DNA from: Spirochaetia bacterium
Lineage (GTDB): Bacteria; Spirochaetota; Spirochaetia; UBA9216
Length of the DNA stretch: 64,000 nt
Assembly (NCBI GenBank): GCA_963675665.1
Contig: OY776510.1
Span: 4,256,001-4,320,000, forward strand
Reading direction: 5' to 3'
Positions 1-64,000 of the stretch are shown here, in pieces (positions within the stretch are counted from its first letter, which is position 1; each line of letters starts with the position of its first letter). The notes beneath the pieces were generated by a model. It had not been told where the DNA came from. It saw nothing but the letters and a program-made list of their open reading frames with translations, and did no database searches. Both the position numbers and the translations under genes were made by a program.

Positions 1-86
1 AATTCCGTCATTATAAAATCAATATCAGAAGAATCACCTCTTTGAGCTTTTAATTTTATGGAATCAAAAAGATCTGTGTAATTCAC
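1..86 (-). CDS. Partial CDS (5' end only; runs off the window), hypothetical protein downstream of the MarR gene
   Basis: GTG at 84-86, just after the MarR stop, opens a frame (MNYTDLFDSIKLKAQRGDSSDIDFIMTE...) that stays open to the window edge. Confidence 0.45.
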   Translation of the reverse strand, partial: MNYTDLFDSIKLKAQRGDSSDIDFIMTE

Positions 87-88
87 CT

Positions 89-538
89 TCAAGCTCCTCT
101 GCCTCTATCCTTAAAGCGTATTTTGCCGAGTAATTCGATAAGCATCTGTTTATCTTTTTCGGTCAAGCCTGCGCTGATTTTCAGGATTCGGCTGTTATAC
201 TCCGGGATAATCTTATTCAACAGGTCCTGACCTTTCATAGTTACAGCCAGCTTTTTCTTGCGCCCGTCGTTAAAATCGCTATTGATAGACAAAAATCCCT
301 GTTCCGACAGTTTTTCAATTGTTCTGGTAATTGCAGGCCGGCTTTTCCCGGTAATTGCCGCAATTTCATTCGGACTGACAACACCGTCAACCGATGCTGT
401 GACGGCCAAAAGAATGGAAAGCCTGGCCTGGGACATCTTTAACGGTCGCAGATAGTCTTCCAAATCATTTAAAAGCCACATCCCGCTCTGCAGAACGCTC
501 AGCATTGCATTGAAGGTTAAATCATCCATCTCATTCAT
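89..538 (-). CDS. MarR-family transcriptional regulator
   Basis: wHTH pattern (SQARLSILL...EIAAITGKSRPAITRTIEKL...DGRKKKLAVTMKG). Start placed at ATG 538 (alternatively 550 or 529) because the ORF-track start overlaps hisZ. Confidence 0.85.
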   Translation of the reverse strand: MNEMDDLTFNAMLSVLQSGMWLLNDLEDYLRPLKMSQARLSILLAVTASVDGVVSPNEIAAITGKSRPAITRTIEKLSEQGFLSINSDFNDGRKKKLAVTMKGQDLLNKIIPEYNSRILKISAGLTEKDKQMLIELLGKIRFKDRGRGA

Positions 539-541
539 ATT

Positions 542-557
542 AGTTAACATGTTAACT
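542..557. promoter_or_regulatory. Perfect 16-bp palindrome AGTTAACATGTTAACT, probable MarR operator
   Basis: Read directly from the sequence; sits at the MarR start region. Confidence 0.6.
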
Positions 558-645
558 TCTTTTACGAATAGAGTCAATACACATCGGGAACCTCCGTATT
601 TTCGACAGCCTTGTCTTTTCATGACAATACAGGTAATATCTGCAT

Positions 646-1758
646 ATGAACGATACGACAAAAATGAAAATTCCTCAGGGTTCCGAAAGTTTCTTCTTCG
701 AAGAAGCATTTGTTCACCGGAAGGTAACTGAATCTCTTCAGAACCTGTTCAACAGCTGGGGATATCTTCCTGTAGAAACCCCGGTATTCGATCTTTTCGA
801 CGTATACCGCTCGCTCATTCCGGAAAATGATACCGATAAAATTTACCGGCTTATCGACAGGGAAGGTGATCTTCTTATGCTTCGCTCGGATATTACGCTT
901 TTTCTGGCCAGGCAAATGGGACTAATATTAACCGATGACGATCTCCCGACAAGAATATGTTATTCAGACAGTATTTTACGACATCAGCATTCCGAAGATA
1001 TTTCGCATAATGAGTTTTTTCAATCCGGTATAGAGCTTGTAGGCAAATCCGGCTTCGAAGGCGATATGGAGGTTCTTCTGCTCCTGAACAAAGTTATTGA
1101 ACTTCTCGACATCCCTGCAGAAATACACCTGGGTTCACATGCTCTTTTTAACCATGTTTTTAAATCATTTTCTGAGGAACAAAAGACAAAGATCCTAAGA
1201 ATGACCGAGTTAAGAGATTTCAACGGGCTGATCAAGTTCTGTTCTGCCGTATCAGGCAAGGAAAAGGCGGCAGCGGAAGCAGAATTATTGAGTTTTATAG
1301 GCCCTGGAAATGAACTTAAGGATTTGATGAAAATCAAGGCTGCCGGAAGAGATAAAATAAAAGGACTTTTCGGAGAACTTGCTGCAGAAGAACTTGAATA
1401 TCTAATCAGGATTTCCGAAGCGATTGAGAAAGCAGGCTTCGGCGAAAAAATGCTGATTGACCTCAGTGAAGCCGGCAGCCAGGCTTATCATACCGGAATT
1501 GTTTTCCAGGTATATATGCACGGAATGGACTCTGCCGTTATTTCAGGCGGCCGATACGATAATCTTCTGGGCAAATTCGGAATTGATGCTCCCTCGGTCG
1601 GGTTCTCATTGCTGCAGCGAAAAATGGAACCGGGGCTTGGAAACCGGCAGCGCTTTCTGCCGCCGTCGGAGCCGGTAAAAGCCTCCGACACCGATATACT
1701 CAAAGCATTCAAAAAAGCCGAACAAATGAGAAAAGAAGGAAAAACAGTAATATTATGA
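646..1758 (+). CDS. hisZ: ATP phosphoribosyltransferase regulatory subunit
   Basis: HisRS-like motifs (LRSDIT, EFFQSGIEL, YHTGIVF, GGRYDNLL); overlaps the start of short hisG. Confidence 0.92.
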   Translation: MNDTTKMKIPQGSESFFFEEAFVHRKVTESLQNLFNSWGYLPVETPVFDLFDVYRSLIPENDTDKIYRLIDREGDLLMLRSDITLFLARQMGLILTDDDLPTRICYSDSILRHQHSEDISHNEFFQSGIELVGKSGFEGDMEVLLLLNKVIELLDIPAEIHLGSHALFNHVFKSFSEEQKTKILRMTELRDFNGLIKFCSAVSGKEKAAAEAELLSFIGPGNELKDLMKIKAAGRDKIKGLFGELAAEELEYLIRISEAIEKAGFGEKMLIDLSEAGSQAYHTGIVFQVYMHGMDSAVISGGRYDNLLGKFGIDAPSVGFSLLQRKMEPGLGNRQRFLPPSEPVKASDTDILKAFKKAEQMRKEGKTVIL

Positions 1759-2387
1759 CAAATCAGCCCTTGGTATTCGCTCTGCCGAAAGGCAGGCTTA
1801 TGGAAAAAACGAAGGATCTTTTCAAGAGTTTTGGAATAGATTTTTCATTCGAGGATCGAAAACTTGTTGCCGACGACAGTTCGGGAAACTACAGATTTTT
1901 CCTGGTTAAAAACTCCGATCTGCCCACTTACGTTAATCACGGAATAGCCGGTATGGGAGTCTGCGGATCAGATGTTATCTATGAATCAGGATATGATTTT
2001 TATAAACTGCACACTTTTTCTTTCGGCGGAACAGTTATGTGTCTTGCGGGATTGAAAGGCGCTCATAATTACGGAAACGATGCAGCATTAAAGATTTCAA
2101 CCAAATTTACAAAATTCACCCGCGATTATTATAACCGAAAAAACACTCCCGTAGAGGTAATCAAACTGAACGGTTCTGTTGAACTCGGCCCGGTACTGGG
2201 GCTTTCGCCTTATATTGTAGATCTTGTTGAAACAGGAAACACGCTTAAAGCAAATAATCTTGAAGTAATAAAAACACTTGAAGAAATCAAGGTTCATCTC
2301 ATAGTCAATCCGGCCTATTACAAACTAAACTATAAGCGTATAAACAAATTTGTCGAAGATATAAGGACAGGAGAAAATTTAAAATAG
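1755..2387 (+). CDS. hisG: ATP phosphoribosyltransferase (short form)
   Basis: ALPKGRL, KLNGSVELGP, IVDLVETGNTLKANNL; 210 aa. Confidence 0.95.
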   Translation: MTNQPLVFALPKGRLMEKTKDLFKSFGIDFSFEDRKLVADDSSGNYRFFLVKNSDLPTYVNHGIAGMGVCGSDVIYESGYDFYKLHTFSFGGTVMCLAGLKGAHNYGNDAALKISTKFTKFTRDYYNRKNTPVEVIKLNGSVELGPVLGLSPYIVDLVETGNTLKANNLEVIKTLEEIKVHLIVNPAYYKLNYKRINKFVEDIRTGENLK

Positions 2388-2462
2388 CTTCCATGCTATT
2401 TTAAATTTTTGAAGTTTGTTTTTAACAAACTTCATTTACCCATGCTTGCCATCCATGGCAAG
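2374..2462 (-). repeat. Intergenic triple-hairpin repeat element (copy A)
   Basis: Hairpins at 2374-2409 (15-bp stem), 2410-2434 (GAAGTTT..AAACTTC) and 2445-2462 (CTTGCC-ATCCAT-GGCAAG); same architecture as 23355-23436. Confidence 0.65.
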
Positions 2463-2484
2463 AAGTTCTAAAGCAGGAGAAAGA

Positions 2485-3072
2485 ATGGAACCGAGAAGTA
2501 CGGAAATAAAAAGAAAGACCAAAGAAACCGACATTACTGTAGAGCTTAACCTCGACAGCAGTAAAACGCCCGATATTAACACCACCCTGCCCTTCTTTGA
2601 TCATATTCTTTATTCAATGGCTTTCCACGGCGGATTCTTCCTTAAAATAACCGCAAGCGGCGATATCGACGTCGATCCCCACCACCTGGTTGAAGACACA
2701 GGACTTGTTCTTGGAGACGCATTTAAAACTGCAGCATCCAAAGGCGGCGCCATCAGCCGGTTCGGGCACTTTCAAATACCGATGGACGACTCCCTGTCCG
2801 AAATAACGCTCGATGCAGGCGGAAGGCCTTATCTCGTATACAGAGCCGAATTCCCACAGCAACAAGCCGGCAGTTTCGATATTTTTCTGATTAAGGAATT
2901 TCTTAAGGCCTTCAGTGATAAAGCCGGAATTAACCTTCATGCCGAATGCAGATACGGCGAAAACAGCCACCATATGGTCGAAGCATTGTTTAAATCACTC
3001 GGCAAAGCCCTTGGGCAGGCCTATAAAACAGCCGAAGTCAATAAAGTGCGCTCAACAAAGGGAACGTTGTAA
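2485..3072 (+). CDS. hisB: Imidazoleglycerol-phosphate dehydratase
   Basis: RKTKETDI, FFDHIL, DPHHLVEDTG, PMDDS, NSHHMVEALFK, STKGTL; AGGAG RBS before ATG 2485. Confidence 0.95.
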   Translation: MEPRSTEIKRKTKETDITVELNLDSSKTPDINTTLPFFDHILYSMAFHGGFFLKITASGDIDVDPHHLVEDTGLVLGDAFKTAASKGGAISRFGHFQIPMDDSLSEITLDAGGRPYLVYRAEFPQQQAGSFDIFLIKEFLKAFSDKAGINLHAECRYGENSHHMVEALFKSLGKALGQAYKTAEVNKVRSTKGTL

Positions 3073-3116
3073 TAATTCTTGATTTTATATAAATAATTTA
3101 CTATAGTTTAAACTGG

Positions 3117-3449
3117 ATGCAGGAAAAGTACGAAAGTGTATTAAATAATATTCCCCGCGAAGGCTTTATCAAGCTTTCGACAGAACAGCCAGACGGCCTT
3201 TCCAGCGCTGATAAGGCAGCATTAATCAGAAAAGGGAATGTGTTCTTTAATTCCGGCGAATACGAAAAGGCCAAACGTATTTTCATTACAACCGGTTACA
3301 CTGACGGTCTTATCCGTATCGGCGATTTATACCTTAAGCAGGGTGATCCGATTGAAGCAATGAGAATGTACTGGCTGGCACCTGCCCCTGATAAAATTGA
3401 ATCATGGATTGGAAAAGCAGCAGGGATAATCAGCAGATGGATGGACTGA
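3117..3449 (+). CDS. Small TPR-like hypothetical protein
   Basis: Helical repeat pattern (LIRKGNVFFNSGEYEKAKRIF...). Confidence 0.65.
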   Translation: MQEKYESVLNNIPREGFIKLSTEQPDGLSSADKAALIRKGNVFFNSGEYEKAKRIFITTGYTDGLIRIGDLYLKQGDPIEAMRMYWLAPAPDKIESWIGKAAGIISRWMD

Positions 3450-3482
3450 TATTTAATATGTATATTTACGAAGGAAGGGGAT

Positions 3483-4637
3483 ATGGCAGACATACCAACT
3501 TATCCGGATAGTGAGCCGGAAGAAGGATTCAGAGAAGAAACTGAAGAAGAAAAACTTCTCAATGAAATTTCCGAACTATCCAAAAGAGGCTACCAGCTTC
3601 TTAAGGAAGGTTTGGTTGAAGAAGCAGAGGACTGTTTTCATCAGATTATAGATAAAGATGAACTTAATAATTATGCTTTGGTCGGTCTTGGTGATGCGGC
3701 AAGAAAACGCGGGGATTTCAGACAGGCTGTTGTCTATTATCAGAAATGCCTTGAAATTCACCCAGGGAACAATTATGCGCTCTTTGGTCTGGCCGACTGC
3801 TATAAAGCCCTGAATAAATATAACCAGGCAATCAGAATCTGGGAAGAATATCTGCTCCATGATGATTCCAATATTACCGTTCTGACAAGAGTTGCCGATG
3901 CTTACCGCAAGGTTCGCGACTTCAAGAAATCACGTGAAATATATCTTCGCGTCCTGGAAATGGAACAGGATAATGCATACGCTCTTATAGGACTGGGACA
4001 TCTTCATTATGATTTCAGGGAATACAGGGAAGCACTCAAATACTGGGAAAGAATGTATGAGCTGAACCGAAGCAACGTTGACATAAGGGTACTGACTTCT
4101 CTGGGAAACTGCCATCGAAAACTTCGAACATTCGAGAAAGGCACATTTTATTTTGACAAAGCCCTTGAACTCGAACCGAACAATTTTTATGCGTTGTTCG
4201 GAATGGCCGATTGCTACAGAGGAATGAATGCTCATGCTGAGTCGCTTCAGTACTGGGACAAAATCCTTAATAAAGACCCTGACAACAAGGTCATTCTTAC
4301 CCGTGCCGGAGATGCCTACAGAAATCTTGAGGAATACGACAAAGCTGAAGATTATTACTCAAAAGCTCTCAATATAGAATTTGACGTATATGCCATTCTC
4401 GGACTTGCCCTGATAAACAAACTCAGAGGCAACTATGAAAACTCTATAGAAAGTCTTAAAGGGCTTCTCAGAAATGACCCCAAAAACCACAGGCTGTATA
4501 CCGAAATAGCCGAATGTTATATGCTGCTTGGAGATAAAAACAAGGCTATTGAGATTCTGTCGGATTTTCAGAAACTCGGCATCAGAAACACCTTTGTATC
4601 CAACCTGATTGACAGGCTCAGATCAGGTAACCGTTGA
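3483..4637 (+). CDS. Tetratricopeptide-repeat protein
   Basis: Multiple TPRs (NNYALxGLxD, VLTRxADAY repeats). Confidence 0.9.
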   Translation: MADIPTYPDSEPEEGFREETEEEKLLNEISELSKRGYQLLKEGLVEEAEDCFHQIIDKDELNNYALVGLGDAARKRGDFRQAVVYYQKCLEIHPGNNYALFGLADCYKALNKYNQAIRIWEEYLLHDDSNITVLTRVADAYRKVRDFKKSREIYLRVLEMEQDNAYALIGLGHLHYDFREYREALKYWERMYELNRSNVDIRVLTSLGNCHRKLRTFEKGTFYFDKALELEPNNFYALFGMADCYRGMNAHAESLQYWDKILNKDPDNKVILTRAGDAYRNLEEYDKAEDYYSKALNIEFDVYAILGLALINKLRGNYENSIESLKGLLRNDPKNHRLYTEIAECYMLLGDKNKAIEILSDFQKLGIRNTFVSNLIDRLRSGNR

Positions 4638-5680
4638 CGGATTCTGCTGAGTCAGATAATACCTGCTCTCTTGCCGGCCTTACAGCTGATGAAATTTCGG
4701 CTGTAACAGGGATAAAAGAAAAATACCGCGGCCGGCAGATAGCCGAATGGCTTTTGAAAGGCGTAAAATCATTCGATGAAATGACAAACCTCCCGTCTGC
4801 CCTTCGCGAAAAACTTAAGTCGGGTTTCAGAATATTTTCCTCAGCAGTTGTAAAATCTGATCTTGATTCAGACGGTACCGCAAAAATTGCAGTTCAGCTT
4901 GACGACGGCCTGCTTATAGAAGCTGTAATGCTTACTGATGAAAACAACAGAACTACAGCATGCCTCTCTTCTCAGGCCGGCTGCGCAATGGGCTGCACTT
5001 TCTGCCGAACCGGCAAAATGGGATTGAAAAGAAACCTGAGATCTGCCGAAATAATTGAACAGTTTTTACATCTGAGGAACCTCTACGGTGATATCGGAAA
5101 TATTGTCTATATGGGTATGGGTGAACCGCTGTGCAATACCGATGAGCTTATAAAATCATTAAATTACTTCACCGGGAATCCTGGCCTGAATATGAGCGCC
5201 CGTCGAATAACGGTATCTACATGCGGTGTAATCGAGGGAATCGACAGACTCTGCAGGGATGCCCCGCCTGTCCGCCTGGCGGTTTCACTTGTAAGCGCAG
5301 TCCCCGACGTCAGGACCCGGATAATGCCCGTAACAAAAACCAATAACCTCACTGAACTGAAAAACTCCCTGTTGCGCTATCAGAAAACCGGAGGAAGGCG
5401 AATAACTCTTGAGTGCGCCATAATAAAAGGAATAAACGACTCAGTAAAAGACGCCTCGCTGATTGCCGAATGGTCAGAGGGTTTAAGAGTCAATGTAAAT
5501 GTAATTCCATGGAATCCCGCATCTGAAATTGACTACAAAGAACCTGATCAACGTCAGCTTGAGGCTTTCTGCCGGGAACTGGAACGGAAAAAAATTCCCT
5601 TTACCCGTCGTTACCGAAGAGGAAGAGGTCTGAACGCCGCATGCGGACAACTTGCCACAAACCTGAATACAGAAAGTTAA
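4634..5680 (+). CDS. rlmN: 23S rRNA m2A2503/tRNA methyltransferase (radical SAM)
   Basis: SSQAGCAMGCTFC, MGMGEP, AACGQL. Confidence 0.95.
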   Translation: MTDSAESDNTCSLAGLTADEISAVTGIKEKYRGRQIAEWLLKGVKSFDEMTNLPSALREKLKSGFRIFSSAVVKSDLDSDGTAKIAVQLDDGLLIEAVMLTDENNRTTACLSSQAGCAMGCTFCRTGKMGLKRNLRSAEIIEQFLHLRNLYGDIGNIVYMGMGEPLCNTDELIKSLNYFTGNPGLNMSARRITVSTCGVIEGIDRLCRDAPPVRLAVSLVSAVPDVRTRIMPVTKTNNLTELKNSLLRYQKTGGRRITLECAIIKGINDSVKDASLIAEWSEGLRVNVNVIPWNPASEIDYKEPDQRQLEAFCRELERKKIPFTRRYRRGRGLNAACGQLATNLNTES

Positions 5681-5749
5681 CCCGCCGGCTTTCCTGCGGA
5701 TTTGAACTGTTTTATTGATAAGCTGTTTCAATTCAGCTATAATTCTTCC

Positions 5750-8194
5750 ATGAAAAATGTAAAATATCTTTCGGCATTTAGCTTTTTTTTATTTTTTCTT
5801 GTTATAAACAGCTTTGCCCTGGATATGAGCGGCAAAGTAACCGCAGAAAACAGCAGCAAAATAGAAAATGCCACCTTAGTCCTGCTTGAACTTGATATGA
5901 TTACAGTAACCGACGCAGAAGGTAATTTTGACTTCCGGGATATACCCGAAGGCTTGTATACAGTTCTGGTTATGGCTCCGGGGTACCCGGAAACGGAATT
6001 CCCCGGCATATCCGCCGGGTATCCGGTAATACTCAGACTTGCGCCCGAAATAATCGAAATGGAAACAATAACAGTAAAGGCGGAAAGAGAAGCAGTAAAA
6101 AATATTAATGACGGGGTAACATCCGAAGAACTTGAAAGACAGCCGGCAGGCTCAGATCCGTTCGATGCGGTTGTTATGGAAGAAGGCATCCTTGATAATC
6201 TAAATATTATGACAGCAGCGGTCTCCGTCAGTGTCTCTCAAAGCAGCCCTGAAACAGGCTCTATAGTGCTGCCCGAAGGAAGACTCTCAAGAACAGGCTA
6301 CGATACAATTTCAGTTTACGGCGGTGAGGCGGACTGGAATAATTATTATTATGATTACATCAGAATGCCGTCAAACAAGCATGATTTCGGATTTCCGGAG
6401 GCCGAACCGGTCATACCGATTGAAGCTGTAGAATCCATTGATGTCTACAGGGGTGCATACCCGCTGGAATACGGTCCGGGCATAGGCGGGTGCTTCGTAC
6501 TGAACCCGATAAAGGCTGCCGACGGCTGGACGGTAGAACTGACTCCTACAACCTCGCAGCTTGCCGGAATCTCGACAATCAGTTTTTCCCCGAATGTAAG
6601 CCTGCTGGCTTCCCTGACACAGTCTATTCTCAATATTACAACACTCCCGTTCATCAATATACTTTTAAAAGCAGAAACTGAAGACGATTTAAACAGTGAA
6701 GGAACTCCTACAAGCATAAACTACGGAGACTTGCTGCTCAGTCTTCGGATAACTCCACCTGATCACCAGGTTTCGGTAGACTTGACAGGTTTCTATGATA
6801 ACTACGGTTTCGACCTCAACGTAAATGAATCATTTTTCAAAATGGATAATATTCCGTATTTTCTTGCTGCCGGGGCCAGATGGCTTTGGTCTGTCACTCC
6901 CGGAATCGGGAATTCTCTTTACCTGTTCGGTTCGCTGTATCAGAATACAGGGAATTTTGATTACGATTTCAGGGGCGAGGCGTTTTATGACAACATCTCT
7001 GTTTTTCATCAGGACTGGGTCTCCAGGGCAAGATCACTACAGGCGGGCGAAGAAGTACAGATAGCCGTAACACCCGATACGCTTCTGTTAACCGGCGCTA
7101 CCGGCCGTATCTCATCGCTGTACGGGACATTGACCGATGATCAATACGCAGAAACCAGCGAAGGAATAATTCTCGCCGATTATTCTCATAGTATCCTGCT
7201 CGAAGATTTGCTGGCGTCTGTTTACGGCTACGGTAAAATAATCGGAAGCATAAAAAACATGGATTATCAACTGGGCTCCGGCGTTTTGTGGTATCCTGAA
7301 ACAATGACGGTAAGACCTGCAGTTGAAGGTGAAGCTGTTTACTCACTGAAAAACAGTTCTTTTGCGTTGTCTGCGGGCTGGTCACCGGGTATTATCGATG
7401 AATTTTCCTTTATAGATCGCCGTCTGGATGAGCTCTATTATAAACTTGAGACGGAAACCGTTGCCGATCAGCCGCCAATGACTGTTACGGGAGCAGGACA
7501 GACGGTTTTCCTGTTTAATGAAGACGACTCTCTTAAATTCTCGCCGTATTATTCCTGGTATTATGATCTTACCGGTTTAAACATGAGTACTTCTTATACC
7601 GATCTCGAAGATACATTCATCTCGCTCGAGCCTTCCGAAGGATATTCCACAGGCATTGATATTAAATGGAGCAGCAAATATGGAGAACATTTCAAATATG
7701 ATATCGGTTATGCTTTTTCCAGGACAAGATATCTGACAAAAGAGTCTGGCTGGATTGTCCCCGGCACTGAGGTTCAGCATGCACTCAAGGGCAGCGCAAC
7801 ATATAAGAAAGAAGGGTTCAAAGCAGGGTTAAAACTCCTGATATACTGCGGGCAGCCGTTTACACCGGAGATTGTTCAGGATTCAATCCCCGAACCGGTA
7901 ACAGTTCTGGGTGATTACAACTCGGCATATAACTATGTTCCTTCATACGAACTTACCGCCAATCTCTCATGGGAAGATCATTCCGATAAGTTCGATACAA
8001 AACTGTTCTTCAACAGTTCCAATCTTGTCGACGGTCTGAACTTCAGCATGTCCGGGTTAAAAGAGGAACTTAAATCTACCGTCGGCGCCACTTCGGCGGA
8101 TTTCAACTCAAGAGATTATAATTTCGATTATACTCTGACTGATCTTTTAATCATGCTGTTAACCTGTGAGATTGGTTTCAGCATATCATTTTAA
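5750..8194 (+). CDS. TonB-dependent receptor with N-terminal carboxypeptidase-regulatory-like domain
   Basis: Signal peptide, TDAEGNF domain, ETITVKA TonB-box-like segment, plug motif (IPIEAVESIDVYRGAYPLEYG), C-terminal Phe; followed by exbB/exbD/tonB. Confidence 0.8.
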   Translation: MKNVKYLSAFSFFLFFLVINSFALDMSGKVTAENSSKIENATLVLLELDMITVTDAEGNFDFRDIPEGLYTVLVMAPGYPETEFPGISAGYPVILRLAPEIIEMETITVKAEREAVKNINDGVTSEELERQPAGSDPFDAVVMEEGILDNLNIMTAAVSVSVSQSSPETGSIVLPEGRLSRTGYDTISVYGGEADWNNYYYDYIRMPSNKHDFGFPEAEPVIPIEAVESIDVYRGAYPLEYGPGIGGCFVLNPIKAADGWTVELTPTTSQLAGISTISFSPNVSLLASLTQSILNITTLPFINILLKAETEDDLNSEGTPTSINYGDLLLSLRITPPDHQVSVDLTGFYDNYGFDLNVNESFFKMDNIPYFLAAGARWLWSVTPGIGNSLYLFGSLYQNTGNFDYDFRGEAFYDNISVFHQDWVSRARSLQAGEEVQIAVTPDTLLLTGATGRISSLYGTLTDDQYAETSEGIILADYSHSILLEDLLASVYGYGKIIGSIKNMDYQLGSGVLWYPETMTVRPAVEGEAVYSLKNSSFALSAGWSPGIIDEFSFIDRRLDELYYKLETETVADQPPMTVTGAGQTVFLFNEDDSLKFSPYYSWYYDLTGLNMSTSYTDLEDTFISLEPSEGYSTGIDIKWSSKYGEHFKYDIGYAFSRTRYLTKESGWIVPGTEVQHALKGSATYKKEGFKAGLKLLIYCGQPFTPEIVQDSIPEPVTVLGDYNSAYNYVPSYELTANLSWEDHSDKFDTKLFFNSSNLVDGLNFSMSGLKEELKSTVGATSADFNSRDYNFDYTLTDLLIMLLTCEIGFSISF

Positions 8195-8197
8195 GGA

Positions 8198-8773
8198 GTG
8201 AAGATGAACACTACTTTTTTATCACTTTTTGAATCCGGCGGTATCTTCATGTGGCCACTGCTGATTTTCTCCATAACTGCCGTTGCGCTTATTCTTGAAT
8301 GCATCATCCAGACAATTTTATTCAAACAGAAAATTTCTTCCCTTCTTTTATTTCTGAATTCCGGAGGAGAAAAAGGGAATACATTTTTCCGGTTGGAGGG
8401 AGTTAATTTATTCAGGCTTTCTTCTGAAGATTTTGATAAAATAGTCGGCAGGGAAGTTCAGCTTCCGTTCGACAGAATGTTTCAACGCCTCGAATACATA
8501 TCCGCCATAAGCGCAATAGCCCCGCTTCTGGGCTTTATAGGCACAGTCTCCGGCATGATTTCATCATTCCAATCCATAGCGGACGCAAACAAGGTATCAG
8601 TAAATCTTGTTGCCGGAGGCATTTCAGAAGCTCTGATAACAACAGGATACGGTCTCATTATAGCTGTAGTATGTCTGGCGGCAGAACATCTGTTCAGGTT
8701 TATTCTTACCGCAGCAGCCCACAAAACTGAAGAGACAGTTACTCTGGCCGGCAGTAAAACAAAGGCATTATGA
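8198..8773 (+). CDS. exbB: MotA/TolQ/ExbB proton channel protein
   Basis: APLLGFIGTVSGMI, AGGISEALITTGYGL. Confidence 0.9.
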   Translation: MKMNTTFLSLFESGGIFMWPLLIFSITAVALILECIIQTILFKQKISSLLLFLNSGGEKGNTFFRLEGVNLFRLSSEDFDKIVGREVQLPFDRMFQRLEYISAISAIAPLLGFIGTVSGMISSFQSIADANKVSVNLVAGGISEALITTGYGLIIAVVCLAAEHLFRFILTAAAHKTEETVTLAGSKTKAL

Positions 8774-9213
8774 AAATTATAATAAGAAAACACAGCAGGA
8801 ACCGCGATTTTACAGGCGCGATGACTGATATTTCTTTTCTGCTGATAATCTTTTTTCTGGTAACCGCTGTCTTCATGTCCTCACAGGGAATTATTTTAAA
8901 ACTTCCCCGTAAAAATGAACAGCCGCGTCATCTTACACCTGATAAAATTGTGTTTGTAGAACTTCTGCCGGATGATAGATATTTGGTTAACAGCAAACCG
9001 GTTAAAAACAGGGAAAGTCTGCCGGAATATATTAAAGCCGGCTCTTCAGGCCTGTCGGAACCTGTTCTTGTCCTTCAGATAAATGATAATGTCAGCTACC
9101 AGGAGGTTCTTGACATTCTTGAGTTGTCCAAAACGGCGGGGGTTTCAGTATTCTCAATCCGGTATATGGAAGATAAGCCAAGGGGCCTGCGAATAGAGGC
9201 CGGCACCTTATGA
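8770..9213 (+). CDS. exbD: ExbD/TolR family protein
   Basis: MTDISFLLIIFFLVT transmembrane motif with conserved Asp. Confidence 0.88.
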   Translation: MKIIIRKHSRNRDFTGAMTDISFLLIIFFLVTAVFMSSQGIILKLPRKNEQPRHLTPDKIVFVELLPDDRYLVNSKPVKNRESLPEYIKAGSSGLSEPVLVLQINDNVSYQEVLDILELSKTAGVSVFSIRYMEDKPRGLRIEAGTL

Positions 9214-9602
9214 AGTTAAGAATACCTTCAAAAAAGTATTCGGTCACGATGTTTGCAATGCCGGATATAGCCTTTCTTCTGCTTATATTTCTGATTCTGA
9301 CAGCAAGTGTGGATGAATACGGAAACATTGAACTTCCAGCATTTGAATTTGCCGGAGAAACAGAATATCCTCAAACTGTTACAATAAATGTCGATTCAAA
9401 CGGCGTCTGCGGAATCAGCGGAGAATATTATGATAGAACGACGTTCAATAATCTGCTTGGCAATATTCCATACGCTTCCGTAATTTATCTGGTTGCTGAT
9501 AAAAAATGCCCTTACAGTCGCATAGACGGGGTTCTTTCAGATCTTCAGAATGCAGATTTGTTTGATGTTGTATTGATAATGGACGAAACTTCCCGGGAGT
9601 AA
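9210..9602 (+). CDS. exbD: ExbD/TolR family protein (second copy)
   Basis: MPDIAFLLLIFLILT, ADKK motif. Confidence 0.85.
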   Translation: MKLRIPSKKYSVTMFAMPDIAFLLLIFLILTASVDEYGNIELPAFEFAGETEYPQTVTINVDSNGVCGISGEYYDRTTFNNLLGNIPYASVIYLVADKKCPYSRIDGVLSDLQNADLFDVVLIMDETSRE

Positions 9603-10229
9603 ATGAACCGAAACCTTATTTTTTTTATAGTATCAGTTGCCGTCTCAATTGCGCTTCATGTTCTTGTTTTATCTTTATCATTTGAAATAAAATCCTCTGA
9701 TCCTGTCGAGAATGCGGAACCGTTTATCAGGGTTGTTGATGCTGTAATCATTGATGCGCCGGAACCTTCAGTTACAATACAAAAAAAACCGCAGCCTCCT
9801 GAACATGAGATTATTGAAGATGTTATTGCGGCAACTGTCCAGCCCGAAGACCCCGGGTCTGATTTAAAACCGCAAAAAGTACCGGAAACTGAAAAACAGC
9901 CTGAAGTATCAGGTTCGCGCTCCGAACCGGGCGGCACAGATGATTTTCTACCCTTCTACCGGGTAGATATAAGACCTGAGTTTATTCACAAGGCGGAACT
10001 CAAATATCCGTTGCAGGCGAAACGACAAAAAGTTGAAGGAACCGTTATTATAGAAGCGGATATCGACAGCAGCGGGAATGTACAGACGATAAGGACCGTG
10101 AAATCAGCAGGTTTCGGTTTTGATGAAGCAGCAATTGAAATGATAGAACAGTCTGCATTCAGTCCGGCCTCTGCCGGCGGACTGAATGTAGGAGTACGCA
10201 TGCGTTTTACTGTTAAATTTGAACTGTAA
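9603..10229 (+). CDS. tonB: Energy transducer TonB
   Basis: N-terminal anchor SxxxH, Pro-rich linker, C-terminal YPxxAKRxxVEGTV...GFGFDEAA. Confidence 0.9.
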   Translation: MNRNLIFFIVSVAVSIALHVLVLSLSFEIKSSDPVENAEPFIRVVDAVIIDAPEPSVTIQKKPQPPEHEIIEDVIAATVQPEDPGSDLKPQKVPETEKQPEVSGSRSEPGGTDDFLPFYRVDIRPEFIHKAELKYPLQAKRQKVEGTVIIEADIDSSGNVQTIRTVKSAGFGFDEAAIEMIEQSAFSPASAGGLNVGVRMRFTVKFEL

Positions 10230-10249
10230 CCGACAGGGAAAACCGAGTG

Positions 10250-12046
10250 TCAGGCGCCCTTTTCAAGAACGGCCCTGATTCGCCGGACGCCGGCGGAAGA
10301 GGATTGCTCCTTGACAATTCTAAACCTGCCCATATTGCCGGTATTTTCTACATGCGGCCCCCCGCAGACTTCCTTGGAAAAATCGCCTATCGTATAAACC
10401 TTAACCTGTTCTTCATATTTATCTGCAAAAAATGCGATTGCGCCTTCTGTTCTGGCTTTTTCCAGATCCATTATTTCCATGCTTACCGGCAGATTGCGCT
10501 TAATCTGTTCATTTACAATATCTTCTACTTTCCGGATCTCTTCATCACTCATTTTATCCGGATGATTAAAATCGAACCTGAGTCTTTCAGTAGTTATATT
10601 GCTCCCCTTTTGCATTACATGCTCGCCCAGAACCGTTCTGAGGGCTTTATGAAGAAGGTGCGTAGCCGTATGCAGTGCGGTCGTCAGTTCCGACTGATCA
10701 GCAAGACCGCCCTTGAAAACCTTCTCGGCGCCCTGCTTGGACATTTCCTGGTGTTTTTTATATGCTTTATCGAAACCTTCACGATCAACGACAAAGTCAT
10801 GTTCGGCAGCCAGTTCCTCGGTTATTTCAATCGGAAAACCATAGGTGTCGTAAAGCTTGAAAGCAAGTCTTCCGGGAATTATCCGCTTTGAACTCTTCAT
10901 CAGGTTTGGCAGCAGTTTTTCAAATTCGTGCTCGCCTTTCTGCAGGGTGCGCAGAAATTTATCTTCTTCCGCTTCAAGTTCTTTCAGAATAAAATCGCGT
11001 TTTTTCCCGATTATCGGATATACGTCCCTGTATAAATCAACAACCTTCTCTGCAATTTTACCCAGAAAAATTCCTTCAATTCCCAGTTTCCGGCCGTGCC
11101 GCAATGCACGTCTGATCAGACGCCTGAGAATATAGCCCTGTCCAAGGTTTGAAGGTGTCACACCCTGTTCATCACCCAGAATCATGGTCGCTGTTTTAAC
11201 ATGGTCAGTAATAATTCTAACGGAAATATCACTTTCCTCCGATTCGCCGTATTTAATCGCAGCAGCATTTTCCACGGCATTAATAAGAGGAATAAAAGCC
11301 TCGGTTTCATAAACAGACTGCTTGCCCTGCAGAATTGCGGAAGTGCGCTCAATTCCCATCCCGGTATCAACGCACTTTCTGTCCATTAATCTGAAGCTGC
11401 CGTCTTCCTGCTTGTTATACTGCATAAAAACATCATTCCAGATCTCAAAATACTTGCCGCAGTGACAGCCCGGTTTACAGTCCGATCCGCAGGCTTCACG
11501 CCCTGTATCTATGAACATTTCTGAATCAGGTCCGCAGGGGCCGGTCTGTCCGGCAGGACCCCACCAGTTATCGTTTCGTGAAAGAAAATGTATGCGTTCT
11601 TCGGGAATGCCCAGTTCGCGCCATACCGATGCCGATGTTTCATCGCGTTCGACTTCATCATCACCGGCAAAAACAGTTACCGAAAGCTTGTCGATCGAAA
11701 GACCGAGCCATTGCGGGCTGGTAAGAAACTCAAAACTCATTCTGATTGCTTCATCCTTGAAGTAATCTCCCAGCGACCAGTTGCCCAGCATCTCGAAAAA
11801 AGTCAGATGATGAGGGTCTCCGACAGCTTCAATATCGCCGGTCCTTATACACTTCTGAAAATTCACAAGCCGCTGTCCTGCCGGATGAGTTTCTCCGAGA
11901 ATATACGGTACAAGCGGATGCATACCTGCGGTGGTGAACAGAACAGTCGGATCATTTTCCGGAATGAGCGACTTTCCCTTTATTTCCTGATGGTTTTTCG
12001 TCTTGAAAAACTTAATGTATTTTTTACGTAATTCGTTGCCAGTCAT
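10250..12046 (-). CDS. alaS: Alanine--tRNA ligase (short form without C-Ala domain)
   Basis: DPTVLFTTAGM, HLTFFEMLGNWS, DTGMGIER, YDTYGFP, HTATHLL, EVCGGPH. Confidence 0.95.
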   Translation of the reverse strand: MTGNELRKKYIKFFKTKNHQEIKGKSLIPENDPTVLFTTAGMHPLVPYILGETHPAGQRLVNFQKCIRTGDIEAVGDPHHLTFFEMLGNWSLGDYFKDEAIRMSFEFLTSPQWLGLSIDKLSVTVFAGDDEVERDETSASVWRELGIPEERIHFLSRNDNWWGPAGQTGPCGPDSEMFIDTGREACGSDCKPGCHCGKYFEIWNDVFMQYNKQEDGSFRLMDRKCVDTGMGIERTSAILQGKQSVYETEAFIPLINAVENAAAIKYGESEESDISVRIITDHVKTATMILGDEQGVTPSNLGQGYILRRLIRRALRHGRKLGIEGIFLGKIAEKVVDLYRDVYPIIGKKRDFILKELEAEEDKFLRTLQKGEHEFEKLLPNLMKSSKRIIPGRLAFKLYDTYGFPIEITEELAAEHDFVVDREGFDKAYKKHQEMSKQGAEKVFKGGLADQSELTTALHTATHLLHKALRTVLGEHVMQKGSNITTERLRFDFNHPDKMSDEEIRKVEDIVNEQIKRNLPVSMEIMDLEKARTEGAIAFFADKYEEQVKVYTIGDFSKEVCGGPHVENTGNMGRFRIVKEQSSSAGVRRIRAVLEKGA

Positions 12047-12191
12047 GGGTATACATAGTATTTATGAACAGCCCCAGTGTCAATGGGCAGCCTGATGTTG
12101 TTTGTCCCGGCCGTCTGAATAATCAATTTTTCCTTGTTGCCGAAACCACATATTGATAATAAAATAAACCGGTTAAAGAAAAGGACGGCTG

Positions 12192-13799
12192 ATGAGTAAA
12201 GAAGGTCAATTTGAAATATTTTATAAGGACAATTATGCATGTCTGACCGTATTTCCTCCCTCAGACAACAGGGAAATTGTTTACCCTGAGGATGTAATAG
12301 GCCGGCTTAAAATTCTTAATATCAGGGGTTACCGAAAGCAACTTATTTTCGATGTAATTGATGAAGCTTCAGGCAAACCTGTCCCTCTCGTCCAATGGCC
12401 TGAAGGACGGACCCTTGGACCAAGACTCAGCCTTGATACAGATAAAGACGGAATGACGGCAACGGTAAGCATTGAGCCGGAACGACAGGGCGGAGAACCG
12501 CTTTCAGCCGGACTGATTCGCCGGTTTCTGAATGATAATAAAATCATATCCGGAATAGATGCTGAAATACTGGAGACAATTGTTTTAAAAAAAATATTCA
12601 GACAGCCGGTCAAGGTCGCATTCGGAACCCCGGCAGTAAATGAAAAAGCAGCCGAACCGGAATACTTCTTTCTTGTCGACCGTGGAAAACCTTTCAGGGA
12701 ACTTGAGTACCAGCGGATAGATCTCAAAGAGCTTAACTTTATTCAGAACAGGCACAAAGGCGATTTGTTGGCAAAACTGAATGAACCGCAGCCTCCGGTT
12801 GACGGCACCGATATTTACGGAAAAATTCTTACAGCCCTTCGCGGCGCTTCTCCTCCGATGTTTTCGGCCGGAGAGGGCGCAGTTTTATCTGAAGACGGCA
12901 AGAGTATTTTTGCTGCAGAAGACGGAAACGCCCGGCTTCACAACGGCTGCGTTATCGTGGAACCGATCATAACTGTCGAAAACGTCGATTATTCAAACGG
13001 AAATATTGATTTCGAAGGATCGGTGGACATCAGCGGGCGAATTGCAGACGGCTTTACGGTCAAAACACGCGGAGATATCCAGATTGGAAAATCAGTAAGC
13101 AAAGTCAGTATTTCCTGCGGAGGCGACATCATCCTGAAGGCCGGGATTTCAGGAAACGATGAAGGCATAATCGTATGTGAAAGAGACCTTTATGCCCGTT
13201 ATATCGAAAGCGCTGTGATCATATGCAAGGGAAACGTTTTCGTGGAAGAAGCAATAATGCATTCTTCGGTTAAAGCCGGCGGAGATGTAATTCTGACCGG
13301 GAAACGGGCTGAGATCTTCGGCGGCAGGATTTTTGCGGCCGGCACTATAAAATGCAAGAAGCTCGGCTCAATAAATGAACCCGTAACAGATCTCTTTCTT
13401 GGAACCGATCTTGATTCTTTTACCGCAATGGAAGAGCTTCAAAAAACCGTATCAAGACACAGCGCCAGGGTTGATGAACTCGACACTCAGATACGGCAGA
13501 TTAAACATGCCTTGCAAGGTCACGACAATCCTGAGATAGTACCTGAAAAACTGAGCGCTGCGCTTGAACAACTTCAGCACGAATCTGCAACCCAGAATGA
13601 AAAGCTCAGCAGCACCCTGAAGGAGCTTCATGAACTGAAAAGAAACATAGTGCTGAATGAATCATCCATGCTTGATGCAGAGCAGCAGATATACGGAAAG
13701 GTTCATGTTTATTTTAATCATCTTCGCTGGGATTCACCCGGCAAGGGCACCGGCAAAACCAGACTTATTGTTAAAAACGGAAACCTTCTTGAAAAATGA
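12192..13799 (+). CDS. FapA (DUF342) family protein
   Basis: DLKELNFIQN, NVDYSNGNIDFEGSV beta-helix region, C-terminal coiled coil. Confidence 0.85.
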   Translation: MSKEGQFEIFYKDNYACLTVFPPSDNREIVYPEDVIGRLKILNIRGYRKQLIFDVIDEASGKPVPLVQWPEGRTLGPRLSLDTDKDGMTATVSIEPERQGGEPLSAGLIRRFLNDNKIISGIDAEILETIVLKKIFRQPVKVAFGTPAVNEKAAEPEYFFLVDRGKPFRELEYQRIDLKELNFIQNRHKGDLLAKLNEPQPPVDGTDIYGKILTALRGASPPMFSAGEGAVLSEDGKSIFAAEDGNARLHNGCVIVEPIITVENVDYSNGNIDFEGSVDISGRIADGFTVKTRGDIQIGKSVSKVSISCGGDIILKAGISGNDEGIIVCERDLYARYIESAVIICKGNVFVEEAIMHSSVKAGGDVILTGKRAEIFGGRIFAAGTIKCKKLGSINEPVTDLFLGTDLDSFTAMEELQKTVSRHSARVDELDTQIRQIKHALQGHDNPEIVPEKLSAALEQLQHESATQNEKLSSTLKELHELKRNIVLNESSMLDAEQQIYGKVHVYFNHLRWDSPGKGTGKTRLIVKNGNLLEK

Positions 13800-14021
13800 T
13801 CTCGCCGGAAACAGGATCATTTCTGCATTGGAATTCAGGGATAAAAACACTGCTTTACATTTTTTATCGCACCATCCGAACGTCTCTCCGGCCCTGATGA
13901 TTATATCTCTGCCGTCGGCTGTAATCCAGATTGTACCGCGGATACATTTCACTTCCATTCCCTTTTCAAATCTGACGGATGCGGGCTTGTTCATTATCAA
14001 TTTTGTTGTCTGCACATTCAT
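13734..14021 (-). CDS. DUF2917-like small cupin protein
   Basis: VKCIRGTIWITADGRDIIIRAGE motif; divergent from a MocR regulator, a typical context. Confidence 0.65.
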   Translation of the reverse strand: MNVQTTKLIMNKPASVRFEKGMEVKCIRGTIWITADGRDIIIRAGETFGWCDKKCKAVFLSLNSNAEMILFPARSFFKKVSVFNNKSGFAGALAG

Positions 14022-14187
14022 CTCCTTTAACCGGGTTTTAATGAAATATGCACCGATATACCGGTAAAAAAAAGCTACAAAATTGTTTTTATTTCAGGTA
14101 ACATCAGAAAAACCCTGCATACTGTGCCTTATATAATCTGTAAAATTGTACCTTTCCGGCCATTATCTTTTAATCTATAATCGAGAT

Positions 14188-15633
14188 ATGCAACGATCTT
14201 CACATTATGAAAAGAAAAAAGAGACGCTTTACGGAGAGGTCGCCGCAACTATAGAAATGCAGATACTTTCCGGAACATATCAGCACGGAGAAAGACTTCC
14301 GTCTCTCCGTGATCTGAGCCGGCGGCTTGGAATAAGTATAAATACGGCCCGTGAAGCATACGGGAACCTTGAAAACAGGCGTATTATCAGAGGTGTTCCG
14401 CAATCCGGTTACTACGTTAACAAAATGGAAAACGGATCGGAATGCTGTTCTCTCGACAAGCCCCGTACCGTGCGTGATGATTTTATTACGGACTATAACT
14501 CAATGATGGATGAATTTCTTAAATCGGACATCAATCCTTTCAGCAGCGCCATGTTTGATCTGGCATCGCTTCCGTATGCGAAAAAGATGTATCTCAGCCG
14601 TGAAGATCAGCTGAAAATGAATCTTTTCGAGTACCCTCCCCTTGCAGGGCTTTACGAACTCAGGGTCGAAATTGCCAGGCGAAGCATAGATTCCGGACTG
14701 AATGTTACAGCCGACGATATTATAATCACCGACGGCGGCATGGCCGGCATTGCGCTGGCAATAAAATACTTTACCAATCCCGGCGATACAGTGGCACTGG
14801 AAAGTCCGTTTTATTACAACTTTCTTTTTCTGCTTAAAGCCTTCGGCCTTAAAGTAATTGAAATACCGATGAATCCCGACTCGGGAATGAATCTTGATGT
14901 GCTCGAATTCGTTCTTGAAAGACATCCGGTAAAAGCAGTCATTTCAATTCCGACAAACAGCAACCCTATCGGTTCAACAATGCCGCTTGAAAATAAAAAA
15001 AGACTTGTTGAGATGCTTACAACCCGGGATATCCTTCTGCTTGAAGATGACATATACGGAGACATCAGTTTCGATGACCGGAGAGCGCCGGTATGCAAAA
15101 CATTCGACACAAAGGGCAATGTAATACTTTGTTCTTCATTTTCAAAAAGCCTGGCTTCCGGTCTGCGTTTGGGATGGATGGTTCCCGGCAAATATTACGA
15201 CGAGATGCTTGCCGTAAAAACAATGACAAACGTTGCGACATCCGCCCTGCCCCAGCATATGGCGCTTAACTTTATCTCGGGAGGCCACTATGACCGCCAT
15301 ATGCGCCAGCTTAATAAAACAGCTGAAGAGAGAGTCTCTGCACTGAGAGAAACGATTAAACTATATTTTCCTCCCTTGACGCAGGTAACTGAACCGGGGG
15401 GAGGTTTTGTGCTTTGGGTAACACTTCCGGGCAGTGGAAATATGAAAGAGATATACGAAACGGCCAAACAGCAGGGAATTCTCTTCACCCCCGGAAGCCT
15501 GTTCAGCCTTGAAGGCAGATGGGACAATTGCATGCGTTTGAGCGCCGGATATTATACAAACGAATTGGCGCCCCAAATCCGACGGCTGGGAAAAATCGTC
15601 GAAGAATACTGGAGCTTTCCTGAATCCCGTTAA
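14188..15633 (+). CDS. MocR/GabR-family GntR regulator with PLP-dependent aminotransferase domain
   Basis: GERLPSLRDLS...AYxxLE HTH; EDDIYG and SFSKSLASGLRLGW PLP site. Confidence 0.92.
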   Translation: MQRSSHYEKKKETLYGEVAATIEMQILSGTYQHGERLPSLRDLSRRLGISINTAREAYGNLENRRIIRGVPQSGYYVNKMENGSECCSLDKPRTVRDDFITDYNSMMDEFLKSDINPFSSAMFDLASLPYAKKMYLSREDQLKMNLFEYPPLAGLYELRVEIARRSIDSGLNVTADDIIITDGGMAGIALAIKYFTNPGDTVALESPFYYNFLFLLKAFGLKVIEIPMNPDSGMNLDVLEFVLERHPVKAVISIPTNSNPIGSTMPLENKKRLVEMLTTRDILLLEDDIYGDISFDDRRAPVCKTFDTKGNVILCSSFSKSLASGLRLGWMVPGKYYDEMLAVKTMTNVATSALPQHMALNFISGGHYDRHMRQLNKTAEERVSALRETIKLYFPPLTQVTEPGGGFVLWVTLPGSGNMKEIYETAKQQGILFTPGSLFSLEGRWDNCMRLSAGYYTNELAPQIRRLGKIVEEYWSFPESR

Positions 15634-16550
15634 AGTCTTTTAACTTCAATCAGATCATGAAAATATCCCGGAGGCTGCTTTTCCGACCAGCCAGGCCCGG
15701 CTATTATCAGTTTTGAAGCGGCGGTTGCCGTTGCAAGCCGCAGGGCTTCCGGCGGGCTTTTGTCCATAGCCAGTCCCGCAATAAAACCTGCAAGAAAGCT
15801 GTCGCCGGCGCCGACTGTATTCGAAACCTTGACGTCGGGGGCCCCGGCTTCATATATCCCTTTATCGGTATACAATCTGCTGCCTGCCGCGCCCATGGAA
15901 AGCGCAACCATTTTTACTTTGGATAAAAGCCCCGAAGTTTCAATATCATCTGTTCCGAAAGCGTCCTTCAGCTCATGAATGTTCGGTTTAATCATATTCA
16001 GGCAGCCGGAATCAACTGCTTTTACAAGCGCTTCCCCGCTGGTATCAACCGCTGTAAATACACCCTTCCCTGCAGCTATTGATGCAAGCTCGGCATATAT
16101 GTCCGGTTTCACCCCCTCCGGAAGGCTACCCGACATTATTATAAAATCATAATTCCCGGCAATCTCTCTGAAATCTATAAGAAACCTGTCGATATCTTTC
16201 TGATCTACACTAAATCCCCTGAAATTAATATCGGTAGTTGAATGCTGCGTCGAATCAACGACTTTAATCCCTTCCCGGGTATTACCGTTTATATAAATAA
16301 ACCGATCGTCAAGATGATAACGTTCGAAATGTTCCCTGAAAATGGAACTGTTATCAGATCCCATAAATCCGGTAACTGCAGTTCTCAACCTGTATCGGGA
16401 TGTAATTGAAGCAACATTTATTCCCTTGCCGCCCGGATATCTGTGTCCCCCCAGCGCCCGGTTAACATACCCCGGCCTGAAGCCCGGGGCCTCTACGGTA
16501 TAGTCAATTGCCGGGTTAAGCGTAACTGTTAATACCTTTTTGCCTGTCAT
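15630..16550 (-). CDS. 1-phosphofructokinase-family hexose kinase (PfkB)
   Basis: TVTLNPAID, PGGKGINV, KPNIHEL, TVGAGDS. Confidence 0.9.
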   Translation of the reverse strand: MTGKKVLTVTLNPAIDYTVEAPGFRPGYVNRALGGHRYPGGKGINVASITSRYRLRTAVTGFMGSDNSSIFREHFERYHLDDRFIYINGNTREGIKVVDSTQHSTTDINFRGFSVDQKDIDRFLIDFREIAGNYDFIIMSGSLPEGVKPDIYAELASIAAGKGVFTAVDTSGEALVKAVDSGCLNMIKPNIHELKDAFGTDDIETSGLLSKVKMVALSMGAAGSRLYTDKGIYEAGAPDVKVSNTVGAGDSFLAGFIAGLAMDKSPPEALRLATATAASKLIIAGPGWSEKQPPGYFHDLIEVKRL

Positions 16551-16667
16551 GCTGAAAAGTTATCAGATGACCGGAGACTTGTCAAAGAGGTTCTTGCTGG
16601 ACTCAGACAAGTTATTCACTTTATTTAACAAGTAGTCAAAACCTGAATTAATGGTTAAACTGCCGCC

Positions 16668-17120
16668 ATGAGATTTGTAATCCAGCGTGTTAAAAGTGCA
16701 ACGGTAACTGTAAACGGAACTGATAAACGAAGCATCGGTCGCGGCTTGATGGTACTTGCCGGAATAGGAAGAAATGATTCTGAAGAAGATTTAAAATGGA
16801 TCTCGAAAAAACTTGTGAATCTGAGAATCTTCGAAGATGCTGCAGGCAAGATGAACCTCTCGGTTCAGGATATAGCCGGAGATATTATGATTGTCAGCCA
16901 GTTTACCCTGTATGCCACAACAAGAAAAGGAAACAGACCCGGGTTCAGCGCATCTGCGCCGCCTGAAGAAGCTGTTCCGCTTTATGAAAAACTAATCAGT
17001 CATCTCGCGGAAATTACCGGTAAAGCACCTGTATCAGGCGAGTTCGGGGCCGACATGGAAATCGACATGATCAACCAGGGTCCCGTAACAATAATAATAG
17101 ATTCTACAAGCCGGGAATAG
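16668..17120 (+). CDS. dtd: D-aminoacyl-tRNA deacylase
   Basis: MRxVIQRV, SQFTL, GNRP, NQGPVT. Confidence 0.95.
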   Translation: MRFVIQRVKSATVTVNGTDKRSIGRGLMVLAGIGRNDSEEDLKWISKKLVNLRIFEDAAGKMNLSVQDIAGDIMIVSQFTLYATTRKGNRPGFSASAPPEEAVPLYEKLISHLAEITGKAPVSGEFGADMEIDMINQGPVTIIIDSTSRE

Positions 17121-17161
17121 CGGTCCTCCGGCTATTTTTTTTCCGGATTAAATTCAGATGG

Positions 17162-17356
17162 TTATCCGTTCTGCTCCATATATCTGATGACGCTGCCTAC
17201 ATCGATGAAATCCATATCAACAGCAATTTCTCCAAAAAGACGCTTGTCGCCGTTTTTCTGAGACTCAAGCACTTTCAGTACCTGTTCTTCGGTCATTTCT
17301 CCCATCCGAACCAGCCCTTCGCCTATTCTGCCGCCAATCAGTTCCTCTATATCCAT
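17162..17356 (-). CDS. Stand-alone MshEN-like (c-di-GMP-binding) small protein
   Basis: RIGEGLVRMGEMTEEQVLKVLESQ-x5-RLFGEIAVDMDFI matches the tandem RLGxxLxxxG motif. Confidence 0.65.
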   Translation of the reverse strand: MDIEELIGGRIGEGLVRMGEMTEEQVLKVLESQKNGDKRLFGEIAVDMDFIDVGSVIRYMEQNG

Positions 17357-18471
17357 TCCTCATCTCCCCGCGGTATTGCAATCCGGCCTTTCTGCTCAAG
17401 TTCCATAAGGTATTCAATAAACTCACGTGTCGATTTATCAACATCAGATCGCCGCATCTCTCCAAGATAGATAGATTCCTCTTCAATCATAACCCTTCTT
17501 CGCTCAGAAAGATTATCAAGAAGCTTTGTCCGAACGGAATCACTTTTTCCCTTTATAATAATCGCAATTTCCGAATTATCAAAATCACGCAGCAGATACT
17601 GTACATCTTTATCATCCATTCTGAGCAAAAGATCCACAGTATAGATGTTTTCCTTTATCTGTTCCGCCAAATGTTTGTTCTCATTTTCGAGCTCTTCGAG
17701 AATGGATTCTTCCGCCCTGATATCCATATGCTTGAGGATGCCCGCAAGCACTGATTTACCATCTATTTCCTCAGTTACAATCCTTCCCTGAGCCCTTATG
17801 CGATCACGGAAAACACCTTCCATTTTATCAATTACGCCCGGAGCAATCTCACCCTGCCTTGCAATACGAAAAATAATTTCTTTCCTGCTGTCGGGCTGAA
17901 GCTTGCTTATTATATGAGAGGATAATTCAGGCTTTAAAAAGGACAGGACTATGCTCATAACATACGGTGGTTCATTTTTAAGAATCATAAGGATTTGTTC
18001 CGGCTGCAGATCATCCAAAAAATCAAACGGTTTCCGTCCGCCGAACGGCAAAACCTTATCAAACATTTCCTGCCCGCGCTCGGCGCCAAAAGCGGACAAC
18101 AACATCTCTTTGGCCTTATCAGGACCACCGGGAATAGTTTCTCCCGGGGCAGGCAGTTGAGCCGCTTTATTCTCTGCTTTAAATCTGCCGAATTCCCTGA
18201 TGATACCGGCAGATTCTTCCTTTCCCACTTTTCTTACTGCTGCTATCTCTTTTACAATTCGTTCAACATCTTCAGCTGAAAATTGTTTCAGTACTTCCGC
18301 CGCCTGCTGCGGACCTACAAGCAACAGGAATTTTGCAGCTTTTAGATACCCGGATTCATTTTTAGAATCCTTTTTCGACAGTCTTTCCGATTTTGTTTGC
18401 TGAGAATCTACTGATGTCTTAATAAATCCGTTTTTCTGATATGCCGCAGCTGCACGATCGAATTTCTTCAT
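17347..18471 (-). CDS. fliG: Flagellar motor switch protein FliG paralogue
   Basis: KAAKFLL, PFDFL, E-P motif, IDGKSVLAGIL, NLSERR, C-terminal G-x-I. Confidence 0.85.
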   Translation of the reverse strand: MKKFDRAAAAYQKNGFIKTSVDSQQTKSERLSKKDSKNESGYLKAAKFLLLVGPQQAAEVLKQFSAEDVERIVKEIAAVRKVGKEESAGIIREFGRFKAENKAAQLPAPGETIPGGPDKAKEMLLSAFGAERGQEMFDKVLPFGGRKPFDFLDDLQPEQILMILKNEPPYVMSIVLSFLKPELSSHIISKLQPDSRKEIIFRIARQGEIAPGVIDKMEGVFRDRIRAQGRIVTEEIDGKSVLAGILKHMDIRAEESILEELENENKHLAEQIKENIYTVDLLLRMDDKDVQYLLRDFDNSEIAIIIKGKSDSVRTKLLDNLSERRRVMIEEESIYLGEMRRSDVDKSTREFIEYLMELEQKGRIAIPRGDEEWI

Positions 18472-18501
18472 ATCCTATAATAACAGCACAGGACGCTATC
18501 T

Positions 18502-20019
18502 TCAATCGGGAAAATACAGGAAATTGTCACGGCAGCCGTTCATAAACTCTTCAAATTCTTCAACCGGCAACGGTTTACTGAATAAATAGCCCTGAAATGT
18601 TCTGCAGCCTAATTTATATGCCTCTCTTAGCTGCGAAACCTCTTCAATGCCCTCAAAAACGATATCCATGTTAAGTTCATGTCCTATGCGAACAATAGAT
18701 TTTATCAGATCCCGTTTCTTGCCTTCTTCAGTCAGACCATCAGTAAATATTTTATCAATCTTCAGAACGTCCGCTTTAAATTTATTCAGATAACCGAGAG
18801 AAGAATAGCCTGTGCCGAAATCATCAAGTGAAATATTAAAACCGAGCGAACTCAGTTTCTCGATTTCTTCAGAAGCATATTCATGGTCGCTGAAAAGACA
18901 GGATTCGGTAATCTCCAGGTAGATATCGTTCGGATTGGCTCCGGTACTTTTCAGCAGTTCTTCAAGCTCCTCCGAAAAATTGAAACTGAAAAACTGTCTT
19001 GGAGAAATATTTATTGAAAGTTTTAAATCAAAGTACTCTCTCTTCCATTGAACAAGCTTCAACATCGATGCTTTTATTAACCATTTGCCGATTGGAAGGA
19101 TTAGTCCCGTCTCTTCGGCAACTTCAATAAGGTTGCGGGGAAGAACCGATCCACGGTTAGGATCCTTCCACCTAATCAGAACCTCAGCCTTGAATTCCTT
19201 GCAGTTTATTCCTCCCTCATCAAGACTGTTTACGGTAATAATCGGTTGAAAATATAGGTTAAAATTATGACTTAATTCAAAAAGCGTATCAATTTCAATT
19301 GCGGAAAGAAGATTATCCTGCATTTCAAGATTACCCATAATATGGTGCCGCATATCTTCAGAGAAAAATACTACATCCACACCGCGGCCAATAGCATAAC
19401 TTAAAGCAATATCAGCGCTTGAGAACAGCATACGTTTATTCAGTCCGTCTTCAGGAAAGCTTGCAACGCCTATTCTGCAGCCGACTTTGACCTTGTATAC
19501 CTGGTTGTCGATAGTAGTCTCTATATTATCGCGAATATCATAGGCAAAAAGGGCAAGCTCTTCATCAGTCATACTGTCAAAGATAAAAATAGCAAATTCA
19601 TCCGGCCTGGTATGATAAAGCACGCCGCGCTGTTCAATCATTATATTCAGACGTTCCGCAAGCGTATATAAAATATTTTGAAAAACTTCCTCATTAAATG
19701 CCTGCCTGACATTATTGAAATTCTCGTCAAGTTTTATGATCAGAAGACTAATCTTGGGAGGATTTGGAATATTAAAAAACTCCCAGAGTAATGTACCTAC
19801 ATCACGCTCCATTTTAAGGTGATTCGGAAGTCCTGTAACCTCGTCATACATACGTTGTAAACTGGAATTCTGATAGCGTCTCTCCGCGCTTTCCAACCTG
19901 ATCATAAGAGAACGAATTTTATCAAGAAGAGCTTCCCGATCCTTTTTTAACTCACTTATGACTTTTTCAGCTTCTGCGAGGGTTGTTATTTTTTTATCTT
20001 CAAAAACATCTTCACTCAT
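18502..20019 (-). CDS. GGDEF(degenerate)-EAL c-di-GMP phosphodiesterase
   Basis: DEVTGLPN; RPDEF in place of GGDEF; intact EVLIRW, EITES, DDFGTGYSS, EGIE, QGYLFSKP. Confidence 0.9.
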   Translation of the reverse strand: MSEDVFEDKKITTLAEAEKVISELKKDREALLDKIRSLMIRLESAERRYQNSSLQRMYDEVTGLPNHLKMERDVGTLLWEFFNIPNPPKISLLIIKLDENFNNVRQAFNEEVFQNILYTLAERLNIMIEQRGVLYHTRPDEFAIFIFDSMTDEELALFAYDIRDNIETTIDNQVYKVKVGCRIGVASFPEDGLNKRMLFSSADIALSYAIGRGVDVVFFSEDMRHHIMGNLEMQDNLLSAIEIDTLFELSHNFNLYFQPIITVNSLDEGGINCKEFKAEVLIRWKDPNRGSVLPRNLIEVAEETGLILPIGKWLIKASMLKLVQWKREYFDLKLSINISPRQFFSFNFSEELEELLKSTGANPNDIYLEITESCLFSDHEYASEEIEKLSSLGFNISLDDFGTGYSSLGYLNKFKADVLKIDKIFTDGLTEEGKKRDLIKSIVRIGHELNMDIVFEGIEEVSQLREAYKLGCRTFQGYLFSKPLPVEEFEEFMNGCRDNFLYFPD

Positions 20020-20086
20020 GAAAATCCTTTTGTTGTTTTTCTATTTTAACTTTAGTGCAAATAAATAGATTTTGCAAAATAAATTC

Positions 20087-20120
20087 AAAAAAAAGGACCG
20101 TTTAAAAAAACGGCCCCTTT
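20087..20120 (-). terminator. Intrinsic terminator of the sulfur-relay operon
   Basis: GGACCGTTT/AAACGGCCC stem with flanking A/T runs. Confidence 0.6.
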
Positions 20121-20143
20121 AATAATCATATATACAGCAAAAT

Positions 20144-21082
20144 TTACTGTACTACCGGAAAACCTTCGTTGGCCCAGCCGGTATCGCCTGTTACAGGCGT
20201 TCCCATTCCGCTTTTCAATGATACTGCATCATAACCCAGCAGCCTTAAAATGGCTACAGTTTGTCCGGCAGTCTGTCCTGAATAACAATGAACTACGAAT
20301 GTCTCATCTTTCGGAAGATCGGCAAATTTCTCCTGCATTCCCTGTCCCCATGGAATAAGAATTGCGCCTTCAATATGGCCTGCATCATATGCATCCTGCT
20401 GACGAATCGAAACTATTGTAGTAATTTCTTCGGCGTCATAGGCTTCTTTAACTTTTGCAGCAGGCCAGATATTACTTCCCTTCTCGGGAATATCGTTGAA
20501 ATATGCTTCAACTGCAGCTTTTATATCCGGATCATATTTGACGCCTGACGCATCGGGAGCAGGTGTAGGCTCTGTCGTAATAAAAGCATCTATTCCTTCG
20601 GTCTTTGAGATCCCGAGGTTCCAGCCGTATTTAATAGACTGAGCCTGAATACCGGCAACATTTAAAGCTGCAATAGTCTGACCGGCAGTCTGACCGGAAT
20701 AGCAGTTTACGAATACGGGGATATCATCCGGAAGCCATTCAAGCGCATCCGCAAGAGCCGGTCCCCATGGAGCATTTATAGCGCCTTTAAGGTGTCCTGC
20801 ATCATAGTCAGCTTCTTTTCTAATGTCTACAAGCATGAACTCTTCACCGGCATCCATCATTTCGATTATCTTTTCAGTAGGGATAATCCTGTTTCCGGGA
20901 AAATCTGCGAAATACGCAAGCGCGGCTTCTTCAACTGCATTCACCTTCACTTCAGGCGCCGCAGCTTTTTCAACTACCTTCTCTTCAGCAGCTGCAGGAG
21001 CAGCAGCTTCTTCCTTTGCACATCCGGCTACAAAACCGAATACGAGCGCCAGCATGAGAAGCATTACGATAATTTTTTTCAT
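20144..21082 (-). CDS. Tandem rhodanese-domain lipoprotein
   Basis: Lipobox FVAGC; two GH(L/I)xGA and CYSGQTAG active-site loops. Confidence 0.88.
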   Translation of the reverse strand: MKKIIVMLLMLALVFGFVAGCAKEEAAAPAAAEEKVVEKAAAPEVKVNAVEEAALAYFADFPGNRIIPTEKIIEMMDAGEEFMLVDIRKEADYDAGHLKGAINAPWGPALADALEWLPDDIPVFVNCYSGQTAGQTIAALNVAGIQAQSIKYGWNLGISKTEGIDAFITTEPTPAPDASGVKYDPDIKAAVEAYFNDIPEKGSNIWPAAKVKEAYDAEEITTIVSIRQQDAYDAGHIEGAILIPWGQGMQEKFADLPKDETFVVHCYSGQTAGQTVAILRLLGYDAVSLKSGMGTPVTGDTGWANEGFPVVQ

Positions 21083-21175
21083 TGATAACTCCTTTACAGA
21101 AAATTAATCCTTATAAAAAGGATTATTTATTCCCCCTGAAAAAACAAGGGGAATTAATTCATTTATTCAACTATA

Positions 21176-22093
21176 TTATGATGCGTCCTGAACCTGAATC
21201 TGAACCTGACCGGGAACTTCCGGCTTGTAAACCGGCAGCGAATCGTCTGAACCCCATTCAAGCCATGCTCCATCATAGATCTTCAGATTCCGATATCCGG
21301 CATTATATAAAGCTGCCCAGGTTTGGGCGGCCCTGATAGAACTTTTACAGAACATCACGATCATGTCGTCAGGCATAATTCCGTTATCTTTATAGAGAAT
21401 ACGTATCTGCTGTACAGGTTTATACGTAACATCCGGAAAATCATTTTCCAGATACTCTATATGAACAGCACCCGGAATTGTGCCGTCATTGTATTCTTCA
21501 TCGGTTCTGACATCAATTATTGCATAGTTCTCAGGCGGGTTATTAATCAGCTCAAGAACTCCGGCCTTATCAATCAACATTGACGAATCCAGACTGCCGG
21601 GCTTGTAAGTTGAAGATGATACTTTGGAACTTCCATCCGTTATCGATGCTCCGTCGGCCTTTAAAGCTGAAAGTCCGCCTGAAACAACCTTAATCTGCCC
21701 TTTATGACCATAAATCATAAAAGTCCAGGCAAGACGTCCCGAATCCATATTGTTATTATCATCATAGATGATTATATCTGATTCTTCAGTTATACCGGCC
21801 TTTCCCGCTGCTTCGGCGAGTTGTGAAGCCGGCGCAAGCATGTTTGAAACCTGTCGGGTTACGGTGATGTCTTTTCGCTCAATATTAACTGCGCCGTCAA
21901 CATGTTCCTTCTCATAAGAAGTAGTTTTCTGCGCATCCAGAAGGACCCAGCTGCCGCTTCCGGCAAGCTCGAGTGCTTCATCTGCATCAATGATAAGCAT
22001 CCCGGACTCAGCGTAGTTTCCGTTTCCGCAACTGAAAAGCAGCAGCGCTGCCGAAACAAGAATCAGAATGCTGAATATATTTTTCCTATTCAT
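21176..22093 (-). CDS. Sulfurtransferase (rhodanese/SseA-like) lipoprotein
   Basis: Lipobox LLFSC; HVDGAV, IDVRT..EY, CKSSIRA, YDGAWLEW. Confidence 0.88.
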   Translation of the reverse strand: MNRKNIFSILILVSAALLLFSCGNGNYAESGMLIIDADEALELAGSGSWVLLDAQKTTSYEKEHVDGAVNIERKDITVTRQVSNMLAPASQLAEAAGKAGITEESDIIIYDDNNNMDSGRLAWTFMIYGHKGQIKVVSGGLSALKADGASITDGSSKVSSSTYKPGSLDSSMLIDKAGVLELINNPPENYAIIDVRTDEEYNDGTIPGAVHIEYLENDFPDVTYKPVQQIRILYKDNGIMPDDMIVMFCKSSIRAAQTWAALYNAGYRNLKIYDGAWLEWGSDDSLPVYKPEVPGQVQIQVQDAS

Positions 22094-22105
22094 TTCTGTT
22101 TCCTT

Positions 22106-23332
22106 TTACTCTGCAAGAGTGGATTTTACTTCTTCCGGATCAAAATCCTCATCAAAAACCTTGACGATCTGACCGCCTTTAATAATTGCAAGTTTAGGCA
22201 CTTCTTCTATGTTCATCCTGTTTGAAATACCCTTCGATTTGTATATATCTACTTTGGTAACACCGTGATGCTCTGCAATCTGACGTTCAAGGTCTTCAAC
22301 AAGACTCAAACATTCGCGACAGCCTTCTTCTGATGCATCATATACAAAGACTACACCGTCACGCGCAAGAATCTGGCTGTGATACATTTCTTCTTCTGCA
22401 ATGTATTTTTCAGCCGCATAACCCGCAATTGCCCCGTCGCCTACTGCAGTTGCAACCTGTTTCAGGAACTTGTCAGTTACGTCACCTACAGCAAAAACCC
22501 CTTCGATGTTTGTATTCTTGTTTTCGGTTGTAATTATATAGCCCTTGTCGGTCATCTTTACCTGATCTTTGAAAATCTCGGTGTTGGGTAGATAACCTAT
22601 AAACTCAAAACAGGTCGGGACATTTACAACGATTTCTTTCTTGTTTTTAACATTCTCAAGGACTACACTCTCCAGCCGATCAGAACCTTCGAATCTTTTT
22701 ACAACAGTATTCCAGACAAACTCCATTTTGGGATTTGAAAGAGCTTCAGCTTTAGCTATCTCGTTACAATCCATTTTACCTTCATCATGTATAACTGAAA
22801 CTATAACCTTGTTGGCAAACTTTGTAAGAAACATACCCTCTTCAATCGCTGCATCACCTGATCCGATAATCAACACATCTTTGCCGGTATTTGCCGCAGC
22901 ATCACAAGTCGCGCAAAAACTGATTCCTTTATCAAAAAGATAATCTTCCTCGTTGACTGCGCCTGTAACTCTGGGTCTTCCGCCTGAAGCAATAATAACA
23001 ACCTTACACTTATAGATATTTCTAAAAGTTTCTACAATTTTTACTTCTCCGCTTAAATCAACGGATTTCACATCAGTACCTTTAAACTTTACACCGAATT
23101 TCTTTGCCTGTTTTTCAAAAAGGCTCATCAGCCCCAATCCGGTTGTACCTTCGGGAAATCCCGGATAGTTCTCAATTTCATTTGTATATGTTGCAAGTCC
23201 TCCGACGAGAGCTTTCTCTATCAGCAGCGTCTTCAGTCTTGCTCGTCCGCAATAGATTCCGGCGGTCAATCCGCCGGCGCCCCCGCCGATAATAACTACA
23301 TCATATTCTTCTATCTTCTTTTCTCTGGCCAT
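22106..23332 (-). CDS. trxB: Thioredoxin reductase with C-terminal thioredoxin-like extension
   Basis: GGGAGG, ENYPGF, CATCD, GSGDAAIEE, AVGDGAIA; extra C-terminal domain with CREC; AGGAGG RBS before ATG 23332. Confidence 0.85.
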   Translation of the reverse strand: MAREKKIEEYDVVIIGGGAGGLTAGIYCGRARLKTLLIEKALVGGLATYTNEIENYPGFPEGTTGLGLMSLFEKQAKKFGVKFKGTDVKSVDLSGEVKIVETFRNIYKCKVVIIASGGRPRVTGAVNEEDYLFDKGISFCATCDAAANTGKDVLIIGSGDAAIEEGMFLTKFANKVIVSVIHDEGKMDCNEIAKAEALSNPKMEFVWNTVVKRFEGSDRLESVVLENVKNKKEIVVNVPTCFEFIGYLPNTEIFKDQVKMTDKGYIITTENKNTNIEGVFAVGDVTDKFLKQVATAVGDGAIAGYAAEKYIAEEEMYHSQILARDGVVFVYDASEEGCRECLSLVEDLERQIAEHHGVTKVDIYKSKGISNRMNIEEVPKLAIIKGGQIVKVFDEDFDPEEVKSTLAE

Positions 23333-23333
23333 T

Positions 23334-23535
23334 ATTCCTCCTATTAAAAAGTTCACGCCATGGAAGGCGTATAGTGAAGGGAAGTTTGCATTGGCAAACT
23401 TCAAAATGATAAAACACACGGAGGTGTTTTATCATTCCTCCTATTAAAAAGTTCCCGCCATGGGAGCTGAAAATCAGCCTGGCCGGCGGGTCTGCAAAAG
23501 GAAGTTTATAAAAGGCTCAGCCTTTTATAAACTTC
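23334..23535 (+). repeat. Tandem hairpin repeat elements (copy B and partial copy C) with a 21-bp direct repeat
   Basis: ATTCCTCCTATTAAAAAGTTC at 23334 and 23434; hairpins at 23355-70, 23381-402, 23405-36 and 23501-35. Confidence 0.7.
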
Positions 23536-23570
23536 AGGAACAAATCAAACTGATATATCTAATTTATTCA

Positions 23571-24104
23571 CTACATGAAAAACTTGACAAGAAGCTTGCT
23601 TCCTACCCATGCGCCGAGAAACAGAAATACCGCATATACCCATCCGGATAGAGAAAATGAAGTAATACCGCTGAAAAGCGCGCCTATGTTACAGCCGAAT
23701 CCGATTCGGGCACCGTATCCCATAGCCAGTCCGCCCAAAACAGCTGCGACAACCTGTCTCCACGATTTAATCTTCTTGATTTTAAACTGGGAGGCCATAA
23801 GGGTTGCAAAAAGAGCGCCGAGAATAATCCCGATGTTTCTCATACTGCCGGGATGGTTTAAAAATCCGTTCTCAAGGGTTTTCTGCGCTCCTTCAGAAGC
23901 AAAATAATACCATTTATCAACAGTCCCTCCGACTGCTTCATACAACCAGGCTCCCCAGTTGGCAAGCACTCCTGAGACACCCCAGGGACTGCCGGTAGAA
24001 GCAAGGGTATAGATCTGAAAAACAGATAAAAGAACCGCTCCCGTCAGATAAGGCCAGGCGTCCTTAAACCACATCTTATAGAATTTATTATCTTTAAGAG
24101 CCAT
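23571..24104 (-). CDS. YeeE/YedE (TsuA) sulfur-compound transporter, C-terminal half
   Basis: GGLAMGYGARIGFGCNIGALFSG motif. Confidence 0.88.
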   Translation of the reverse strand: MALKDNKFYKMWFKDAWPYLTGAVLLSVFQIYTLASTGSPWGVSGVLANWGAWLYEAVGGTVDKWYYFASEGAQKTLENGFLNHPGSMRNIGIILGALFATLMASQFKIKKIKSWRQVVAAVLGGLAMGYGARIGFGCNIGALFSGITSFSLSGWVYAVFLFLGAWVGSKLLVKFFM

Positions 24105-24106
24105 AA

Positions 24107-24334
24107 TTAGTTCACTTTCTCAATTACAACTTCCCATTCACCGTCATCAACTTCTTCTATTTCAACGTTGTGACCTTCTTTTCTTGCCCATTCGGGAAGG
24201 TTCTTCATTGCACAGCTGTGATCAATCTGTACAATAAGAATATCACCTGCTTCAAGTTCTTCAATTTTCTTTTCAGCCTTTACCAGAGGTATCGGACAAG
24301 CTTCTCCCAAACAATCGAGTTCATATTCTGCCAT
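24107..24334 (-). CDS. TusA/YeeD family sulfur carrier
   Basis: LDCLGEACPIP (CPxP motif), 75 aa. Confidence 0.9.
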   Translation of the reverse strand: MAEYELDCLGEACPIPLVKAEKKIEELEAGDILIVQIDHSCAMKNLPEWARKEGHNVEIEEVDDGEWEVVIEKVN

Positions 24335-24394
24335 AATTAAAATCTCCTGTATAATTTAAAATTTATTCTGAACGCTTACAGCGTTTGAAAATAT

Positions 24395-25099
24395 CTATGC
24401 GTTTTCTTTATTTTTTCTGTTTTCCCATTTATCTGCTGCAATAAACAGACAAACAATTATCAACAGCTGTACAATAAGTGCTCCCGCCCAGCCGAATACA
24501 TCGGGCAGAAAGACAGCTTTTCCGTTACTGATGACATTAAGTTTCCACCAGCCGAAATCATGTGCTCCCCAAAGCGAACCGACAACAAAAAAGAACAGTG
24601 ATAAAATCTGCATAATGAAGCCTTCTCCGACTCTCATTAATGTACCTGATGCACAACCTCCGGCAATAACCATACCGATTCCGAAGATAAATGCGCCGAT
24701 AACTGTCGAGAAGCTTACAGGGACTACGTACGACTGCCCCGGAACAGGAAGCCCCTGCTGTGCATAACCGTATTTAATTGCCCAGAAACCTATTGAGGTT
24801 AATGCAAACGCAATCAAAACTGCTCTGGTAACGGTCGTACTGCCTGTTAATGACGGATCCCGCATACTTGCTGTAAAGCAAAACCTTGATTTTTGAAGAA
24901 TAAATCCAAAGAACATCCCGGTAAACCAGAAAAGTCCGAGCTTTGGATCCTTTAATGAAAGAAGAATACCCAGAATTATTATTACCACACCGACAATGAT
25001 ACCGACAGGCAATTGATTTTTCTTCTTCCTTCTGGTTCGGGTGCTGCTGGAGCGTCTTATGCTTCCGGTTGAAACATTGCCGTTAGAAGCATCACTCAT
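24395..25099 (-). CDS. YeeE/YedE (TsuA) sulfur-compound transporter, N-terminal half
   Basis: LQKSRFCF and FGIGMVIAGGCASGTL motifs. Confidence 0.88.
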   Translation of the reverse strand: MSDASNGNVSTGSIRRSSSTRTRRKKKNQLPVGIIVGVVIIILGILLSLKDPKLGLFWFTGMFFGFILQKSRFCFTASMRDPSLTGSTTVTRAVLIAFALTSIGFWAIKYGYAQQGLPVPGQSYVVPVSFSTVIGAFIFGIGMVIAGGCASGTLMRVGEGFIMQILSLFFFVVGSLWGAHDFGWWKLNVISNGKAVFLPDVFGWAGALIVQLLIIVCLFIAADKWENRKNKENA

Positions 25100-25139
25100 T
25101 AAATACCCCCTTCTGTAAAATATTAGTTTATTTTTTAGA

Positions 25140-25158
25140 ACTATCTACAATAGATAGT
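25140..25158. promoter_or_regulatory. Inverted repeat ACTATCTA-CAA-TAGATAGT, candidate operator of the sulfur operon
   Basis: 8-3-8 palindrome about 40 bp upstream of the first yeeE. Confidence 0.5.
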
Positions 25159-25286
25159 CAAATCTAACTTCCTTTATATTGACTTATTCTTATAAATATT
25201 CTTTCATACATTATAGGCTAGTTATATTCAGAATGCAATATTAAGGATGTTAAATTATCGATATAAATTGCACTTGACAGGCTGAA

Positions 25287-26954
25287 ATGTCCCAAATAGG
25301 ATTGTGTGTGGAGAAAGATCGAACATTATTTCACAATACGTCGATAAAATATCTTTTTATCTGGACAGTAATTAACCTTAGTTTTTTGGTCATCTTTCCA
25401 TTTGCGCACTCTGACGAGTCCTGGCTTGCAGGGCTCAGCAGGGCTATACTCGCGGAAGGAAATGCTGCCGCGACCGAGCCCTTCTTTAATCTTTTCCCCC
25501 GGGCTCCGCACGCAGTTAAAATTCTGTTTCATATCCTTCAGATTATTTTTATAAAAATATTCGGCTACAGCCTGTTCAGCGTCAGACTTGTTTCATTATT
25601 AACGGGAACAGCCGCTGCCGCGGTTTTCGGACTTCTCTGTAACCGTTTGGATATAGACAGGTTAACCGGCAGAATACTTCTTTCAATACAGATACAGTTT
25701 CTCTATGCATCACATTTCGGCCGTCAGGAAATTCAACTTATTTTATTAATGTTGCTTTCACTGTATGTGCTTTTTTCTTACGACACTGATACCCGTTCGG
25801 TGAATAAAAACGCTGTTCTATTTCGAAAAGGGCTCCTCTCCGGGCTGCCGATATCAGCAGCGATCGGGTTTCATCCCAATGCATTTATTATTGCCTGGCC
25901 CGCCGGGCTGATTATGCTTACTGAAATAATACGGAAAAGGCGCAAAATAATTGAAGGAGCCGGGTTTCTGCTGCTGCCCGCCGCTGCCGCTATTGTAATT
26001 ATAATACTGAGCCTGCAGTTCAACAGCAGCTTCGTTTCAGATTATACCGGGTTCGGTGAAGAAGTCGGGGTGATGGAACCGATTGATATAAAACTTCTCG
26101 GATTTGATGATTTTTACCGGAAATTGTTTCTGCGGATAAGCGGCACCTATTATACGCCCCGAATATGGCCGGTTTTTATACTGGCTGCAGTCTCTGCCGC
26201 AGGCATTATACTGTCAGGTATTTATAACAGTTTAAAATCAAACCGGATGCAAAAAGAGATTAAAACGATATCTGCAAATTCAGCTTTACAGACGGCGATA
26301 ACAGGTATTATCGGTATAAATACAGGCATCATTCTACTGGGAAAATACAGCGCACCTTCGATTATATTTATAATCCCCTTCCTTGTTCTTTTGGTTGCAA
26401 CCGCTCTGCAAAACATCAGAAAAACCTCGCTGCGCCGCGTATTATCTGCAGCAGCCATTCTGTTTCTTTCAGTTAATTCAGTAGTGATGATCCATCATGA
26501 GATATCGGGAAAACGGGAGACATACGCTCAATTTTTAAACAGGATAGAATCAGCGGTCGGACCGCAAGCTGAGGGGGCAAAAGCTGAACAAAGCCGTGTG
26601 CTCGGCCCCCTGTCTGTTGAATTCGCTCTCGATTACGGTCGGCTGCTTGACTGGAGAAACCTGACAGCCCTGCCGGAAATTCAACAAAGCGTCGCTGATT
26701 ATATTAAAGAAAATAATATTGAATACATAATCTATACTGAAGAATATGACGTTATTTACCGCGACAGGCCGGTCTGGAATATTCTTTACGGCAACCCGGT
26801 TAACTACCATGAACAGCTTCAGGTCTTTTTGCGAAACGAATGCGAACTGGTTGATAAATTTGCCAGTCCCGGTTACGGAACACGAATAGTCATGCACCGC
26901 TATAAACAGGACTGGCAGGTTAAGGTTTACAGGGTTATTCAGAACAGCAGGTAG
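25287..26954 (+). CDS. GT-C (ArnT/PMT-like) membrane glycosyltransferase
   Basis: HSDE motif after TM1, FGYSLFSVRLVSL, many TM helices, C-terminal soluble domain. Confidence 0.75.
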   Translation: MSQIGLCVEKDRTLFHNTSIKYLFIWTVINLSFLVIFPFAHSDESWLAGLSRAILAEGNAAATEPFFNLFPRAPHAVKILFHILQIIFIKIFGYSLFSVRLVSLLTGTAAAAVFGLLCNRLDIDRLTGRILLSIQIQFLYASHFGRQEIQLILLMLLSLYVLFSYDTDTRSVNKNAVLFRKGLLSGLPISAAIGFHPNAFIIAWPAGLIMLTEIIRKRRKIIEGAGFLLLPAAAAIVIIILSLQFNSSFVSDYTGFGEEVGVMEPIDIKLLGFDDFYRKLFLRISGTYYTPRIWPVFILAAVSAAGIILSGIYNSLKSNRMQKEIKTISANSALQTAITGIIGINTGIILLGKYSAPSIIFIIPFLVLLVATALQNIRKTSLRRVLSAAAILFLSVNSVVMIHHEISGKRETYAQFLNRIESAVGPQAEGAKAEQSRVLGPLSVEFALDYGRLLDWRNLTALPEIQQSVADYIKENNIEYIIYTEEYDVIYRDRPVWNILYGNPVNYHEQLQVFLRNECELVDKFASPGYGTRIVMHRYKQDWQVKVYRVIQNSR

Positions 26955-27544
26955 ACCAGCCGGGTTATTCCCTTCTCAAGCGCTACCCCTACAGCAGATT
27001 CTTCGCCTATTGTTCGGCTGCGATCCTGCTTTAACGCAACTGCATTAGTTCGCTGGGACGTTTCCGAAACTGTTTCGGCTACATATTCCATTCCGGTTTC
27101 CAAATCCAGTATTCTAAGCTGCATTTTAAGCTGATAAGCCTGCCCGGAAGACGAAGCAGCGCCAATAAAGAATTTCACTGAAGGCTTATCATAAGACATT
27201 ATTTTAAGAGTTGCCAAATAATTTATGCCCGTTTCATCAAATATTCTTTTCTGCAGCTCAATTCTTGCTGCAATTTCTTCATATTCGGCAACATCGGCGT
27301 CCAGACTGCCGATTTGACAGTTTCCGCTCATTATCAGTTCTTCTTCAAGGATAACATTCGCCCTTGAAACCGATAAAGTGTCGGGCAGATTTTCAGGCGT
27401 TGGATACACACTTTTTACTATTGCGATTTTGCTTCCTTCTGCTGAGGCAGGCAGCCTGGCGCTTGCATAATCCGACGGGGTCGAAAGGCACCCCGTCAGA
27501 GAAATGGCCATAACGGTAAACAGAATGACCTTTTTCTTATTCAT
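26939..27544 (-). CDS. Lipoprotein, distant CsgG/TolB-N-like
   Basis: Lipobox LTGC; LRILDLETG motif. Confidence 0.55.
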   Translation of the reverse strand: MNKKKVILFTVMAISLTGCLSTPSDYASARLPASAEGSKIAIVKSVYPTPENLPDTLSVSRANVILEEELIMSGNCQIGSLDADVAEYEEIAARIELQKRIFDETGINYLATLKIMSYDKPSVKFFIGAASSSGQAYQLKMQLRILDLETGMEYVAETVSETSQRTNAVALKQDRSRTIGEESAVGVALEKGITRLVYLLF

Positions 27545-27545
27545 T

Positions 27546-28589
27546 TCAGAACCTGTAGCTTGAACCAAGAGAGATACCTATTGTACCTGCCGAATCAAAA
27601 TCAGTTATGTACTGACCGCCGACTTCCAGATAAAATGAATCAGAAATATAATATGCTACGCTTCCGCCGAAATCAAAAACAAGTGAACTGCCCGATATAA
27701 ACATTCCGTCATTCATGGAAATGCCACCCATGCTTGCAGTTCCCGAACCATATGCTGAAATAAACAGGTCCCGGGTTAATCCTGAAATAATATTCATGCC
27801 AAACGCATAACCGTGCGCCAGAGCGGTTTTATCGATAGTCAGATTATATGCCAGACCGGCTGAGGTCTTGGTAGACTCACTGATATAAAATCCCGCACCG
27901 ACCATAAAGTTGAACCCCATAGAGAATCCGATGTTGTTTAAAATAGAATCATAATAGCCTAGAAGCATTCCCATTCCGATCAGTAGATCTGAAGCATCAC
28001 CTAATTTGCCCATACCGGTATATCCCAGATCAAGTCCGATATCCATGCCGCCGCCTTCAAGTGCATAATCAATCCATGGTTTAATATGAAAATTTAATGC
28101 GGGCTGCTCTCCTGCTATGCCGGCTGCAACATGCAGAACAGAACCGCTTTCAAACATCAGATAGGAAAAATCCGGAACAATTGAAATTACCATTTTCTTT
28201 TTCTCAATTTCTTCTGCATCAGTATTATCTTCAGTAACTTTATCCAGCATTCTTGTTCTTATTGTCGAAGAATTTGCAACTGTGTTATTGATAGTTGAAG
28301 CTATTGCGGAAAAAGACTGAATAACACTTCCTCCGGTGCTCGCAGGATACAGATCTTCAATTATGTCAAGGAGCCATTGTTCATAAGTTCCGTCCATGAA
28401 ATCATCGTATGTAAACGTCCTTGTGTTTTCAAAAAAAGTAATTGTATAAGTCAGGTCATCATTTACAGTAATGGTATAGTCGTAATATTCTCCGGTATAC
28501 GGATGAGGGATCTGTGCAGTATATGTATATGCTGCAAATAAAGACGCCGAAACTGTTATAAAAAGCAGTATTAAAATAATCTTTTTCAT
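27546..28589 (-). CDS. Secreted, probable outer-membrane beta-barrel protein
   Basis: Signal peptide (SLFA), Gly/aromatic alternating strands, C-terminal SYRF. Confidence 0.6.
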   Translation of the reverse strand: MKKIILILLFITVSASLFAAYTYTAQIPHPYTGEYYDYTITVNDDLTYTITFFENTRTFTYDDFMDGTYEQWLLDIIEDLYPASTGGSVIQSFSAIASTINNTVANSSTIRTRMLDKVTEDNTDAEEIEKKKMVISIVPDFSYLMFESGSVLHVAAGIAGEQPALNFHIKPWIDYALEGGGMDIGLDLGYTGMGKLGDASDLLIGMGMLLGYYDSILNNIGFSMGFNFMVGAGFYISESTKTSAGLAYNLTIDKTALAHGYAFGMNIISGLTRDLFISAYGSGTASMGGISMNDGMFISGSSLVFDFGGSVAYYISDSFYLEVGGQYITDFDSAGTIGISLGSSYRF

Positions 28590-28604
28590 TTTTTCTTCCT
28601 TTTT

Positions 28605-29279
28605 CTATTTGATTCTTTCTATTAATTTCAATACAGCCGCACGAACAGCCCGTTCAGTCGATAATCCGACCGTAGACTGATCGAACGGAAGATCCGCGTT
28701 CATCCATATTGACTGGGAAAAAGACGAGGCTTCACCAATACCGGAGGCAGGTATAAATTTTCCGCTTTCAGAATCAAGAAGCCGCAACTGGATCCCTATA
28801 ATTGTTGTCTTTTCTTCCTCAGCCGCTCCGGCAACAACCTTTTCGTTCTGCCTGATTGCAAAATCATATATTTCCGCATAGATAAAATAATCAGGAGTTT
28901 GCAACGTCCCGATCTCAAAATCATCTTCATCAATTGTTATTCCGCTGGCTTTCATTTTCCAGTTTTCGAGTATCTTGTCGCGCATTGATTCTTTTTCCTC
29001 GATGAAACTGAATCGCCCTGATTCATAACAGATGTCAATTATCCTGCTGCACATACCCCACCCGACCCTTTGATCATTGAGTTCAGGATATCTGGTCAGT
29101 GTTTCAGCCGGGATTGAAAACTCAACAATCTGGACATCCAGCGGTTCACCTGAATATGGAGGAAAACTGATCTTTTCAACCGAAGCACCGGCAGCATCCT
29201 TATGAGCTTCTGTTGTTACTGATGCACAACCTGAAAGGACTGGCAAAATGATAAGTAAAATAACAATATTTCGTTTCAT
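28605..29279 (-). CDS. CsgG/HfaB-family lipoprotein
   Basis: Lipobox LSGC; SGRFSFIEE, DYFIYAEIYDF, IQLRLLDSESG. Confidence 0.7.
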   Translation of the reverse strand: MKRNIVILLIILPVLSGCASVTTEAHKDAAGASVEKISFPPYSGEPLDVQIVEFSIPAETLTRYPELNDQRVGWGMCSRIIDICYESGRFSFIEEKESMRDKILENWKMKASGITIDEDDFEIGTLQTPDYFIYAEIYDFAIRQNEKVVAGAAEEEKTTIIGIQLRLLDSESGKFIPASGIGEASSFSQSIWMNADLPFDQSTVGLSTERAVRAAVLKLIERIK

Positions 29280-29384
29280 AATTTTCCACCTAAAACATGC
29301 ATACACATATCATCACAACCTACCGTGATTACCTTTATGCTATATTCTTCGATATGAGTATCATGCAAACGGAACAGACTGTCA

Positions 29385-29489
29385 TCAGTAATATTACTGA
29401 AAACAAATCGGTATTTTTACTGTATTCAGGATTTAAATCAGAACAGGTATTTAAAATGTTTTTGTAAATGATGGCAGTTGAATTACTGC
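29385..29489. promoter_or_regulatory. Three related inverted-repeat boxes (CAGT-N6-ACTG type), candidate LuxR/NarL-HTH binding sites
   Basis: TCAGTAATATTACTGA (29385-400, perfect), TCGGTATTTTTACTGT (29408-23), GCAGTTGAATTACTGC (29474-89). Confidence 0.6.
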
Positions 29490-29525
29490 AACAGGTGCAG
29501 CGTTTACAGACTTTTCAGTATCTGT

Positions 29526-32402
29526 TTAATTGCTGCTATAGAGTTTATTAATCAATTCTACCCGGTTTTGTGTACCTGTTTTCTGAAAGAGATGGCTAAG
29601 GTGTGAGGAAACTGTACGCGGAGAAACGGAGAGTTCGTTTGCAATTTCCTTATCCTGCAGTCCAAGACGGACAAGCTCCACTACCCTCTGTTCTGCTTTT
29701 GTTATTCCGAAGTTTACCCTTTCCTGATGAGAAGGCTCAGAGATTATTCCGGCGGCAATCCGGCTTAAACGCTCGGTGCTTTGCCTGTCTTTAACAGCCT
29801 GCATATAAGATGATTTATGGCTTTCAACAAGGTTTCGCACCTTAAGCAGCAGTTCGTTTCCAATAAACGGCTTCTGAATATAATCTACCGCACCGGTTTT
29901 CAACCCCTCTGCTTTCTCCATAGGGTCGGCCAGCGCTGTAAGATAGATGAAAGGGAGATTACTGTAACCGTTGTTATTAAGAAGGTTCCGACGAAAGCCG
30001 AAACCACTCATTCCGGGCATCATTACATCACATATAATCAAAGACAGCGGAGGTCCGGTTGTAAGCCAGGAAAGAGCATCCTCTCCGCTGGAGCACCATT
30101 TCAGGTTGTATTCAGACGACAGGAGGTCCTGCAGGACAATCCACATGTCAGGATTATCCTCGACAATCAGGATTGTATCCTTCTTATCATCTTTTACACC
30201 GTCATTTTCCTGTTTGGGGAACAATAATCCGGGTTCCACACGCTCCTGCCTGCGGCTGTATAGTGTCTGATCTGCAGAACCATCAGCCGTAATTAGTCCG
30301 CCGCTATCTGCTGCCTGCATTATGATGGAAAATTCCGAACCTTCTCCCGGCCGTCCTTCAGCTTCAAGCCCCCAGCCGTGCCTTTCTGCAATCTCTCTGA
30401 CCAGAGCAAGCCCCAGGCCGGCGCCTTCCCTGTGTCTTTCCCTGCTTTCTTCCGCCTGAGTGAATCGTTTAAAAATCTGCGATTTATCCTCAGGTGTAAA
30501 ACCGATTCCGGAATCTTCGACGGTTAATACAATCTTTTCATTATCCTGAGTTTTACTCATTATGATCCTGATTCCGCCGTTTTCTGTAAATTTCAGAGAG
30601 TTATTCAGTAAATTAAGCACGGCTGTTTCAAGCAAAGAATGATCAGCCTTTATAAAAACTTTTTCTGCTCCCGTACGGTTGTCAACGGTCAGATAAAGCC
30701 CCTTTTTTTCGGCAAGAGATTCCAGTTCCGCTGCAAGCCCGCGGCAGTAGCCTATCAGCTCTATTAATTGCGGTTCGTATACCATTGTTCCGAGATCAAG
30801 CCTTGAAAAATCAAGCAGCTGGTTGATCTGATTTTTAAGCCTTATGACATTACGCTCAATCAGACTGAAAACATGGTTTTCAGAGTCAAGTTTTTTTCCG
30901 TAACGGCCGTTCTTGATACCTTCAAGCGGTACGGAAAGCAGCGTAAGAGGGGTGCGCAATTCATGTGATACGTTCGCTATAAAATTGGTTTTACTCCGGT
31001 CAAGCTGTTTAAGCTGCTCCAGCGCTTCATTGAGCTCGGCTGTACGCTCTTTAACCTTCTTATCAAGAGCATTGCGCTCAGCAAGCAGTTCGTTTGTGTT
31101 TGCCTTTAGAGAATCGAGTTGTTTGCTGATTACATCCTGCGACTCCCGGAACATTGCAGTAACTTTTTTCAACTTTTCCCGCCAGTTCAAAGAAAGCAGA
31201 ACAAGAGAGAAAGAAAGCGCTGATATTATAATTCCTGATTCCACAGGCAGGATCTTCGAAGAAATAAATAATCTGCTGAAATAAACGATCGGGAAAATAA
31301 CTGCCCCGGACATTGCGGCAGCAAACCAGATCACGGGCGAAGACAGCTGTGTTCTCCAGCCTACCCTGATCCAGAATGAGTATGGATTATCCTTCACAGG
31401 GATTACCTTTACATTTGTCTTTTGCTTAACAGAAAGTTCAATAAAGGCCCGGTGTACAGAAGGAACCGCATTTAAAATACCCCCAACTGCATTGGAGCGG
31501 TATAGTCCGAACATCCCGGTCTGCACCTGCTTTCGGAGATTAATCCTTATCCGAAAACTTCTCAGACCGCTTTGGAATTCCATATTGTAGAGATTATTTG
31601 TGCGCAACTGCCATTCCTGAAAACTTTCTTCAAGAGAAAGCTCCGACTTAAGAAAGATTGCCTTAGCCAGTGTGCTGTAGTTTTTAAATCCGTAATAGAA
31701 TGCTTTTGCAGCAAAAAGTTCATCGTTAGAGAGGGACCGTAAAAGATTGACAGCCAGACACATAAACTCAAAACTGACCATGACTCCTTCCTTGTTGAAA
31801 AAGTCGCGATCCATCCGGTATTTTTCAGGAATACAGCTGTTCAGAAATCCAACAGCTTCATCCGAAAGCTTTCCGCCCAGGACGGCCTGATCATCTTTAG
31901 AACCCGGCAAAAGGTACTCATCCTCAATATAATAGAACATCACCGTTACATTGACTATTGAAATATAGCCGCTTTTATTGTTCCCGTCATCAACTATCCA
32001 GGGTGCAAAATCAATGGGTCCCTGCTCAAGTGGTCCGTGATATTCGGGAAGTTGGGTATTTTCATCTATAGAATAACGGAAAAACGGATCATCCAGCAGA
32101 ATTTTTGTAAAACTGGCCAGATAGAACTGAAACTCATAACTGTAGTGGTTCCCTGGGTCCTTCAGACTTCGGGAATCCAGCTTATCATAACCGGCCGGGA
32201 AATGCCCGTTTAATAGTTCCAGCAGAGCTTCAGGCGAACCTCCGGCTGCCTGGTATGCTGTTAGAATATTCATAACAGCAATTGCCGGGCAGGGAAAGAT
32301 ATTTATCTTGTATTCACCGTCTGATCTGAATTGATTTTCTCTGCTCCATGGAGGATGAAGCATAATTCTTCCGCGCAAATCCACTCCGGGCCAGTCAGAC
32401 AA
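29526..32402 (-). CDS. Hybrid sensor histidine kinase-receiver-LuxR HTH protein
   Basis: SHELRTPL, NLLNNSLKFT, EDSGIG, GLGL; receiver (VEDN, CDVMMP, KPF); C-terminal KEIANELSVSPRTVSSHLSHLFQK; two TM segments. Confidence 0.92.
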   Translation of the reverse strand: MSDWPGVDLRGRIMLHPPWSRENQFRSDGEYKINIFPCPAIAVMNILTAYQAAGGSPEALLELLNGHFPAGYDKLDSRSLKDPGNHYSYEFQFYLASFTKILLDDPFFRYSIDENTQLPEYHGPLEQGPIDFAPWIVDDGNNKSGYISIVNVTVMFYYIEDEYLLPGSKDDQAVLGGKLSDEAVGFLNSCIPEKYRMDRDFFNKEGVMVSFEFMCLAVNLLRSLSNDELFAAKAFYYGFKNYSTLAKAIFLKSELSLEESFQEWQLRTNNLYNMEFQSGLRSFRIRINLRKQVQTGMFGLYRSNAVGGILNAVPSVHRAFIELSVKQKTNVKVIPVKDNPYSFWIRVGWRTQLSSPVIWFAAAMSGAVIFPIVYFSRLFISSKILPVESGIIISALSFSLVLLSLNWREKLKKVTAMFRESQDVISKQLDSLKANTNELLAERNALDKKVKERTAELNEALEQLKQLDRSKTNFIANVSHELRTPLTLLSVPLEGIKNGRYGKKLDSENHVFSLIERNVIRLKNQINQLLDFSRLDLGTMVYEPQLIELIGYCRGLAAELESLAEKKGLYLTVDNRTGAEKVFIKADHSLLETAVLNLLNNSLKFTENGGIRIIMSKTQDNEKIVLTVEDSGIGFTPEDKSQIFKRFTQAEESRERHREGAGLGLALVREIAERHGWGLEAEGRPGEGSEFSIIMQAADSGGLITADGSADQTLYSRRQERVEPGLLFPKQENDGVKDDKKDTILIVEDNPDMWIVLQDLLSSEYNLKWCSSGEDALSWLTTGPPLSLIICDVMMPGMSGFGFRRNLLNNNGYSNLPFIYLTALADPMEKAEGLKTGAVDYIQKPFIGNELLLKVRNLVESHKSSYMQAVKDRQSTERLSRIAAGIISEPSHQERVNFGITKAEQRVVELVRLGLQDKEIANELSVSPRTVSSHLSHLFQKTGTQNRVELINKLYSSN

Positions 32403-33216
32403 TCAGGTCCTCCATAAAATTTTCGAGCTCGGCCGAATAGCCTGTATCTATAGCCCAGTCAGGTATATGATCGCATGCGTCCAAAATCATAAGATGCTCT
32501 CCAAGCAGCTCTTTTATCCTTGCAGTCTGCACATATTTAATGTTTACAATCCTGTCTTCAGCGCCGAAAACGACACGTAGAGGAACCTTCAGTGATTGAT
32601 AAATTGCATGCTCGCTCGGGAAACCGTTTTTATTGATATTTTGAAAAAGCAGGCTCCTTGCGCGCCCATCTGTATTTTTAATATTTTCAGAAAATAATGC
32701 CTTTATTTCAGACCTTGAAGTAAGGGCATCTGTCCATATTGCGACCTGCTTATCAGACAGGGTTTCTGAAAAAAAGGAAGTATTATCCGGCATAGGTAAA
32801 AATGCTTCGGGAAAATCCGCCAGACCTGAGATTGGCGGCGCGCCAATAACAAACAATCCTTTCAAAACGGAACCCAGCCGCGCTGCCGAACCAACGGCGA
32901 TGTGCCCCCCCAGCGATACGCCAAGTAATATGACTTCATCAATACTCAAAACCTCAAGCAGACCTTTCAGATGTGAAAAATAACCCTCATGAGAATAGAG
33001 CCCTTCAGGGTTCGCCGGAACTGCCGAATCTCCATGGCCTGGCAGATCATAAGCCAGGAACCCGTATTTTTTAAACTTTTCATTCTTTAAAAGCGGTGTA
33101 AAAATTTCCCTGGATAGAGAATTGCCGTGAATACAAACTATTACCGGATTATCTCCCCGCCGATAAATCACAGACGTAGAGTTTCCGTTCACTGAAATTG
33201 TTTTTTTTATATTCAT
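32395..33216 (-). CDS. Alpha/beta hydrolase, AidH (AHL-lactonase)-like
   Basis: HGNS, DLPGHG, GVSLGGH, GAPP, TDGRAR. Confidence 0.8.
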   Translation of the reverse strand: MNIKKTISVNGNSTSVIYRRGDNPVIVCIHGNSLSREIFTPLLKNEKFKKYGFLAYDLPGHGDSAVPANPEGLYSHEGYFSHLKGLLEVLSIDEVILLGVSLGGHIAVGSAARLGSVLKGLFVIGAPPISGLADFPEAFLPMPDNTSFFSETLSDKQVAIWTDALTSRSEIKALFSENIKNTDGRARSLLFQNINKNGFPSEHAIYQSLKVPLRVVFGAEDRIVNIKYVQTARIKELLGEHLMILDACDHIPDWAIDTGYSAELENFMEDLIV

Positions 33217-33309
33217 TCTGCTGCCTAATTCTAGTAGGTACATTATATAGCGGAATCAGGCATGGGCATAGGAGAAAATTCTGAATATCTGAATCCTGAT
33301 GATGGATAT

Positions 33310-34134
33310 TCAGGAAACAAGACTCTCCATGAAGCTGGAAAATTCTTTCAAAAAACTATCCTCTCCTGTAAACGACGGTAAATGCTGCGCATTTTTTATT
33401 ATCCTGAGGCGATCTCCAAGTAATCCTGCGATTCTGTTATTCTCCAGGTAAGTCAAATTTACCATGCGATCATTTTCTCCATAAACAAAAAGAAACGGGA
33501 TATCGGTAGCTTTCAAAAAATCATGTTCATTGTGACCATCACCCGCAATAATAGCCGGAAAAAAATATTTACGTGAATCGGAATCAGAGGTCATTACAGC
33601 ATCAGAAAGAACAGGTTTAATTGCATCATCACTGGAGATGTAATCAACAATTAATGCTCTTTCATTATCTGAGATCTGCTCTTTAAAAAGAGAGGCGCCT
33701 TCCGCGAGGGGAAGAAATGCCGATCCAAAATCTTCAAAACTTCTTACCGGCGGTGTGCCAATTGTGCATATGCCCTTTACAGCATTCCCAAGGTTCTGCC
33801 CTGCAGCTTCCATGGCGAGATGGCCGCCCATTGAAAAACCAAGAAGAACCATTTCATCAATTCCGAGACTATCAACAATTGTTTCGATATGCTTTGCATA
33901 CCCTGACATTGAATAAGTTTCATCCGGTGCAGCAGGACGGGCCGAACCGCCGTGACCGGGCAGGTCAAAAACCATCATCCCATATCTTTTCAGCCCTTCA
34001 CATTCAAACAGCGGCGTAAAAATTTCCTTTGATAAAGAATTTCCATGAATACAGACTATCACGGGACTGTCTCCCTTACGGTATCTTACAGACGTGGAAA
34101 TTCCGTTTATTGAAATTGTTTCTTTGATATTCAT
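33310..34134 (-). CDS. Alpha/beta hydrolase, AidH-like (paralogue)
   Basis: HGNS, DLPGHG, YSMSGY, GFSMGGH, GTPP; N-terminus nearly identical to its neighbour. Confidence 0.8.
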   Translation of the reverse strand: MNIKETISINGISTSVRYRKGDSPVIVCIHGNSLSKEIFTPLFECEGLKRYGMMVFDLPGHGGSARPAAPDETYSMSGYAKHIETIVDSLGIDEMVLLGFSMGGHLAMEAAGQNLGNAVKGICTIGTPPVRSFEDFGSAFLPLAEGASLFKEQISDNERALIVDYISSDDAIKPVLSDAVMTSDSDSRKYFFPAIIAGDGHNEHDFLKATDIPFLFVYGENDRMVNLTYLENNRIAGLLGDRLRIIKNAQHLPSFTGEDSFLKEFSSFMESLVS

Positions 34135-34238
34135 TTTTTCCTGCTTATAAATTTTAGTACAGATCAGTATATAACCAGGTCATTAATGAATAAAGAGGAT
34201 AAAAGAAAAAGCGTGTTTATAATTTATAGAAATGTCTT

Positions 34239-34973
34239 TTATTTCAGCAGCCCGTATAGCCTGCGTTCCAGACTGACAAAATCGTCGCTGTACTCATCCC
34301 TTCGGCCTGAAATACGCTCGATATCTATATCCATAAAAACTGCTTCATCATTTTTTAATATAATAAGCCTGTCGGCAATATAAACCGCTTCGGTAATATC
34401 ATGGGTGACAAACAGCATGGAAGTGTCCAACCCCCTGTTCAATTCAACCAGCAGATCCTGAAGAGAGCGCCTTGTCGGGGCGTCAAGCGCGGTAAAAGGT
34501 TCATCAAGAAGCAGAATGTCCGGCCTGGTTGACAACGCCCTGGCTATTACTGCCCGCTGTTTCATTCCCCCTGAAAGCTGGGATGGAAATAAATCCGCAT
34601 CATCAGACAAACCAACCAGTTCCAGTAGATTCTCCGTCTGAATACTGATGTCTTCCACATTACTATTTCTATATTTCAACGGGAATTTAACATTAGCTGA
34701 AGTAGTCAGCCAGGGAAAAAGCTGATCTGAATTCTGAAAAACCATAATCCGGTTCTTTCCGGGACCGGAAACAACTCCATACTTGTCTTCTATTATCCCT
34801 GAGCCGGGAAAAATGAATCCGCCCGCCAGATTTAAAAGAGTGCTCTTTCCGCAGCCTGAGGGGCCAATCACACAGACAATCTCGCCGTGTTGCAGGCTTG
34901 CAGAAAAGTTATTCAGCACCGGCTGATAACCAGGATACGCAAAAGATACGTTGTTAAAGCTGAGTACGTTCAT
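34239..34973 (-). CDS. NitT/TauT-family ABC transporter ATP-binding protein
   Basis: GPSGCGKST, LFPW, LSGGMKQR, LLDEPF. Confidence 0.92.
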   Translation of the reverse strand: MNVLSFNNVSFAYPGYQPVLNNFSASLQHGEIVCVIGPSGCGKSTLLNLAGGFIFPGSGIIEDKYGVVSGPGKNRIMVFQNSDQLFPWLTTSANVKFPLKYRNSNVEDISIQTENLLELVGLSDDADLFPSQLSGGMKQRAVIARALSTRPDILLLDEPFTALDAPTRRSLQDLLVELNRGLDTSMLFVTHDITEAVYIADRLIILKNDEAVFMDIDIERISGRRDEYSDDFVSLERRLYGLLK

Positions 34974-35761
34974 CCTTCACCCCACCTTCCAAGCGTTGAA
35001 AACTCCACAAGGTAAAAAAGACCGCTTTCAACTGCAAGCCCGATTAAAGCAAGCATAAGAATTCCTGCATACATCCCTTCGGTATCCATGAAAATACGCT
35101 TCTCAAACACAAACCAGCCCAGACCGCCCCCGCTGCCTGTGATGCCGAAGATCATTTCCGCGCTGACGGCAGCCCGCCATGCCCGTGCCCATGCCGTTTT
35201 CAGACCGGAAAATATATGTGCGAATGACGCCGGAACCATTATTCGAAAAAAGAAGGCGACCGTACTCAACCCGTAATTGGCCCCGATTTTGCGATAGACT
35301 GCCGGAACTGAATCAAATCCGGCTGATATATTAACAACAAGCGGCCAGAGCACGGAATGAAGAATAACCATAAGCAGGGTGTTGCCGCCTATGCCGAAAA
35401 TCAGAATAAAAACGGGAAGCACCGCGATTCCGGGCAGAGGATGAAAAACTGCGGTGAGCATTGAAGCAAGGCGGCGCACAGCAGTAAGTTGAAACGAAGC
35501 AGCCGAAAGACCGAAAGCAATCGCCGCCCCCATAATAATCCCGGCGCAGACAAATCCCAGGGACACAAGGGTTCCTGTCAGCAGTTCACCGGAAACAAGC
35601 TCGGCTCCGAAGGTCTTTACAACGGAAGAGAAAGGAGGAAGAATCAGTTTTGACACAAGTCCGCTGCGGGCGGTTATTTCCCAAATTACTATAAAAAGGA
35701 CAAACCAGAGTACCGTGCCTCCGGGATTATCGTGCTTCAGCTTGCGCAGGGGCTTAATCAT
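34970..35761 (-). CDS. NitT/TauT-family ABC permease
   Basis: PLPGIAVLP, AWRAAVSAEM; start ATG 35761 overlaps the upstream stop. Confidence 0.9.
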   Translation of the reverse strand: MIKPLRKLKHDNPGGTVLWFVLFIVIWEITARSGLVSKLILPPFSSVVKTFGAELVSGELLTGTLVSLGFVCAGIIMGAAIAFGLSAASFQLTAVRRLASMLTAVFHPLPGIAVLPVFILIFGIGGNTLLMVILHSVLWPLVVNISAGFDSVPAVYRKIGANYGLSTVAFFFRIMVPASFAHIFSGLKTAWARAWRAAVSAEMIFGITGSGGGLGWFVFEKRIFMDTEGMYAGILMLALIGLAVESGLFYLVEFSTLGRWGEG

Positions 35762-36704
35762 TATAGAGAACATCTCCCGGGTTGATTTTTTCCGAAAGAT
35801 ATCCGTTTTCATGCATAAACAAAATAAAATTCTCAAGCCCGTAGAGTTCGGTAGTATATTTCATGTCTTCGCGGGTAATATACTGAAAGACCTGCTTTTC
35901 CGGCAGGTTGTAAATTCCGGCAAGTATTTCGGCTGATTCCTCCGGGTTTGTATTTATAAAATCAACGGACTGTCCAAGCGCCTTCAGAAAGCTTTTAAGC
36001 AAGCCCGGGTTTTCCTCAATAAACTTACCGTCCGCCATTGCCCCTATAAAAGAAAATTCACCGCCGAAAGCATCAAACCCGGATAAAATCGTTTTAAATC
36101 GGCTGCCGTCCGCTGCTTCGGTATCATTTTCCATAAAAATATAAGGAGGCGAAGTAAAATGCGCATCAACTGCTCCCGAGACCAGGGCTGTCATCCCGTC
36201 CGGGTGCTTCATAGTCACAAGGGCCTTGTCAAACCGGGCGGCATCGCCATACTTTCGTTCAGAAGCCATCGACAGTAATATATGCTGAATGCTTCCCGGC
36301 TGCGGCAGTGCAATACGGTGCCGGGGGGTCAGACTACTGAAGTCGGGGATGGCCTCTCCAGCAACAAGTCCTACCGGACAGACGCTTAACCCCGAAACAA
36401 GCTTCCAGTTCATGCCCTTGTCAGCGCCTATCAGAAACGGAGGAAGCCCCATAAATCCGAGATCAACCTCGCCGGCAAGCACAGCCTCACGGATAGCGGC
36501 GGTATTACCCAGCTTGACCCAATTAACTTCAATTTCCGGTTCCAGCTTCTCAAAAAAACCCTGAGAACGCATAATCTGCAGCGGAGCATAAGCCAGTCCG
36601 TATTGTTCGGCGATCGTTACCTTCCCGACGCCGCTGCATGAGAAAAATAATATCTGCAGAACCGATAAAAGTACGATTGAAAGCGTCCGGCCGATTGATT
36701 TCAT
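35754..36704 (-). CDS. NitT/TauT-family ABC substrate-binding lipoprotein
   Basis: Lipobox FFSC; QYGLAYAP, PQPGSIQH. Confidence 0.88.
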   Translation of the reverse strand: MKSIGRTLSIVLLSVLQILFFSCSGVGKVTIAEQYGLAYAPLQIMRSQGFFEKLEPEIEVNWVKLGNTAAIREAVLAGEVDLGFMGLPPFLIGADKGMNWKLVSGLSVCPVGLVAGEAIPDFSSLTPRHRIALPQPGSIQHILLSMASERKYGDAARFDKALVTMKHPDGMTALVSGAVDAHFTSPPYIFMENDTEAADGSRFKTILSGFDAFGGEFSFIGAMADGKFIEENPGLLKSFLKALGQSVDFINTNPEESAEILAGIYNLPEKQVFQYITREDMKYTTELYGLENFILFMHENGYLSEKINPGDVLYND

Positions 36705-37984
36705 CTGTTGCCTCCGAAAAGCATTTTATCATAAAACTGTATCATGTTCCCGCCGTTTTCATCTTCAATTCTCAATTGCGAATATGCCTGTCCCACAATC
36801 GAATCAGCTTCATCGCCGCTTTCGCAGCAGACGATAAAATATCCCGCCCGCTGCGTTGAGTTCAGCCGATTGCGGATAATCGTTCCGGGCTTCAGCAGAA
36901 AAGCACCGCCGATTACGCCCCGCATATTTAAAACCTCGTCCATCCCGGATTGCGATACAATTTCACCCTCATTGCAGAAAAACATCTGAAGTGATACAAC
37001 ACCTTGCTGTCGCAGTCCATTAAAAACTGAGGGGTCATAATTCCGGCGGCAACTCATTTTGATCATAACGTCAAGAATATCTTTGCCGGTAATATAAGGG
37101 ATAAATTCATCCTCATAAGCCCCGCCGAGCCGGCAGGCGGTTTCGTTAACTATTATCCGACCCTGTTCACCTGAACTGCTGTCCCGCCCCACAAGGTACT
37201 GGAAATATACCGGCCCTTCCCTCAATCCGAACGCTTCAATTATCCGTTCGGTTAACAGGCGGATCTCATCCAGTCTCCCGAAGTATTTCGACGGGTAATG
37301 ATGGGCAATGCACACCCCTATTCCGGGCGGATTATCAACAGTAACCCTGTCGGTTACCGTAAGAATATGGAGTTTCCCGTTTACAAGCCAGCCGCTGAGG
37401 GTAATCTCGTCGGAAGGGTAATATTCCTCAACAAGGATTTCATCGCAGCGGCTGAAGCCGAGCACCTCGTCGATACGGCAGCGCAATTCGTCCTCCGTTT
37501 CAAGTCGGAAAACCCCGCGCTGTCCCTGAGAATCAAGGGGTTTGCTTACCACAGGGAAATGCAGGCCCGAAATGTCTGCGTCTTTAAAGCCGCGTCTTAC
37601 AATACGATAAGGCGCCACCGGTATTCCTGCAGCCGTCAGTCTTGATTTCATTGCTTTCTTGTTTGTAACAAGCAGGGCGCGGGACTCATCAAGAAAATAC
37701 GGAATACCCAGGCCCGCAGCAGTCCGGGCTGCAGTCAGTACCGGCTGATCGGTACCGGTTACAAGCAGCGCGTCTATGCGTTTGCCCGTTTCGGCCTGGA
37801 AACGCCGGGCGGCGGATTCTGTTTCTGCAGCGTCAAAAGTCGAAGCCTTTGCGGTAAAATCAGCCTCAAGGCAGCCGGGAGCTCCGGGGTTCATATCAGT
37901 TACAAATGTAGTTATACCCATGCTGCGGCATCTTCTGACTACCGACAGCTGCCCCGGGCCGCCGCCGAGAATGTGGAGAATCAA
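36701..37984 (-). CDS. ATP-grasp domain protein
   Basis: ILGGGPGQ, NKKAMK, KPLDSQGQRG, VEEY, NETACRLGG; GGAGG plus TTG start overlapping the GT2 stop. Confidence 0.85.
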   Translation of the reverse strand: MILHILGGGPGQLSVVRRCRSMGITTFVTDMNPGAPGCLEADFTAKASTFDAAETESAARRFQAETGKRIDALLVTGTDQPVLTAARTAAGLGIPYFLDESRALLVTNKKAMKSRLTAAGIPVAPYRIVRRGFKDADISGLHFPVVSKPLDSQGQRGVFRLETEDELRCRIDEVLGFSRCDEILVEEYYPSDEITLSGWLVNGKLHILTVTDRVTVDNPPGIGVCIAHHYPSKYFGRLDEIRLLTERIIEAFGLREGPVYFQYLVGRDSSSGEQGRIIVNETACRLGGAYEDEFIPYITGKDILDVMIKMSCRRNYDPSVFNGLRQQGVVSLQMFFCNEGEIVSQSGMDEVLNMRGVIGGAFLLKPGTIIRNRLNSTQRAGYFIVCCESGDEADSIVGQAYSQLRIEDENGGNMIQFYDKMLFGGNR

Positions 37985-38739
37985 AGGCAGCCTCCCTTTT
38001 CGGCAACCCGGTACTGTTCTCCGGCTTTTCTGCTGCCGAAGGGACCGTACCACCATATCAGCTTCAGATAAAGCCTTACGCGGGCTGCCGGAGAATACCT
38101 GCCCGAACCGTGAGGTCCCGCCCGTTGCGACGGACTTTCCAATTGCTTTGCTTTATACTCAATACTTGTTGCAGTGAAACCGTTTCTGAACAGCTCGGCG
38201 GAAATATAAACAAAGGGCTGAACAGCCGCACAGACAACCTCTACTGCCCCGCGGCTTATAACCCTGTAGCTTCCGATTCGGAGTCCGGCGGGTTTTCCCA
38301 TAAAAACCGTAAAAAACTGGTCCCGCATCCTGCCGCCGGCCCTGCGGCGGACGCTTCTTCCTGGTACCGCATAGACTGCGCCGGTACCGGCGGCGGAAGC
38401 CCTGAGGCGCTCCACCATAAAGGGTATCATTTCCGGCGGGTGCTGAAGATCATCGTCAATGGTAACTACCGATTCGCCGCGGCTGTGTCTTAATCCGCAG
38501 AGAACGGCAAGCTGCTGGCCGTAATTCCGTTCAAGGCTGATGTATCCTGTGAAAAACCTTTCCCTGTACTTTTCCTTACAGAACTGCCTGATCAAATCAA
38601 GACTGCCGTCGGAACTTCCGTCATCAACAAAAAGAAGTTCCGTATCTTCATCAAGTTTGCCTGTAACTTTAAGCAGCCTTTCGAATAAAGCCTTTAAATT
38701 TGATTCGCCGTTAAAAACAGGGACAATTATACTAAGCAC
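37981..38739 (-). CDS. GT2 glycosyltransferase (ArnC/GtrB-like polyprenyl-phosphate GT)
   Basis: SIIVPVFN, VDDGSSD, RNYGQ, IDDDLQHPPE (start GTG 38739 or TTG 38754). Confidence 0.85.
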   Translation of the reverse strand: MLSIIVPVFNGESNLKALFERLLKVTGKLDEDTELLFVDDGSSDGSLDLIRQFCKEKYRERFFTGYISLERNYGQQLAVLCGLRHSRGESVVTIDDDLQHPPEMIPFMVERLRASAAGTGAVYAVPGRSVRRRAGGRMRDQFFTVFMGKPAGLRIGSYRVISRGAVEVVCAAVQPFVYISAELFRNGFTATSIEYKAKQLESPSQRAGPHGSGRYSPAARVRLYLKLIWWYGPFGSRKAGEQYRVAEKGGCL

Positions 38740-39100
38740 CGGCGGCCTCAACAATAAATGGCAACAGGAAACCGGCAGTAATCAGAATCACGCCGATTAC
38801 CTGAAAAAGATTAATCCTTTCATTAAGGAGAAAGCGGGCTGAAATAAAAACCAGTATATAATTCAGACTGTTAAATGCGAATGCTTCGGATAACTGGATC
38901 TCAGAGAGTGCATTAATATATAACAGTGGCGCCGCCGCCATGCATATTCCGGCGCCGACAATCCCCGGGCACAGCAGAGATTTGATAAAAGCGGGGAATC
39001 CTTTGCCTGTAACCACCGCGCCGGCATTTCTTTTCATCAGGATCTGTCCGGCTGTTACAAGTACCGGCATCAGAAAAAGCATGAAATAGCTGCTAAGCAT
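38732..39100 (-). CDS. EamA/SMR-like small membrane protein (ArnE/F-like flippase subunit)
   Basis: 4 TM, GQILMK, LSEAFAFNSLNY, LNERI. Confidence 0.75.
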   Translation of the reverse strand: MLSSYFMLFLMPVLVTAGQILMKRNAGAVVTGKGFPAFIKSLLCPGIVGAGICMAAAPLLYINALSEIQLSEAFAFNSLNYILVFISARFLLNERINLFQVIGVILITAGFLLPFIVEAAGA

Positions 39101-39443
39101 TTTTCGAAGCTCCCGCTGCCGTAAAAATAATTCCTGCAAAAATCAGTAATGCACCGGCAAAGCGTGCCCAGCCGGGTTTTTCATCAAAAATCAGCATCGA
39201 CAACGGCAGAATCAGCAGGTAAACGGCTCCTGTAAACGGGTACGCCGCTGAAAGTGATAATCTGCGCAGGACAAGCATCCAGATGAAAGCCCGAAGAATC
39301 AGGCAGCAATAACTTATAAATGTAAAGATATTAATAAAACCGCCGGTCCTGCCTGAAAACCCCGCAGCGGTCTGCCCTCCCAACTGCAGCAGCAGAAACA
39401 TAACCAGAAGGGGCACGGGATTATCAAATCTTATCCTGTTCAT
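39093..39443 (-). CDS. EamA/SMR-like small membrane protein (ArnE/F-like flippase subunit)
   Basis: WMLVLRRLSLSAAYP, IFDEK motif. Confidence 0.75.
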   Translation of the reverse strand: MNRIRFDNPVPLLVMFLLLQLGGQTAAGFSGRTGGFINIFTFISYCCLILRAFIWMLVLRRLSLSAAYPFTGAVYLLILPLSMLIFDEKPGWARFAGALLIFAGIIFTAAGASKNA

Positions 39444-39498
39444 CAGAATGGATTATATATTAACACTGGCTCAAGTTGCAATTTCCTTGGCAAATCTA

Positions 39499-39527
39499 TT
39501 GACTTTTTTTTTGTGTTTAAGTATAAA
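39499..39527 (+). promoter_or_regulatory. Sigma70 promoter of tRNA-Phe
   Basis: TTGACT-N17-TATAAA. Confidence 0.65.
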
Positions 39528-39537
39528 TACATCCAAT

Positions 39538-39610
<73 letters not shown>

Positions 39611-39615
39611 CAGCT

Positions 39616-39651
39616 GACCATTTCAAGCAAGCTTGAAATGGTCTTTTTTTT
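39616..39651 (+). terminator. Intrinsic terminator after tRNA-Phe
   Basis: GACCATTTCAAGC-AA-GCTTGAAATGGTC followed by T8. Confidence 0.85.
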
Positions 39652-39684
39652 GGGATTAATCATCAATTGATAATTTTTTCAATT

Positions 39685-40458
39685 TCACCCTAGCAGCCGG
39701 TAAAGTCTCTTTTCAATCTCAATCGATGTTTCCGATTCAAGGGTCCGGCCGGAGTGCGGGTCATTGTTGGTAATATGTTCGAGTATTTCAGCAGGTTTGC
39801 CGGGCGAGAGCACGAAAATTTCATCGCCGAGAAGAATTGCCTCATTTATATCATGAGTGACAAATACGGAGGTTCTGCGGTCTTCAACCCAAAGCTTCGT
39901 GAACAACTCTGTTAAATTTATTTTCAGACCCAGATCAAGCGCCTGAAAGGGTTCATCCATCAGGATGGTATCTGCCGGATAGGCAAAGGCGCGGGCAATT
40001 GCCGCCCGCTGACGCATCCCCCCTGAAAGCTGGGCCGGATAATAATCCATAAACGAACCCAACCCTACAAGCGTCAGGTAATGTTCGGCTGTTTTGCGAC
40101 TATTGACGGCCCCCAAGTGCTTATTCAGTACAATCTCAATATTTCGCCGTACAGAACGCCAGGGAAGAAGACGGGGTTCCTGAAACAATACTGATATCCG
40201 TCCTTTATCGTTTTCCGAACGCCCGGCAGCATCAATATAACCGGAACCGGGTTCAAGCAGACCGCTGACAAGATTTAAAAGCGTTGTTTTTCCGCATCCT
40301 GACGGACCCAGAATTACGCTGACTTTGGCCGCAGGCATTTTCATGCTGAAAGCCCTGAACACCGGGTCCTTCGCTGTATCTGGATATGCAAAGCTGATAT
40401 TATCAAGTTTAATTCCGAAGGTTTCTGCATCGGATGCTTTTCTGTTATTTTCAGGCAT
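39685..40458 (-). CDS. NitT/TauT-family ABC ATP-binding protein
   Basis: GPSGCGKTT, FQEPRLLPW, LSGGMRQR. Confidence 0.92.
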   Translation of the reverse strand: MPENNRKASDAETFGIKLDNISFAYPDTAKDPVFRAFSMKMPAAKVSVILGPSGCGKTTLLNLVSGLLEPGSGYIDAAGRSENDKGRISVLFQEPRLLPWRSVRRNIEIVLNKHLGAVNSRKTAEHYLTLVGLGSFMDYYPAQLSGGMRQRAAIARAFAYPADTILMDEPFQALDLGLKINLTELFTKLWVEDRRTSVFVTHDINEAILLGDEIFVLSPGKPAEILEHITNNDPHSGRTLESETSIEIEKRLYRLLG

Positions 40459-41218
40459 CTGCGGGCTCCCACTTTCTTCTTTTTATTAATAAATCAAGCA
40501 GAAATTCCGACAACCAGCTTAGTATTACAGCAACCACTGTCCAGGCCATGACTTCAGCAGTCTCAAGGTTCATCTGGGAAAATTGAAGCCCGGTACCTAC
40601 TGCGCGTACCGGCTGACTGAGCACTTCCGCCGCAATTACTACCTTCCACCCCACCCCAATTGCGGAACGCAGCCCGCCAAGAATAAACGGCATAACCGAA
40701 GGAACTGTTATTTCCCTGAAGACCTCCGTCCTCGAAAGCCGGTAAGAAACACCGAGTTCAACAAGCTTTCGATCAACGCCCTTCACCCCCTGTTTGACAT
40801 TCGCGGTCAGAATCGGGAAAATCATAAGAACGCAGACAAAAACCGGAACAATATCCGTACTGAACCAGATCATTGCCAGCAGAATAATAGACATAACGGG
40901 AACGGTTCTCGTTATTGAAATAATCGGCGACAGCAACGCGTCAATTTTCGAACTGCTTCCGCAACCGATTCCGGCTGCAAAACCCAGAACAAAAGATATT
41001 ATAAGCCCGTAGGCAGTCCTTAAAACCGTAGCCCCGACCGCCAGCCAGAACCCGGAATCGATCATAATTGAAAGCAGCCGGAGAAAAACAGTCTCCGGCG
41101 CGGGCAGAATAATATCGGTTCCGATATGTATGGACACGAATTTCCAGATAAACAGAAATCCGGCAGCCGATAAAAATCCGATAATTCGTTTTTCAGTTTT
41201 CGAAGTAAAAACCTTCAT
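40451..41218 (-). CDS. NitT/TauT-family ABC permease
   Basis: RTVPVMS, GWKVVIAAEVL. Confidence 0.9.
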   Translation of the reverse strand: MKVFTSKTEKRIIGFLSAAGFLFIWKFVSIHIGTDIILPAPETVFLRLLSIMIDSGFWLAVGATVLRTAYGLIISFVLGFAAGIGCGSSSKIDALLSPIISITRTVPVMSIILLAMIWFSTDIVPVFVCVLMIFPILTANVKQGVKGVDRKLVELGVSYRLSRTEVFREITVPSVMPFILGGLRSAIGVGWKVVIAAEVLSQPVRAVGTGLQFSQMNLETAEVMAWTVVAVILSWLSEFLLDLLIKRRKWEPADA

Positions 41219-42179
41219 CAGGCAGTTTCCCTCCAACGGAAACCGGATCAAGTTCAAGAAGCATACTGAGGAAGTCCTCAACATCTGCTCTTGAATCAGC
41301 TGCAGAGATGAACTGAATACCGCTTACCGGTATTGCAGGTTTTGCTGCGACAGCAGTCATGATTCCGATTTCTTCAATTGCGGCCGATGCCTCATCAGGA
41401 TTCGAGACTACCCAGTTAATGGAAGCTTCAAGCGCAGATACAATTTCTGCAGCAGCTTCAGGCCTGGCCTCTATCAGTCTTTCACTCAGCACAAACACAG
41501 TAAAGGGAAATGGTTTCTGCGTTCCGCGAATTTTCATCAGTTCCTGCTGAGGGTCAAGTACTATACCTGCTTTTGTATTCGTTTCAGCCATCAGGGCAAA
41601 CGGCTGCGGAATAAAAGCTGTATCCGCCTTGCCGGCGGCAAGCAGCTGAACAATCTGGGGCGGAGTAGACGTGAAATTCAGCGTCACATCTTTTTCAGGA
41701 TCCAGACCGTTTTCGATAAGCAGGTATCTAAGCAGGTAATCAGGAGTAGCTCCCTTTCCGGTAAGATATATTGTCTTGCCCTTCAGTTCAGGCCAGTCGG
41801 TTACCGAAGAATCTGAAGACAGCATATACAGGGACCCGACCCCGCTGACTGCCGCCAGTTTGTACCCTATCCCTTTTGTATAAAGCTTTGCCGCGGTGTT
41901 TACAGGTAAGAATGCGGCATCAATCTCACCGCTGGTCATTTTGGTAACGGCATCAAGCGGCGAACCCAGCAGAATGTATTCAGCGTTTACATTATAACCC
42001 GGCTGAAATTTGTCTTTCATCATTTCAGCTGCGGCAAAACCGGAAGGGCCTTTCAGCGCTGCGATTGTAATATTCACCTCAGCCGGCGCTGCTGCTTCCT
42101 GTGAACCTCCGGCAATCATGCCGAAACATGCAATGGTAAAAAGAACTGTTGTCAGTAAAATAATTTTACCTCTTTTCAT
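41193..42179 (-). CDS. NitT/TauT (NMT1/THI5-like) ABC substrate-binding protein
   Basis: Spirochaetal signal (AGGSQE), LKGPSG, GKGATPD, PQPF. Confidence 0.85.
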   Translation of the reverse strand: MKRGKIILLTTVLFTIACFGMIAGGSQEAAAPAEVNITIAALKGPSGFAAAEMMKDKFQPGYNVNAEYILLGSPLDAVTKMTSGEIDAAFLPVNTAAKLYTKGIGYKLAAVSGVGSLYMLSSDSSVTDWPELKGKTIYLTGKGATPDYLLRYLLIENGLDPEKDVTLNFTSTPPQIVQLLAAGKADTAFIPQPFALMAETNTKAGIVLDPQQELMKIRGTQKPFPFTVFVLSERLIEARPEAAAEIVSALEASINWVVSNPDEASAAIEEIGIMTAVAAKPAIPVSGIQFISAADSRADVEDFLSMLLELDPVSVGGKLPDEGFYFEN

Positions 42180-42216
42180 TGTTTTTCCCCTTTGAATTTA
42201 ATTTGGATTTTAGGCA

Positions 42217-42477
42217 TTAACTCTTTGAAATGCCGGTTTTGATACTGACCCCCGGAATTCGTCCGATCTTTCCGCTGAGCGCTCCTATTTCATCAGTGGT
42301 AGCGTGCAGGATCAGCGTTATTATTGATAAACTGCCGCCTTCAAGATTGGGAATCCCCATTCTGCCTGAGATAATTGATGAGTATTCTGTAAGGATTTGC
42401 TGGACAGCAGAAGCATTCTTTTCCCGGTCTTCAATTATTATACCGGCAAATGCAAATCTGCGTATCTGTTCGCTCAT
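42217..42477 (-). CDS. TM1266-family (iron-only hydrogenase system regulator-like, ACT fold) protein
   Basis: GIIIEDRE..VQQIL..IISGRMGIP..IGALSGKIGRIPGVSIK. Confidence 0.8.
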   Translation of the reverse strand: MSEQIRRFAFAGIIIEDREKNASAVQQILTEYSSIISGRMGIPNLEGGSLSIITLILHATTDEIGALSGKIGRIPGVSIKTGISKS

Positions 42478-42491
42478 GTATCCTCCCCGAA

Positions 42492-42565
42492 TGATTAATT
42501 ACGAGGAAGGTTTGTCTTCCGTGTCACCTCGGGTCAGTAAAAACCTTCCTTCAGAGCTGATTAAG
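42492..42565 (-). ncRNA. Candidate structured 5' leader upstream of the TM1266-family gene
   Basis: 10-bp stem AGGAAGGTTT/AAACCTTCCT enclosing ACTGACCCGAGGTGACACGGAAGAC, located between a TTGACA promoter and the RBS. Confidence 0.4.
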
Positions 42566-42605
42566 ATTACATGTCCATGACCTTAATTGTCAATCTGTAT
42601 TTTTA

Positions 42606-43343
42606 TCAATTAGATAATTTTTTAATGAATTCATTCATTTTTGAATCGAGTGAACTGTAAATAAAATGAAGGAGATCATTCTTGCAGCTCCCGGGCATTG
42701 GTTCGCTGAATTTCAGGATATGAATGACACTTCCGAAATTCCGCTCAAGAATCTTTTGTGCATCAATTTCAACCGACTTTCCGTTAAGACTTAAAACAAC
42801 TCTGATTTTTTGATCGACAGAAATTTCATCAGCCTGCGAGGTACTGCACGAAAGACCGGAAACACTGATATCGTGCACAACACTCGGATACTCCCCTGCA
42901 TCTGTTACAATCTTCATTGATGCAATATTGTCATCAGAGCCTCCGTAGCGAACAAAATCTCTGCGCCCTTTCCCGCCAAGTTCAACCAGCATCCGGTTTA
43001 ATTCAGCTTTAAAATCGTTTTTGTCTCCCTGGTAATGAATTGAACGTGTACATAATCCACAAAGCGGCTTTGCATTATCATATAGAGCGACTGTTTCGGG
43101 CAGAACTTCTGCAGAAACTCCGTTGAACGCTTCATTTATTTCTTCGGGCAGCCAGTCCAGATCGTTGTTGATAAGATTAATAATTATAATACTGCCCGGA
43201 TAGTACTCGACAAGAGGCTTTATCTTCTCATAATCATAGATATAATATACTTCAAACTGATTGCGAAGCGGACCGTAAAAAATTTCCCTTAATTCTTCAT
43301 CCGGATAAAGGACAAATATTTTTTTTCCTGTTATATCCCGCAT
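42606..43343 (-). CDS. PilZ-domain protein
   Basis: RRDFVR (RxxxR) and DISVSG (DxSxxG) motifs. Confidence 0.8.
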   Translation of the reverse strand: MRDITGKKIFVLYPDEELREIFYGPLRNQFEVYYIYDYEKIKPLVEYYPGSIIIINLINNDLDWLPEEINEAFNGVSAEVLPETVALYDNAKPLCGLCTRSIHYQGDKNDFKAELNRMLVELGGKGRRDFVRYGGSDDNIASMKIVTDAGEYPSVVHDISVSGLSCSTSQADEISVDQKIRVVLSLNGKSVEIDAQKILERNFGSVIHILKFSEPMPGSCKNDLLHFIYSSLDSKMNEFIKKLSN

Positions 43344-43423
43344 AATGAAAGACTAATCTTAATATCATACAAAGGCAAGTAATTTTTTACTTGAATTATT
43401 TTGATAAAAAAGTTAAATTCCAA

Positions 43424-43580
43424 AGGTAAAGGGGAGTAGCTGACAGATAATCATTCGTATTTTCTGTTTTAATTATTCGTCAGGACGGCTTATGCCCGGG
43501 TAATTATATTCCTTAGGAAATGCAAGACCTTTACCTGAGTTTTAACCATATGTGATAAAATTCAGGTAAAGGTCTTTTTT
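43424..43580 (+). ncRNA. yybP-ykoY (Mn2+) riboswitch with terminator
   Basis: AAAGGGGAGTAGC ... CGTCAGGAC ... GCAAGACCTTT; overlapping terminator AGACCTTTACCTGA...TCAGGTAAAGGTCT-T5. Confidence 0.9.
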
Positions 43581-43616
43581 ATTGTCAGAAATATCTACAA
43601 GGCTTCAGGAGAAGGT

Positions 43617-44612
43617 ATGGAAGAATTTATTGTTTCACTGGTTGAAGGACTACCGATAGTCCTGCTTTTTGTTATAATCTTCGGGGTACTCTATGTTCTT
43701 GGAAAGGGAGCTGATTTGCTTGTTGATGAAGCAGTAACGCTTTCTGTAAAATGGGGAATCCCGAAAGTTCTTATAGGGGCAACGGTAGTCAGCCTCGGCA
43801 CCACCCTTCCCGAAGCCTCAGTCTCGGTAATGGCTGCAATAAAGGGAAATCCCGACCTTGCACTTGGTAATGCAGTGGGTTCAATTATCTGCGATACCGG
43901 CCTGATAATCGGGATTGCCGCAATAATCTCTCCGCTTGTTCTGAATAAAAAACTTGTAAACAGGCAGGGATGGCTTCAGTTCGGATCGGGAATCCTTCTC
44001 ATAGCCGTATCTTTGCTGGCCGGCGCATCTGTTCCCCAGGTTGCCGGTTTTATATTCCTTGCGCTGCTGGTCCTTTACATGATAATTACCGTCCGCTGGT
44101 CACGGGGCTCTGACAAGCCGCAATCTGAAGGGCTTGAGCATCAGGATGAAAGCCCTATTTACCTTGTTCTTTTAAAACTGGCTATAGGTGTGGCATTGAT
44201 AATTGTTTCTTCCAAAGTTCTTATTCCTACGGTCGGGGTTACGGCAATGAAAATAGGTATTCCCGAAAGTATCATTGCTGCGACCCTTGTCGCTTTCGGT
44301 ACATCGCTTCCTGAACTTGTAACAGCCGTATCGGCGGCAAGACACGGTCACGGCGACCTGGCAATTGGGAATATAATCGGCGCCGACATACTGAATGTAC
44401 TTTTTGTTGTGGGGGCCTCTGCCGCTGTTACACCGCAGGGTCTGCCCATTCCTGATTATTTCTTCTCGCTTCAGTTTCCTGTAATGATGGGAATTCTTTT
44501 AACTTTCAGATTAATCACACTTTTTGCCAAAGTTGAAATCAAACGATGGCACGGAATCATGCTGCTTTTAATGTATACAGGATATACAGTTATAAGCTAT
44601 GTTATTGTATAA
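43617..44612 (+). CDS. Ca2+/Na+ antiporter (CaCA, YrbG-like)
   Basis: Two alpha repeats: GTTLPE..GNAVGS and GTSLPE..GNIIGAD. Confidence 0.9.
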   Translation: MEEFIVSLVEGLPIVLLFVIIFGVLYVLGKGADLLVDEAVTLSVKWGIPKVLIGATVVSLGTTLPEASVSVMAAIKGNPDLALGNAVGSIICDTGLIIGIAAIISPLVLNKKLVNRQGWLQFGSGILLIAVSLLAGASVPQVAGFIFLALLVLYMIITVRWSRGSDKPQSEGLEHQDESPIYLVLLKLAIGVALIIVSSKVLIPTVGVTAMKIGIPESIIAATLVAFGTSLPELVTAVSAARHGHGDLAIGNIIGADILNVLFVVGASAAVTPQGLPIPDYFFSLQFPVMMGILLTFRLITLFAKVEIKRWHGIMLLLMYTGYTVISYVIV

Positions 44613-44615
44613 AAC

Positions 44616-44650
44616 AAAAAACCGGCCCAATATATTTCAGGCCGGTTTGA
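44616..44650. terminator. Bidirectional terminator between convergent genes
   Basis: AAACCGGCC...GGCCGGTTT stem. Confidence 0.55.
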
Positions 44651-44675
44651 TTTTTAATCAGAGAATTCTGATTTT

Positions 44676-45968
44676 TTAAAGAAAAATCTTTAAAAGAAAT
44701 AAAATCCCTACAATATAAGACAGTATCGAAATTTCCTTGTACTTACCTGTAAAAAGTTTCAGTAGAATCCATGACAACATTCCGAACATGATGCCGTCGG
44801 CAATGCTGTAGGCAAGCGGCATAATAATTATTGTAAGAAATGCCGGAATTGCTTCAGTAAAATCGCTGAAGTCAATATCCTTTACAGGACTCATCATGAA
44901 GAGCCCGACCAGGATTAAAGCCGGAGCAGTCGCGGCTCCGGGAACCATCAGAAACAATGGAGAAAGGAAGAGCGCTACAACAAAAAGAACTGCCGTTACA
45001 ACCGAGGTAAGCCCTGTCCGCCCGCCTTCGGAAACGCCCGATGCACTTTCGACATATGTAGTTACTGTGCTTGTTCCCATTACGGCACCAAAGACCGTTC
45101 CGATAGCATCTGCAAACAACGCCTGCTTTACACGCGGAATTTTACCGTCTTTATCAAGAAGTCCGGCTTTTGTTGAAACACCTATAAGCGTTCCGACGGT
45201 GTCGAACATATCAACAAACAGGAATGTAAAAAGAACAACCAGCATATCGACACTGAAAAGCTGAGAGAAATCAAACTGCCAGAATACGCCCTTTGGAGAC
45301 GGAGGAAGCCAGCTTCCCGACGGCAGCTGTGTTATTCCCATGGGAATACCGATAATTGTAGTAATAACTATACCGATTAGAAGTGCGCCCCTGATCTTTA
45401 ATGCAAGAAGCACTCCCATTATGAAAAGACCTATAATGGCAAGCAGGCCGGGTCCACTTGTCAGAGAGCCTATGCCGACAAGTGTTGCATCATTGTTAAC
45501 AATAAGGCCTGCGCCCTGAAGTCCGATAAAGGCGATAAACAAACCGATTCCGACCGATACAGCCTTTTTAACATTAGCCGGAATACTGTTTATTATCGCT
45601 TCGCGGATATTCAGGAAGGTAAGAATGATAAAAATTATACCCTCGATAAAAACAGCTGTAAGTGCCATCTGCCATGAATAGCCCATTCCAAGCACTACGC
45701 CGAATGCAAAAAATGCGTTCAGCCCCATTCCCGGGGCAAGCGCAAACGGTAACTTGGCCCATAAGCCCATTACAAGCGTTGCCACAGCCGAAGCAACAGC
45801 GGTTGCGGTAAAAACCCCGCCTGCATCCATTCCTGCCGCAGCAAGAATTCCCGGGTTGACAATGAGAATATACGCCATTGTCATGAATGTTGTCAGCCCT
45901 GCAACAACCTCTGTCCTTATTGTTGTTCCATGAGCTCCGAGCTGAAAGAAATCGTTTTTATTTGACAC
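44676..45968 (-). CDS. NCS2/AzgA-family purine (guanine/hypoxanthine) permease
   Basis: TTFMTMAYI, APGMGLNAFF, FDTVGT, TYVESASG, GGRTGLT. Confidence 0.93.
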   Translation of the reverse strand: MSNKNDFFQLGAHGTTIRTEVVAGLTTFMTMAYILIVNPGILAAAGMDAGGVFTATAVASAVATLVMGLWAKLPFALAPGMGLNAFFAFGVVLGMGYSWQMALTAVFIEGIIFIILTFLNIREAIINSIPANVKKAVSVGIGLFIAFIGLQGAGLIVNNDATLVGIGSLTSGPGLLAIIGLFIMGVLLALKIRGALLIGIVITTIIGIPMGITQLPSGSWLPPSPKGVFWQFDFSQLFSVDMLVVLFTFLFVDMFDTVGTLIGVSTKAGLLDKDGKIPRVKQALFADAIGTVFGAVMGTSTVTTYVESASGVSEGGRTGLTSVVTAVLFVVALFLSPLFLMVPGAATAPALILVGLFMMSPVKDIDFSDFTEAIPAFLTIIIMPLAYSIADGIMFGMLSWILLKLFTGKYKEISILSYIVGILFLLKIFL

Positions 45969-46049
45969 GATTTGCTCCTTTAAAAGATTTTTTTATCTGC
46001 TGCGCCGACCCGAAAGCAAACGGAACACGCAGCAAAGGAGCATACGGTT

Positions 46050-46124
46050 CCGATTCGAAGTCAGGTAATTTACGGTTACCCGGTAGAGACTTGTCGGCCA
46101 TATTCCGACGATTATACGAACCGG
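46050..46124 (-). ncRNA. Purine (guanine-type, C74) riboswitch aptamer
   Basis: TCGTATAAT-CGTCGG-AATATGG-CCGAC-AAGTCTCTACC-GGGTAA-CCGTAAA-TTACCT-GAC; downstream TGCTCCTTT can pair with the RBS AAAGGAGCA. Confidence 0.92.
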
Positions 46125-46145
46125 CTGCTGATTATTGAACATTTG

Positions 46146-46174
46146 ATATTAAGATGCCGATGACCGGATGTCAA
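46146..46174 (-). promoter_or_regulatory. Sigma70 promoter of the purine riboswitch/permease
   Basis: TTGACA-N17-TAATAT. Confidence 0.65.
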
Positions 46175-46203
46175 GGAATTCGTGATTTTTCATCATTTTA
46201 TGC

Positions 46204-47067
46204 TCATCCGTAAAAATCAAGAACCTCCATAGCCCGTTCAGTTATAAACAAATCGCCGTATTTCCTGTTTCCGAACGGCACCGCCAGCCGGCCCATGCTG
46301 CGCTCCATTCTCCAGCCGCCCTCAACCTGTTTATTTTTAAGCAATTTAACAGCCTTGTTGAGCCTCCTGTCCCTTACCCCTTCCCTTTTAAGCAGCCAGA
46401 GAATTTCAAGGAGGTCGCTATTGTACATATGCGGAAACCCCAGCTTGCATATTGAAGGATGCAGAAACTTTGATTTATCATGTGAACTGAAACACACTTC
46501 GTGCAGCAGGACATAATCTATGCATTTGGATAAAAGACTTTTTGCATTGGCAGTGCGGCTTTCTGCGGATAAAAACGACAACCCCTTCAGGATCTTGATT
46601 ACACCCCAGTAACATGTATGAGGGCCATAACAGCTGCGATTTCCGTAGTATGGGGGGTCGGCCGGTGTCTTATAATCCCCGTCGTCAAATCTCTGATATT
46701 CATTAAAAAAACTAACAATCCCGTTTACGGCTATATCATTTTCGAATCCGAAATATGAATGCAGATAGAGCATGTTTCCGTTCAGGCAGGGGATCGGGAA
46801 ATGACTCCTGCCGATCGTGTAAATACCGTTTTCATTATCGTAAAAACTTCGGGCAATCAAGTTAAACGGTTTTTCAGGGTTATATGTCCGGCATTTTAAA
46901 TCAGCCAGTAGAATCAGGGTCCACAGCGTGGATTTATACTTAGGGCAGTAATGTTGATAATCAGGATAATACTTGTCTCCCGGCTTCAGAACATTCCAGC
47001 ATCCGTTTTCATCCTGTTTACCATATATTTCCCGTATAAGAATATTTCTTTTTTCCTCAAGGTTCAT
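46204..47067 (-). CDS. Hypothetical protein, prenyltransferase/squalene-cyclase-like repeat fold
   Basis: KQDENGCW and KQVEGGW QW-like motifs, PKYKSTLWTL. Confidence 0.6.
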   Translation of the reverse strand: MNLEEKRNILIREIYGKQDENGCWNVLKPGDKYYPDYQHYCPKYKSTLWTLILLADLKCRTYNPEKPFNLIARSFYDNENGIYTIGRSHFPIPCLNGNMLYLHSYFGFENDIAVNGIVSFFNEYQRFDDGDYKTPADPPYYGNRSCYGPHTCYWGVIKILKGLSFLSAESRTANAKSLLSKCIDYVLLHEVCFSSHDKSKFLHPSICKLGFPHMYNSDLLEILWLLKREGVRDRRLNKAVKLLKNKQVEGGWRMERSMGRLAVPFGNRKYGDLFITERAMEVLDFYG

Positions 47068-47075
47068 AATTTTTT

Positions 47076-47699
47076 CTATTCCACACTGAATCTCAAAACT
47101 GTTTTTAGATTTTGAGGGTCAGTTTTTCTTGCGTCGGAAAGGTAAATTTCCCTATGGTTCTTCGATAACCTCTTTAGTCCGTTCTCTTCCGAAAAAGATT
47201 CCATCAATTTAAAACTTTCCGGTTCATCATCGTATGGGCCTCTATGAAGCATTTGTACACATTTGCCCTCATCAATTGCCGAAAACCTGACATCTTCAAG
47301 CAGCCTGTGCGGTTTATTTTTTTTTGTTCTTGTTATAATTTCACCCGCGAACTCGTCACTGACAAAATCAGGCTGCCTGATCATCAGGGAAAAAGCGAGC
47401 TGATTCTTGTCAAGAATACCGTTGAAGGCGGCCTGTCCTTCAGCGGTCAGGCTCCATACTCCTTCGAGAGGATAAACAGTATAGTCATAATATCCGTCAG
47501 GAGCCAGGTTCTTTTTGGGACTCATCTTTACAGCATATGAGAGGGAATATAATATTCCGATATACTCGCTGAAGAAATCATCATTAGGGTTACCGCTGCC
47601 GTCGATCACAAAAAAACTCATTTTCGGTATTTCAATATACTCCGGTTTTGTCTTCGGCAGGTAATACTGTTTTTCATTTTTTTTCCATTCATGCTTCAT
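47076..47699 (-). CDS. GyrI-like small-molecule-binding domain protein
   Basis: IDGSGNPN, VYPLEGVW, MIRQPDFV, HRGPYDDEP, HREIYLSD. Confidence 0.85.
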   Translation of the reverse strand: MKHEWKKNEKQYYLPKTKPEYIEIPKMSFFVIDGSGNPNDDFFSEYIGILYSLSYAVKMSPKKNLAPDGYYDYTVYPLEGVWSLTAEGQAAFNGILDKNQLAFSLMIRQPDFVSDEFAGEIITRTKKNKPHRLLEDVRFSAIDEGKCVQMLHRGPYDDEPESFKLMESFSEENGLKRLSKNHREIYLSDARKTDPQNLKTVLRFSVE

Positions 47700-47855
47700 G
47701 CTGTCGCTCCTTGTATGAGCACTATATAACATTATACACGACAACAGTATGTCATAAATTACGTTTGAAATACCAAAACCGGACGGGAATATCTGTAAAT
47801 AATATGATAGAATGGAAATTAATCAAGTTTGGAGTTTTCTATTGTAGTGAAATAA

Positions 47856-48827
47856 ATGAAAAAATCGATTATTCATAATTATAAAGTTTATATAATGATC
47901 TTATTGCTTCCCCTGTTATTTGCATGTAGCCAAAATAACACTGAAGATGAAAAAGACGATATTAAGTGTGATTTTACTTTTATTATAATTTCAGATTTGC
48001 AGACAAGGATCCCCGGTTTTCCGGATGATCCCTGGTATGACAGCAGAGGAAATATTAAAAATATTGAAAAAACCATAAAACTGATTAATAAAAGTGAAAA
48101 GGATTCGTCATTTCTTGTAGTCACCGGAGATCTTGTAGGTTGCCTGTTCAGCGAAAACCCGGATGATTACGGCATAGGGATTCTGAATCCCGCTGAAAAG
48201 ATGCTGTCGCTTATGGGAGAATTGCAGCTGCCCTGGTACCCTGTTCTTGGAAACCATGATTATCAAAAGGGATTCGACACAGTCAGGGGCGAAGGAATAA
48301 CAACAGATAATCAGGAGGCAATTGAAGCCGTATGGAATAAACTGCTGAACATTCCTCCATACTATTCGGAAATATACAAAGGAGTTAATCTGATTTTTTT
48401 AAACAGCTGCCGGGGAGACGCTAATATTCTGAGTTGCGTCAGCAAAGAAGTTGAAAGGATCTGTACAGGCTCTTTTGACAGTGAGCAGCTTGAATGGCTT
48501 GCAAGCGAACTTGAAAAAGAAGAACCGGCAATACTTTTCTGTCACCATCCGCCCGAAACCGATGATCCGCTTGTAATGTGGAGTTTTTCATCTATGTTTA
48601 CGATTCAGGATGGGGATAATTTTTATGATATCACTTACCAATATAGAAATAAAATCATGGGAATTTTCGCCGGTCATGGACACCTTTTTCAGAAAGATAT
48701 GCTTCATGAAATAATTCCGGTATGTGAAACCGGGTCTTTGGGCGATAAATTAGCGGAACCGGAAAGATACACAAAAGTTTATGTTGATCTTGTGTCCGGG
48801 TCTCTGCAATTTGTATGGATTGAGTAA
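47856..48827 (+). CDS. Calcineurin-like metallophosphoesterase lipoprotein
   Basis: Lipobox LFAC; SDLQ, TGDL, GNHD, HHPP, GHGH. Confidence 0.85.
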   Translation: MKKSIIHNYKVYIMILLLPLLFACSQNNTEDEKDDIKCDFTFIIISDLQTRIPGFPDDPWYDSRGNIKNIEKTIKLINKSEKDSSFLVVTGDLVGCLFSENPDDYGIGILNPAEKMLSLMGELQLPWYPVLGNHDYQKGFDTVRGEGITTDNQEAIEAVWNKLLNIPPYYSEIYKGVNLIFLNSCRGDANILSCVSKEVERICTGSFDSEQLEWLASELEKEEPAILFCHHPPETDDPLVMWSFSSMFTIQDGDNFYDITYQYRNKIMGIFAGHGHLFQKDMLHEIIPVCETGSLGDKLAEPERYTKVYVDLVSGSLQFVWIE

Positions 48828-48885
48828 ATTGTTATTTAACATTCTGCCGTACTGAAAAAATCACATAAAATTTTCATTCCCGGGT

Positions 48886-49128
48886 CTAATAATCAATGCC
48901 GGCAGCCTGTACATTATCGGGATCAAAAGCGTGACAGGGAACAACTCCGTAAACCATATTGCAATGCGGACATTTATCTTCGAACGTTGACATTTCAAAT
49001 TCTTTTCCGCATTCGATACATTTGATTTCAAAGGGAACCGGCATCATTTGCTCTGCGAAGCCCATCATCCTTACTTTATCTACCGTTTGTGTTCCGTTTT
49101 CAAAAACTCCGCTGCATCCTTCATGCAT
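48886..49128 (-). CDS. Small Cys-rich (zinc-ribbon/rubredoxin-like) protein
   Basis: CIEC...CPHC plus MHEGC and PCH; start overlaps the upstream stop. Confidence 0.75.
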   Translation of the reverse strand: MHEGCSGVFENGTQTVDKVRMMGFAEQMMPVPFEIKCIECGKEFEMSTFEDKCPHCNMVYGVVPCHAFDPDNVQAAGIDY

Positions 49129-50158
49129 AATTTTCTCCTGATGTTTCGATTTTATCGAGAATTTCGCCCTTTCTGAGCTTTTTACGATATGACAGAAGGG
49201 TTTTATCCATCTCTTCAAGTGTAGTTAAAATCTCTCTTTCTTTATCTGTTGTTTTAATGATTTTATGGATACCGCCGTTTTTTATAACAATTCGCTTGTC
49301 GCCCATTAAGGCAAGAATGGGATCATGTGTTGCCATGAGAACAACCTTGTCCTCGGCAATCAGAAGATCAAGAGCCTGTTTACGGTCAATTCCTGCATTT
49401 TCAATTTCATCAATCAATATAATCGGCGATTTGCTCAGGATTGCAGTATCAGCGATCATCAGCGCCCGCGACTGGCCTCCGCTAAGGCTTGTAATCGGCG
49501 TATCCGGAGAGAATCTTTCTCCGGCAAGCAAATTAGCGTTTTCTATTATCCTTCCGATCACTTCGCTCCTGTTTGACACAAGACGGCTCTCGGCATGAAG
49601 CTCAACAAATTCGTACACAGACAAATCCATCACAAAGTTCATGTTCTGGGAAATCTGGGCAACAAGTTTATCTGATGTTGAAAACCGCCACTTGTTATCA
49701 GGTTTGTCATTATTGATCAGAATACTGCGCGATGTCGGCGTATCGTTCTGGGCTACCCATTCTATATCTCCAAGCAGCCTGCTTTTACCCGAGCCGGTAG
49801 GACCTACAATACAGATAATTTCACCCTGTCTTATTTCAAACCTATCAAAATTCTCCTTATTACCGGATTTGTCGGTCCCGGGAAGAATTGTAACAGATTG
49901 AACAACATCTTCATGATTTCCAAGAAACACATTCATTTGATTGACATATTCAGCTATCTGCCTGAAATGAAGTTCAATATCTATAGCATTATCTTCAATT
50001 TCATTTTCATCAAAAGCTGCAAAATATTCTTCGAGAGTAAGATGATCCTTGTTTCTGATGTCCAGGTTGTTATCATTAAAATAAGTTAAAATGAAAGGGT
50101 AATCCGCCAGCAGTTTCTCAATCTTTCCGAAACGCACATCCTGGTTACTTAATCTCAT
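49121..50158 (-). CDS. ABC-type ATPase with N-terminal extension
   Basis: GPTGSGKS, LSGGQSR, IDEIEN, ATHD. Confidence 0.85.
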   Translation of the reverse strand: MRLSNQDVRFGKIEKLLADYPFILTYFNDNNLDIRNKDHLTLEEYFAAFDENEIEDNAIDIELHFRQIAEYVNQMNVFLGNHEDVVQSVTILPGTDKSGNKENFDRFEIRQGEIICIVGPTGSGKSRLLGDIEWVAQNDTPTSRSILINNDKPDNKWRFSTSDKLVAQISQNMNFVMDLSVYEFVELHAESRLVSNRSEVIGRIIENANLLAGERFSPDTPITSLSGGQSRALMIADTAILSKSPIILIDEIENAGIDRKQALDLLIAEDKVVLMATHDPILALMGDKRIVIKNGGIHKIIKTTDKEREILTTLEEMDKTLLSYRKKLRKGEILDKIETSGENYA

Positions 50159-50167
50159 AATAATCCC

Positions 50168-50860
50168 CTATTCATCCATCTTTATTTTACGGATATTACC
50201 GGCCTGATAATCTTCACCTATTCTGGTTTCACCCAGGCAATAGGAACAAAGGGCCGACGGCATTGGAAATCTCAGCTCTTTTCCGGTGAGCGTTTTCAAG
50301 TCTTCTTTTTCATCATAGAGAAGAGTTGAAAGTTCAAAACTGCCCTGTCCTGTCAGCCCGTTTATGTTCATAATCGTTGCGCCCGGGTTTACCGTATTTA
50401 CACGGGAAGCAAAAACCTCCCGCTCGGCCTGTGAAACAATATCGCCTTTTGTGATAACGACTATATCAGCAGATTTAAGCATTGGACCGATTTTCTTGGG
50501 GGTGTTTATTCCGCTCAGATTATCAATTATACAAACTGCCATAATTCCTTTTATGTAGGGAGAACAGCGGTTGCATAAACCCGCTGATTCGCTGATTAAA
50601 ATATCGAATTTATTCTCCACTCCCCATTTGGTAACTTCCTCGATATTGCTGATAAAATAATGATCCGGGCATAATGCGCCGGAAAGCCCTTTCTTAACAG
50701 GTATTCCGGCTTTTTCATACAGAATGTCGTCATCCGTATAGAGACAATCGAATTTGGCAACTGCCGTTTTCAAACCTCTTTTGTTCAGAGATTCGATGGT
50801 TTTAAGAATAACAGAAGTCTTTCCTGATGAGGGCGGACCCGAAATTGTAATCAGATTCAT
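50168..50860 (-). CDS. HypB/UreG/CobW-like metal-binding GTPase
   Basis: GPPSSGKT, CPDH, ESAGLCNRC, TKGD, CSYC. Confidence 0.85.
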   Translation of the reverse strand: MNLITISGPPSSGKTSVILKTIESLNKRGLKTAVAKFDCLYTDDDILYEKAGIPVKKGLSGALCPDHYFISNIEEVTKWGVENKFDILISESAGLCNRCSPYIKGIMAVCIIDNLSGINTPKKIGPMLKSADIVVITKGDIVSQAEREVFASRVNTVNPGATIMNINGLTGQGSFELSTLLYDEKEDLKTLTGKELRFPMPSALCSYCLGETRIGEDYQAGNIRKIKMDE

Positions 50861-50863
50861 TGG

Positions 50864-52099
50864 TTAAACCCCAGCCATTACAGATTTGTTAAAAACAGAC
50901 TCACAATGTTTTATCAAAGCGCTTATATCGTTACTGTAGATGTAATCCCATCCAAGCCACATAAACCCGTTTTCATCAGGAAGCCTGTTATCAATTGCCG
51001 GGTTTGTACTAGGGAAAAGCCCGTTATGAGAAAGGATACGACCGACTTCCTCCGATGCAAAGAAATCAATTACCGGCTGAAGTTTCCTGCTTTTTTCTTT
51101 TTTAGACAGCATAAAGATCGGACTGATAATTGCACCGTCTTTTGGCCATACAGCTTTCATGGGCCCGCCGTCTTTCACCATCTTTGTAAAGAAATTAGGC
51201 ATTATCGTAACAATCGGACGGTTCTCTTTCTTTCGATCGCTCCTGACCATCTGGGACGGATGAAGTGATTCCAGCAGGTTGCGCCCCAGTTTTGCAACAC
51301 CTTCATCTCCGTACATTTTATGAATATTCAGAAGGATACCGTTGAATAAATCAAAATCGCCGACAGGAAGAGAAACCCTGTTATTAAAAACCGGATCCAG
51401 AATATCTTCCCAGCTTTGAGGAACAGGCAAATCGCCCAGTTCCTTCATATTTACCAGAAAGACAGCCGGCACAACTCCGATTACGGAATAATGTTTTTCG
51501 GGATCCTTCAATCCGCCATCTTTGAACGACGAGTTGATTCCGGTAAATTTGACAGTATCCGCAAACACTCCCTGTTTTTTAAAACGGCCTATCAGATTTT
51601 TATCAAAAAACATATCAAATCCGGCTGATATAAAAAGATCCGGCAGCTCTGTGGCGTCATTTATCCCTTTTATATTATCTTCAACCCAGGAAAGACCCAT
51701 GGAAGCAGCTTTCAGTTCATGTTCTATAGTTACATCATTTTCCAGGGAATAAGATTTTATAAATCTGTTGAAACCTTCCAGCAGAGGAATACGAACCGGG
51801 CAAGGCAGCAGCCCGACGACCTTCAGGGCTTCTGCTCCTGCTGCTTTTTTATTGGCGGAAAGTGTTTCATCAACAGAATTATTCCCGGATTCGATTGCTG
51901 CAATTAAAAGTCCGGCAAAGCTGTCGTAATCCAGTTGTTTCAGTATTAAAGAGGTCCTGAGTGAAATTGTCTTTCCGAATTCTTCCCGCTTTTTTTCATC
52001 TCCCATATGGTTGAATCCATTGGAAGTAAATACAGGAATGGTTTCAGGGTATTTTTCGGCAATCTCAAAAAGTGTGCTGTCTTTTTCAAAATAATTCAT
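50864..52099 (-). CDS. Substrate-binding-protein-like protein with N-terminal DUF1858-like domain, no signal peptide
   Basis: EKYPETIPVF N-domain; LPCPVRIP; PQSWEDIL, WPKDGAIISP (PotD/AfuA-like SBP motifs). Confidence 0.8.
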   Translation of the reverse strand: MNYFEKDSTLFEIAEKYPETIPVFTSNGFNHMGDEKKREEFGKTISLRTSLILKQLDYDSFAGLLIAAIESGNNSVDETLSANKKAAGAEALKVVGLLPCPVRIPLLEGFNRFIKSYSLENDVTIEHELKAASMGLSWVEDNIKGINDATELPDLFISAGFDMFFDKNLIGRFKKQGVFADTVKFTGINSSFKDGGLKDPEKHYSVIGVVPAVFLVNMKELGDLPVPQSWEDILDPVFNNRVSLPVGDFDLFNGILLNIHKMYGDEGVAKLGRNLLESLHPSQMVRSDRKKENRPIVTIMPNFFTKMVKDGGPMKAVWPKDGAIISPIFMLSKKEKSRKLQPVIDFFASEEVGRILSHNGLFPSTNPAIDNRLPDENGFMWLGWDYIYSNDISALIKHCESVFNKSVMAGV

Positions 52100-52117
52100 T
52101 AAGAACTCCGAAAATTG

Positions 52118-52459
52118 TTAATCAAGTATCTTTGTCTGCGAAACCGGTTTGGGAAGCTTCATAACAAGCACCCTTACATCTTCATCTGTTTCATTATAAA
52201 TACAGTGAACAATATCTTTGGGACTTTCTATTACATCATCTTTTTTGACTGTCAGTTTTTCATCGCCGACAAGTATGGCAGGAGTTCCTTCCAGCACATA
52301 AAAAGCGACATCGACCGGTGTAATGTGCGGTTTCAAACCTTCGCCGGCTTTTAATAACAGATGCATTATCAGGGCATGCTCTTTATCATATATTTTTGTA
52401 GATGAAACCCCATGAGGGTTCCCGGAAATCTCTTTGTCTGCATAATTGGTTATATTCAC
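52118..52459 (-). CDS. Cupin-domain protein
   Basis: LKPHITP, FYVLEG, PKDIVH. Confidence 0.85.
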   Translation of the reverse strand: MNITNYADKEISGNPHGVSSTKIYDKEHALIMHLLLKAGEGLKPHITPVDVAFYVLEGTPAILVGDEKLTVKKDDVIESPKDIVHCIYNETDEDVRVLVMKLPKPVSQTKILD

Positions 52460-52495
52460 CTGATTCTCCTTTGCATGTGTCTATTACCTGTATTT

Positions 52496-52894
52496 TTATC
52501 TGAAATCAGATAATTTGATCTTTTTGAACGTATTATATGTATCATTGGAAATTCTGTTTAATTCATTACTGAAAATACATTTTTCAAAAGCACAATGCGG
52601 TTTATTCAGAGGGCAGCTACTTAACTCTGCCTTTCCCTCCATTATTTCATATATGTCCAGAAACGAGATATTCTCAGCCGTCCTGCCAAGTCCGACACCG
52701 CCTGCCGGTCCCCTGACTGAATTAACAAGGCCGGCTCTGCTGAGCTTCTGAAATACTTTTGCAAGATGCGCCTGTGATGCATTAAGCTCTTCAGCAAGGG
52801 TTTTTACAGTCATGAGTTCCGGGTTGTTCGATGCTATTAAAACCATGCTGTGTAATGCCAGAGAAACACCCTCAGATATATTTACAAGATTCAT
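52496..52894 (-). CDS. Rrf2-family transcriptional regulator (3-Cys)
   Basis: HLAKVFQKL, SVRGPAGG, CPLNKPHCAFEKC. Confidence 0.92.
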   Translation of the reverse strand: MNLVNISEGVSLALHSMVLIASNNPELMTVKTLAEELNASQAHLAKVFQKLSRAGLVNSVRGPAGGVGLGRTAENISFLDIYEIMEGKAELSSCPLNKPHCAFEKCIFSNELNRISNDTYNTFKKIKLSDFR

Positions 52895-52903
52895 ATTCTC
52901 TCC

Positions 52904-52931
52904 ATAGGTATTATGGTACCATAATACCTAT
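52904..52931. promoter_or_regulatory. Perfect 28-bp palindrome, probable Rrf2 operator
   Basis: ATAGGTATTATGGTACCATAATACCTAT immediately upstream of the Rrf2 RBS. Confidence 0.7.
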
Positions 52932-52993
52932 TTATTAAAATACTGTCAATTCTTTCTTAACCAAAAACTATAGTTTTAGAAGTGCCCTTAATT

Positions 52994-53386
52994 TTATTCT
53001 TTTAAGCTTATATGACCACGGCCTTCACCTTTAAGCCATTCACCTTCTATTACTTGTAAATTCTCACGTATTGTTCTGACTGCAGTCTCTATCGGGATAT
53101 CATCAACCAGCACGCAAACAAATTTCTTGCGAATACGCTTGATATTCGGTCCGAAAGCAAAGGATACTGCCGTGTTAACATTTTCTTTAACAAGTATTTC
53201 CGCAATTCCCCTTGCCTTATCAGGATCGGCATGTGTTCTTTCTTCTTCTGTTGAATTTGCTATTTTATTAATTAATCGGTAATTATCCTCAGTTATCTCG
53301 CAGATTAAAAAATACTCTGCATCTCCAAAATGCCTCTTAATAAAACTTTTTCCATCATCTGTTGCAAAAGCAGCTTTTATTATCAT
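52994..53386 (-). CDS. NifB/NifX-family (FeMo-cofactor-binding domain) protein
   Basis: HFGDAEYF, FGPN motifs. Confidence 0.8.
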   Translation of the reverse strand: MIIKAAFATDDGKSFIKRHFGDAEYFLICEITEDNYRLINKIANSTEEERTHADPDKARGIAEILVKENVNTAVSFAFGPNIKRIRKKFVCVLVDDIPIETAVRTIRENLQVIEGEWLKGEGRGHISLKE

Positions 53387-53435
53387 TTTACACTCCTTCG
53401 TCCCGGAACATATTTATTTTAGAGTTCGTGTAACA

Positions 53436-53464
53436 AATATAATGAGCATATGTGCATAAGTCAA
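53436..53464 (-). promoter_or_regulatory. Promoter TTGACT-N17-TATATT whose spacer is an imperfect palindrome (ATGCACATATGCTCAT)
   Basis: Read directly, upstream of the NifX-like gene. Confidence 0.55.
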
Positions 53465-53548
53465 TATTGCATGATTACCATTCCCGAATAAAATAACTAT
53501 ACTCGGGAATTGTTTATTTAAATTCTGCTTATGTGCTAAAATTAGCAG

Positions 53549-54160
53549 GTGGATATACAGAATACTGTTTTTAATGAACTGTTCAGACAGGGAAGGCAAA
53601 TAGAACTTGCCAGGGGTGATGTACTGCACGATGTGCATGATGAATGCAAAGCACTGGGGAAAATTATCAAAGGCAAACTCAGACTTTCACGAATTTTGTC
53701 ATCCGGACGGGAAATAACTTTCAAGGAATTCATACCCGGCGAAATTTATGCGGAACTTCTTGTGTTTACCGGTGAGCCTTACCCGGGTTGGCTGATTGCA
53801 TCGGAAAACTCCACTGTTATAGAAGTTGAGTTCAGCCATGTTCTTGAACTCCTGGGCAACAGCGTCGCCTTAATTGAATTCATGTCCGGGGTTTCCAGAA
53901 AAACCAACCACCTGGCGAATAAAATAGAAATACTGTCTTTTAAAACGGTAAAACAAAAAATTGCCTTTTATCTGCTTACCGAAAACAATCCAGTTATTTC
54001 TTCAGTCTCCGGTTTATCCGATAACCTTGCCTGCTCACGCGAGGCCCTTTCCAGGGCTTTAAGTGAAATGGCGGGTAACGGAATAATCACCAGAGACGGC
54101 AAAGATATCCGAATAAAAGATAAAACAGAGCTTGAGAAACTGCTGCTGGGGCCTCTCTGA
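53549..54160 (+). CDS. Crp/Fnr-family regulator (HcpR-like)
   Basis: cNMP-binding-like domain, KIEILSFKTVKQKI, SREALSRALSEM HTH. Confidence 0.85.
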   Translation: MDIQNTVFNELFRQGRQIELARGDVLHDVHDECKALGKIIKGKLRLSRILSSGREITFKEFIPGEIYAELLVFTGEPYPGWLIASENSTVIEVEFSHVLELLGNSVALIEFMSGVSRKTNHLANKIEILSFKTVKQKIAFYLLTENNPVISSVSGLSDNLACSREALSRALSEMAGNGIITRDGKDIRIKDKTELEKLLLGPL

Positions 54161-54343
54161 TAAATTATTTGCCGGTATAATAACTAATGCTGACCGGACA
54201 GACTATGTATTTCTTTTCTCTTTTCAGACATTTGCAAATTCTTCTTCACCGTTTTGTTTTTGCAGAACTACGCAATCAAATAATTTCTTTTCCTTTTTGA
54301 AAACTGCTTCCGCGAATAAACTGCAATTTTTAGAAGTCCCCAT

Positions 54344-54382
54344 AATAAAAATCCGCCGGAATAACGTCTGCTATTCCGGCGG
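54344..54382 (-). terminator. Intrinsic terminator after the DJ-1/PfpI gene
   Basis: CCGCCGGAATA...TATTCCGGCGG stem with a T-rich tail on the minus strand. Confidence 0.6.
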
Positions 54383-54476
54383 TAAAACAAAAAGGAGGTT
54401 GACAGTCGTGCTGACGCGCGACTGTTTAAAGTTTCCTACAGAAACTTTAAAAGAAAAAAACCTATAACAACACAAG

Positions 54477-55793
54477 CTACTGGCGCAACAGTCCAATCGT
54501 CATTGCATCAACAAATTCGGGTAATTCGGGTGTTGTTCGGCCTGAGACTATATTGTGATCAACAGTTGCCGACCAGTCGGCACAGAATTCCCCACCCTGG
54601 GCTTCAAATCCCGGAACACATGAAATCCAGCCGGTAGATTTTCGTCCCTCTACTATTCCGGCCGCCGCTACAGCATTCGGACCGTGACACATAAAAGAAA
54701 TAACCTTTCCGGCGTCGTTTGCCTTTCTCAGAAACTCAAGTGGGTATCCGGCTTCTATCATATTCCATGGGCAAAAAGCGCCCGGAATCATAAGTCCGTC
54801 GAAATCATCCATATTCGTATCTTTCAGGTCCTGTATTTTATAAAGGTTATCAGGAATTTCCTGAAGCGGGACGGACATTCCGAAATTACCCTGAACCACA
54901 TCAAGGCCCAATAGCGGCGGACGGGCGCGCTTGCAGCCGGTGAATGTGCCTAAAAGTATATTGGCGCCGCGGTGCATGAATTCCAGCACGGGAACGGCAA
55001 TTTCGAAATCTTCAAAATCCCAGCCGGTTATCAGCATCATCCGCTTGCCTGCCAGAATTCCCTTTCTCGGGTCCTTGTAGCCGGGAGAAAATTGCCTGCA
55101 CAGAGCACTTACAAACTCAGGAGTATCTATCGTATCCTTTGCTGTCAAAATCCGGTCATCCATAACAACCCTGGTATTTAACTTGAAGTTTGATGTCTTT
55201 TTAAGAATATAATCAACCTGCTCATTTCCGGTGCAGTCTTTTCCAATAGTGAGCCCTACGGTCAGCATCGGAATGATGCCCCCTCCTATTCCGCCGATAA
55301 CAGCACCGTTGGAGTATGCATTTTTGAGAAGATCCTGTACTTCTTTTTCGGTGCACATGATATCTCCGGAAGGTCCGCCGGGAATAATTATTGCATCATA
55401 GTCTTTATAATCAGCGTCGTATAATGATTTTGATGAATCCGCCTTCTCTCCTCCTCCTACCGGAATCGGATCAACGGTAAGGCCCCACAGCCCTACTACA
55501 CCTTTTGTACGGATGTTCGGCCGGGTCCATTTCCAGGTTACCCTGTCTACCAGCAGAAACTCCAGCTTGCCTCCGAGCTCTCCGATATATGAAGCTATAT
55601 AATAAGCCTGAAAATCGCTGAATTCAGTAGCCACAACACAGCCGATCTTCTTTCCGGCCAGGGGACCAACATCCTTGGTACATCCGCCTTTCGGCCCGGT
55701 CCACAGGGTAGCGCCGTCTTTTTGCTGTATATCTATCCCTCTTGATTTTATAACTTCTATATAATCTGCAGACGGATCATAATTATTTCCCAT
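54477..55793 (-). CDS. Tandem DJ-1/PfpI-domain protein
   Basis: Two domains (EFSDFQ..IIPGG..; FEDFE..IPGA..MCHGP); catalytic Cys only in domain 2. Confidence 0.85.
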   Translation of the reverse strand: MGNNYDPSADYIEVIKSRGIDIQQKDGATLWTGPKGGCTKDVGPLAGKKIGCVVATEFSDFQAYYIASYIGELGGKLEFLLVDRVTWKWTRPNIRTKGVVGLWGLTVDPIPVGGGEKADSSKSLYDADYKDYDAIIIPGGPSGDIMCTEKEVQDLLKNAYSNGAVIGGIGGGIIPMLTVGLTIGKDCTGNEQVDYILKKTSNFKLNTRVVMDDRILTAKDTIDTPEFVSALCRQFSPGYKDPRKGILAGKRMMLITGWDFEDFEIAVPVLEFMHRGANILLGTFTGCKRARPPLLGLDVVQGNFGMSVPLQEIPDNLYKIQDLKDTNMDDFDGLMIPGAFCPWNMIEAGYPLEFLRKANDAGKVISFMCHGPNAVAAAGIVEGRKSTGWISCVPGFEAQGGEFCADWSATVDHNIVSGRTTPELPEFVDAMTIGLLRQ

Positions 55794-55829
55794 CAAATCT
55801 TCTCCTTTGATTATCTTATAAAATAAAGC

Positions 55830-55844
55830 GCAATTATCATGCCA
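55830..55844 (-). promoter_or_regulatory. Sigma54 (-24/-12) promoter of the DJ-1/PfpI gene
   Basis: TGGCATGATAATTGC. Confidence 0.75.
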
Positions 55845-56119
55845 TTGAAAATGGATTTACAAATTTTTATAAACATGTAAAAAACAGGATACTCTAAAAA
55901 ACTGAAGCTTTCAGAGATTTATCCCGGATTTACAGAACGCTTATTTATTTCCTGATAAAGAAATAAATAAATTCCAGGGCATCTCTGACAACCCCGATTC
56001 AGGGATATCAGATATACGCGAATTATAATCATCTAAAATTTTAATATTATTTGATACACGGCAGGAGTTCCGGTTTTGTTCATTTTTTTTACATTCACGC
56101 ATTATTCTGTGTAAAAAAT

Positions 56120-57949
56120 CTACACAGGGACAGGATGCTCTTCATTTTGCGGCAGCATAATTATAAAGCGGCATCCGCCTTCAGACCTGTTCTCAACATT
56201 AATAGTCCCGCCGCTTTTGGTTATTATCGAATAGCACAATGAAAGCCCCAATCCTAGATTTCGGGAATCGGTGCTCTTTGTTGAAAAAAACGGGGTAAAA
56301 ACAGAATCCATCTTGTCAGCAGGCAACCCGGGACCATCATCCTCAATTGCAATTAATACCGAGCTTTTCCCGTCCTTTACGTTTGTCGAGGTAATAATTC
56401 TGACTTCACCGCCGTCGCCTGTTGCTTCACAGGCATTTTTAATGATATTTATTAACACCTGCCTCAGTTCATTTTTATTCATCTTCACAATAAGCGGATC
56501 TTCAAGTTTTTCAACACAAAAATTAATCTTTCCGTAAATATTATTTTTCCGGATCAGTTTAATATAGCTTTCCACCAGGCTGTTAACGTCTATTTCTCCG
56601 GCATTAATCATATTGGAATCGGAAAAGGTTACCAGGCGGGATACAATCTGTGAAATAAAATCAAGCTCTTCCTTTACATCGGCAAGAGGATCAACAAGAC
56701 TTTCATCATCGACCCGGGTACGAATATAGCGAATATAATTCATTACAATCTCAAGGGAATTATTAATCTCATGCCCCACCCCGGCGGCCAGCAAGCCTAT
56801 TGAAGAAAGATTTTCCGCCAGCATCATTTTCTTCTGCAGAGTATAATAATCCGTAACGTCCTCAATAATAATGATATGACCGACAATTGCAATTCCGTCA
56901 TATATGGGCACTATTTTCATTGTGTTCATTGAATGGTGCTCACCGATAGTAATAGGTACATCAAAAAATGAATGGCTCTCCTTTGATTCAAGGGAAGCCA
57001 TAATTAATTTATAAACTTCATTTTTCTGTTCGGCGAAAATAAAACTGATGTTCTTATACAGGTAATTCTCCCTGACTATTTCAAAATGACGTTCGAATGA
57101 TCGGTTTGCCATTATAATTTTATGACCCGGATCTATTACTGCAAGATTAATCGGAAGGGTATTTAGAATAGCCTCATTAAAACGCAGGAAATGATAAAAC
57201 TCTGACTGGAGTTCGGAAAGCTTTACCTTTTCCACAGTTTCAGTGTATGCAAGCCTGATCATGTTAACCTTGTCGATACCGTCAACCGGTCCGGAAAAAA
57301 GGACTTTCCCGTTACGCAGAATACTGACTTTATCTGCAAAATCATAAAGTTTTTCTATATCATGGGTTATAAAAACAATTGCTGTTCCCTTTCTTTTTAG
57401 CCTGTGAAAAACACCGGTAAAAATCCTTGAGAATTCCGAGCCCAGTTTAATAAAAATTTCATCGAGTACCAGAATATCCGGAGTCTTTTCAATCTGCCGG
57501 ATAAGTTCAACAGCTGTATACTCGGAAGATTTAAGCTCTTTAAGCTTCCGGTTTAAATCAATTCTGATACCGTACTTTTCCAATAATTTTTCAGCCTGTT
57601 TATAGACCCTTCCCCGCGGCAGGAAAAAACCTTTATATGCGATATCGTTATCGAATAACAGATATTCCCATACCAGAAAATTATCATTGGCGACACGATC
57701 CTGATGAACCATACAGGCTTTAATTTGCCCTTTTTTTACAATATGTCCTGATGAAGGCTTCAATACTTCGCTGATAATCTTGCCGAGCGTGGATTTACCG
57801 CAACCGTTCTCACCCAGAACCGCATGAATTTCACCGCGACGGACTATAAAAGTAAGATTTGACAGAACGTCGTTATAGTTGGTGCTGAAACTGATATTCT
57901 CAAGCCTCAGGATTTCATTTGCGGATCCGTCAGCCTTCGCTGATTCCAT
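56120..57949 (-). CDS. ABC-ATPase-domain/PAS/histidine kinase fusion
   Basis: GENGCGKST, LVLDE, FITH (sugar-ABC NBD); PAS-like segment; GHEINN, NIIKNA, DDGPG, FFST, GLGL. Confidence 0.88.
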   Translation of the reverse strand: MESAKADGSANEILRLENISFSTNYNDVLSNLTFIVRRGEIHAVLGENGCGKSTLGKIISEVLKPSSGHIVKKGQIKACMVHQDRVANDNFLVWEYLLFDNDIAYKGFFLPRGRVYKQAEKLLEKYGIRIDLNRKLKELKSSEYTAVELIRQIEKTPDILVLDEIFIKLGSEFSRIFTGVFHRLKRKGTAIVFITHDIEKLYDFADKVSILRNGKVLFSGPVDGIDKVNMIRLAYTETVEKVKLSELQSEFYHFLRFNEAILNTLPINLAVIDPGHKIIMANRSFERHFEIVRENYLYKNISFIFAEQKNEVYKLIMASLESKESHSFFDVPITIGEHHSMNTMKIVPIYDGIAIVGHIIIIEDVTDYYTLQKKMMLAENLSSIGLLAAGVGHEINNSLEIVMNYIRYIRTRVDDESLVDPLADVKEELDFISQIVSRLVTFSDSNMINAGEIDVNSLVESYIKLIRKNNIYGKINFCVEKLEDPLIVKMNKNELRQVLINIIKNACEATGDGGEVRIITSTNVKDGKSSVLIAIEDDGPGLPADKMDSVFTPFFSTKSTDSRNLGLGLSLCYSIITKSGGTINVENRSEGGCRFIIMLPQNEEHPVPV

Positions 57950-59258
57950 ACTTCTCCAGTTTGTTATAAAGTGTTTTCCGGCTCATTTTCAGAACTTCAG
58001 CCGTTTTTGTTTTATTATTGTCATTTTTCAGCAGAGTATTCAGAATCAGCTGTTTCTCCATGTCTTCCCTGATATTATCAGTTTGCTTTTCCGGAGTACT
58101 TCTGCGATGCTGCATTCCGAGCGGCAGGTCTTCGATTTTTATTTCTTCATCCGCAGCAACTGCACAAGCATACTGAATGGTGTTTTTCAGCTCCCGGATA
58201 TTTCCGGGCCATGTATATTCAAGAAAAAGATCTATCACCTCGGCAGATAATTTGCGTTTTTTAACCGTGCCTACACAATAATCGCTGATAAAATATTCGG
58301 ATAGTACAGGAATGTCCTCTTTGCGTTCCTTCAGCGGCGGCAATTTGATAACGGCAGTACTGAGCCTGTAAAAAAGGTCTTCCCGGAATTCCTTCCGTGC
58401 GATCATCTGTTCAAGGTTTTTGTTTGTTGCGGCAATGAAACGGACATCAACGGTAATCGTTTTATTACCACCTATCCGCCTTACTTCCTTGTTCTGCAGT
58501 GTTCTTAGAATCTTTGACTGAATTGCCAGCGACATATCGCCTATTTCATCCATAAACAGATTGCTGCCGTCGGCACGCTCGAATATTCCTTTATAATCTG
58601 AATTGGCCCCGGTATATGCACCTTTGTTATGACCGAAAAGTTCATTGTCAAGGATACTTTCCTGAAATGCCGCGCAGTTGATTTTTTGCAGACAGGATGT
58701 GCTTCTGGGAGAAATATCATGAATATAATCTGCCAGAACTTCTTTACCGGTTCCGTTTTCACCCAGAATAAGAATAGGCAAATCAGTAGCGGCAAGCTTT
58801 CTCGCCCTGGCCAGCGTTTTTATCAGATCCGGATTTTTTGTAATAAAATCTCCATGCTCATTACATACAGCAGTATCAACAGTATTGGTTGATTCGTTAT
58901 CGGCTATTGCCGATTCAACGACCCTCAGCAGCAGATCAAAATCAACCGGTTTTTGTATGTAATCGTAAGCTCCGATTTTTATCGTATCAACAGCGGATTC
59001 AATCGAACCGTATCCGGTAATCATTATTACCGGTATGTTTTTCTTCAGAGACATAATGTCCCGTAAAAGCCTGCGGCTGTCTTCATCACCAAGCATCAGA
59101 TCAAGCAGAATGAGATCAAAATTATTCAGTTTAACGCTTTCCAGCGCAGTTCTGCTGTCGTTTGCCCAAGAAACCTTGTACCCCAGCTGTTCGAAGTTTA
59201 CAGCCAGACTCTTGCATACCTTAACCTTGTCGTCAATTATGAAAATATTCCTGACCAT
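57930..59258 (-). CDS. Sigma54-dependent response regulator (NtrC family)
   Basis: Receiver (IIDD, LDL, KP), GENGTGKE, GAYTGA, FREDLFYRL, Fis HTH. Confidence 0.95.
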   Translation of the reverse strand: MVRNIFIIDDKVKVCKSLAVNFEQLGYKVSWANDSRTALESVKLNNFDLILLDLMLGDEDSRRLLRDIMSLKKNIPVIMITGYGSIESAVDTIKIGAYDYIQKPVDFDLLLRVVESAIADNESTNTVDTAVCNEHGDFITKNPDLIKTLARARKLAATDLPILILGENGTGKEVLADYIHDISPRSTSCLQKINCAAFQESILDNELFGHNKGAYTGANSDYKGIFERADGSNLFMDEIGDMSLAIQSKILRTLQNKEVRRIGGNKTITVDVRFIAATNKNLEQMIARKEFREDLFYRLSTAVIKLPPLKERKEDIPVLSEYFISDYCVGTVKKRKLSAEVIDLFLEYTWPGNIRELKNTIQYACAVAADEEIKIEDLPLGMQHRRSTPEKQTDNIREDMEKQLILNTLLKNDNNKTKTAEVLKMSRKTLYNKLEKYGISEG

Positions 59259-59416
59259 AATGTTACGTAATTATACAAACCTTCCTTTTAAACCGTATAA
59301 AATGGTGACACTGAATTATCAGGTTTAAACCCATATCTGTCAAGCAGGTATAATAAAACGACTTATCTCATTACAACACAATAATTTATATTTACACGTT
59401 TCGGCCGATAGCTCTT

Positions 59417-59431
59417 TGGCACGTCGATTGC
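59417..59431 (+). promoter_or_regulatory. Sigma54 (-24/-12) promoter of the ADH-ADH-GRE operon
   Basis: TGGCACGTCGATTGC. Confidence 0.8.
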
Positions 59432-59472
59432 TTGTGTATTTTTGGTATAATAAATTAAATCGGAGGCTGATT

Positions 59473-60510
59473 TTGATTCCTGAAACAATGAAGGCTGGCG
59501 TGATGACGGAGCCTGGTAAAATAACTGTTCAAGAAGTAAAAACTCCTGAAATCGGAGATAATGATGTATTAATAAAGGTCAGGTACTGCGGTATCTGCGG
59601 AACCGACGTGCATATATTCAACGGCGTATACAGCAGAGATAAACTGCCGCTTATCCCCGGGCATGAATTTGTCGGAGAAATTGCCGCAATGGGAAAAAAC
59701 GTTACCAGGTATAAAATCGGCGACACAGTTACTGCCGATATAAATCTCAGCTGCGGATCATGCATCTACTGCCTTCAGAATAAACCGCTTTTATGCAGCG
59801 AGATGAGTCAGGTGGGAATTCATCAGAACGGCGCCTTTGCAGAATATGTCGCATTTCCGGCGGAGAGCGTTGTAGAACTGAATCCGGATACACCTAAAGA
59901 AAAACTTGCACTCATAGAGCCTGTATCATGCTGCGTAAGAACATTCCGGATGGCGGAGATATCTTTCGCAAAAAGCGTTGCAATAATAGGCGGCGGAAGC
60001 ATGGGCCTTCTTCTTTTACAAATGGCAAAGCTTGTCGGAGCCGCTCCGGTCATCATGGTGGCCCGCCGACAGGAAACCCTTGACCTTGCAGTTGAAATGG
60101 GCGCCGACGACACCGTGCTTATCGGCAATGGAGATACCGACAGGCTGAAAGAACTTACCGGAGGCCAGGGAGCTGATTTTGTTATCGAAGCAGTCGGCAG
60201 AAAAGAAACCTATGAGAAAGCATGTGAGATGCTGGGACCCGGCGGAAGGCTGGTTGCGTTCGGGATAATGGAACAGGGTGAAAAAACGCCGTTTGAGTTT
60301 TTTAACACTGTTTTGCTGGAACAAAGCTTAACCGGCTCATGCGCCGGAATGGGAATCGACTTTCATGAAGCAAAAAGGCTTGTTGAGTACGATCGTTTCG
60401 ACCTGGGCAGGTACAGCAACAATATTGTCCCGCTTGAGCGGATTGCCGACGGTTTCAACATGGCGATAAACGATAAAACGGTTTTGAAAGTAATCATTGA
60501 TATGGGATGA
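59473..60510 (+). CDS. Zn-dependent (MDR) polyol/sugar-alcohol dehydrogenase
   Basis: CGTD, GHEF, CxxCxxC...C, GGGSMG; GGAGG RBS before TTG 59473 (ATG 59488 alternative). Confidence 0.9.
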   Translation: MIPETMKAGVMTEPGKITVQEVKTPEIGDNDVLIKVRYCGICGTDVHIFNGVYSRDKLPLIPGHEFVGEIAAMGKNVTRYKIGDTVTADINLSCGSCIYCLQNKPLLCSEMSQVGIHQNGAFAEYVAFPAESVVELNPDTPKEKLALIEPVSCCVRTFRMAEISFAKSVAIIGGGSMGLLLLQMAKLVGAAPVIMVARRQETLDLAVEMGADDTVLIGNGDTDRLKELTGGQGADFVIEAVGRKETYEKACEMLGPGGRLVAFGIMEQGEKTPFEFFNTVLLEQSLTGSCAGMGIDFHEAKRLVEYDRFDLGRYSNNIVPLERIADGFNMAINDKTVLKVIIDMG

Positions 60511-60546
60511 TCCCTTAAAGTCAATCAGGATACAGGAGATAAAAAC

Positions 60547-61566
60547 TTGAAAGCATTGGTATGGACCGGCGCGGATCAGTCGGCAATTAGAGAAATTGAC
60601 AAACCTGAAATAAAAGAGGATGAAGTTCTGCTTAAGGTAAAGGCAACCGGCGTATGCGGAACCGATCTTACAATATTCAAGGGATATTTTCCCGCCCACA
60701 GGGCTGTTGCTCCCATGGCGCTCGGCCATGAAATGAGCGGGGTAATAGCCGAAAAAGGAAATGCCGTAACAGGCTATGAAGTCGGAGACAGGGTTATTGC
60801 CGATCCGCTGATTTCATGCGGGACCTGTTATAATTGCGTTAAGGGGCTCAGGCACATATGCAAAACGCTTGCCCTGTTCGGGGTGGACAGCGACGGATCC
60901 TTCGCTGAATATGTAAAGGTAAAAGCAGAAAAACTGTACCGGATACCCGATACGCTGTCATTTGAGAAAGCCGCGCTTTTTGAACCGCTCGCTGTCGCCG
61001 TACACGCAGTCAGGCGCTCAAAACTTGCAACCGGGGATACGGTAATGGTAATCGGCGGCGGGCCAATCGGAATTCTTATTGCAATGGTAGCCGAAACTGC
61101 CGGTGCCAGAACAATCATCGTATCCGAGATCCAGCAGTCGCGTCTGAATCTTCTTAATGAATACGGATTTAAAACAATCAATCCTGCAAAAATTGACAAT
61201 GAATCAATTATCAATAATTATTATGAAGGAGCAGGCCCGGAAGTTGTATTTGAAGTAACCGGAACAGCAGGCGGTTTTCAGGCGGCTATTGATATTGCCT
61301 GTTACAGGGGCCGCATCATGGAAGTCGGAGTGCCCAAAGGCGAGCAGACAATGGATATCCGGAAAGGCAACTTCGGTGAACTTGAAATTTTAGGTTCGCG
61401 TGTTTACGAACCGGTTGATATCAAAACAGCACTTAAAATAATTGATGATGCCCGTTATGACTGGGACAAACTGATCACAACATTTCCGCTGGAAAAGGGA
61501 CCGGAAGTTCTTACCGAACTTGCAAGCGGTAAAACATCATTAATGAAAGCAATCTTCACGTTGTAG
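60547..61566 (+). CDS. Zn-dependent (MDR) polyol/sugar-alcohol dehydrogenase
   Basis: CGTD, GHEM, CxxCxxC...C, GGGPIG. Confidence 0.9.
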   Translation: MKALVWTGADQSAIREIDKPEIKEDEVLLKVKATGVCGTDLTIFKGYFPAHRAVAPMALGHEMSGVIAEKGNAVTGYEVGDRVIADPLISCGTCYNCVKGLRHICKTLALFGVDSDGSFAEYVKVKAEKLYRIPDTLSFEKAALFEPLAVAVHAVRRSKLATGDTVMVIGGGPIGILIAMVAETAGARTIIVSEIQQSRLNLLNEYGFKTINPAKIDNESIINNYYEGAGPEVVFEVTGTAGGFQAAIDIACYRGRIMEVGVPKGEQTMDIRKGNFGELEILGSRVYEPVDIKTALKIIDDARYDWDKLITTFPLEKGPEVLTELASGKTSLMKAIFTL

Positions 61567-61581
61567 TAGGAGGAATGATAA

Positions 61582-63993
61582 ATGGCGATAGAAGTAAGAT
61601 TAACCGATTCAGATGCAGCTAAAGCAGTCAAATGGCGCACTTCAAAGCTTAATGAAGAAGTACTGGCTGTCGAACCTGAAATCTGCATAGAACGGGCAAG
61701 GCTTGTTACCGAATCATATAAAAAAACCGAAACCGAACCGATGATAATCCGCAGGGCAAAAGCGCTGGCAAACGTTCTTGAAAATCAGACGATATTCATT
61801 CATAAAGATCAGCTTATTGCCGGTGTACAGGCAAGTAAACTCCGTTCATCTCCGCTTTTCCCTGAAACCGAAGCAAACTACCTGAAAAAGGAAATCGATC
61901 TCTTTGAAAAAAGGGAACAGGACAGACTGATTGTTCCGGCCGACGTAAGAAAAGAACTTCTGGAAGAAATTCTTCCGTACTGGAAAGGCAAATGTATAGA
62001 TGAGATTGCACTCGCTGCAATGCCCGAAAAGACCCGCGAGATTGCAATGCTCGAGAACCAGATTTTCTCGGTTGGAATACACCTTACCGGTTCAATCGGC
62101 CATATAATAGCCGATTACGACAGGGTAATTGCAAGAGGTTTTCTCGGCATCAGGGAAGACGCTGAAAATTATCTCAAAACCGTTGACTTTTCAGATCCTG
62201 AAAATACATCAAAGCTTCATTTCTATAAGGCTATCATAATCGTGTGCGATGCAGTGATGGCCTGGGGCAAACGGTATGCTGTTCTTGCGCGGGAAGAAGC
62301 AATAAAAGAAACGGATGAACGTTGGAAAAAAGAACTTGATACAATGGCCGACATCTGCGAACGTGTTCCGGCCCTTCCGGCCAGAAATTTCCGCGAAGCC
62401 GTGCAGGCTTTCTGGTTCTCACATCTGCTTTGTTATATTGAGCAGAACGGACTTGCTGTTTCGGTAGGGCGTTTTGATCAGTTTATGTACCCTTATTACA
62501 GGCAGGACATTGATAACGGCGCCATCACCAAAGATGAAGCCCAGGAGCTGTTGGAATGCCTGTGGATTAAATTCACCGAGGTTATGAGAGCATACGATTT
62601 TGAATGTGCAAAATATTATGCCGGATTTTCAATCTCCGAAAACCTTGTTCTGGGCGGAGTTACCCCGGACGGAAAAGATGCGACCAACGAACTTTCCTAC
62701 ATGTGTCTCGACGCAGAATCCCACACAAGCCTTTCGCAACCTAATCTCGCAGTTCGTGTTCACAACAATATGCCGGAGGATTTCTTCCGCAAAGCAGTCA
62801 GGCTTGCATCAACAGGCCGGACAAAACCCGAGTTTTTCAACGATTCAGTTGCGCTTCAGTCGCTGCTGTCGCTCGGTGTCCCTTTAAAAGATGCCCGCGA
62901 CTATTCTATTTCCGGATGTGTGGAAGCAGTTCCGCCGCATACAAACGGAATGACAAACGCAGCAATGTCGAATATTGCAAAGGCGCTTGAGCTTGCTCTT
63001 AACGACGGGGTATGCAGACTTACCGGAAAGCAGATAGGACCGAAAACCGGCGACCCGCGGGAGTTTAAATCCATTCGCGAGTTGCTTGATGCATTCAAAA
63101 ACCAGGTTGCCGCATATGTAAAAGAGATGGTGACCGCGCTTCAGTTTATCGAAAAAACCCATGCTCAATATTATCCGCTGCCATACTTCTCGCTGATTAT
63201 GGACGACTGTCTTGAACTGGGCCTGGATATAACCGAAGGCGGCGCCCGATATAATTATACAGGTCCGCAGGCGGTAGGTCTGTCGGATGTTGCTGATTCG
63301 CTGGCGGCCATAGGAAAATTCGTCTTTGACGACAAGAGCATTTCAATGGATCAGCTTCTTAAAGCTCTTAACGACAATTTTGAAGGAAGCGAAGAACTCC
63401 GCCAGCGTCTTTCGAACAAAGCGCCGAAATACGGCAACGACGATGATTACGTCGATTCACTCGCCGCTGAAGTTGTAAAAATCTACTGCGAAGAAGTTGA
63501 ACAGTATAAAAACACCCGCGGCGGCGTTTACCGTCCGGGCGTATATTCGGTATCTGCAAATGTTCCGCTGGGAATGCATGTCGGTGCAACACCGAACGGC
63601 CGGTTCAGCCGGGCGGCGCTCGGAGACGGCGTAGGACCCGTTCAGGCCTGCGATATAATGGGCCCCACCGCGGTTACCCGCTCCGTTGCAAAACTAAATC
63701 ATGAACTGGTAACAAACGGGACCCTTCTGAACCAGAAATTCAGCCGGGATCTAATGAACTCAGACGAAGGCAAACAGGGACTGGGCGATCTAATCCGAAG
63801 TTACTTTGATCTCGGCGGATGGCATATCCAGTTCAATGTAGTCGACGCAAAAGTATTGCGTGAAGCGCAGACCAAACCGCAGGACCACAAAGACCTTATT
63901 ATCAGGGTTGCCGGATACAGCGCTTTCTTTGTTGAACTCGACAGCAAGGTACAGGATGACATCATTAACAGAACTGAACAAAAGAAATTCTAA
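61582..63993 (+). CDS. Glycyl radical enzyme (PFL2/eliminase-type, substrate unknown)
   Basis: GRFDQ, single-Cys loop SGCVE, glycyl motif RVAGYSA, 803 aa. Confidence 0.92.
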   Translation: MAIEVRLTDSDAAKAVKWRTSKLNEEVLAVEPEICIERARLVTESYKKTETEPMIIRRAKALANVLENQTIFIHKDQLIAGVQASKLRSSPLFPETEANYLKKEIDLFEKREQDRLIVPADVRKELLEEILPYWKGKCIDEIALAAMPEKTREIAMLENQIFSVGIHLTGSIGHIIADYDRVIARGFLGIREDAENYLKTVDFSDPENTSKLHFYKAIIIVCDAVMAWGKRYAVLAREEAIKETDERWKKELDTMADICERVPALPARNFREAVQAFWFSHLLCYIEQNGLAVSVGRFDQFMYPYYRQDIDNGAITKDEAQELLECLWIKFTEVMRAYDFECAKYYAGFSISENLVLGGVTPDGKDATNELSYMCLDAESHTSLSQPNLAVRVHNNMPEDFFRKAVRLASTGRTKPEFFNDSVALQSLLSLGVPLKDARDYSISGCVEAVPPHTNGMTNAAMSNIAKALELALNDGVCRLTGKQIGPKTGDPREFKSIRELLDAFKNQVAAYVKEMVTALQFIEKTHAQYYPLPYFSLIMDDCLELGLDITEGGARYNYTGPQAVGLSDVADSLAAIGKFVFDDKSISMDQLLKALNDNFEGSEELRQRLSNKAPKYGNDDDYVDSLAAEVVKIYCEEVEQYKNTRGGVYRPGVYSVSANVPLGMHVGATPNGRFSRAALGDGVGPVQACDIMGPTAVTRSVAKLNHELVTNGTLLNQKFSRDLMNSDEGKQGLGDLIRSYFDLGGWHIQFNVVDAKVLREAQTKPQDHKDLIIRVAGYSAFFVELDSKVQDDIINRTEQKKF

Positions 63994-64000
63994 TATGTCG

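Follow-up and report, generated by a model that had tools for sequence, protein, structure and literature searches.

Can a histidine kinase carry a piece of a sugar transporter within its own polypeptide, and what would it sense with it? The question is raised by an ORF in the 64 kb stretch of DNA analysed here (the window), which starts with an ATG and joins a nucleotide-binding domain (NBD) of the ABC type to a sensor kinase. In the cases known to us of kinases that borrow ABC transporters as co-sensors (Bce-type, Pst-PhoU-PhoR), the partners are always separate proteins. The gene, our query, and its parts are as follows:

56120..57949, minus strand: gene of a soluble sensor kinase, NBD-PAS-HisKA-HATPase_c, 609 aa (ORF, Pfam, NCBIfam, AF2 model)
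57245..57928, minus strand: NBD of the NBD1-of-CUT2 type, residues 8-235 (motifs, alignments, tree, AF2 model)
57179..57244, minus strand: low-confidence linker between NBD and PAS, residues 236-257 (AF2 pLDDT below 50 at 237-257)
56855..57178, minus strand: PAS domain, residues 258-365 (Pfam, AF2 model, Foldseek)
56615..56854, minus strand: DHp/HisKA helices, residues 366-445, with the invariant phospho-acceptor H393 (Pfam, alignments, AF2 model)
56141..56614, minus strand: catalytic HATPase_c domain (CA), residues 446-603, with invariant N501, N505, D537, G539, and G541 (Pfam, alignment)

An earlier note on this DNA had read the ORF as an ABC NBD, a PAS-like segment, and a HisKA/HATPase pair without any TM helix, and we arrive at the same architecture with Pfam, NCBIfam, and an AF2 model. 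In Pfam, ABC_tran matches residues 29-164 (6e-17, 62.9 bits versus a cut-off of 25) and HATPase_c residues 492-602 (2e-23, 83 bits versus 26.4), PAS folds match residues 258-367 at about 1e-4, at or near their cut-offs, and the HisKA match at residues 386-444 is weak (18.8 bits versus a cut-off of 26.9, which the paralogs exceed). In NCBIfam, residues 1-246 have as top matches the N-terminal halves of the sugar ABC ATPases YtfR (1e-32), LsrA, AlsA, and MglA, and residues 247-604 match AtoS (8e-61), all matches of both halves being under equivalog cut-offs. The AF2 model (pLDDT 79.6) comprises the NBD (8-235), a disordered linker, PAS, DHp, and CA; Foldseek relates its C-terminal part to PAS-kinases and its N-terminal part to ABC NBDs, and no solved chain among the matches has both. 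No TM helix is present: the top Kyte-Doolittle mean over 19 residues, 1.78, is reached at residue 344, within PAS beta-strands of the model. H393 is invariant in the family alignments (32/32 and 52/52 sequences), and so are N501, N505, D537, G539, G541, G566, and G568 of the N, G1, and G2 boxes. As judged from its H-box, its GHKL domain, and its cognate regulator, the gene is a class I (HisKA) sensor kinase.

The earlier note had also considered that the fusion might be unique to this assembly, and had called for a domain-architecture search. The fusion recurs elsewhere, with the full-length architecture in 33 clusters at 90% identity, and a profile of the kinase family recovers 150 or more clusters at 50% identity, the matches listed all being at 8e-127 or better and most of them about 600 aa long. 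In the own genome there are 8 paralogs, every one of them directly preceded by a sigma-54 regulator gene, and three congeneric genomes have orthologs of 65-74% identity. The query fits this NBD1-PAS-HisKA-HATPase_c family by its co-linearity over about 600 aa, its upstream sigma-54 regulator, and a motif at the NBD tail (see below). Scans of related loci with unspecific patterns (H-box; generic NBD) recovered family members in 3/80 loci on genome contigs and 7/80 on metagenome contigs, and the other loci were left unused. Other clusters combining ABC_tran and HisKA, some with GAF, occur in Actinomycetota (leads only, score 0.82). We found no description of an ABC-NBD/histidine-kinase fusion in a full-text literature search; a passage of PMC2853384 gives only a table of Pfam counts.

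What does the kinase control? The genes and candidate promoters around it are the following:

57930..59258, minus strand: cognate sigma-54 response regulator, REC + AAA+ (GAYTGA) + HTH_8 (Pfam, NCBIfam), overlapping the kinase start by 20 nt
59417..59432, plus strand: near-consensus sigma-54 -24/-12 box TGGCACGTCGATTGCT, about 57 nt before the likely ATG (59489) of the first Zn-ADH gene
59416..63993, plus strand: divergent putative target operon, with Zn-ADH (59416-60510), Zn-ADH (60547-61566), and glycyl radical enzyme (61582-63993)
55829..55844, minus strand: sigma-54 -24/-12-like box TGGCATGATAATTGCG, about 33 nt before the start of the DJ-1/PfpI gene
54477..55796, minus strand: downstream putative target of 439 aa with two DJ-1/PfpI domains (Pfam), syntenic in the orthologous loci

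The regulator gene lies upstream of the kinase, and its overlap with it had been correctly noted; its product has REC, Sigma54_activat, and HTH_8 domains in Pfam and matches ZraR/AtoC/NtrC at about 1e-110 in NCBIfam. At loci with upstream context, a sigma-54 regulator is paired with the kinase in 8/8 cases in the own genome and in 18/19, 9/9, and 6/6 elsewhere. Both boxes are correctly oriented toward a flanking gene, rpoN is present in the genome, and boxes of this kind are also present ahead of the neighbouring operons at 6/7 other own loci, the exception being L087, which makes 7/8 with the window. The pair most likely activates two flanking sigma-54 promoters, one driving a Zn-ADH-Zn-ADH-glycyl radical enzyme-activase operon, whose activase gene lies just beyond the window end, and the other the double DJ-1/PfpI gene. 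The best equivalog match of the glycyl radical enzyme is HpfG (721 bits versus a cut-off of 1000).

Concerning the NBD, the translation displays a Walker A (GENGCGKST, 46-54, with K52), a Q-loop (Q83), a Walker B (ILVLDE, 159-164, with D163/E164), and an H-loop (H196), all intact as first described, together with LKSSE at 139-143 where LSGGQ is expected, a position confirmed by alignment with a solved NBD, and a degenerate D-loop (EIFIKLG instead of EPTSxLD). A role as pseudo-ATPase subunit had been suggested, but the degenerate signature does not speak for it: NBD1 of the adjoining genuine CUT2 ATPases is already without LSGGQ, while their NBD2 has LSGGNQQ in 30/30, so that the kinase inherited this feature from NBD1 and it marks no new pseudo-ATPase. 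A quick tree puts all 33 kinase NBDs into a single group (SH-aLRT 100), which is placed beside NBD1s and apart from NBD2s. By motifs and tree position, the kinase NBD is derived from NBD1 of CUT2 sugar-ABC ATPases. It is a single NBD1-like domain, not the tandem NBD1-NBD2 of about 500 aa that characterizes CUT2 ATPases, and it lacks the LSGGQ and D-loop that an ATP sandwich requires.

Conservation separates the binding residues of this domain from the hydrolytic ones. The K, Q, D, E, and H positions, each kept in 30/30 genuine NBD1s, are found in 32/33, 30/33, 33/33, 30/33, and 18/33 kinase NBDs, the hydrolytic H-loop His thus being absent in 15/33. Among 52 family sequences, with identity down to about 26%, Walker A Gly/Lys and Walker B Asp hardly vary (G46 and G51 52/52, K52 51/52, D163 52/52), the Q-loop Gln is kept in 44/52, and H196 in 36/52; none of the 52 has the canonical signature (11 retain the S of its position 2, and 2 the G of its position 4), and a single one retains the D-loop Asp. 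From the nearly invariant binding residues, the kinase NBD is predicted to bind nucleotide. The family also shares a tail motif, IDKINLIxLAYTQ, that leads into the PAS-kinase and is present in the query as IDKVNMIRLAYTE. All subdomains of the kinase NBDs evolve faster than those of genuine NBD1s. Inside ortholog groups, the helical subdomain equals the nucleotide-binding core in conservation (0.65 versus 0.64), and between them it is the most divergent part (0.21), giving a within/between identity ratio of 3.05 versus 2.23 in genuine NBD1s; PAS and linker, with ratios of 2.36 and 3.08, are also among the most paralog-specific parts. In the query's branch, K, Q, D, E, and H are kept in 9/9 sequences and the NBD is conserved to the same extent as the CA domain, while about 15 residues are deleted ahead of the Q-loop strand and LVWEYL stands where the groove region otherwise has the motif VAENLF.

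Does the kinase sit beside a sugar importer? A link to a carbohydrate ABC system had been proposed, and it stands for the family and fails for the query gene. Outside the query's branch, a CUT2 operon (SBP, tandem ATPase, BPD_transp_2 permease) directly adjoins 35/37 informative loci (7/7 other own paralogs, and 17/19, 6/6, and 5/5 further loci), counts that overstate the number of independent events because kin are not independent; regions no further than 6 kb from the start of a CUT2 ATPase gene make up just 15% of the own genome. CUT2 adjacency is also expected from a plain regulator-beside-target arrangement. In the query's own branch, we could not find any permease, SBP, or CUT2 ATPase beside the query or its orthologs (0/3 loci), the orthologous loci L150 and L151 having the same transporter-less synteny. 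The closest CUT2 ATPase gene is 48 kb off, and in the neighbourhood just beyond 64 kb, where it had been suggested to look for a sugar permease or SBP, there are instead chemotaxis genes and the genes of the glycyl-radical activase and of an amidohydrolase. The window has a NitT/TauT-type ABC system at 39685-42179, which, together with the HpfG match of the glycyl radical enzyme, may hint at a sulfonate link. An adjoining importer is not required either at L129, where a family member is paired with an araBDA-type operon without transporter.

Even where an importer is adjacent, there is no obviously free docking site, because at the loci examined each importer has its own complete tandem ATPase, with which the kinase NBD must compete unless it binds elsewhere. 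The permease loop GGNEEAARLSGINV, which we take to be the coupling helix, is highly conserved among paralogous permeases and, if this assignment holds, offers little basis for specificity among the 71 CUT2 systems of the genome, which has 90 CUT2 permeases. When a CUT2 permease was compared with the sequences in the PDB, 0 matches were obtained at E <= 0.001, hence no experimental template for interface residues. Docking on a permease would be plausible for the family and less likely for the query gene.

Putting these data together, we favour a reading in which a sigma-54 kinase with an NBD1 copy as its input and a flanking regulon would ancestrally have read an importer, since lost from the neighbourhood of the query's branch; we hold this joint reading to be evenly balanced between right and wrong. 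A single NBD1 copy of a CUT2 (RbsA/MglA-type) ATPase would have become joined to a PAS-kinase in a single ancient event, and would bind nucleotide, hydrolysis not being obligatory across the family. In the family at large, the regulator-kinase pair adjoins a CUT2 importer operon, usually with a sigma-54 promoter. Most likely, in the ancestral mechanism, both NBDs of the kinase dimer would engage the importer, probably at the permease coupling helices via Q-loop and helical subdomain, and its substrate-dependent conformational state would reach the DHp helices by way of the conserved NBD tail and the PAS. The query's branch would have lost the adjacent importer but keeps a complete ATP site under purifying selection, and its NBD may either read an importer encoded elsewhere or act as a free ATP-dependent switch, with the PAS sensing a cytoplasmic metabolite.

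A stronger version, a covalent transporter-sensor, is tentative, quite possible if short of probable. Here, the two non-hydrolysing NBD1 copies of the dimer would replace the real ATPase on the coupling helices of a CUT2 permease dimer, and the resulting dedicated receptor complex would turn the binding of sugar-loaded SBP directly into phosphorylation of the His and sigma-54 transcription, the NBD of the query's branch having been freed or re-targeted to glycyl-radical-enzyme metabolism.

Alternatively, the NBD may be an autonomous cytoplasmic sensor that never contacts a transporter, binding ATP, ADP, or another nucleotide and serving as an energy-state gate or ATP-dependent clamp of the kinase, while the PAS senses a pathway-specific metabolite, the CUT2 context then reflecting origin and regulon. 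The intact NBDs of the query's branch and of L129 without adjacent importer, the invariant binding and dispensable hydrolysis residues, the paralog-specific PAS and linker, the complete ATPases of the adjacent importers, and the Actinomycetota leads are all consistent with such a sensor. However, it leaves unexplained the retention of the NBD1-type Q-loop and of the VAENLF region, as well as a helical subdomain that has no role in nucleotide binding and is yet conserved in orthologs and lineage-specific between them, and 8 diverged copies per genome would be superfluous for a generic energy sensor. We consider it possible, though rather doubtful.

A different partner for the kinase NBD would be NBD2 of a CUT2 ATPase or a free NBD2-like protein, whose LSGGNQQ would complete the ATP site, so that the kinase would report occupancy or turnover of the ATPase. 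The two form a natural complementary pair, since the kinase NBD combines a canonical Walker A/B site with the lack of a signature, and the only canonical signature is that of NBD2, whose own Walker A is degenerate (K to R in 25/30). This pairing is nevertheless unlikely: within the transporter, NBD2 already has an NBD1 covalently joined to it, the kinases have a degenerate D-loop, an element of the interface between NBDs, and a stand-alone NBD2 gene was not seen at the loci examined. That the NBD is vestigial or merely structural and the PAS does all sensing would agree with the frequent loss of the H-loop His, the degenerate signature and D-loop, and the faster evolution; it is very improbable given the near-invariance of the binding residues down to such low identity, the new conserved motif at the NBD tail, and the retention of the domain throughout so many clusters. 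Finally, an assembly chimera or frameshift, for which we found no supporting point, has practically no chance and was ruled out by a contig of run X3 (another study and organism label; it shows presence of the DNA only) that covers 55700-59500 with 17 substitutions and 0 gaps, and by orthologs, paralogs, and a large family sharing the architecture.

The transporter ATPase domain is inside the kinase itself, in a large family with up to 8 copies per genome. If it reads an importer, it would give a cytoplasmic kinase a simple and testable path from extracellular sugar to gene expression, and a ready-made module for sensor engineering; if it does not, an ABC NBD would have been reused as a nucleotide-binding regulatory domain. 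The transporter-less branch of the query and its transporter-adjacent paralogs in the same genome provide a built-in comparison to separate both options. Should the covalent transporter-sensor be true, the query's branch would be a natural experiment in which the NBD was freed or re-targeted from a neighbouring importer.

Among known systems, the NBD most resembles NBD1 of RbsA, MglA, YtfR, LsrA, and AlsA, by its top NCBIfam match, its tree position, its canonical Walker A, Q-loop, Walker B, and H-loop, and its degenerate signature. The kinases differ from these ATPases by having one NBD instead of a tandem, by the loss of the D-loop (DEPT...), by an H-loop that is dispensable in many, and by the new tail motif, and the query scores only 113 bits versus the YtfR equivalog cut-off of 850. 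The remainder resembles AtoS/NtrB/ZraS kinases and their NtrC-family activators, with a PAS-HisKA-HATPase_c core and a REC-AAA+-HTH_8 partner, and the fold matches the PAS-kinases YF1, VicK, ThkA, and NifL in Foldseek. In contrast to the AtoS group, the query has neither a membrane anchor nor a periplasmic domain, its N-terminal input is an ABC NBD, and it is below all equivalog cut-offs (206 bits versus 646 for AtoS).

In concept, the closest parallels are BceS-BceAB and PhoR-PhoU-PstSCAB, where the kinase senses through an ABC transporter that is a separate protein, BceS, an intramembrane kinase, making contact with an FtsX-type permease, and PhoR depending on PhoU. The likeness lies in a kinase that has no ligand-binding sensor itself and whose gene is beside the regulated ABC transporter that it is thought to read. 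Here, however, a soluble kinase has the NBD in its own covalent chain, the neighbours are CUT2 importers with BPD_transp_2 and not BceAB, there are no TM helices (two in Bce-type kinases), and any contact with the importer is putative. Parts of sugar ABC importers also serve as signal input for transcriptional control of sugar utilisation in MalK-MalT, ChvE-VirA, and XylFII-LytS, where the regulator is a separate protein to which an SBP or the ATPase of the transporter itself binds; to our knowledge, none of these has an NBD fused to a kinase. A last comparison is with KdpD, a histidine kinase that also starts with a nucleotide-binding domain of the Walker type, which, according to PMC11018627, couples the kinase functionally to the transporter that it controls, KdpFABC. 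This domain is described there as a serine kinase acting on the pump and not as an ABC NBD. KdpD is, in addition, membrane-bound.

The sensor kinase of the window joins an ABC-type nucleotide-binding domain (NBD) to a PAS-kinase transmitter, and its gene shares 20 nt with that of the response regulator upstream, an overlap with an NtrC activator already pointed out in the earlier note. The relevant features are:

56120..57949, minus strand: sensor kinase ORF, 609 aa, ATG start
57930..59258, minus strand: response regulator (REC, Sigma54_activat and HTH_8, with a GAYTGA loop)
59417-59432, plus strand: near-consensus sigma-54 box TGGCACGTCGATTGCT, ahead of the first zinc alcohol dehydrogenase (ZnADH) gene
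55829-55844, minus strand: second sigma-54 box TGGCATGATAATTGCG, ahead of a DJ-1 gene
61582-63993, plus strand: glycyl radical enzyme

Pfam assigns ABC_tran to residues 29-164 of the kinase (6e-17), several PAS models to 258-367 (about 1e-4), HisKA to 386-444 (a weak match) and HATPase_c to 492-602 (2e-23). The top NCBIfam matches are the N-terminal halves of sugar ABC ATPases for residues 1-246 (YtfR at 1e-32, LsrA, AlsA, MglA) and AtoS for residues 247-604 (8e-61), all far under their equivalog cut-offs. In an AF2 model (pLDDT 79.6) the NBD (8-235) is predicted with confidence and the linker (237-257) is disordered, followed by PAS (258-365), DHp (366-441) and CA (450-601) domains. With this model, Foldseek matched PAS-kinases and, apart from them, ABC NBDs, and no solved chain among the matches combines the two. 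Every NBD motif listed in the earlier note was recovered: Walker A (GENGCGKST, 46-54), the Q-loop (Q83), Walker B (ILVLDE), the H-loop (H196), LKSSE at the LSGGQ position in an alignment to a solved NBD, and EIFIKLG replacing EPTSxLD in the D-loop region. The protein also lacks a membrane helix, as stated there; its sole hydrophobic peak (KD19 of 1.78, residue 344) lies inside PAS beta-strands of the model.

The fusion is genuine and not a frameshift or chimera peculiar to one assembly, since a contig from a sequencing run of a different study and organism label (X3) runs gap-free through 55700-59500 and differs there by 17 substitutions, three congeneric genomes carry orthologues of 65-74% identity, and the full-length architecture is common to 33 clusters at 90% identity. 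A contig from a further run (X1) is identical there and may be the source. When 1.84 billion representatives were searched with a profile, at least 150 matched; all 150 listed score 8e-127 or better, and most are of about 600 aa and aligned end to end. Where a source is named, it is Spirochaeta, Spirochaetales, Spirochaetia or candidate division KSB3, and product names include ‘histidine kinase’, ‘hypothetical protein’ and ‘ATP-binding cassette domain-containing protein’. In a sample of the phylum, with three candidates scored per genome, 21 of 401 genomes matched at E <= 1e-40, the match covering about residues 10-600 in 13 of the 21, the window's own genome (G000) included; within the order, 8 of 11 genomes match. 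The kinase is a real member of a large, uncharacterised family that exceeds the matches listed. Two loci hold probable decayed copies: at L137 (G281:C3, 9749-14434) an in-frame TGA shortens the kinase and the neighbouring CUT2 (RbsA/MglA-type) sugar ABC ATPase is in two ORFs, and at L038 (2646-4453) the kinase is broken into two ORFs. A protein atlas also lists clusters with ABC_tran and HisKA, some with GAF (about 515, 826 and 852 aa), which we take, at fairly high scores, as leads only; the longer ones are mostly from Actinomycetota. Together with P0158, an 851-aa relative of the present family matched in two stretches, they suggest that NBD-kinase fusions may be more widespread or of multiple origin.

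The origin of the NBD was traced by aligning 33 kinase NBDs with both halves of 30 neighbouring CUT2 ATPases.

Key positions in the two halves (NBD1, NBD2) of CUT2 ATPases and in the kinase NBDs
Walker A Lys: NBD1 30/30; NBD2 replaced (R in 25/30); kinase 32/33
Q-loop Gln: NBD1 30/30; NBD2 no Gln; kinase 30/33
Walker B Asp: NBD1 30/30; NBD2 29/30; kinase 33/33
Catalytic Glu: NBD1 30/30; NBD2 E 22/30, D 8/30; kinase 30/33
H-loop His: NBD1 30/30; NBD2 Ser 30/30; kinase 18/33
Signature: NBD1 variable, non-canonical (LSVGKQQ, LSISNQQ and others); NBD2 LSGGNQQ 30/30; kinase degenerate

The degenerate signature reported in the earlier note is thus present, but it was inherited from NBD1 and not newly lost, since genuine NBD1s are already non-canonical there. 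Changes that arose in the kinase NBDs are a missing DEPT D-loop and, in many members, a missing H-loop His. All of 52 family sequences have G46, G51 and D163; K52 is kept in 51, E164 in 48 and H196 in 36. It is well supported that the input domain is a copy of NBD1, predicted to bind nucleotide, with ATP hydrolysis dispensable. A quick IQ-TREE phylogeny gathers the kinase NBDs into a single group (SH-aLRT 100) that adjoins the NBD1s and is separated from the NBD2s (100), which fits one ancient fusion and argues against repeated capture from each neighbouring ATPase.

G000 (5.15 Mb, one contig) encodes eight full-length paralogues with 28-38% identity to the window's kinase. All eight kinase loci have a sigma-54 response regulator directly upstream, these pairs accounting for 8 of the 17 NtrC-type sigma-54 regulators of the genome, and seven directly adjoin a CUT2 operon, the window's being the exception. 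Such operons comprise genes for a binding protein of the Peripla_BP_4 type, a BPD_transp_2 permease and a tandem ABC ATPase of about 500 aa; most run divergently from the regulator, with sugar or polyol catabolic genes behind them. BLAST labelling shows a very large set of carbohydrate-uptake genes in G000, with 71 tandem CUT2 ATPases, at least 45 Peripla_BP_4 proteins and 90 BPD_transp_2 permeases. Stretches no more than 6 kb from the start of a CUT2 ATPase gene make up just 15% of the genome; the nearest such gene to the window's kinase is 48 kb away. In other genomes, where ORFs were labelled by BLAST against Pfam-annotated G000 genes, a CUT2 system is adjacent at 17 of 19 loci in a first set, at all six loci not of the window's type in a second (L158, too short, left out) and at all five informative metagenomic loci (L161 and L164 likewise left out). 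With the seven G000 paralogues this makes 35 of 37, though these are not independent events, several loci being close kin (e.g. L133/L134 and L154/L155). At L002 the sequence stops after the kinase, with just a binding protein 3 kb off. At L129 (G143:C31, 7661-16129) the genes that come after the regulator and kinase encode a LacI-type regulator, an FGGY kinase (araB), a class II aldolase/epimerase (araD) and L-arabinose isomerase (araA), and no transporter is encoded within about 9 kb.

The branch of the window's kinase is, with L129, the exception in the family. Its gene order is kept in the orthologous loci L150, L151 and the short L138, with a double DJ-1/PfpI gene, kinase and regulator on one strand and, on the opposite strand, two ZnADH genes and those of the glycyl radical enzyme and the activase; CUT2 genes are absent beside these loci. 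The branch is long (1.02), lies within the group of kinase NBDs and falls near the paralogues p3 (L088) and p5 (L090); at the p3 locus, the last genes of a CUT2 operon encode a glycyl radical enzyme and its activase. In the window's branch about 15 residues are deleted ahead of the Q-loop strand, and VAENLF is replaced by LVWEYL; the K, Q, D, E and H are retained in all nine sequences, and the NBD matches the CA domain in conservation (0.57-0.71 against 0.59).

Assignment of the kinase to a sigma-54 two-component system, with putative control of the two flanking promoters, is well supported. A loose sigma-54 pattern occurs three times in the whole window against 2.25 expected, which is not above chance, so the promoter argument depends on position and orientation. 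Similar boxes precede the adjacent operons at six of the seven other G000 loci (seven of eight with the window; none at L087), and rpoN is encoded in the genome. The glycyl radical enzyme of the window scores above the cut-off of TIGR01774, the PFL2/glycerol-dehydratase subfamily, but reaches no NCBIfam equivalog, the best being the DHPS dehydratase HpfG (721 bits, cut-off 1000). G000 has eight enzymes of this type with eight activases, the others at 166323, 175161, 392416, 1971426, 2043348, 2052864 and 5048478, several of them adjoining CUT2 operons. The permease that the earlier note hoped for just beyond 64 kb is not there: this region (L094, G000:4319001-4332000) holds the glycyl-radical activase, an amidohydrolase, a REC-adenylate/guanylate cyclase and a CheA and CheR chemotaxis set. 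On the minus strand at 39685-42179, a NitT/TauT-type ABC system made up of an NMT1-like binding protein, a BPD_transp_1 permease and a single-NBD ATPase may serve the glycyl-radical pathway as a loosely syntenic transporter; a similar single-NBD ATPase lies 6-9 kb from the kinases of L150 and L151. The window also holds a minus-strand cluster (49121-53386) of ABC ATPase, CobW-like GTPase, DUF1858+SBP_bac_6 protein, cupin, Rrf2 regulator and Nitro_FeMo-Co (NifX/NifB-like) protein, and a Crp-type regulator (53549-54160, plus strand).

Compared with genuine NBD1s, the kinase NBDs show weaker conservation near Walker A, the signature helix and the D-loop, and stronger conservation in the tail IDKINLIxLAYTQ that leads to the PAS domain. 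When orthologue groups are compared with paralogue groups, three parts hold steady within groups yet differ most between them: the linker (within/between ratio 3.08), the NBD helical subdomain (2.79) and PAS (2.36). In ABC transporters the helical subdomain is the part touching the membrane domain. In five matched groups that of the kinases equals the nucleotide-binding core in conservation within orthologues (0.65 against 0.64) and is far more diverged between groups (0.21), its ratio being 3.05 against 2.23 in adjacent genuine NBD1s. This pattern fits a lineage-specific partner surface, short of proof; a sequence search returned no solved CUT2 permease.

Across the family, the kinase NBDs may interact with the importer encoded next to them, the simplest mode being docking on the coupling helices of its permease, and the signal would then pass from the conserved NBD tail through PAS to the DHp helices. 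That a sigma-54 kinase with an NBD1-copy input ancestrally worked by such engagement seems to us an evenly balanced proposition. Against it, the same context is expected from a regulator lying next to its target, each importer has a complete ATPase of its own, the presumed permease coupling loop is nearly identical among paralogues, and the window's branch and L129 keep the NBD without an adjacent importer. Alternatively, the kinase could be an autonomous cytoplasmic sensor gated by ATP/ADP, with ligand specificity coming from PAS, a possibility that we regard as real if somewhat improbable, and that may well describe the window's gene better than transporter engagement does. Docking on a carbohydrate ABC permease, as proposed in the earlier note, is plausible, if unproven, for the family and less likely for this gene.

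Among known families, the CUT2 NBD1s are nearest to the input domain, and the AtoS/NtrB-type PAS kinases, which have NtrC-type partners, are nearest to the transmitter. In concept the nearest systems are the Bce-type and Pst-PhoU-PhoR ones, in which sensing depends on a transporter. KdpD is another, its N-terminal Walker-type domain reportedly coupling the kinase to the pump under its regulation (PMC11018627). An ABC NBD fused to a kinase is absent from all of these and distinguishes the present family, and we found no description of such a fusion in the openly accessible full-text literature. The kinase extends a known theme, the coupling of two-component sensing to a part of an ABC transporter.
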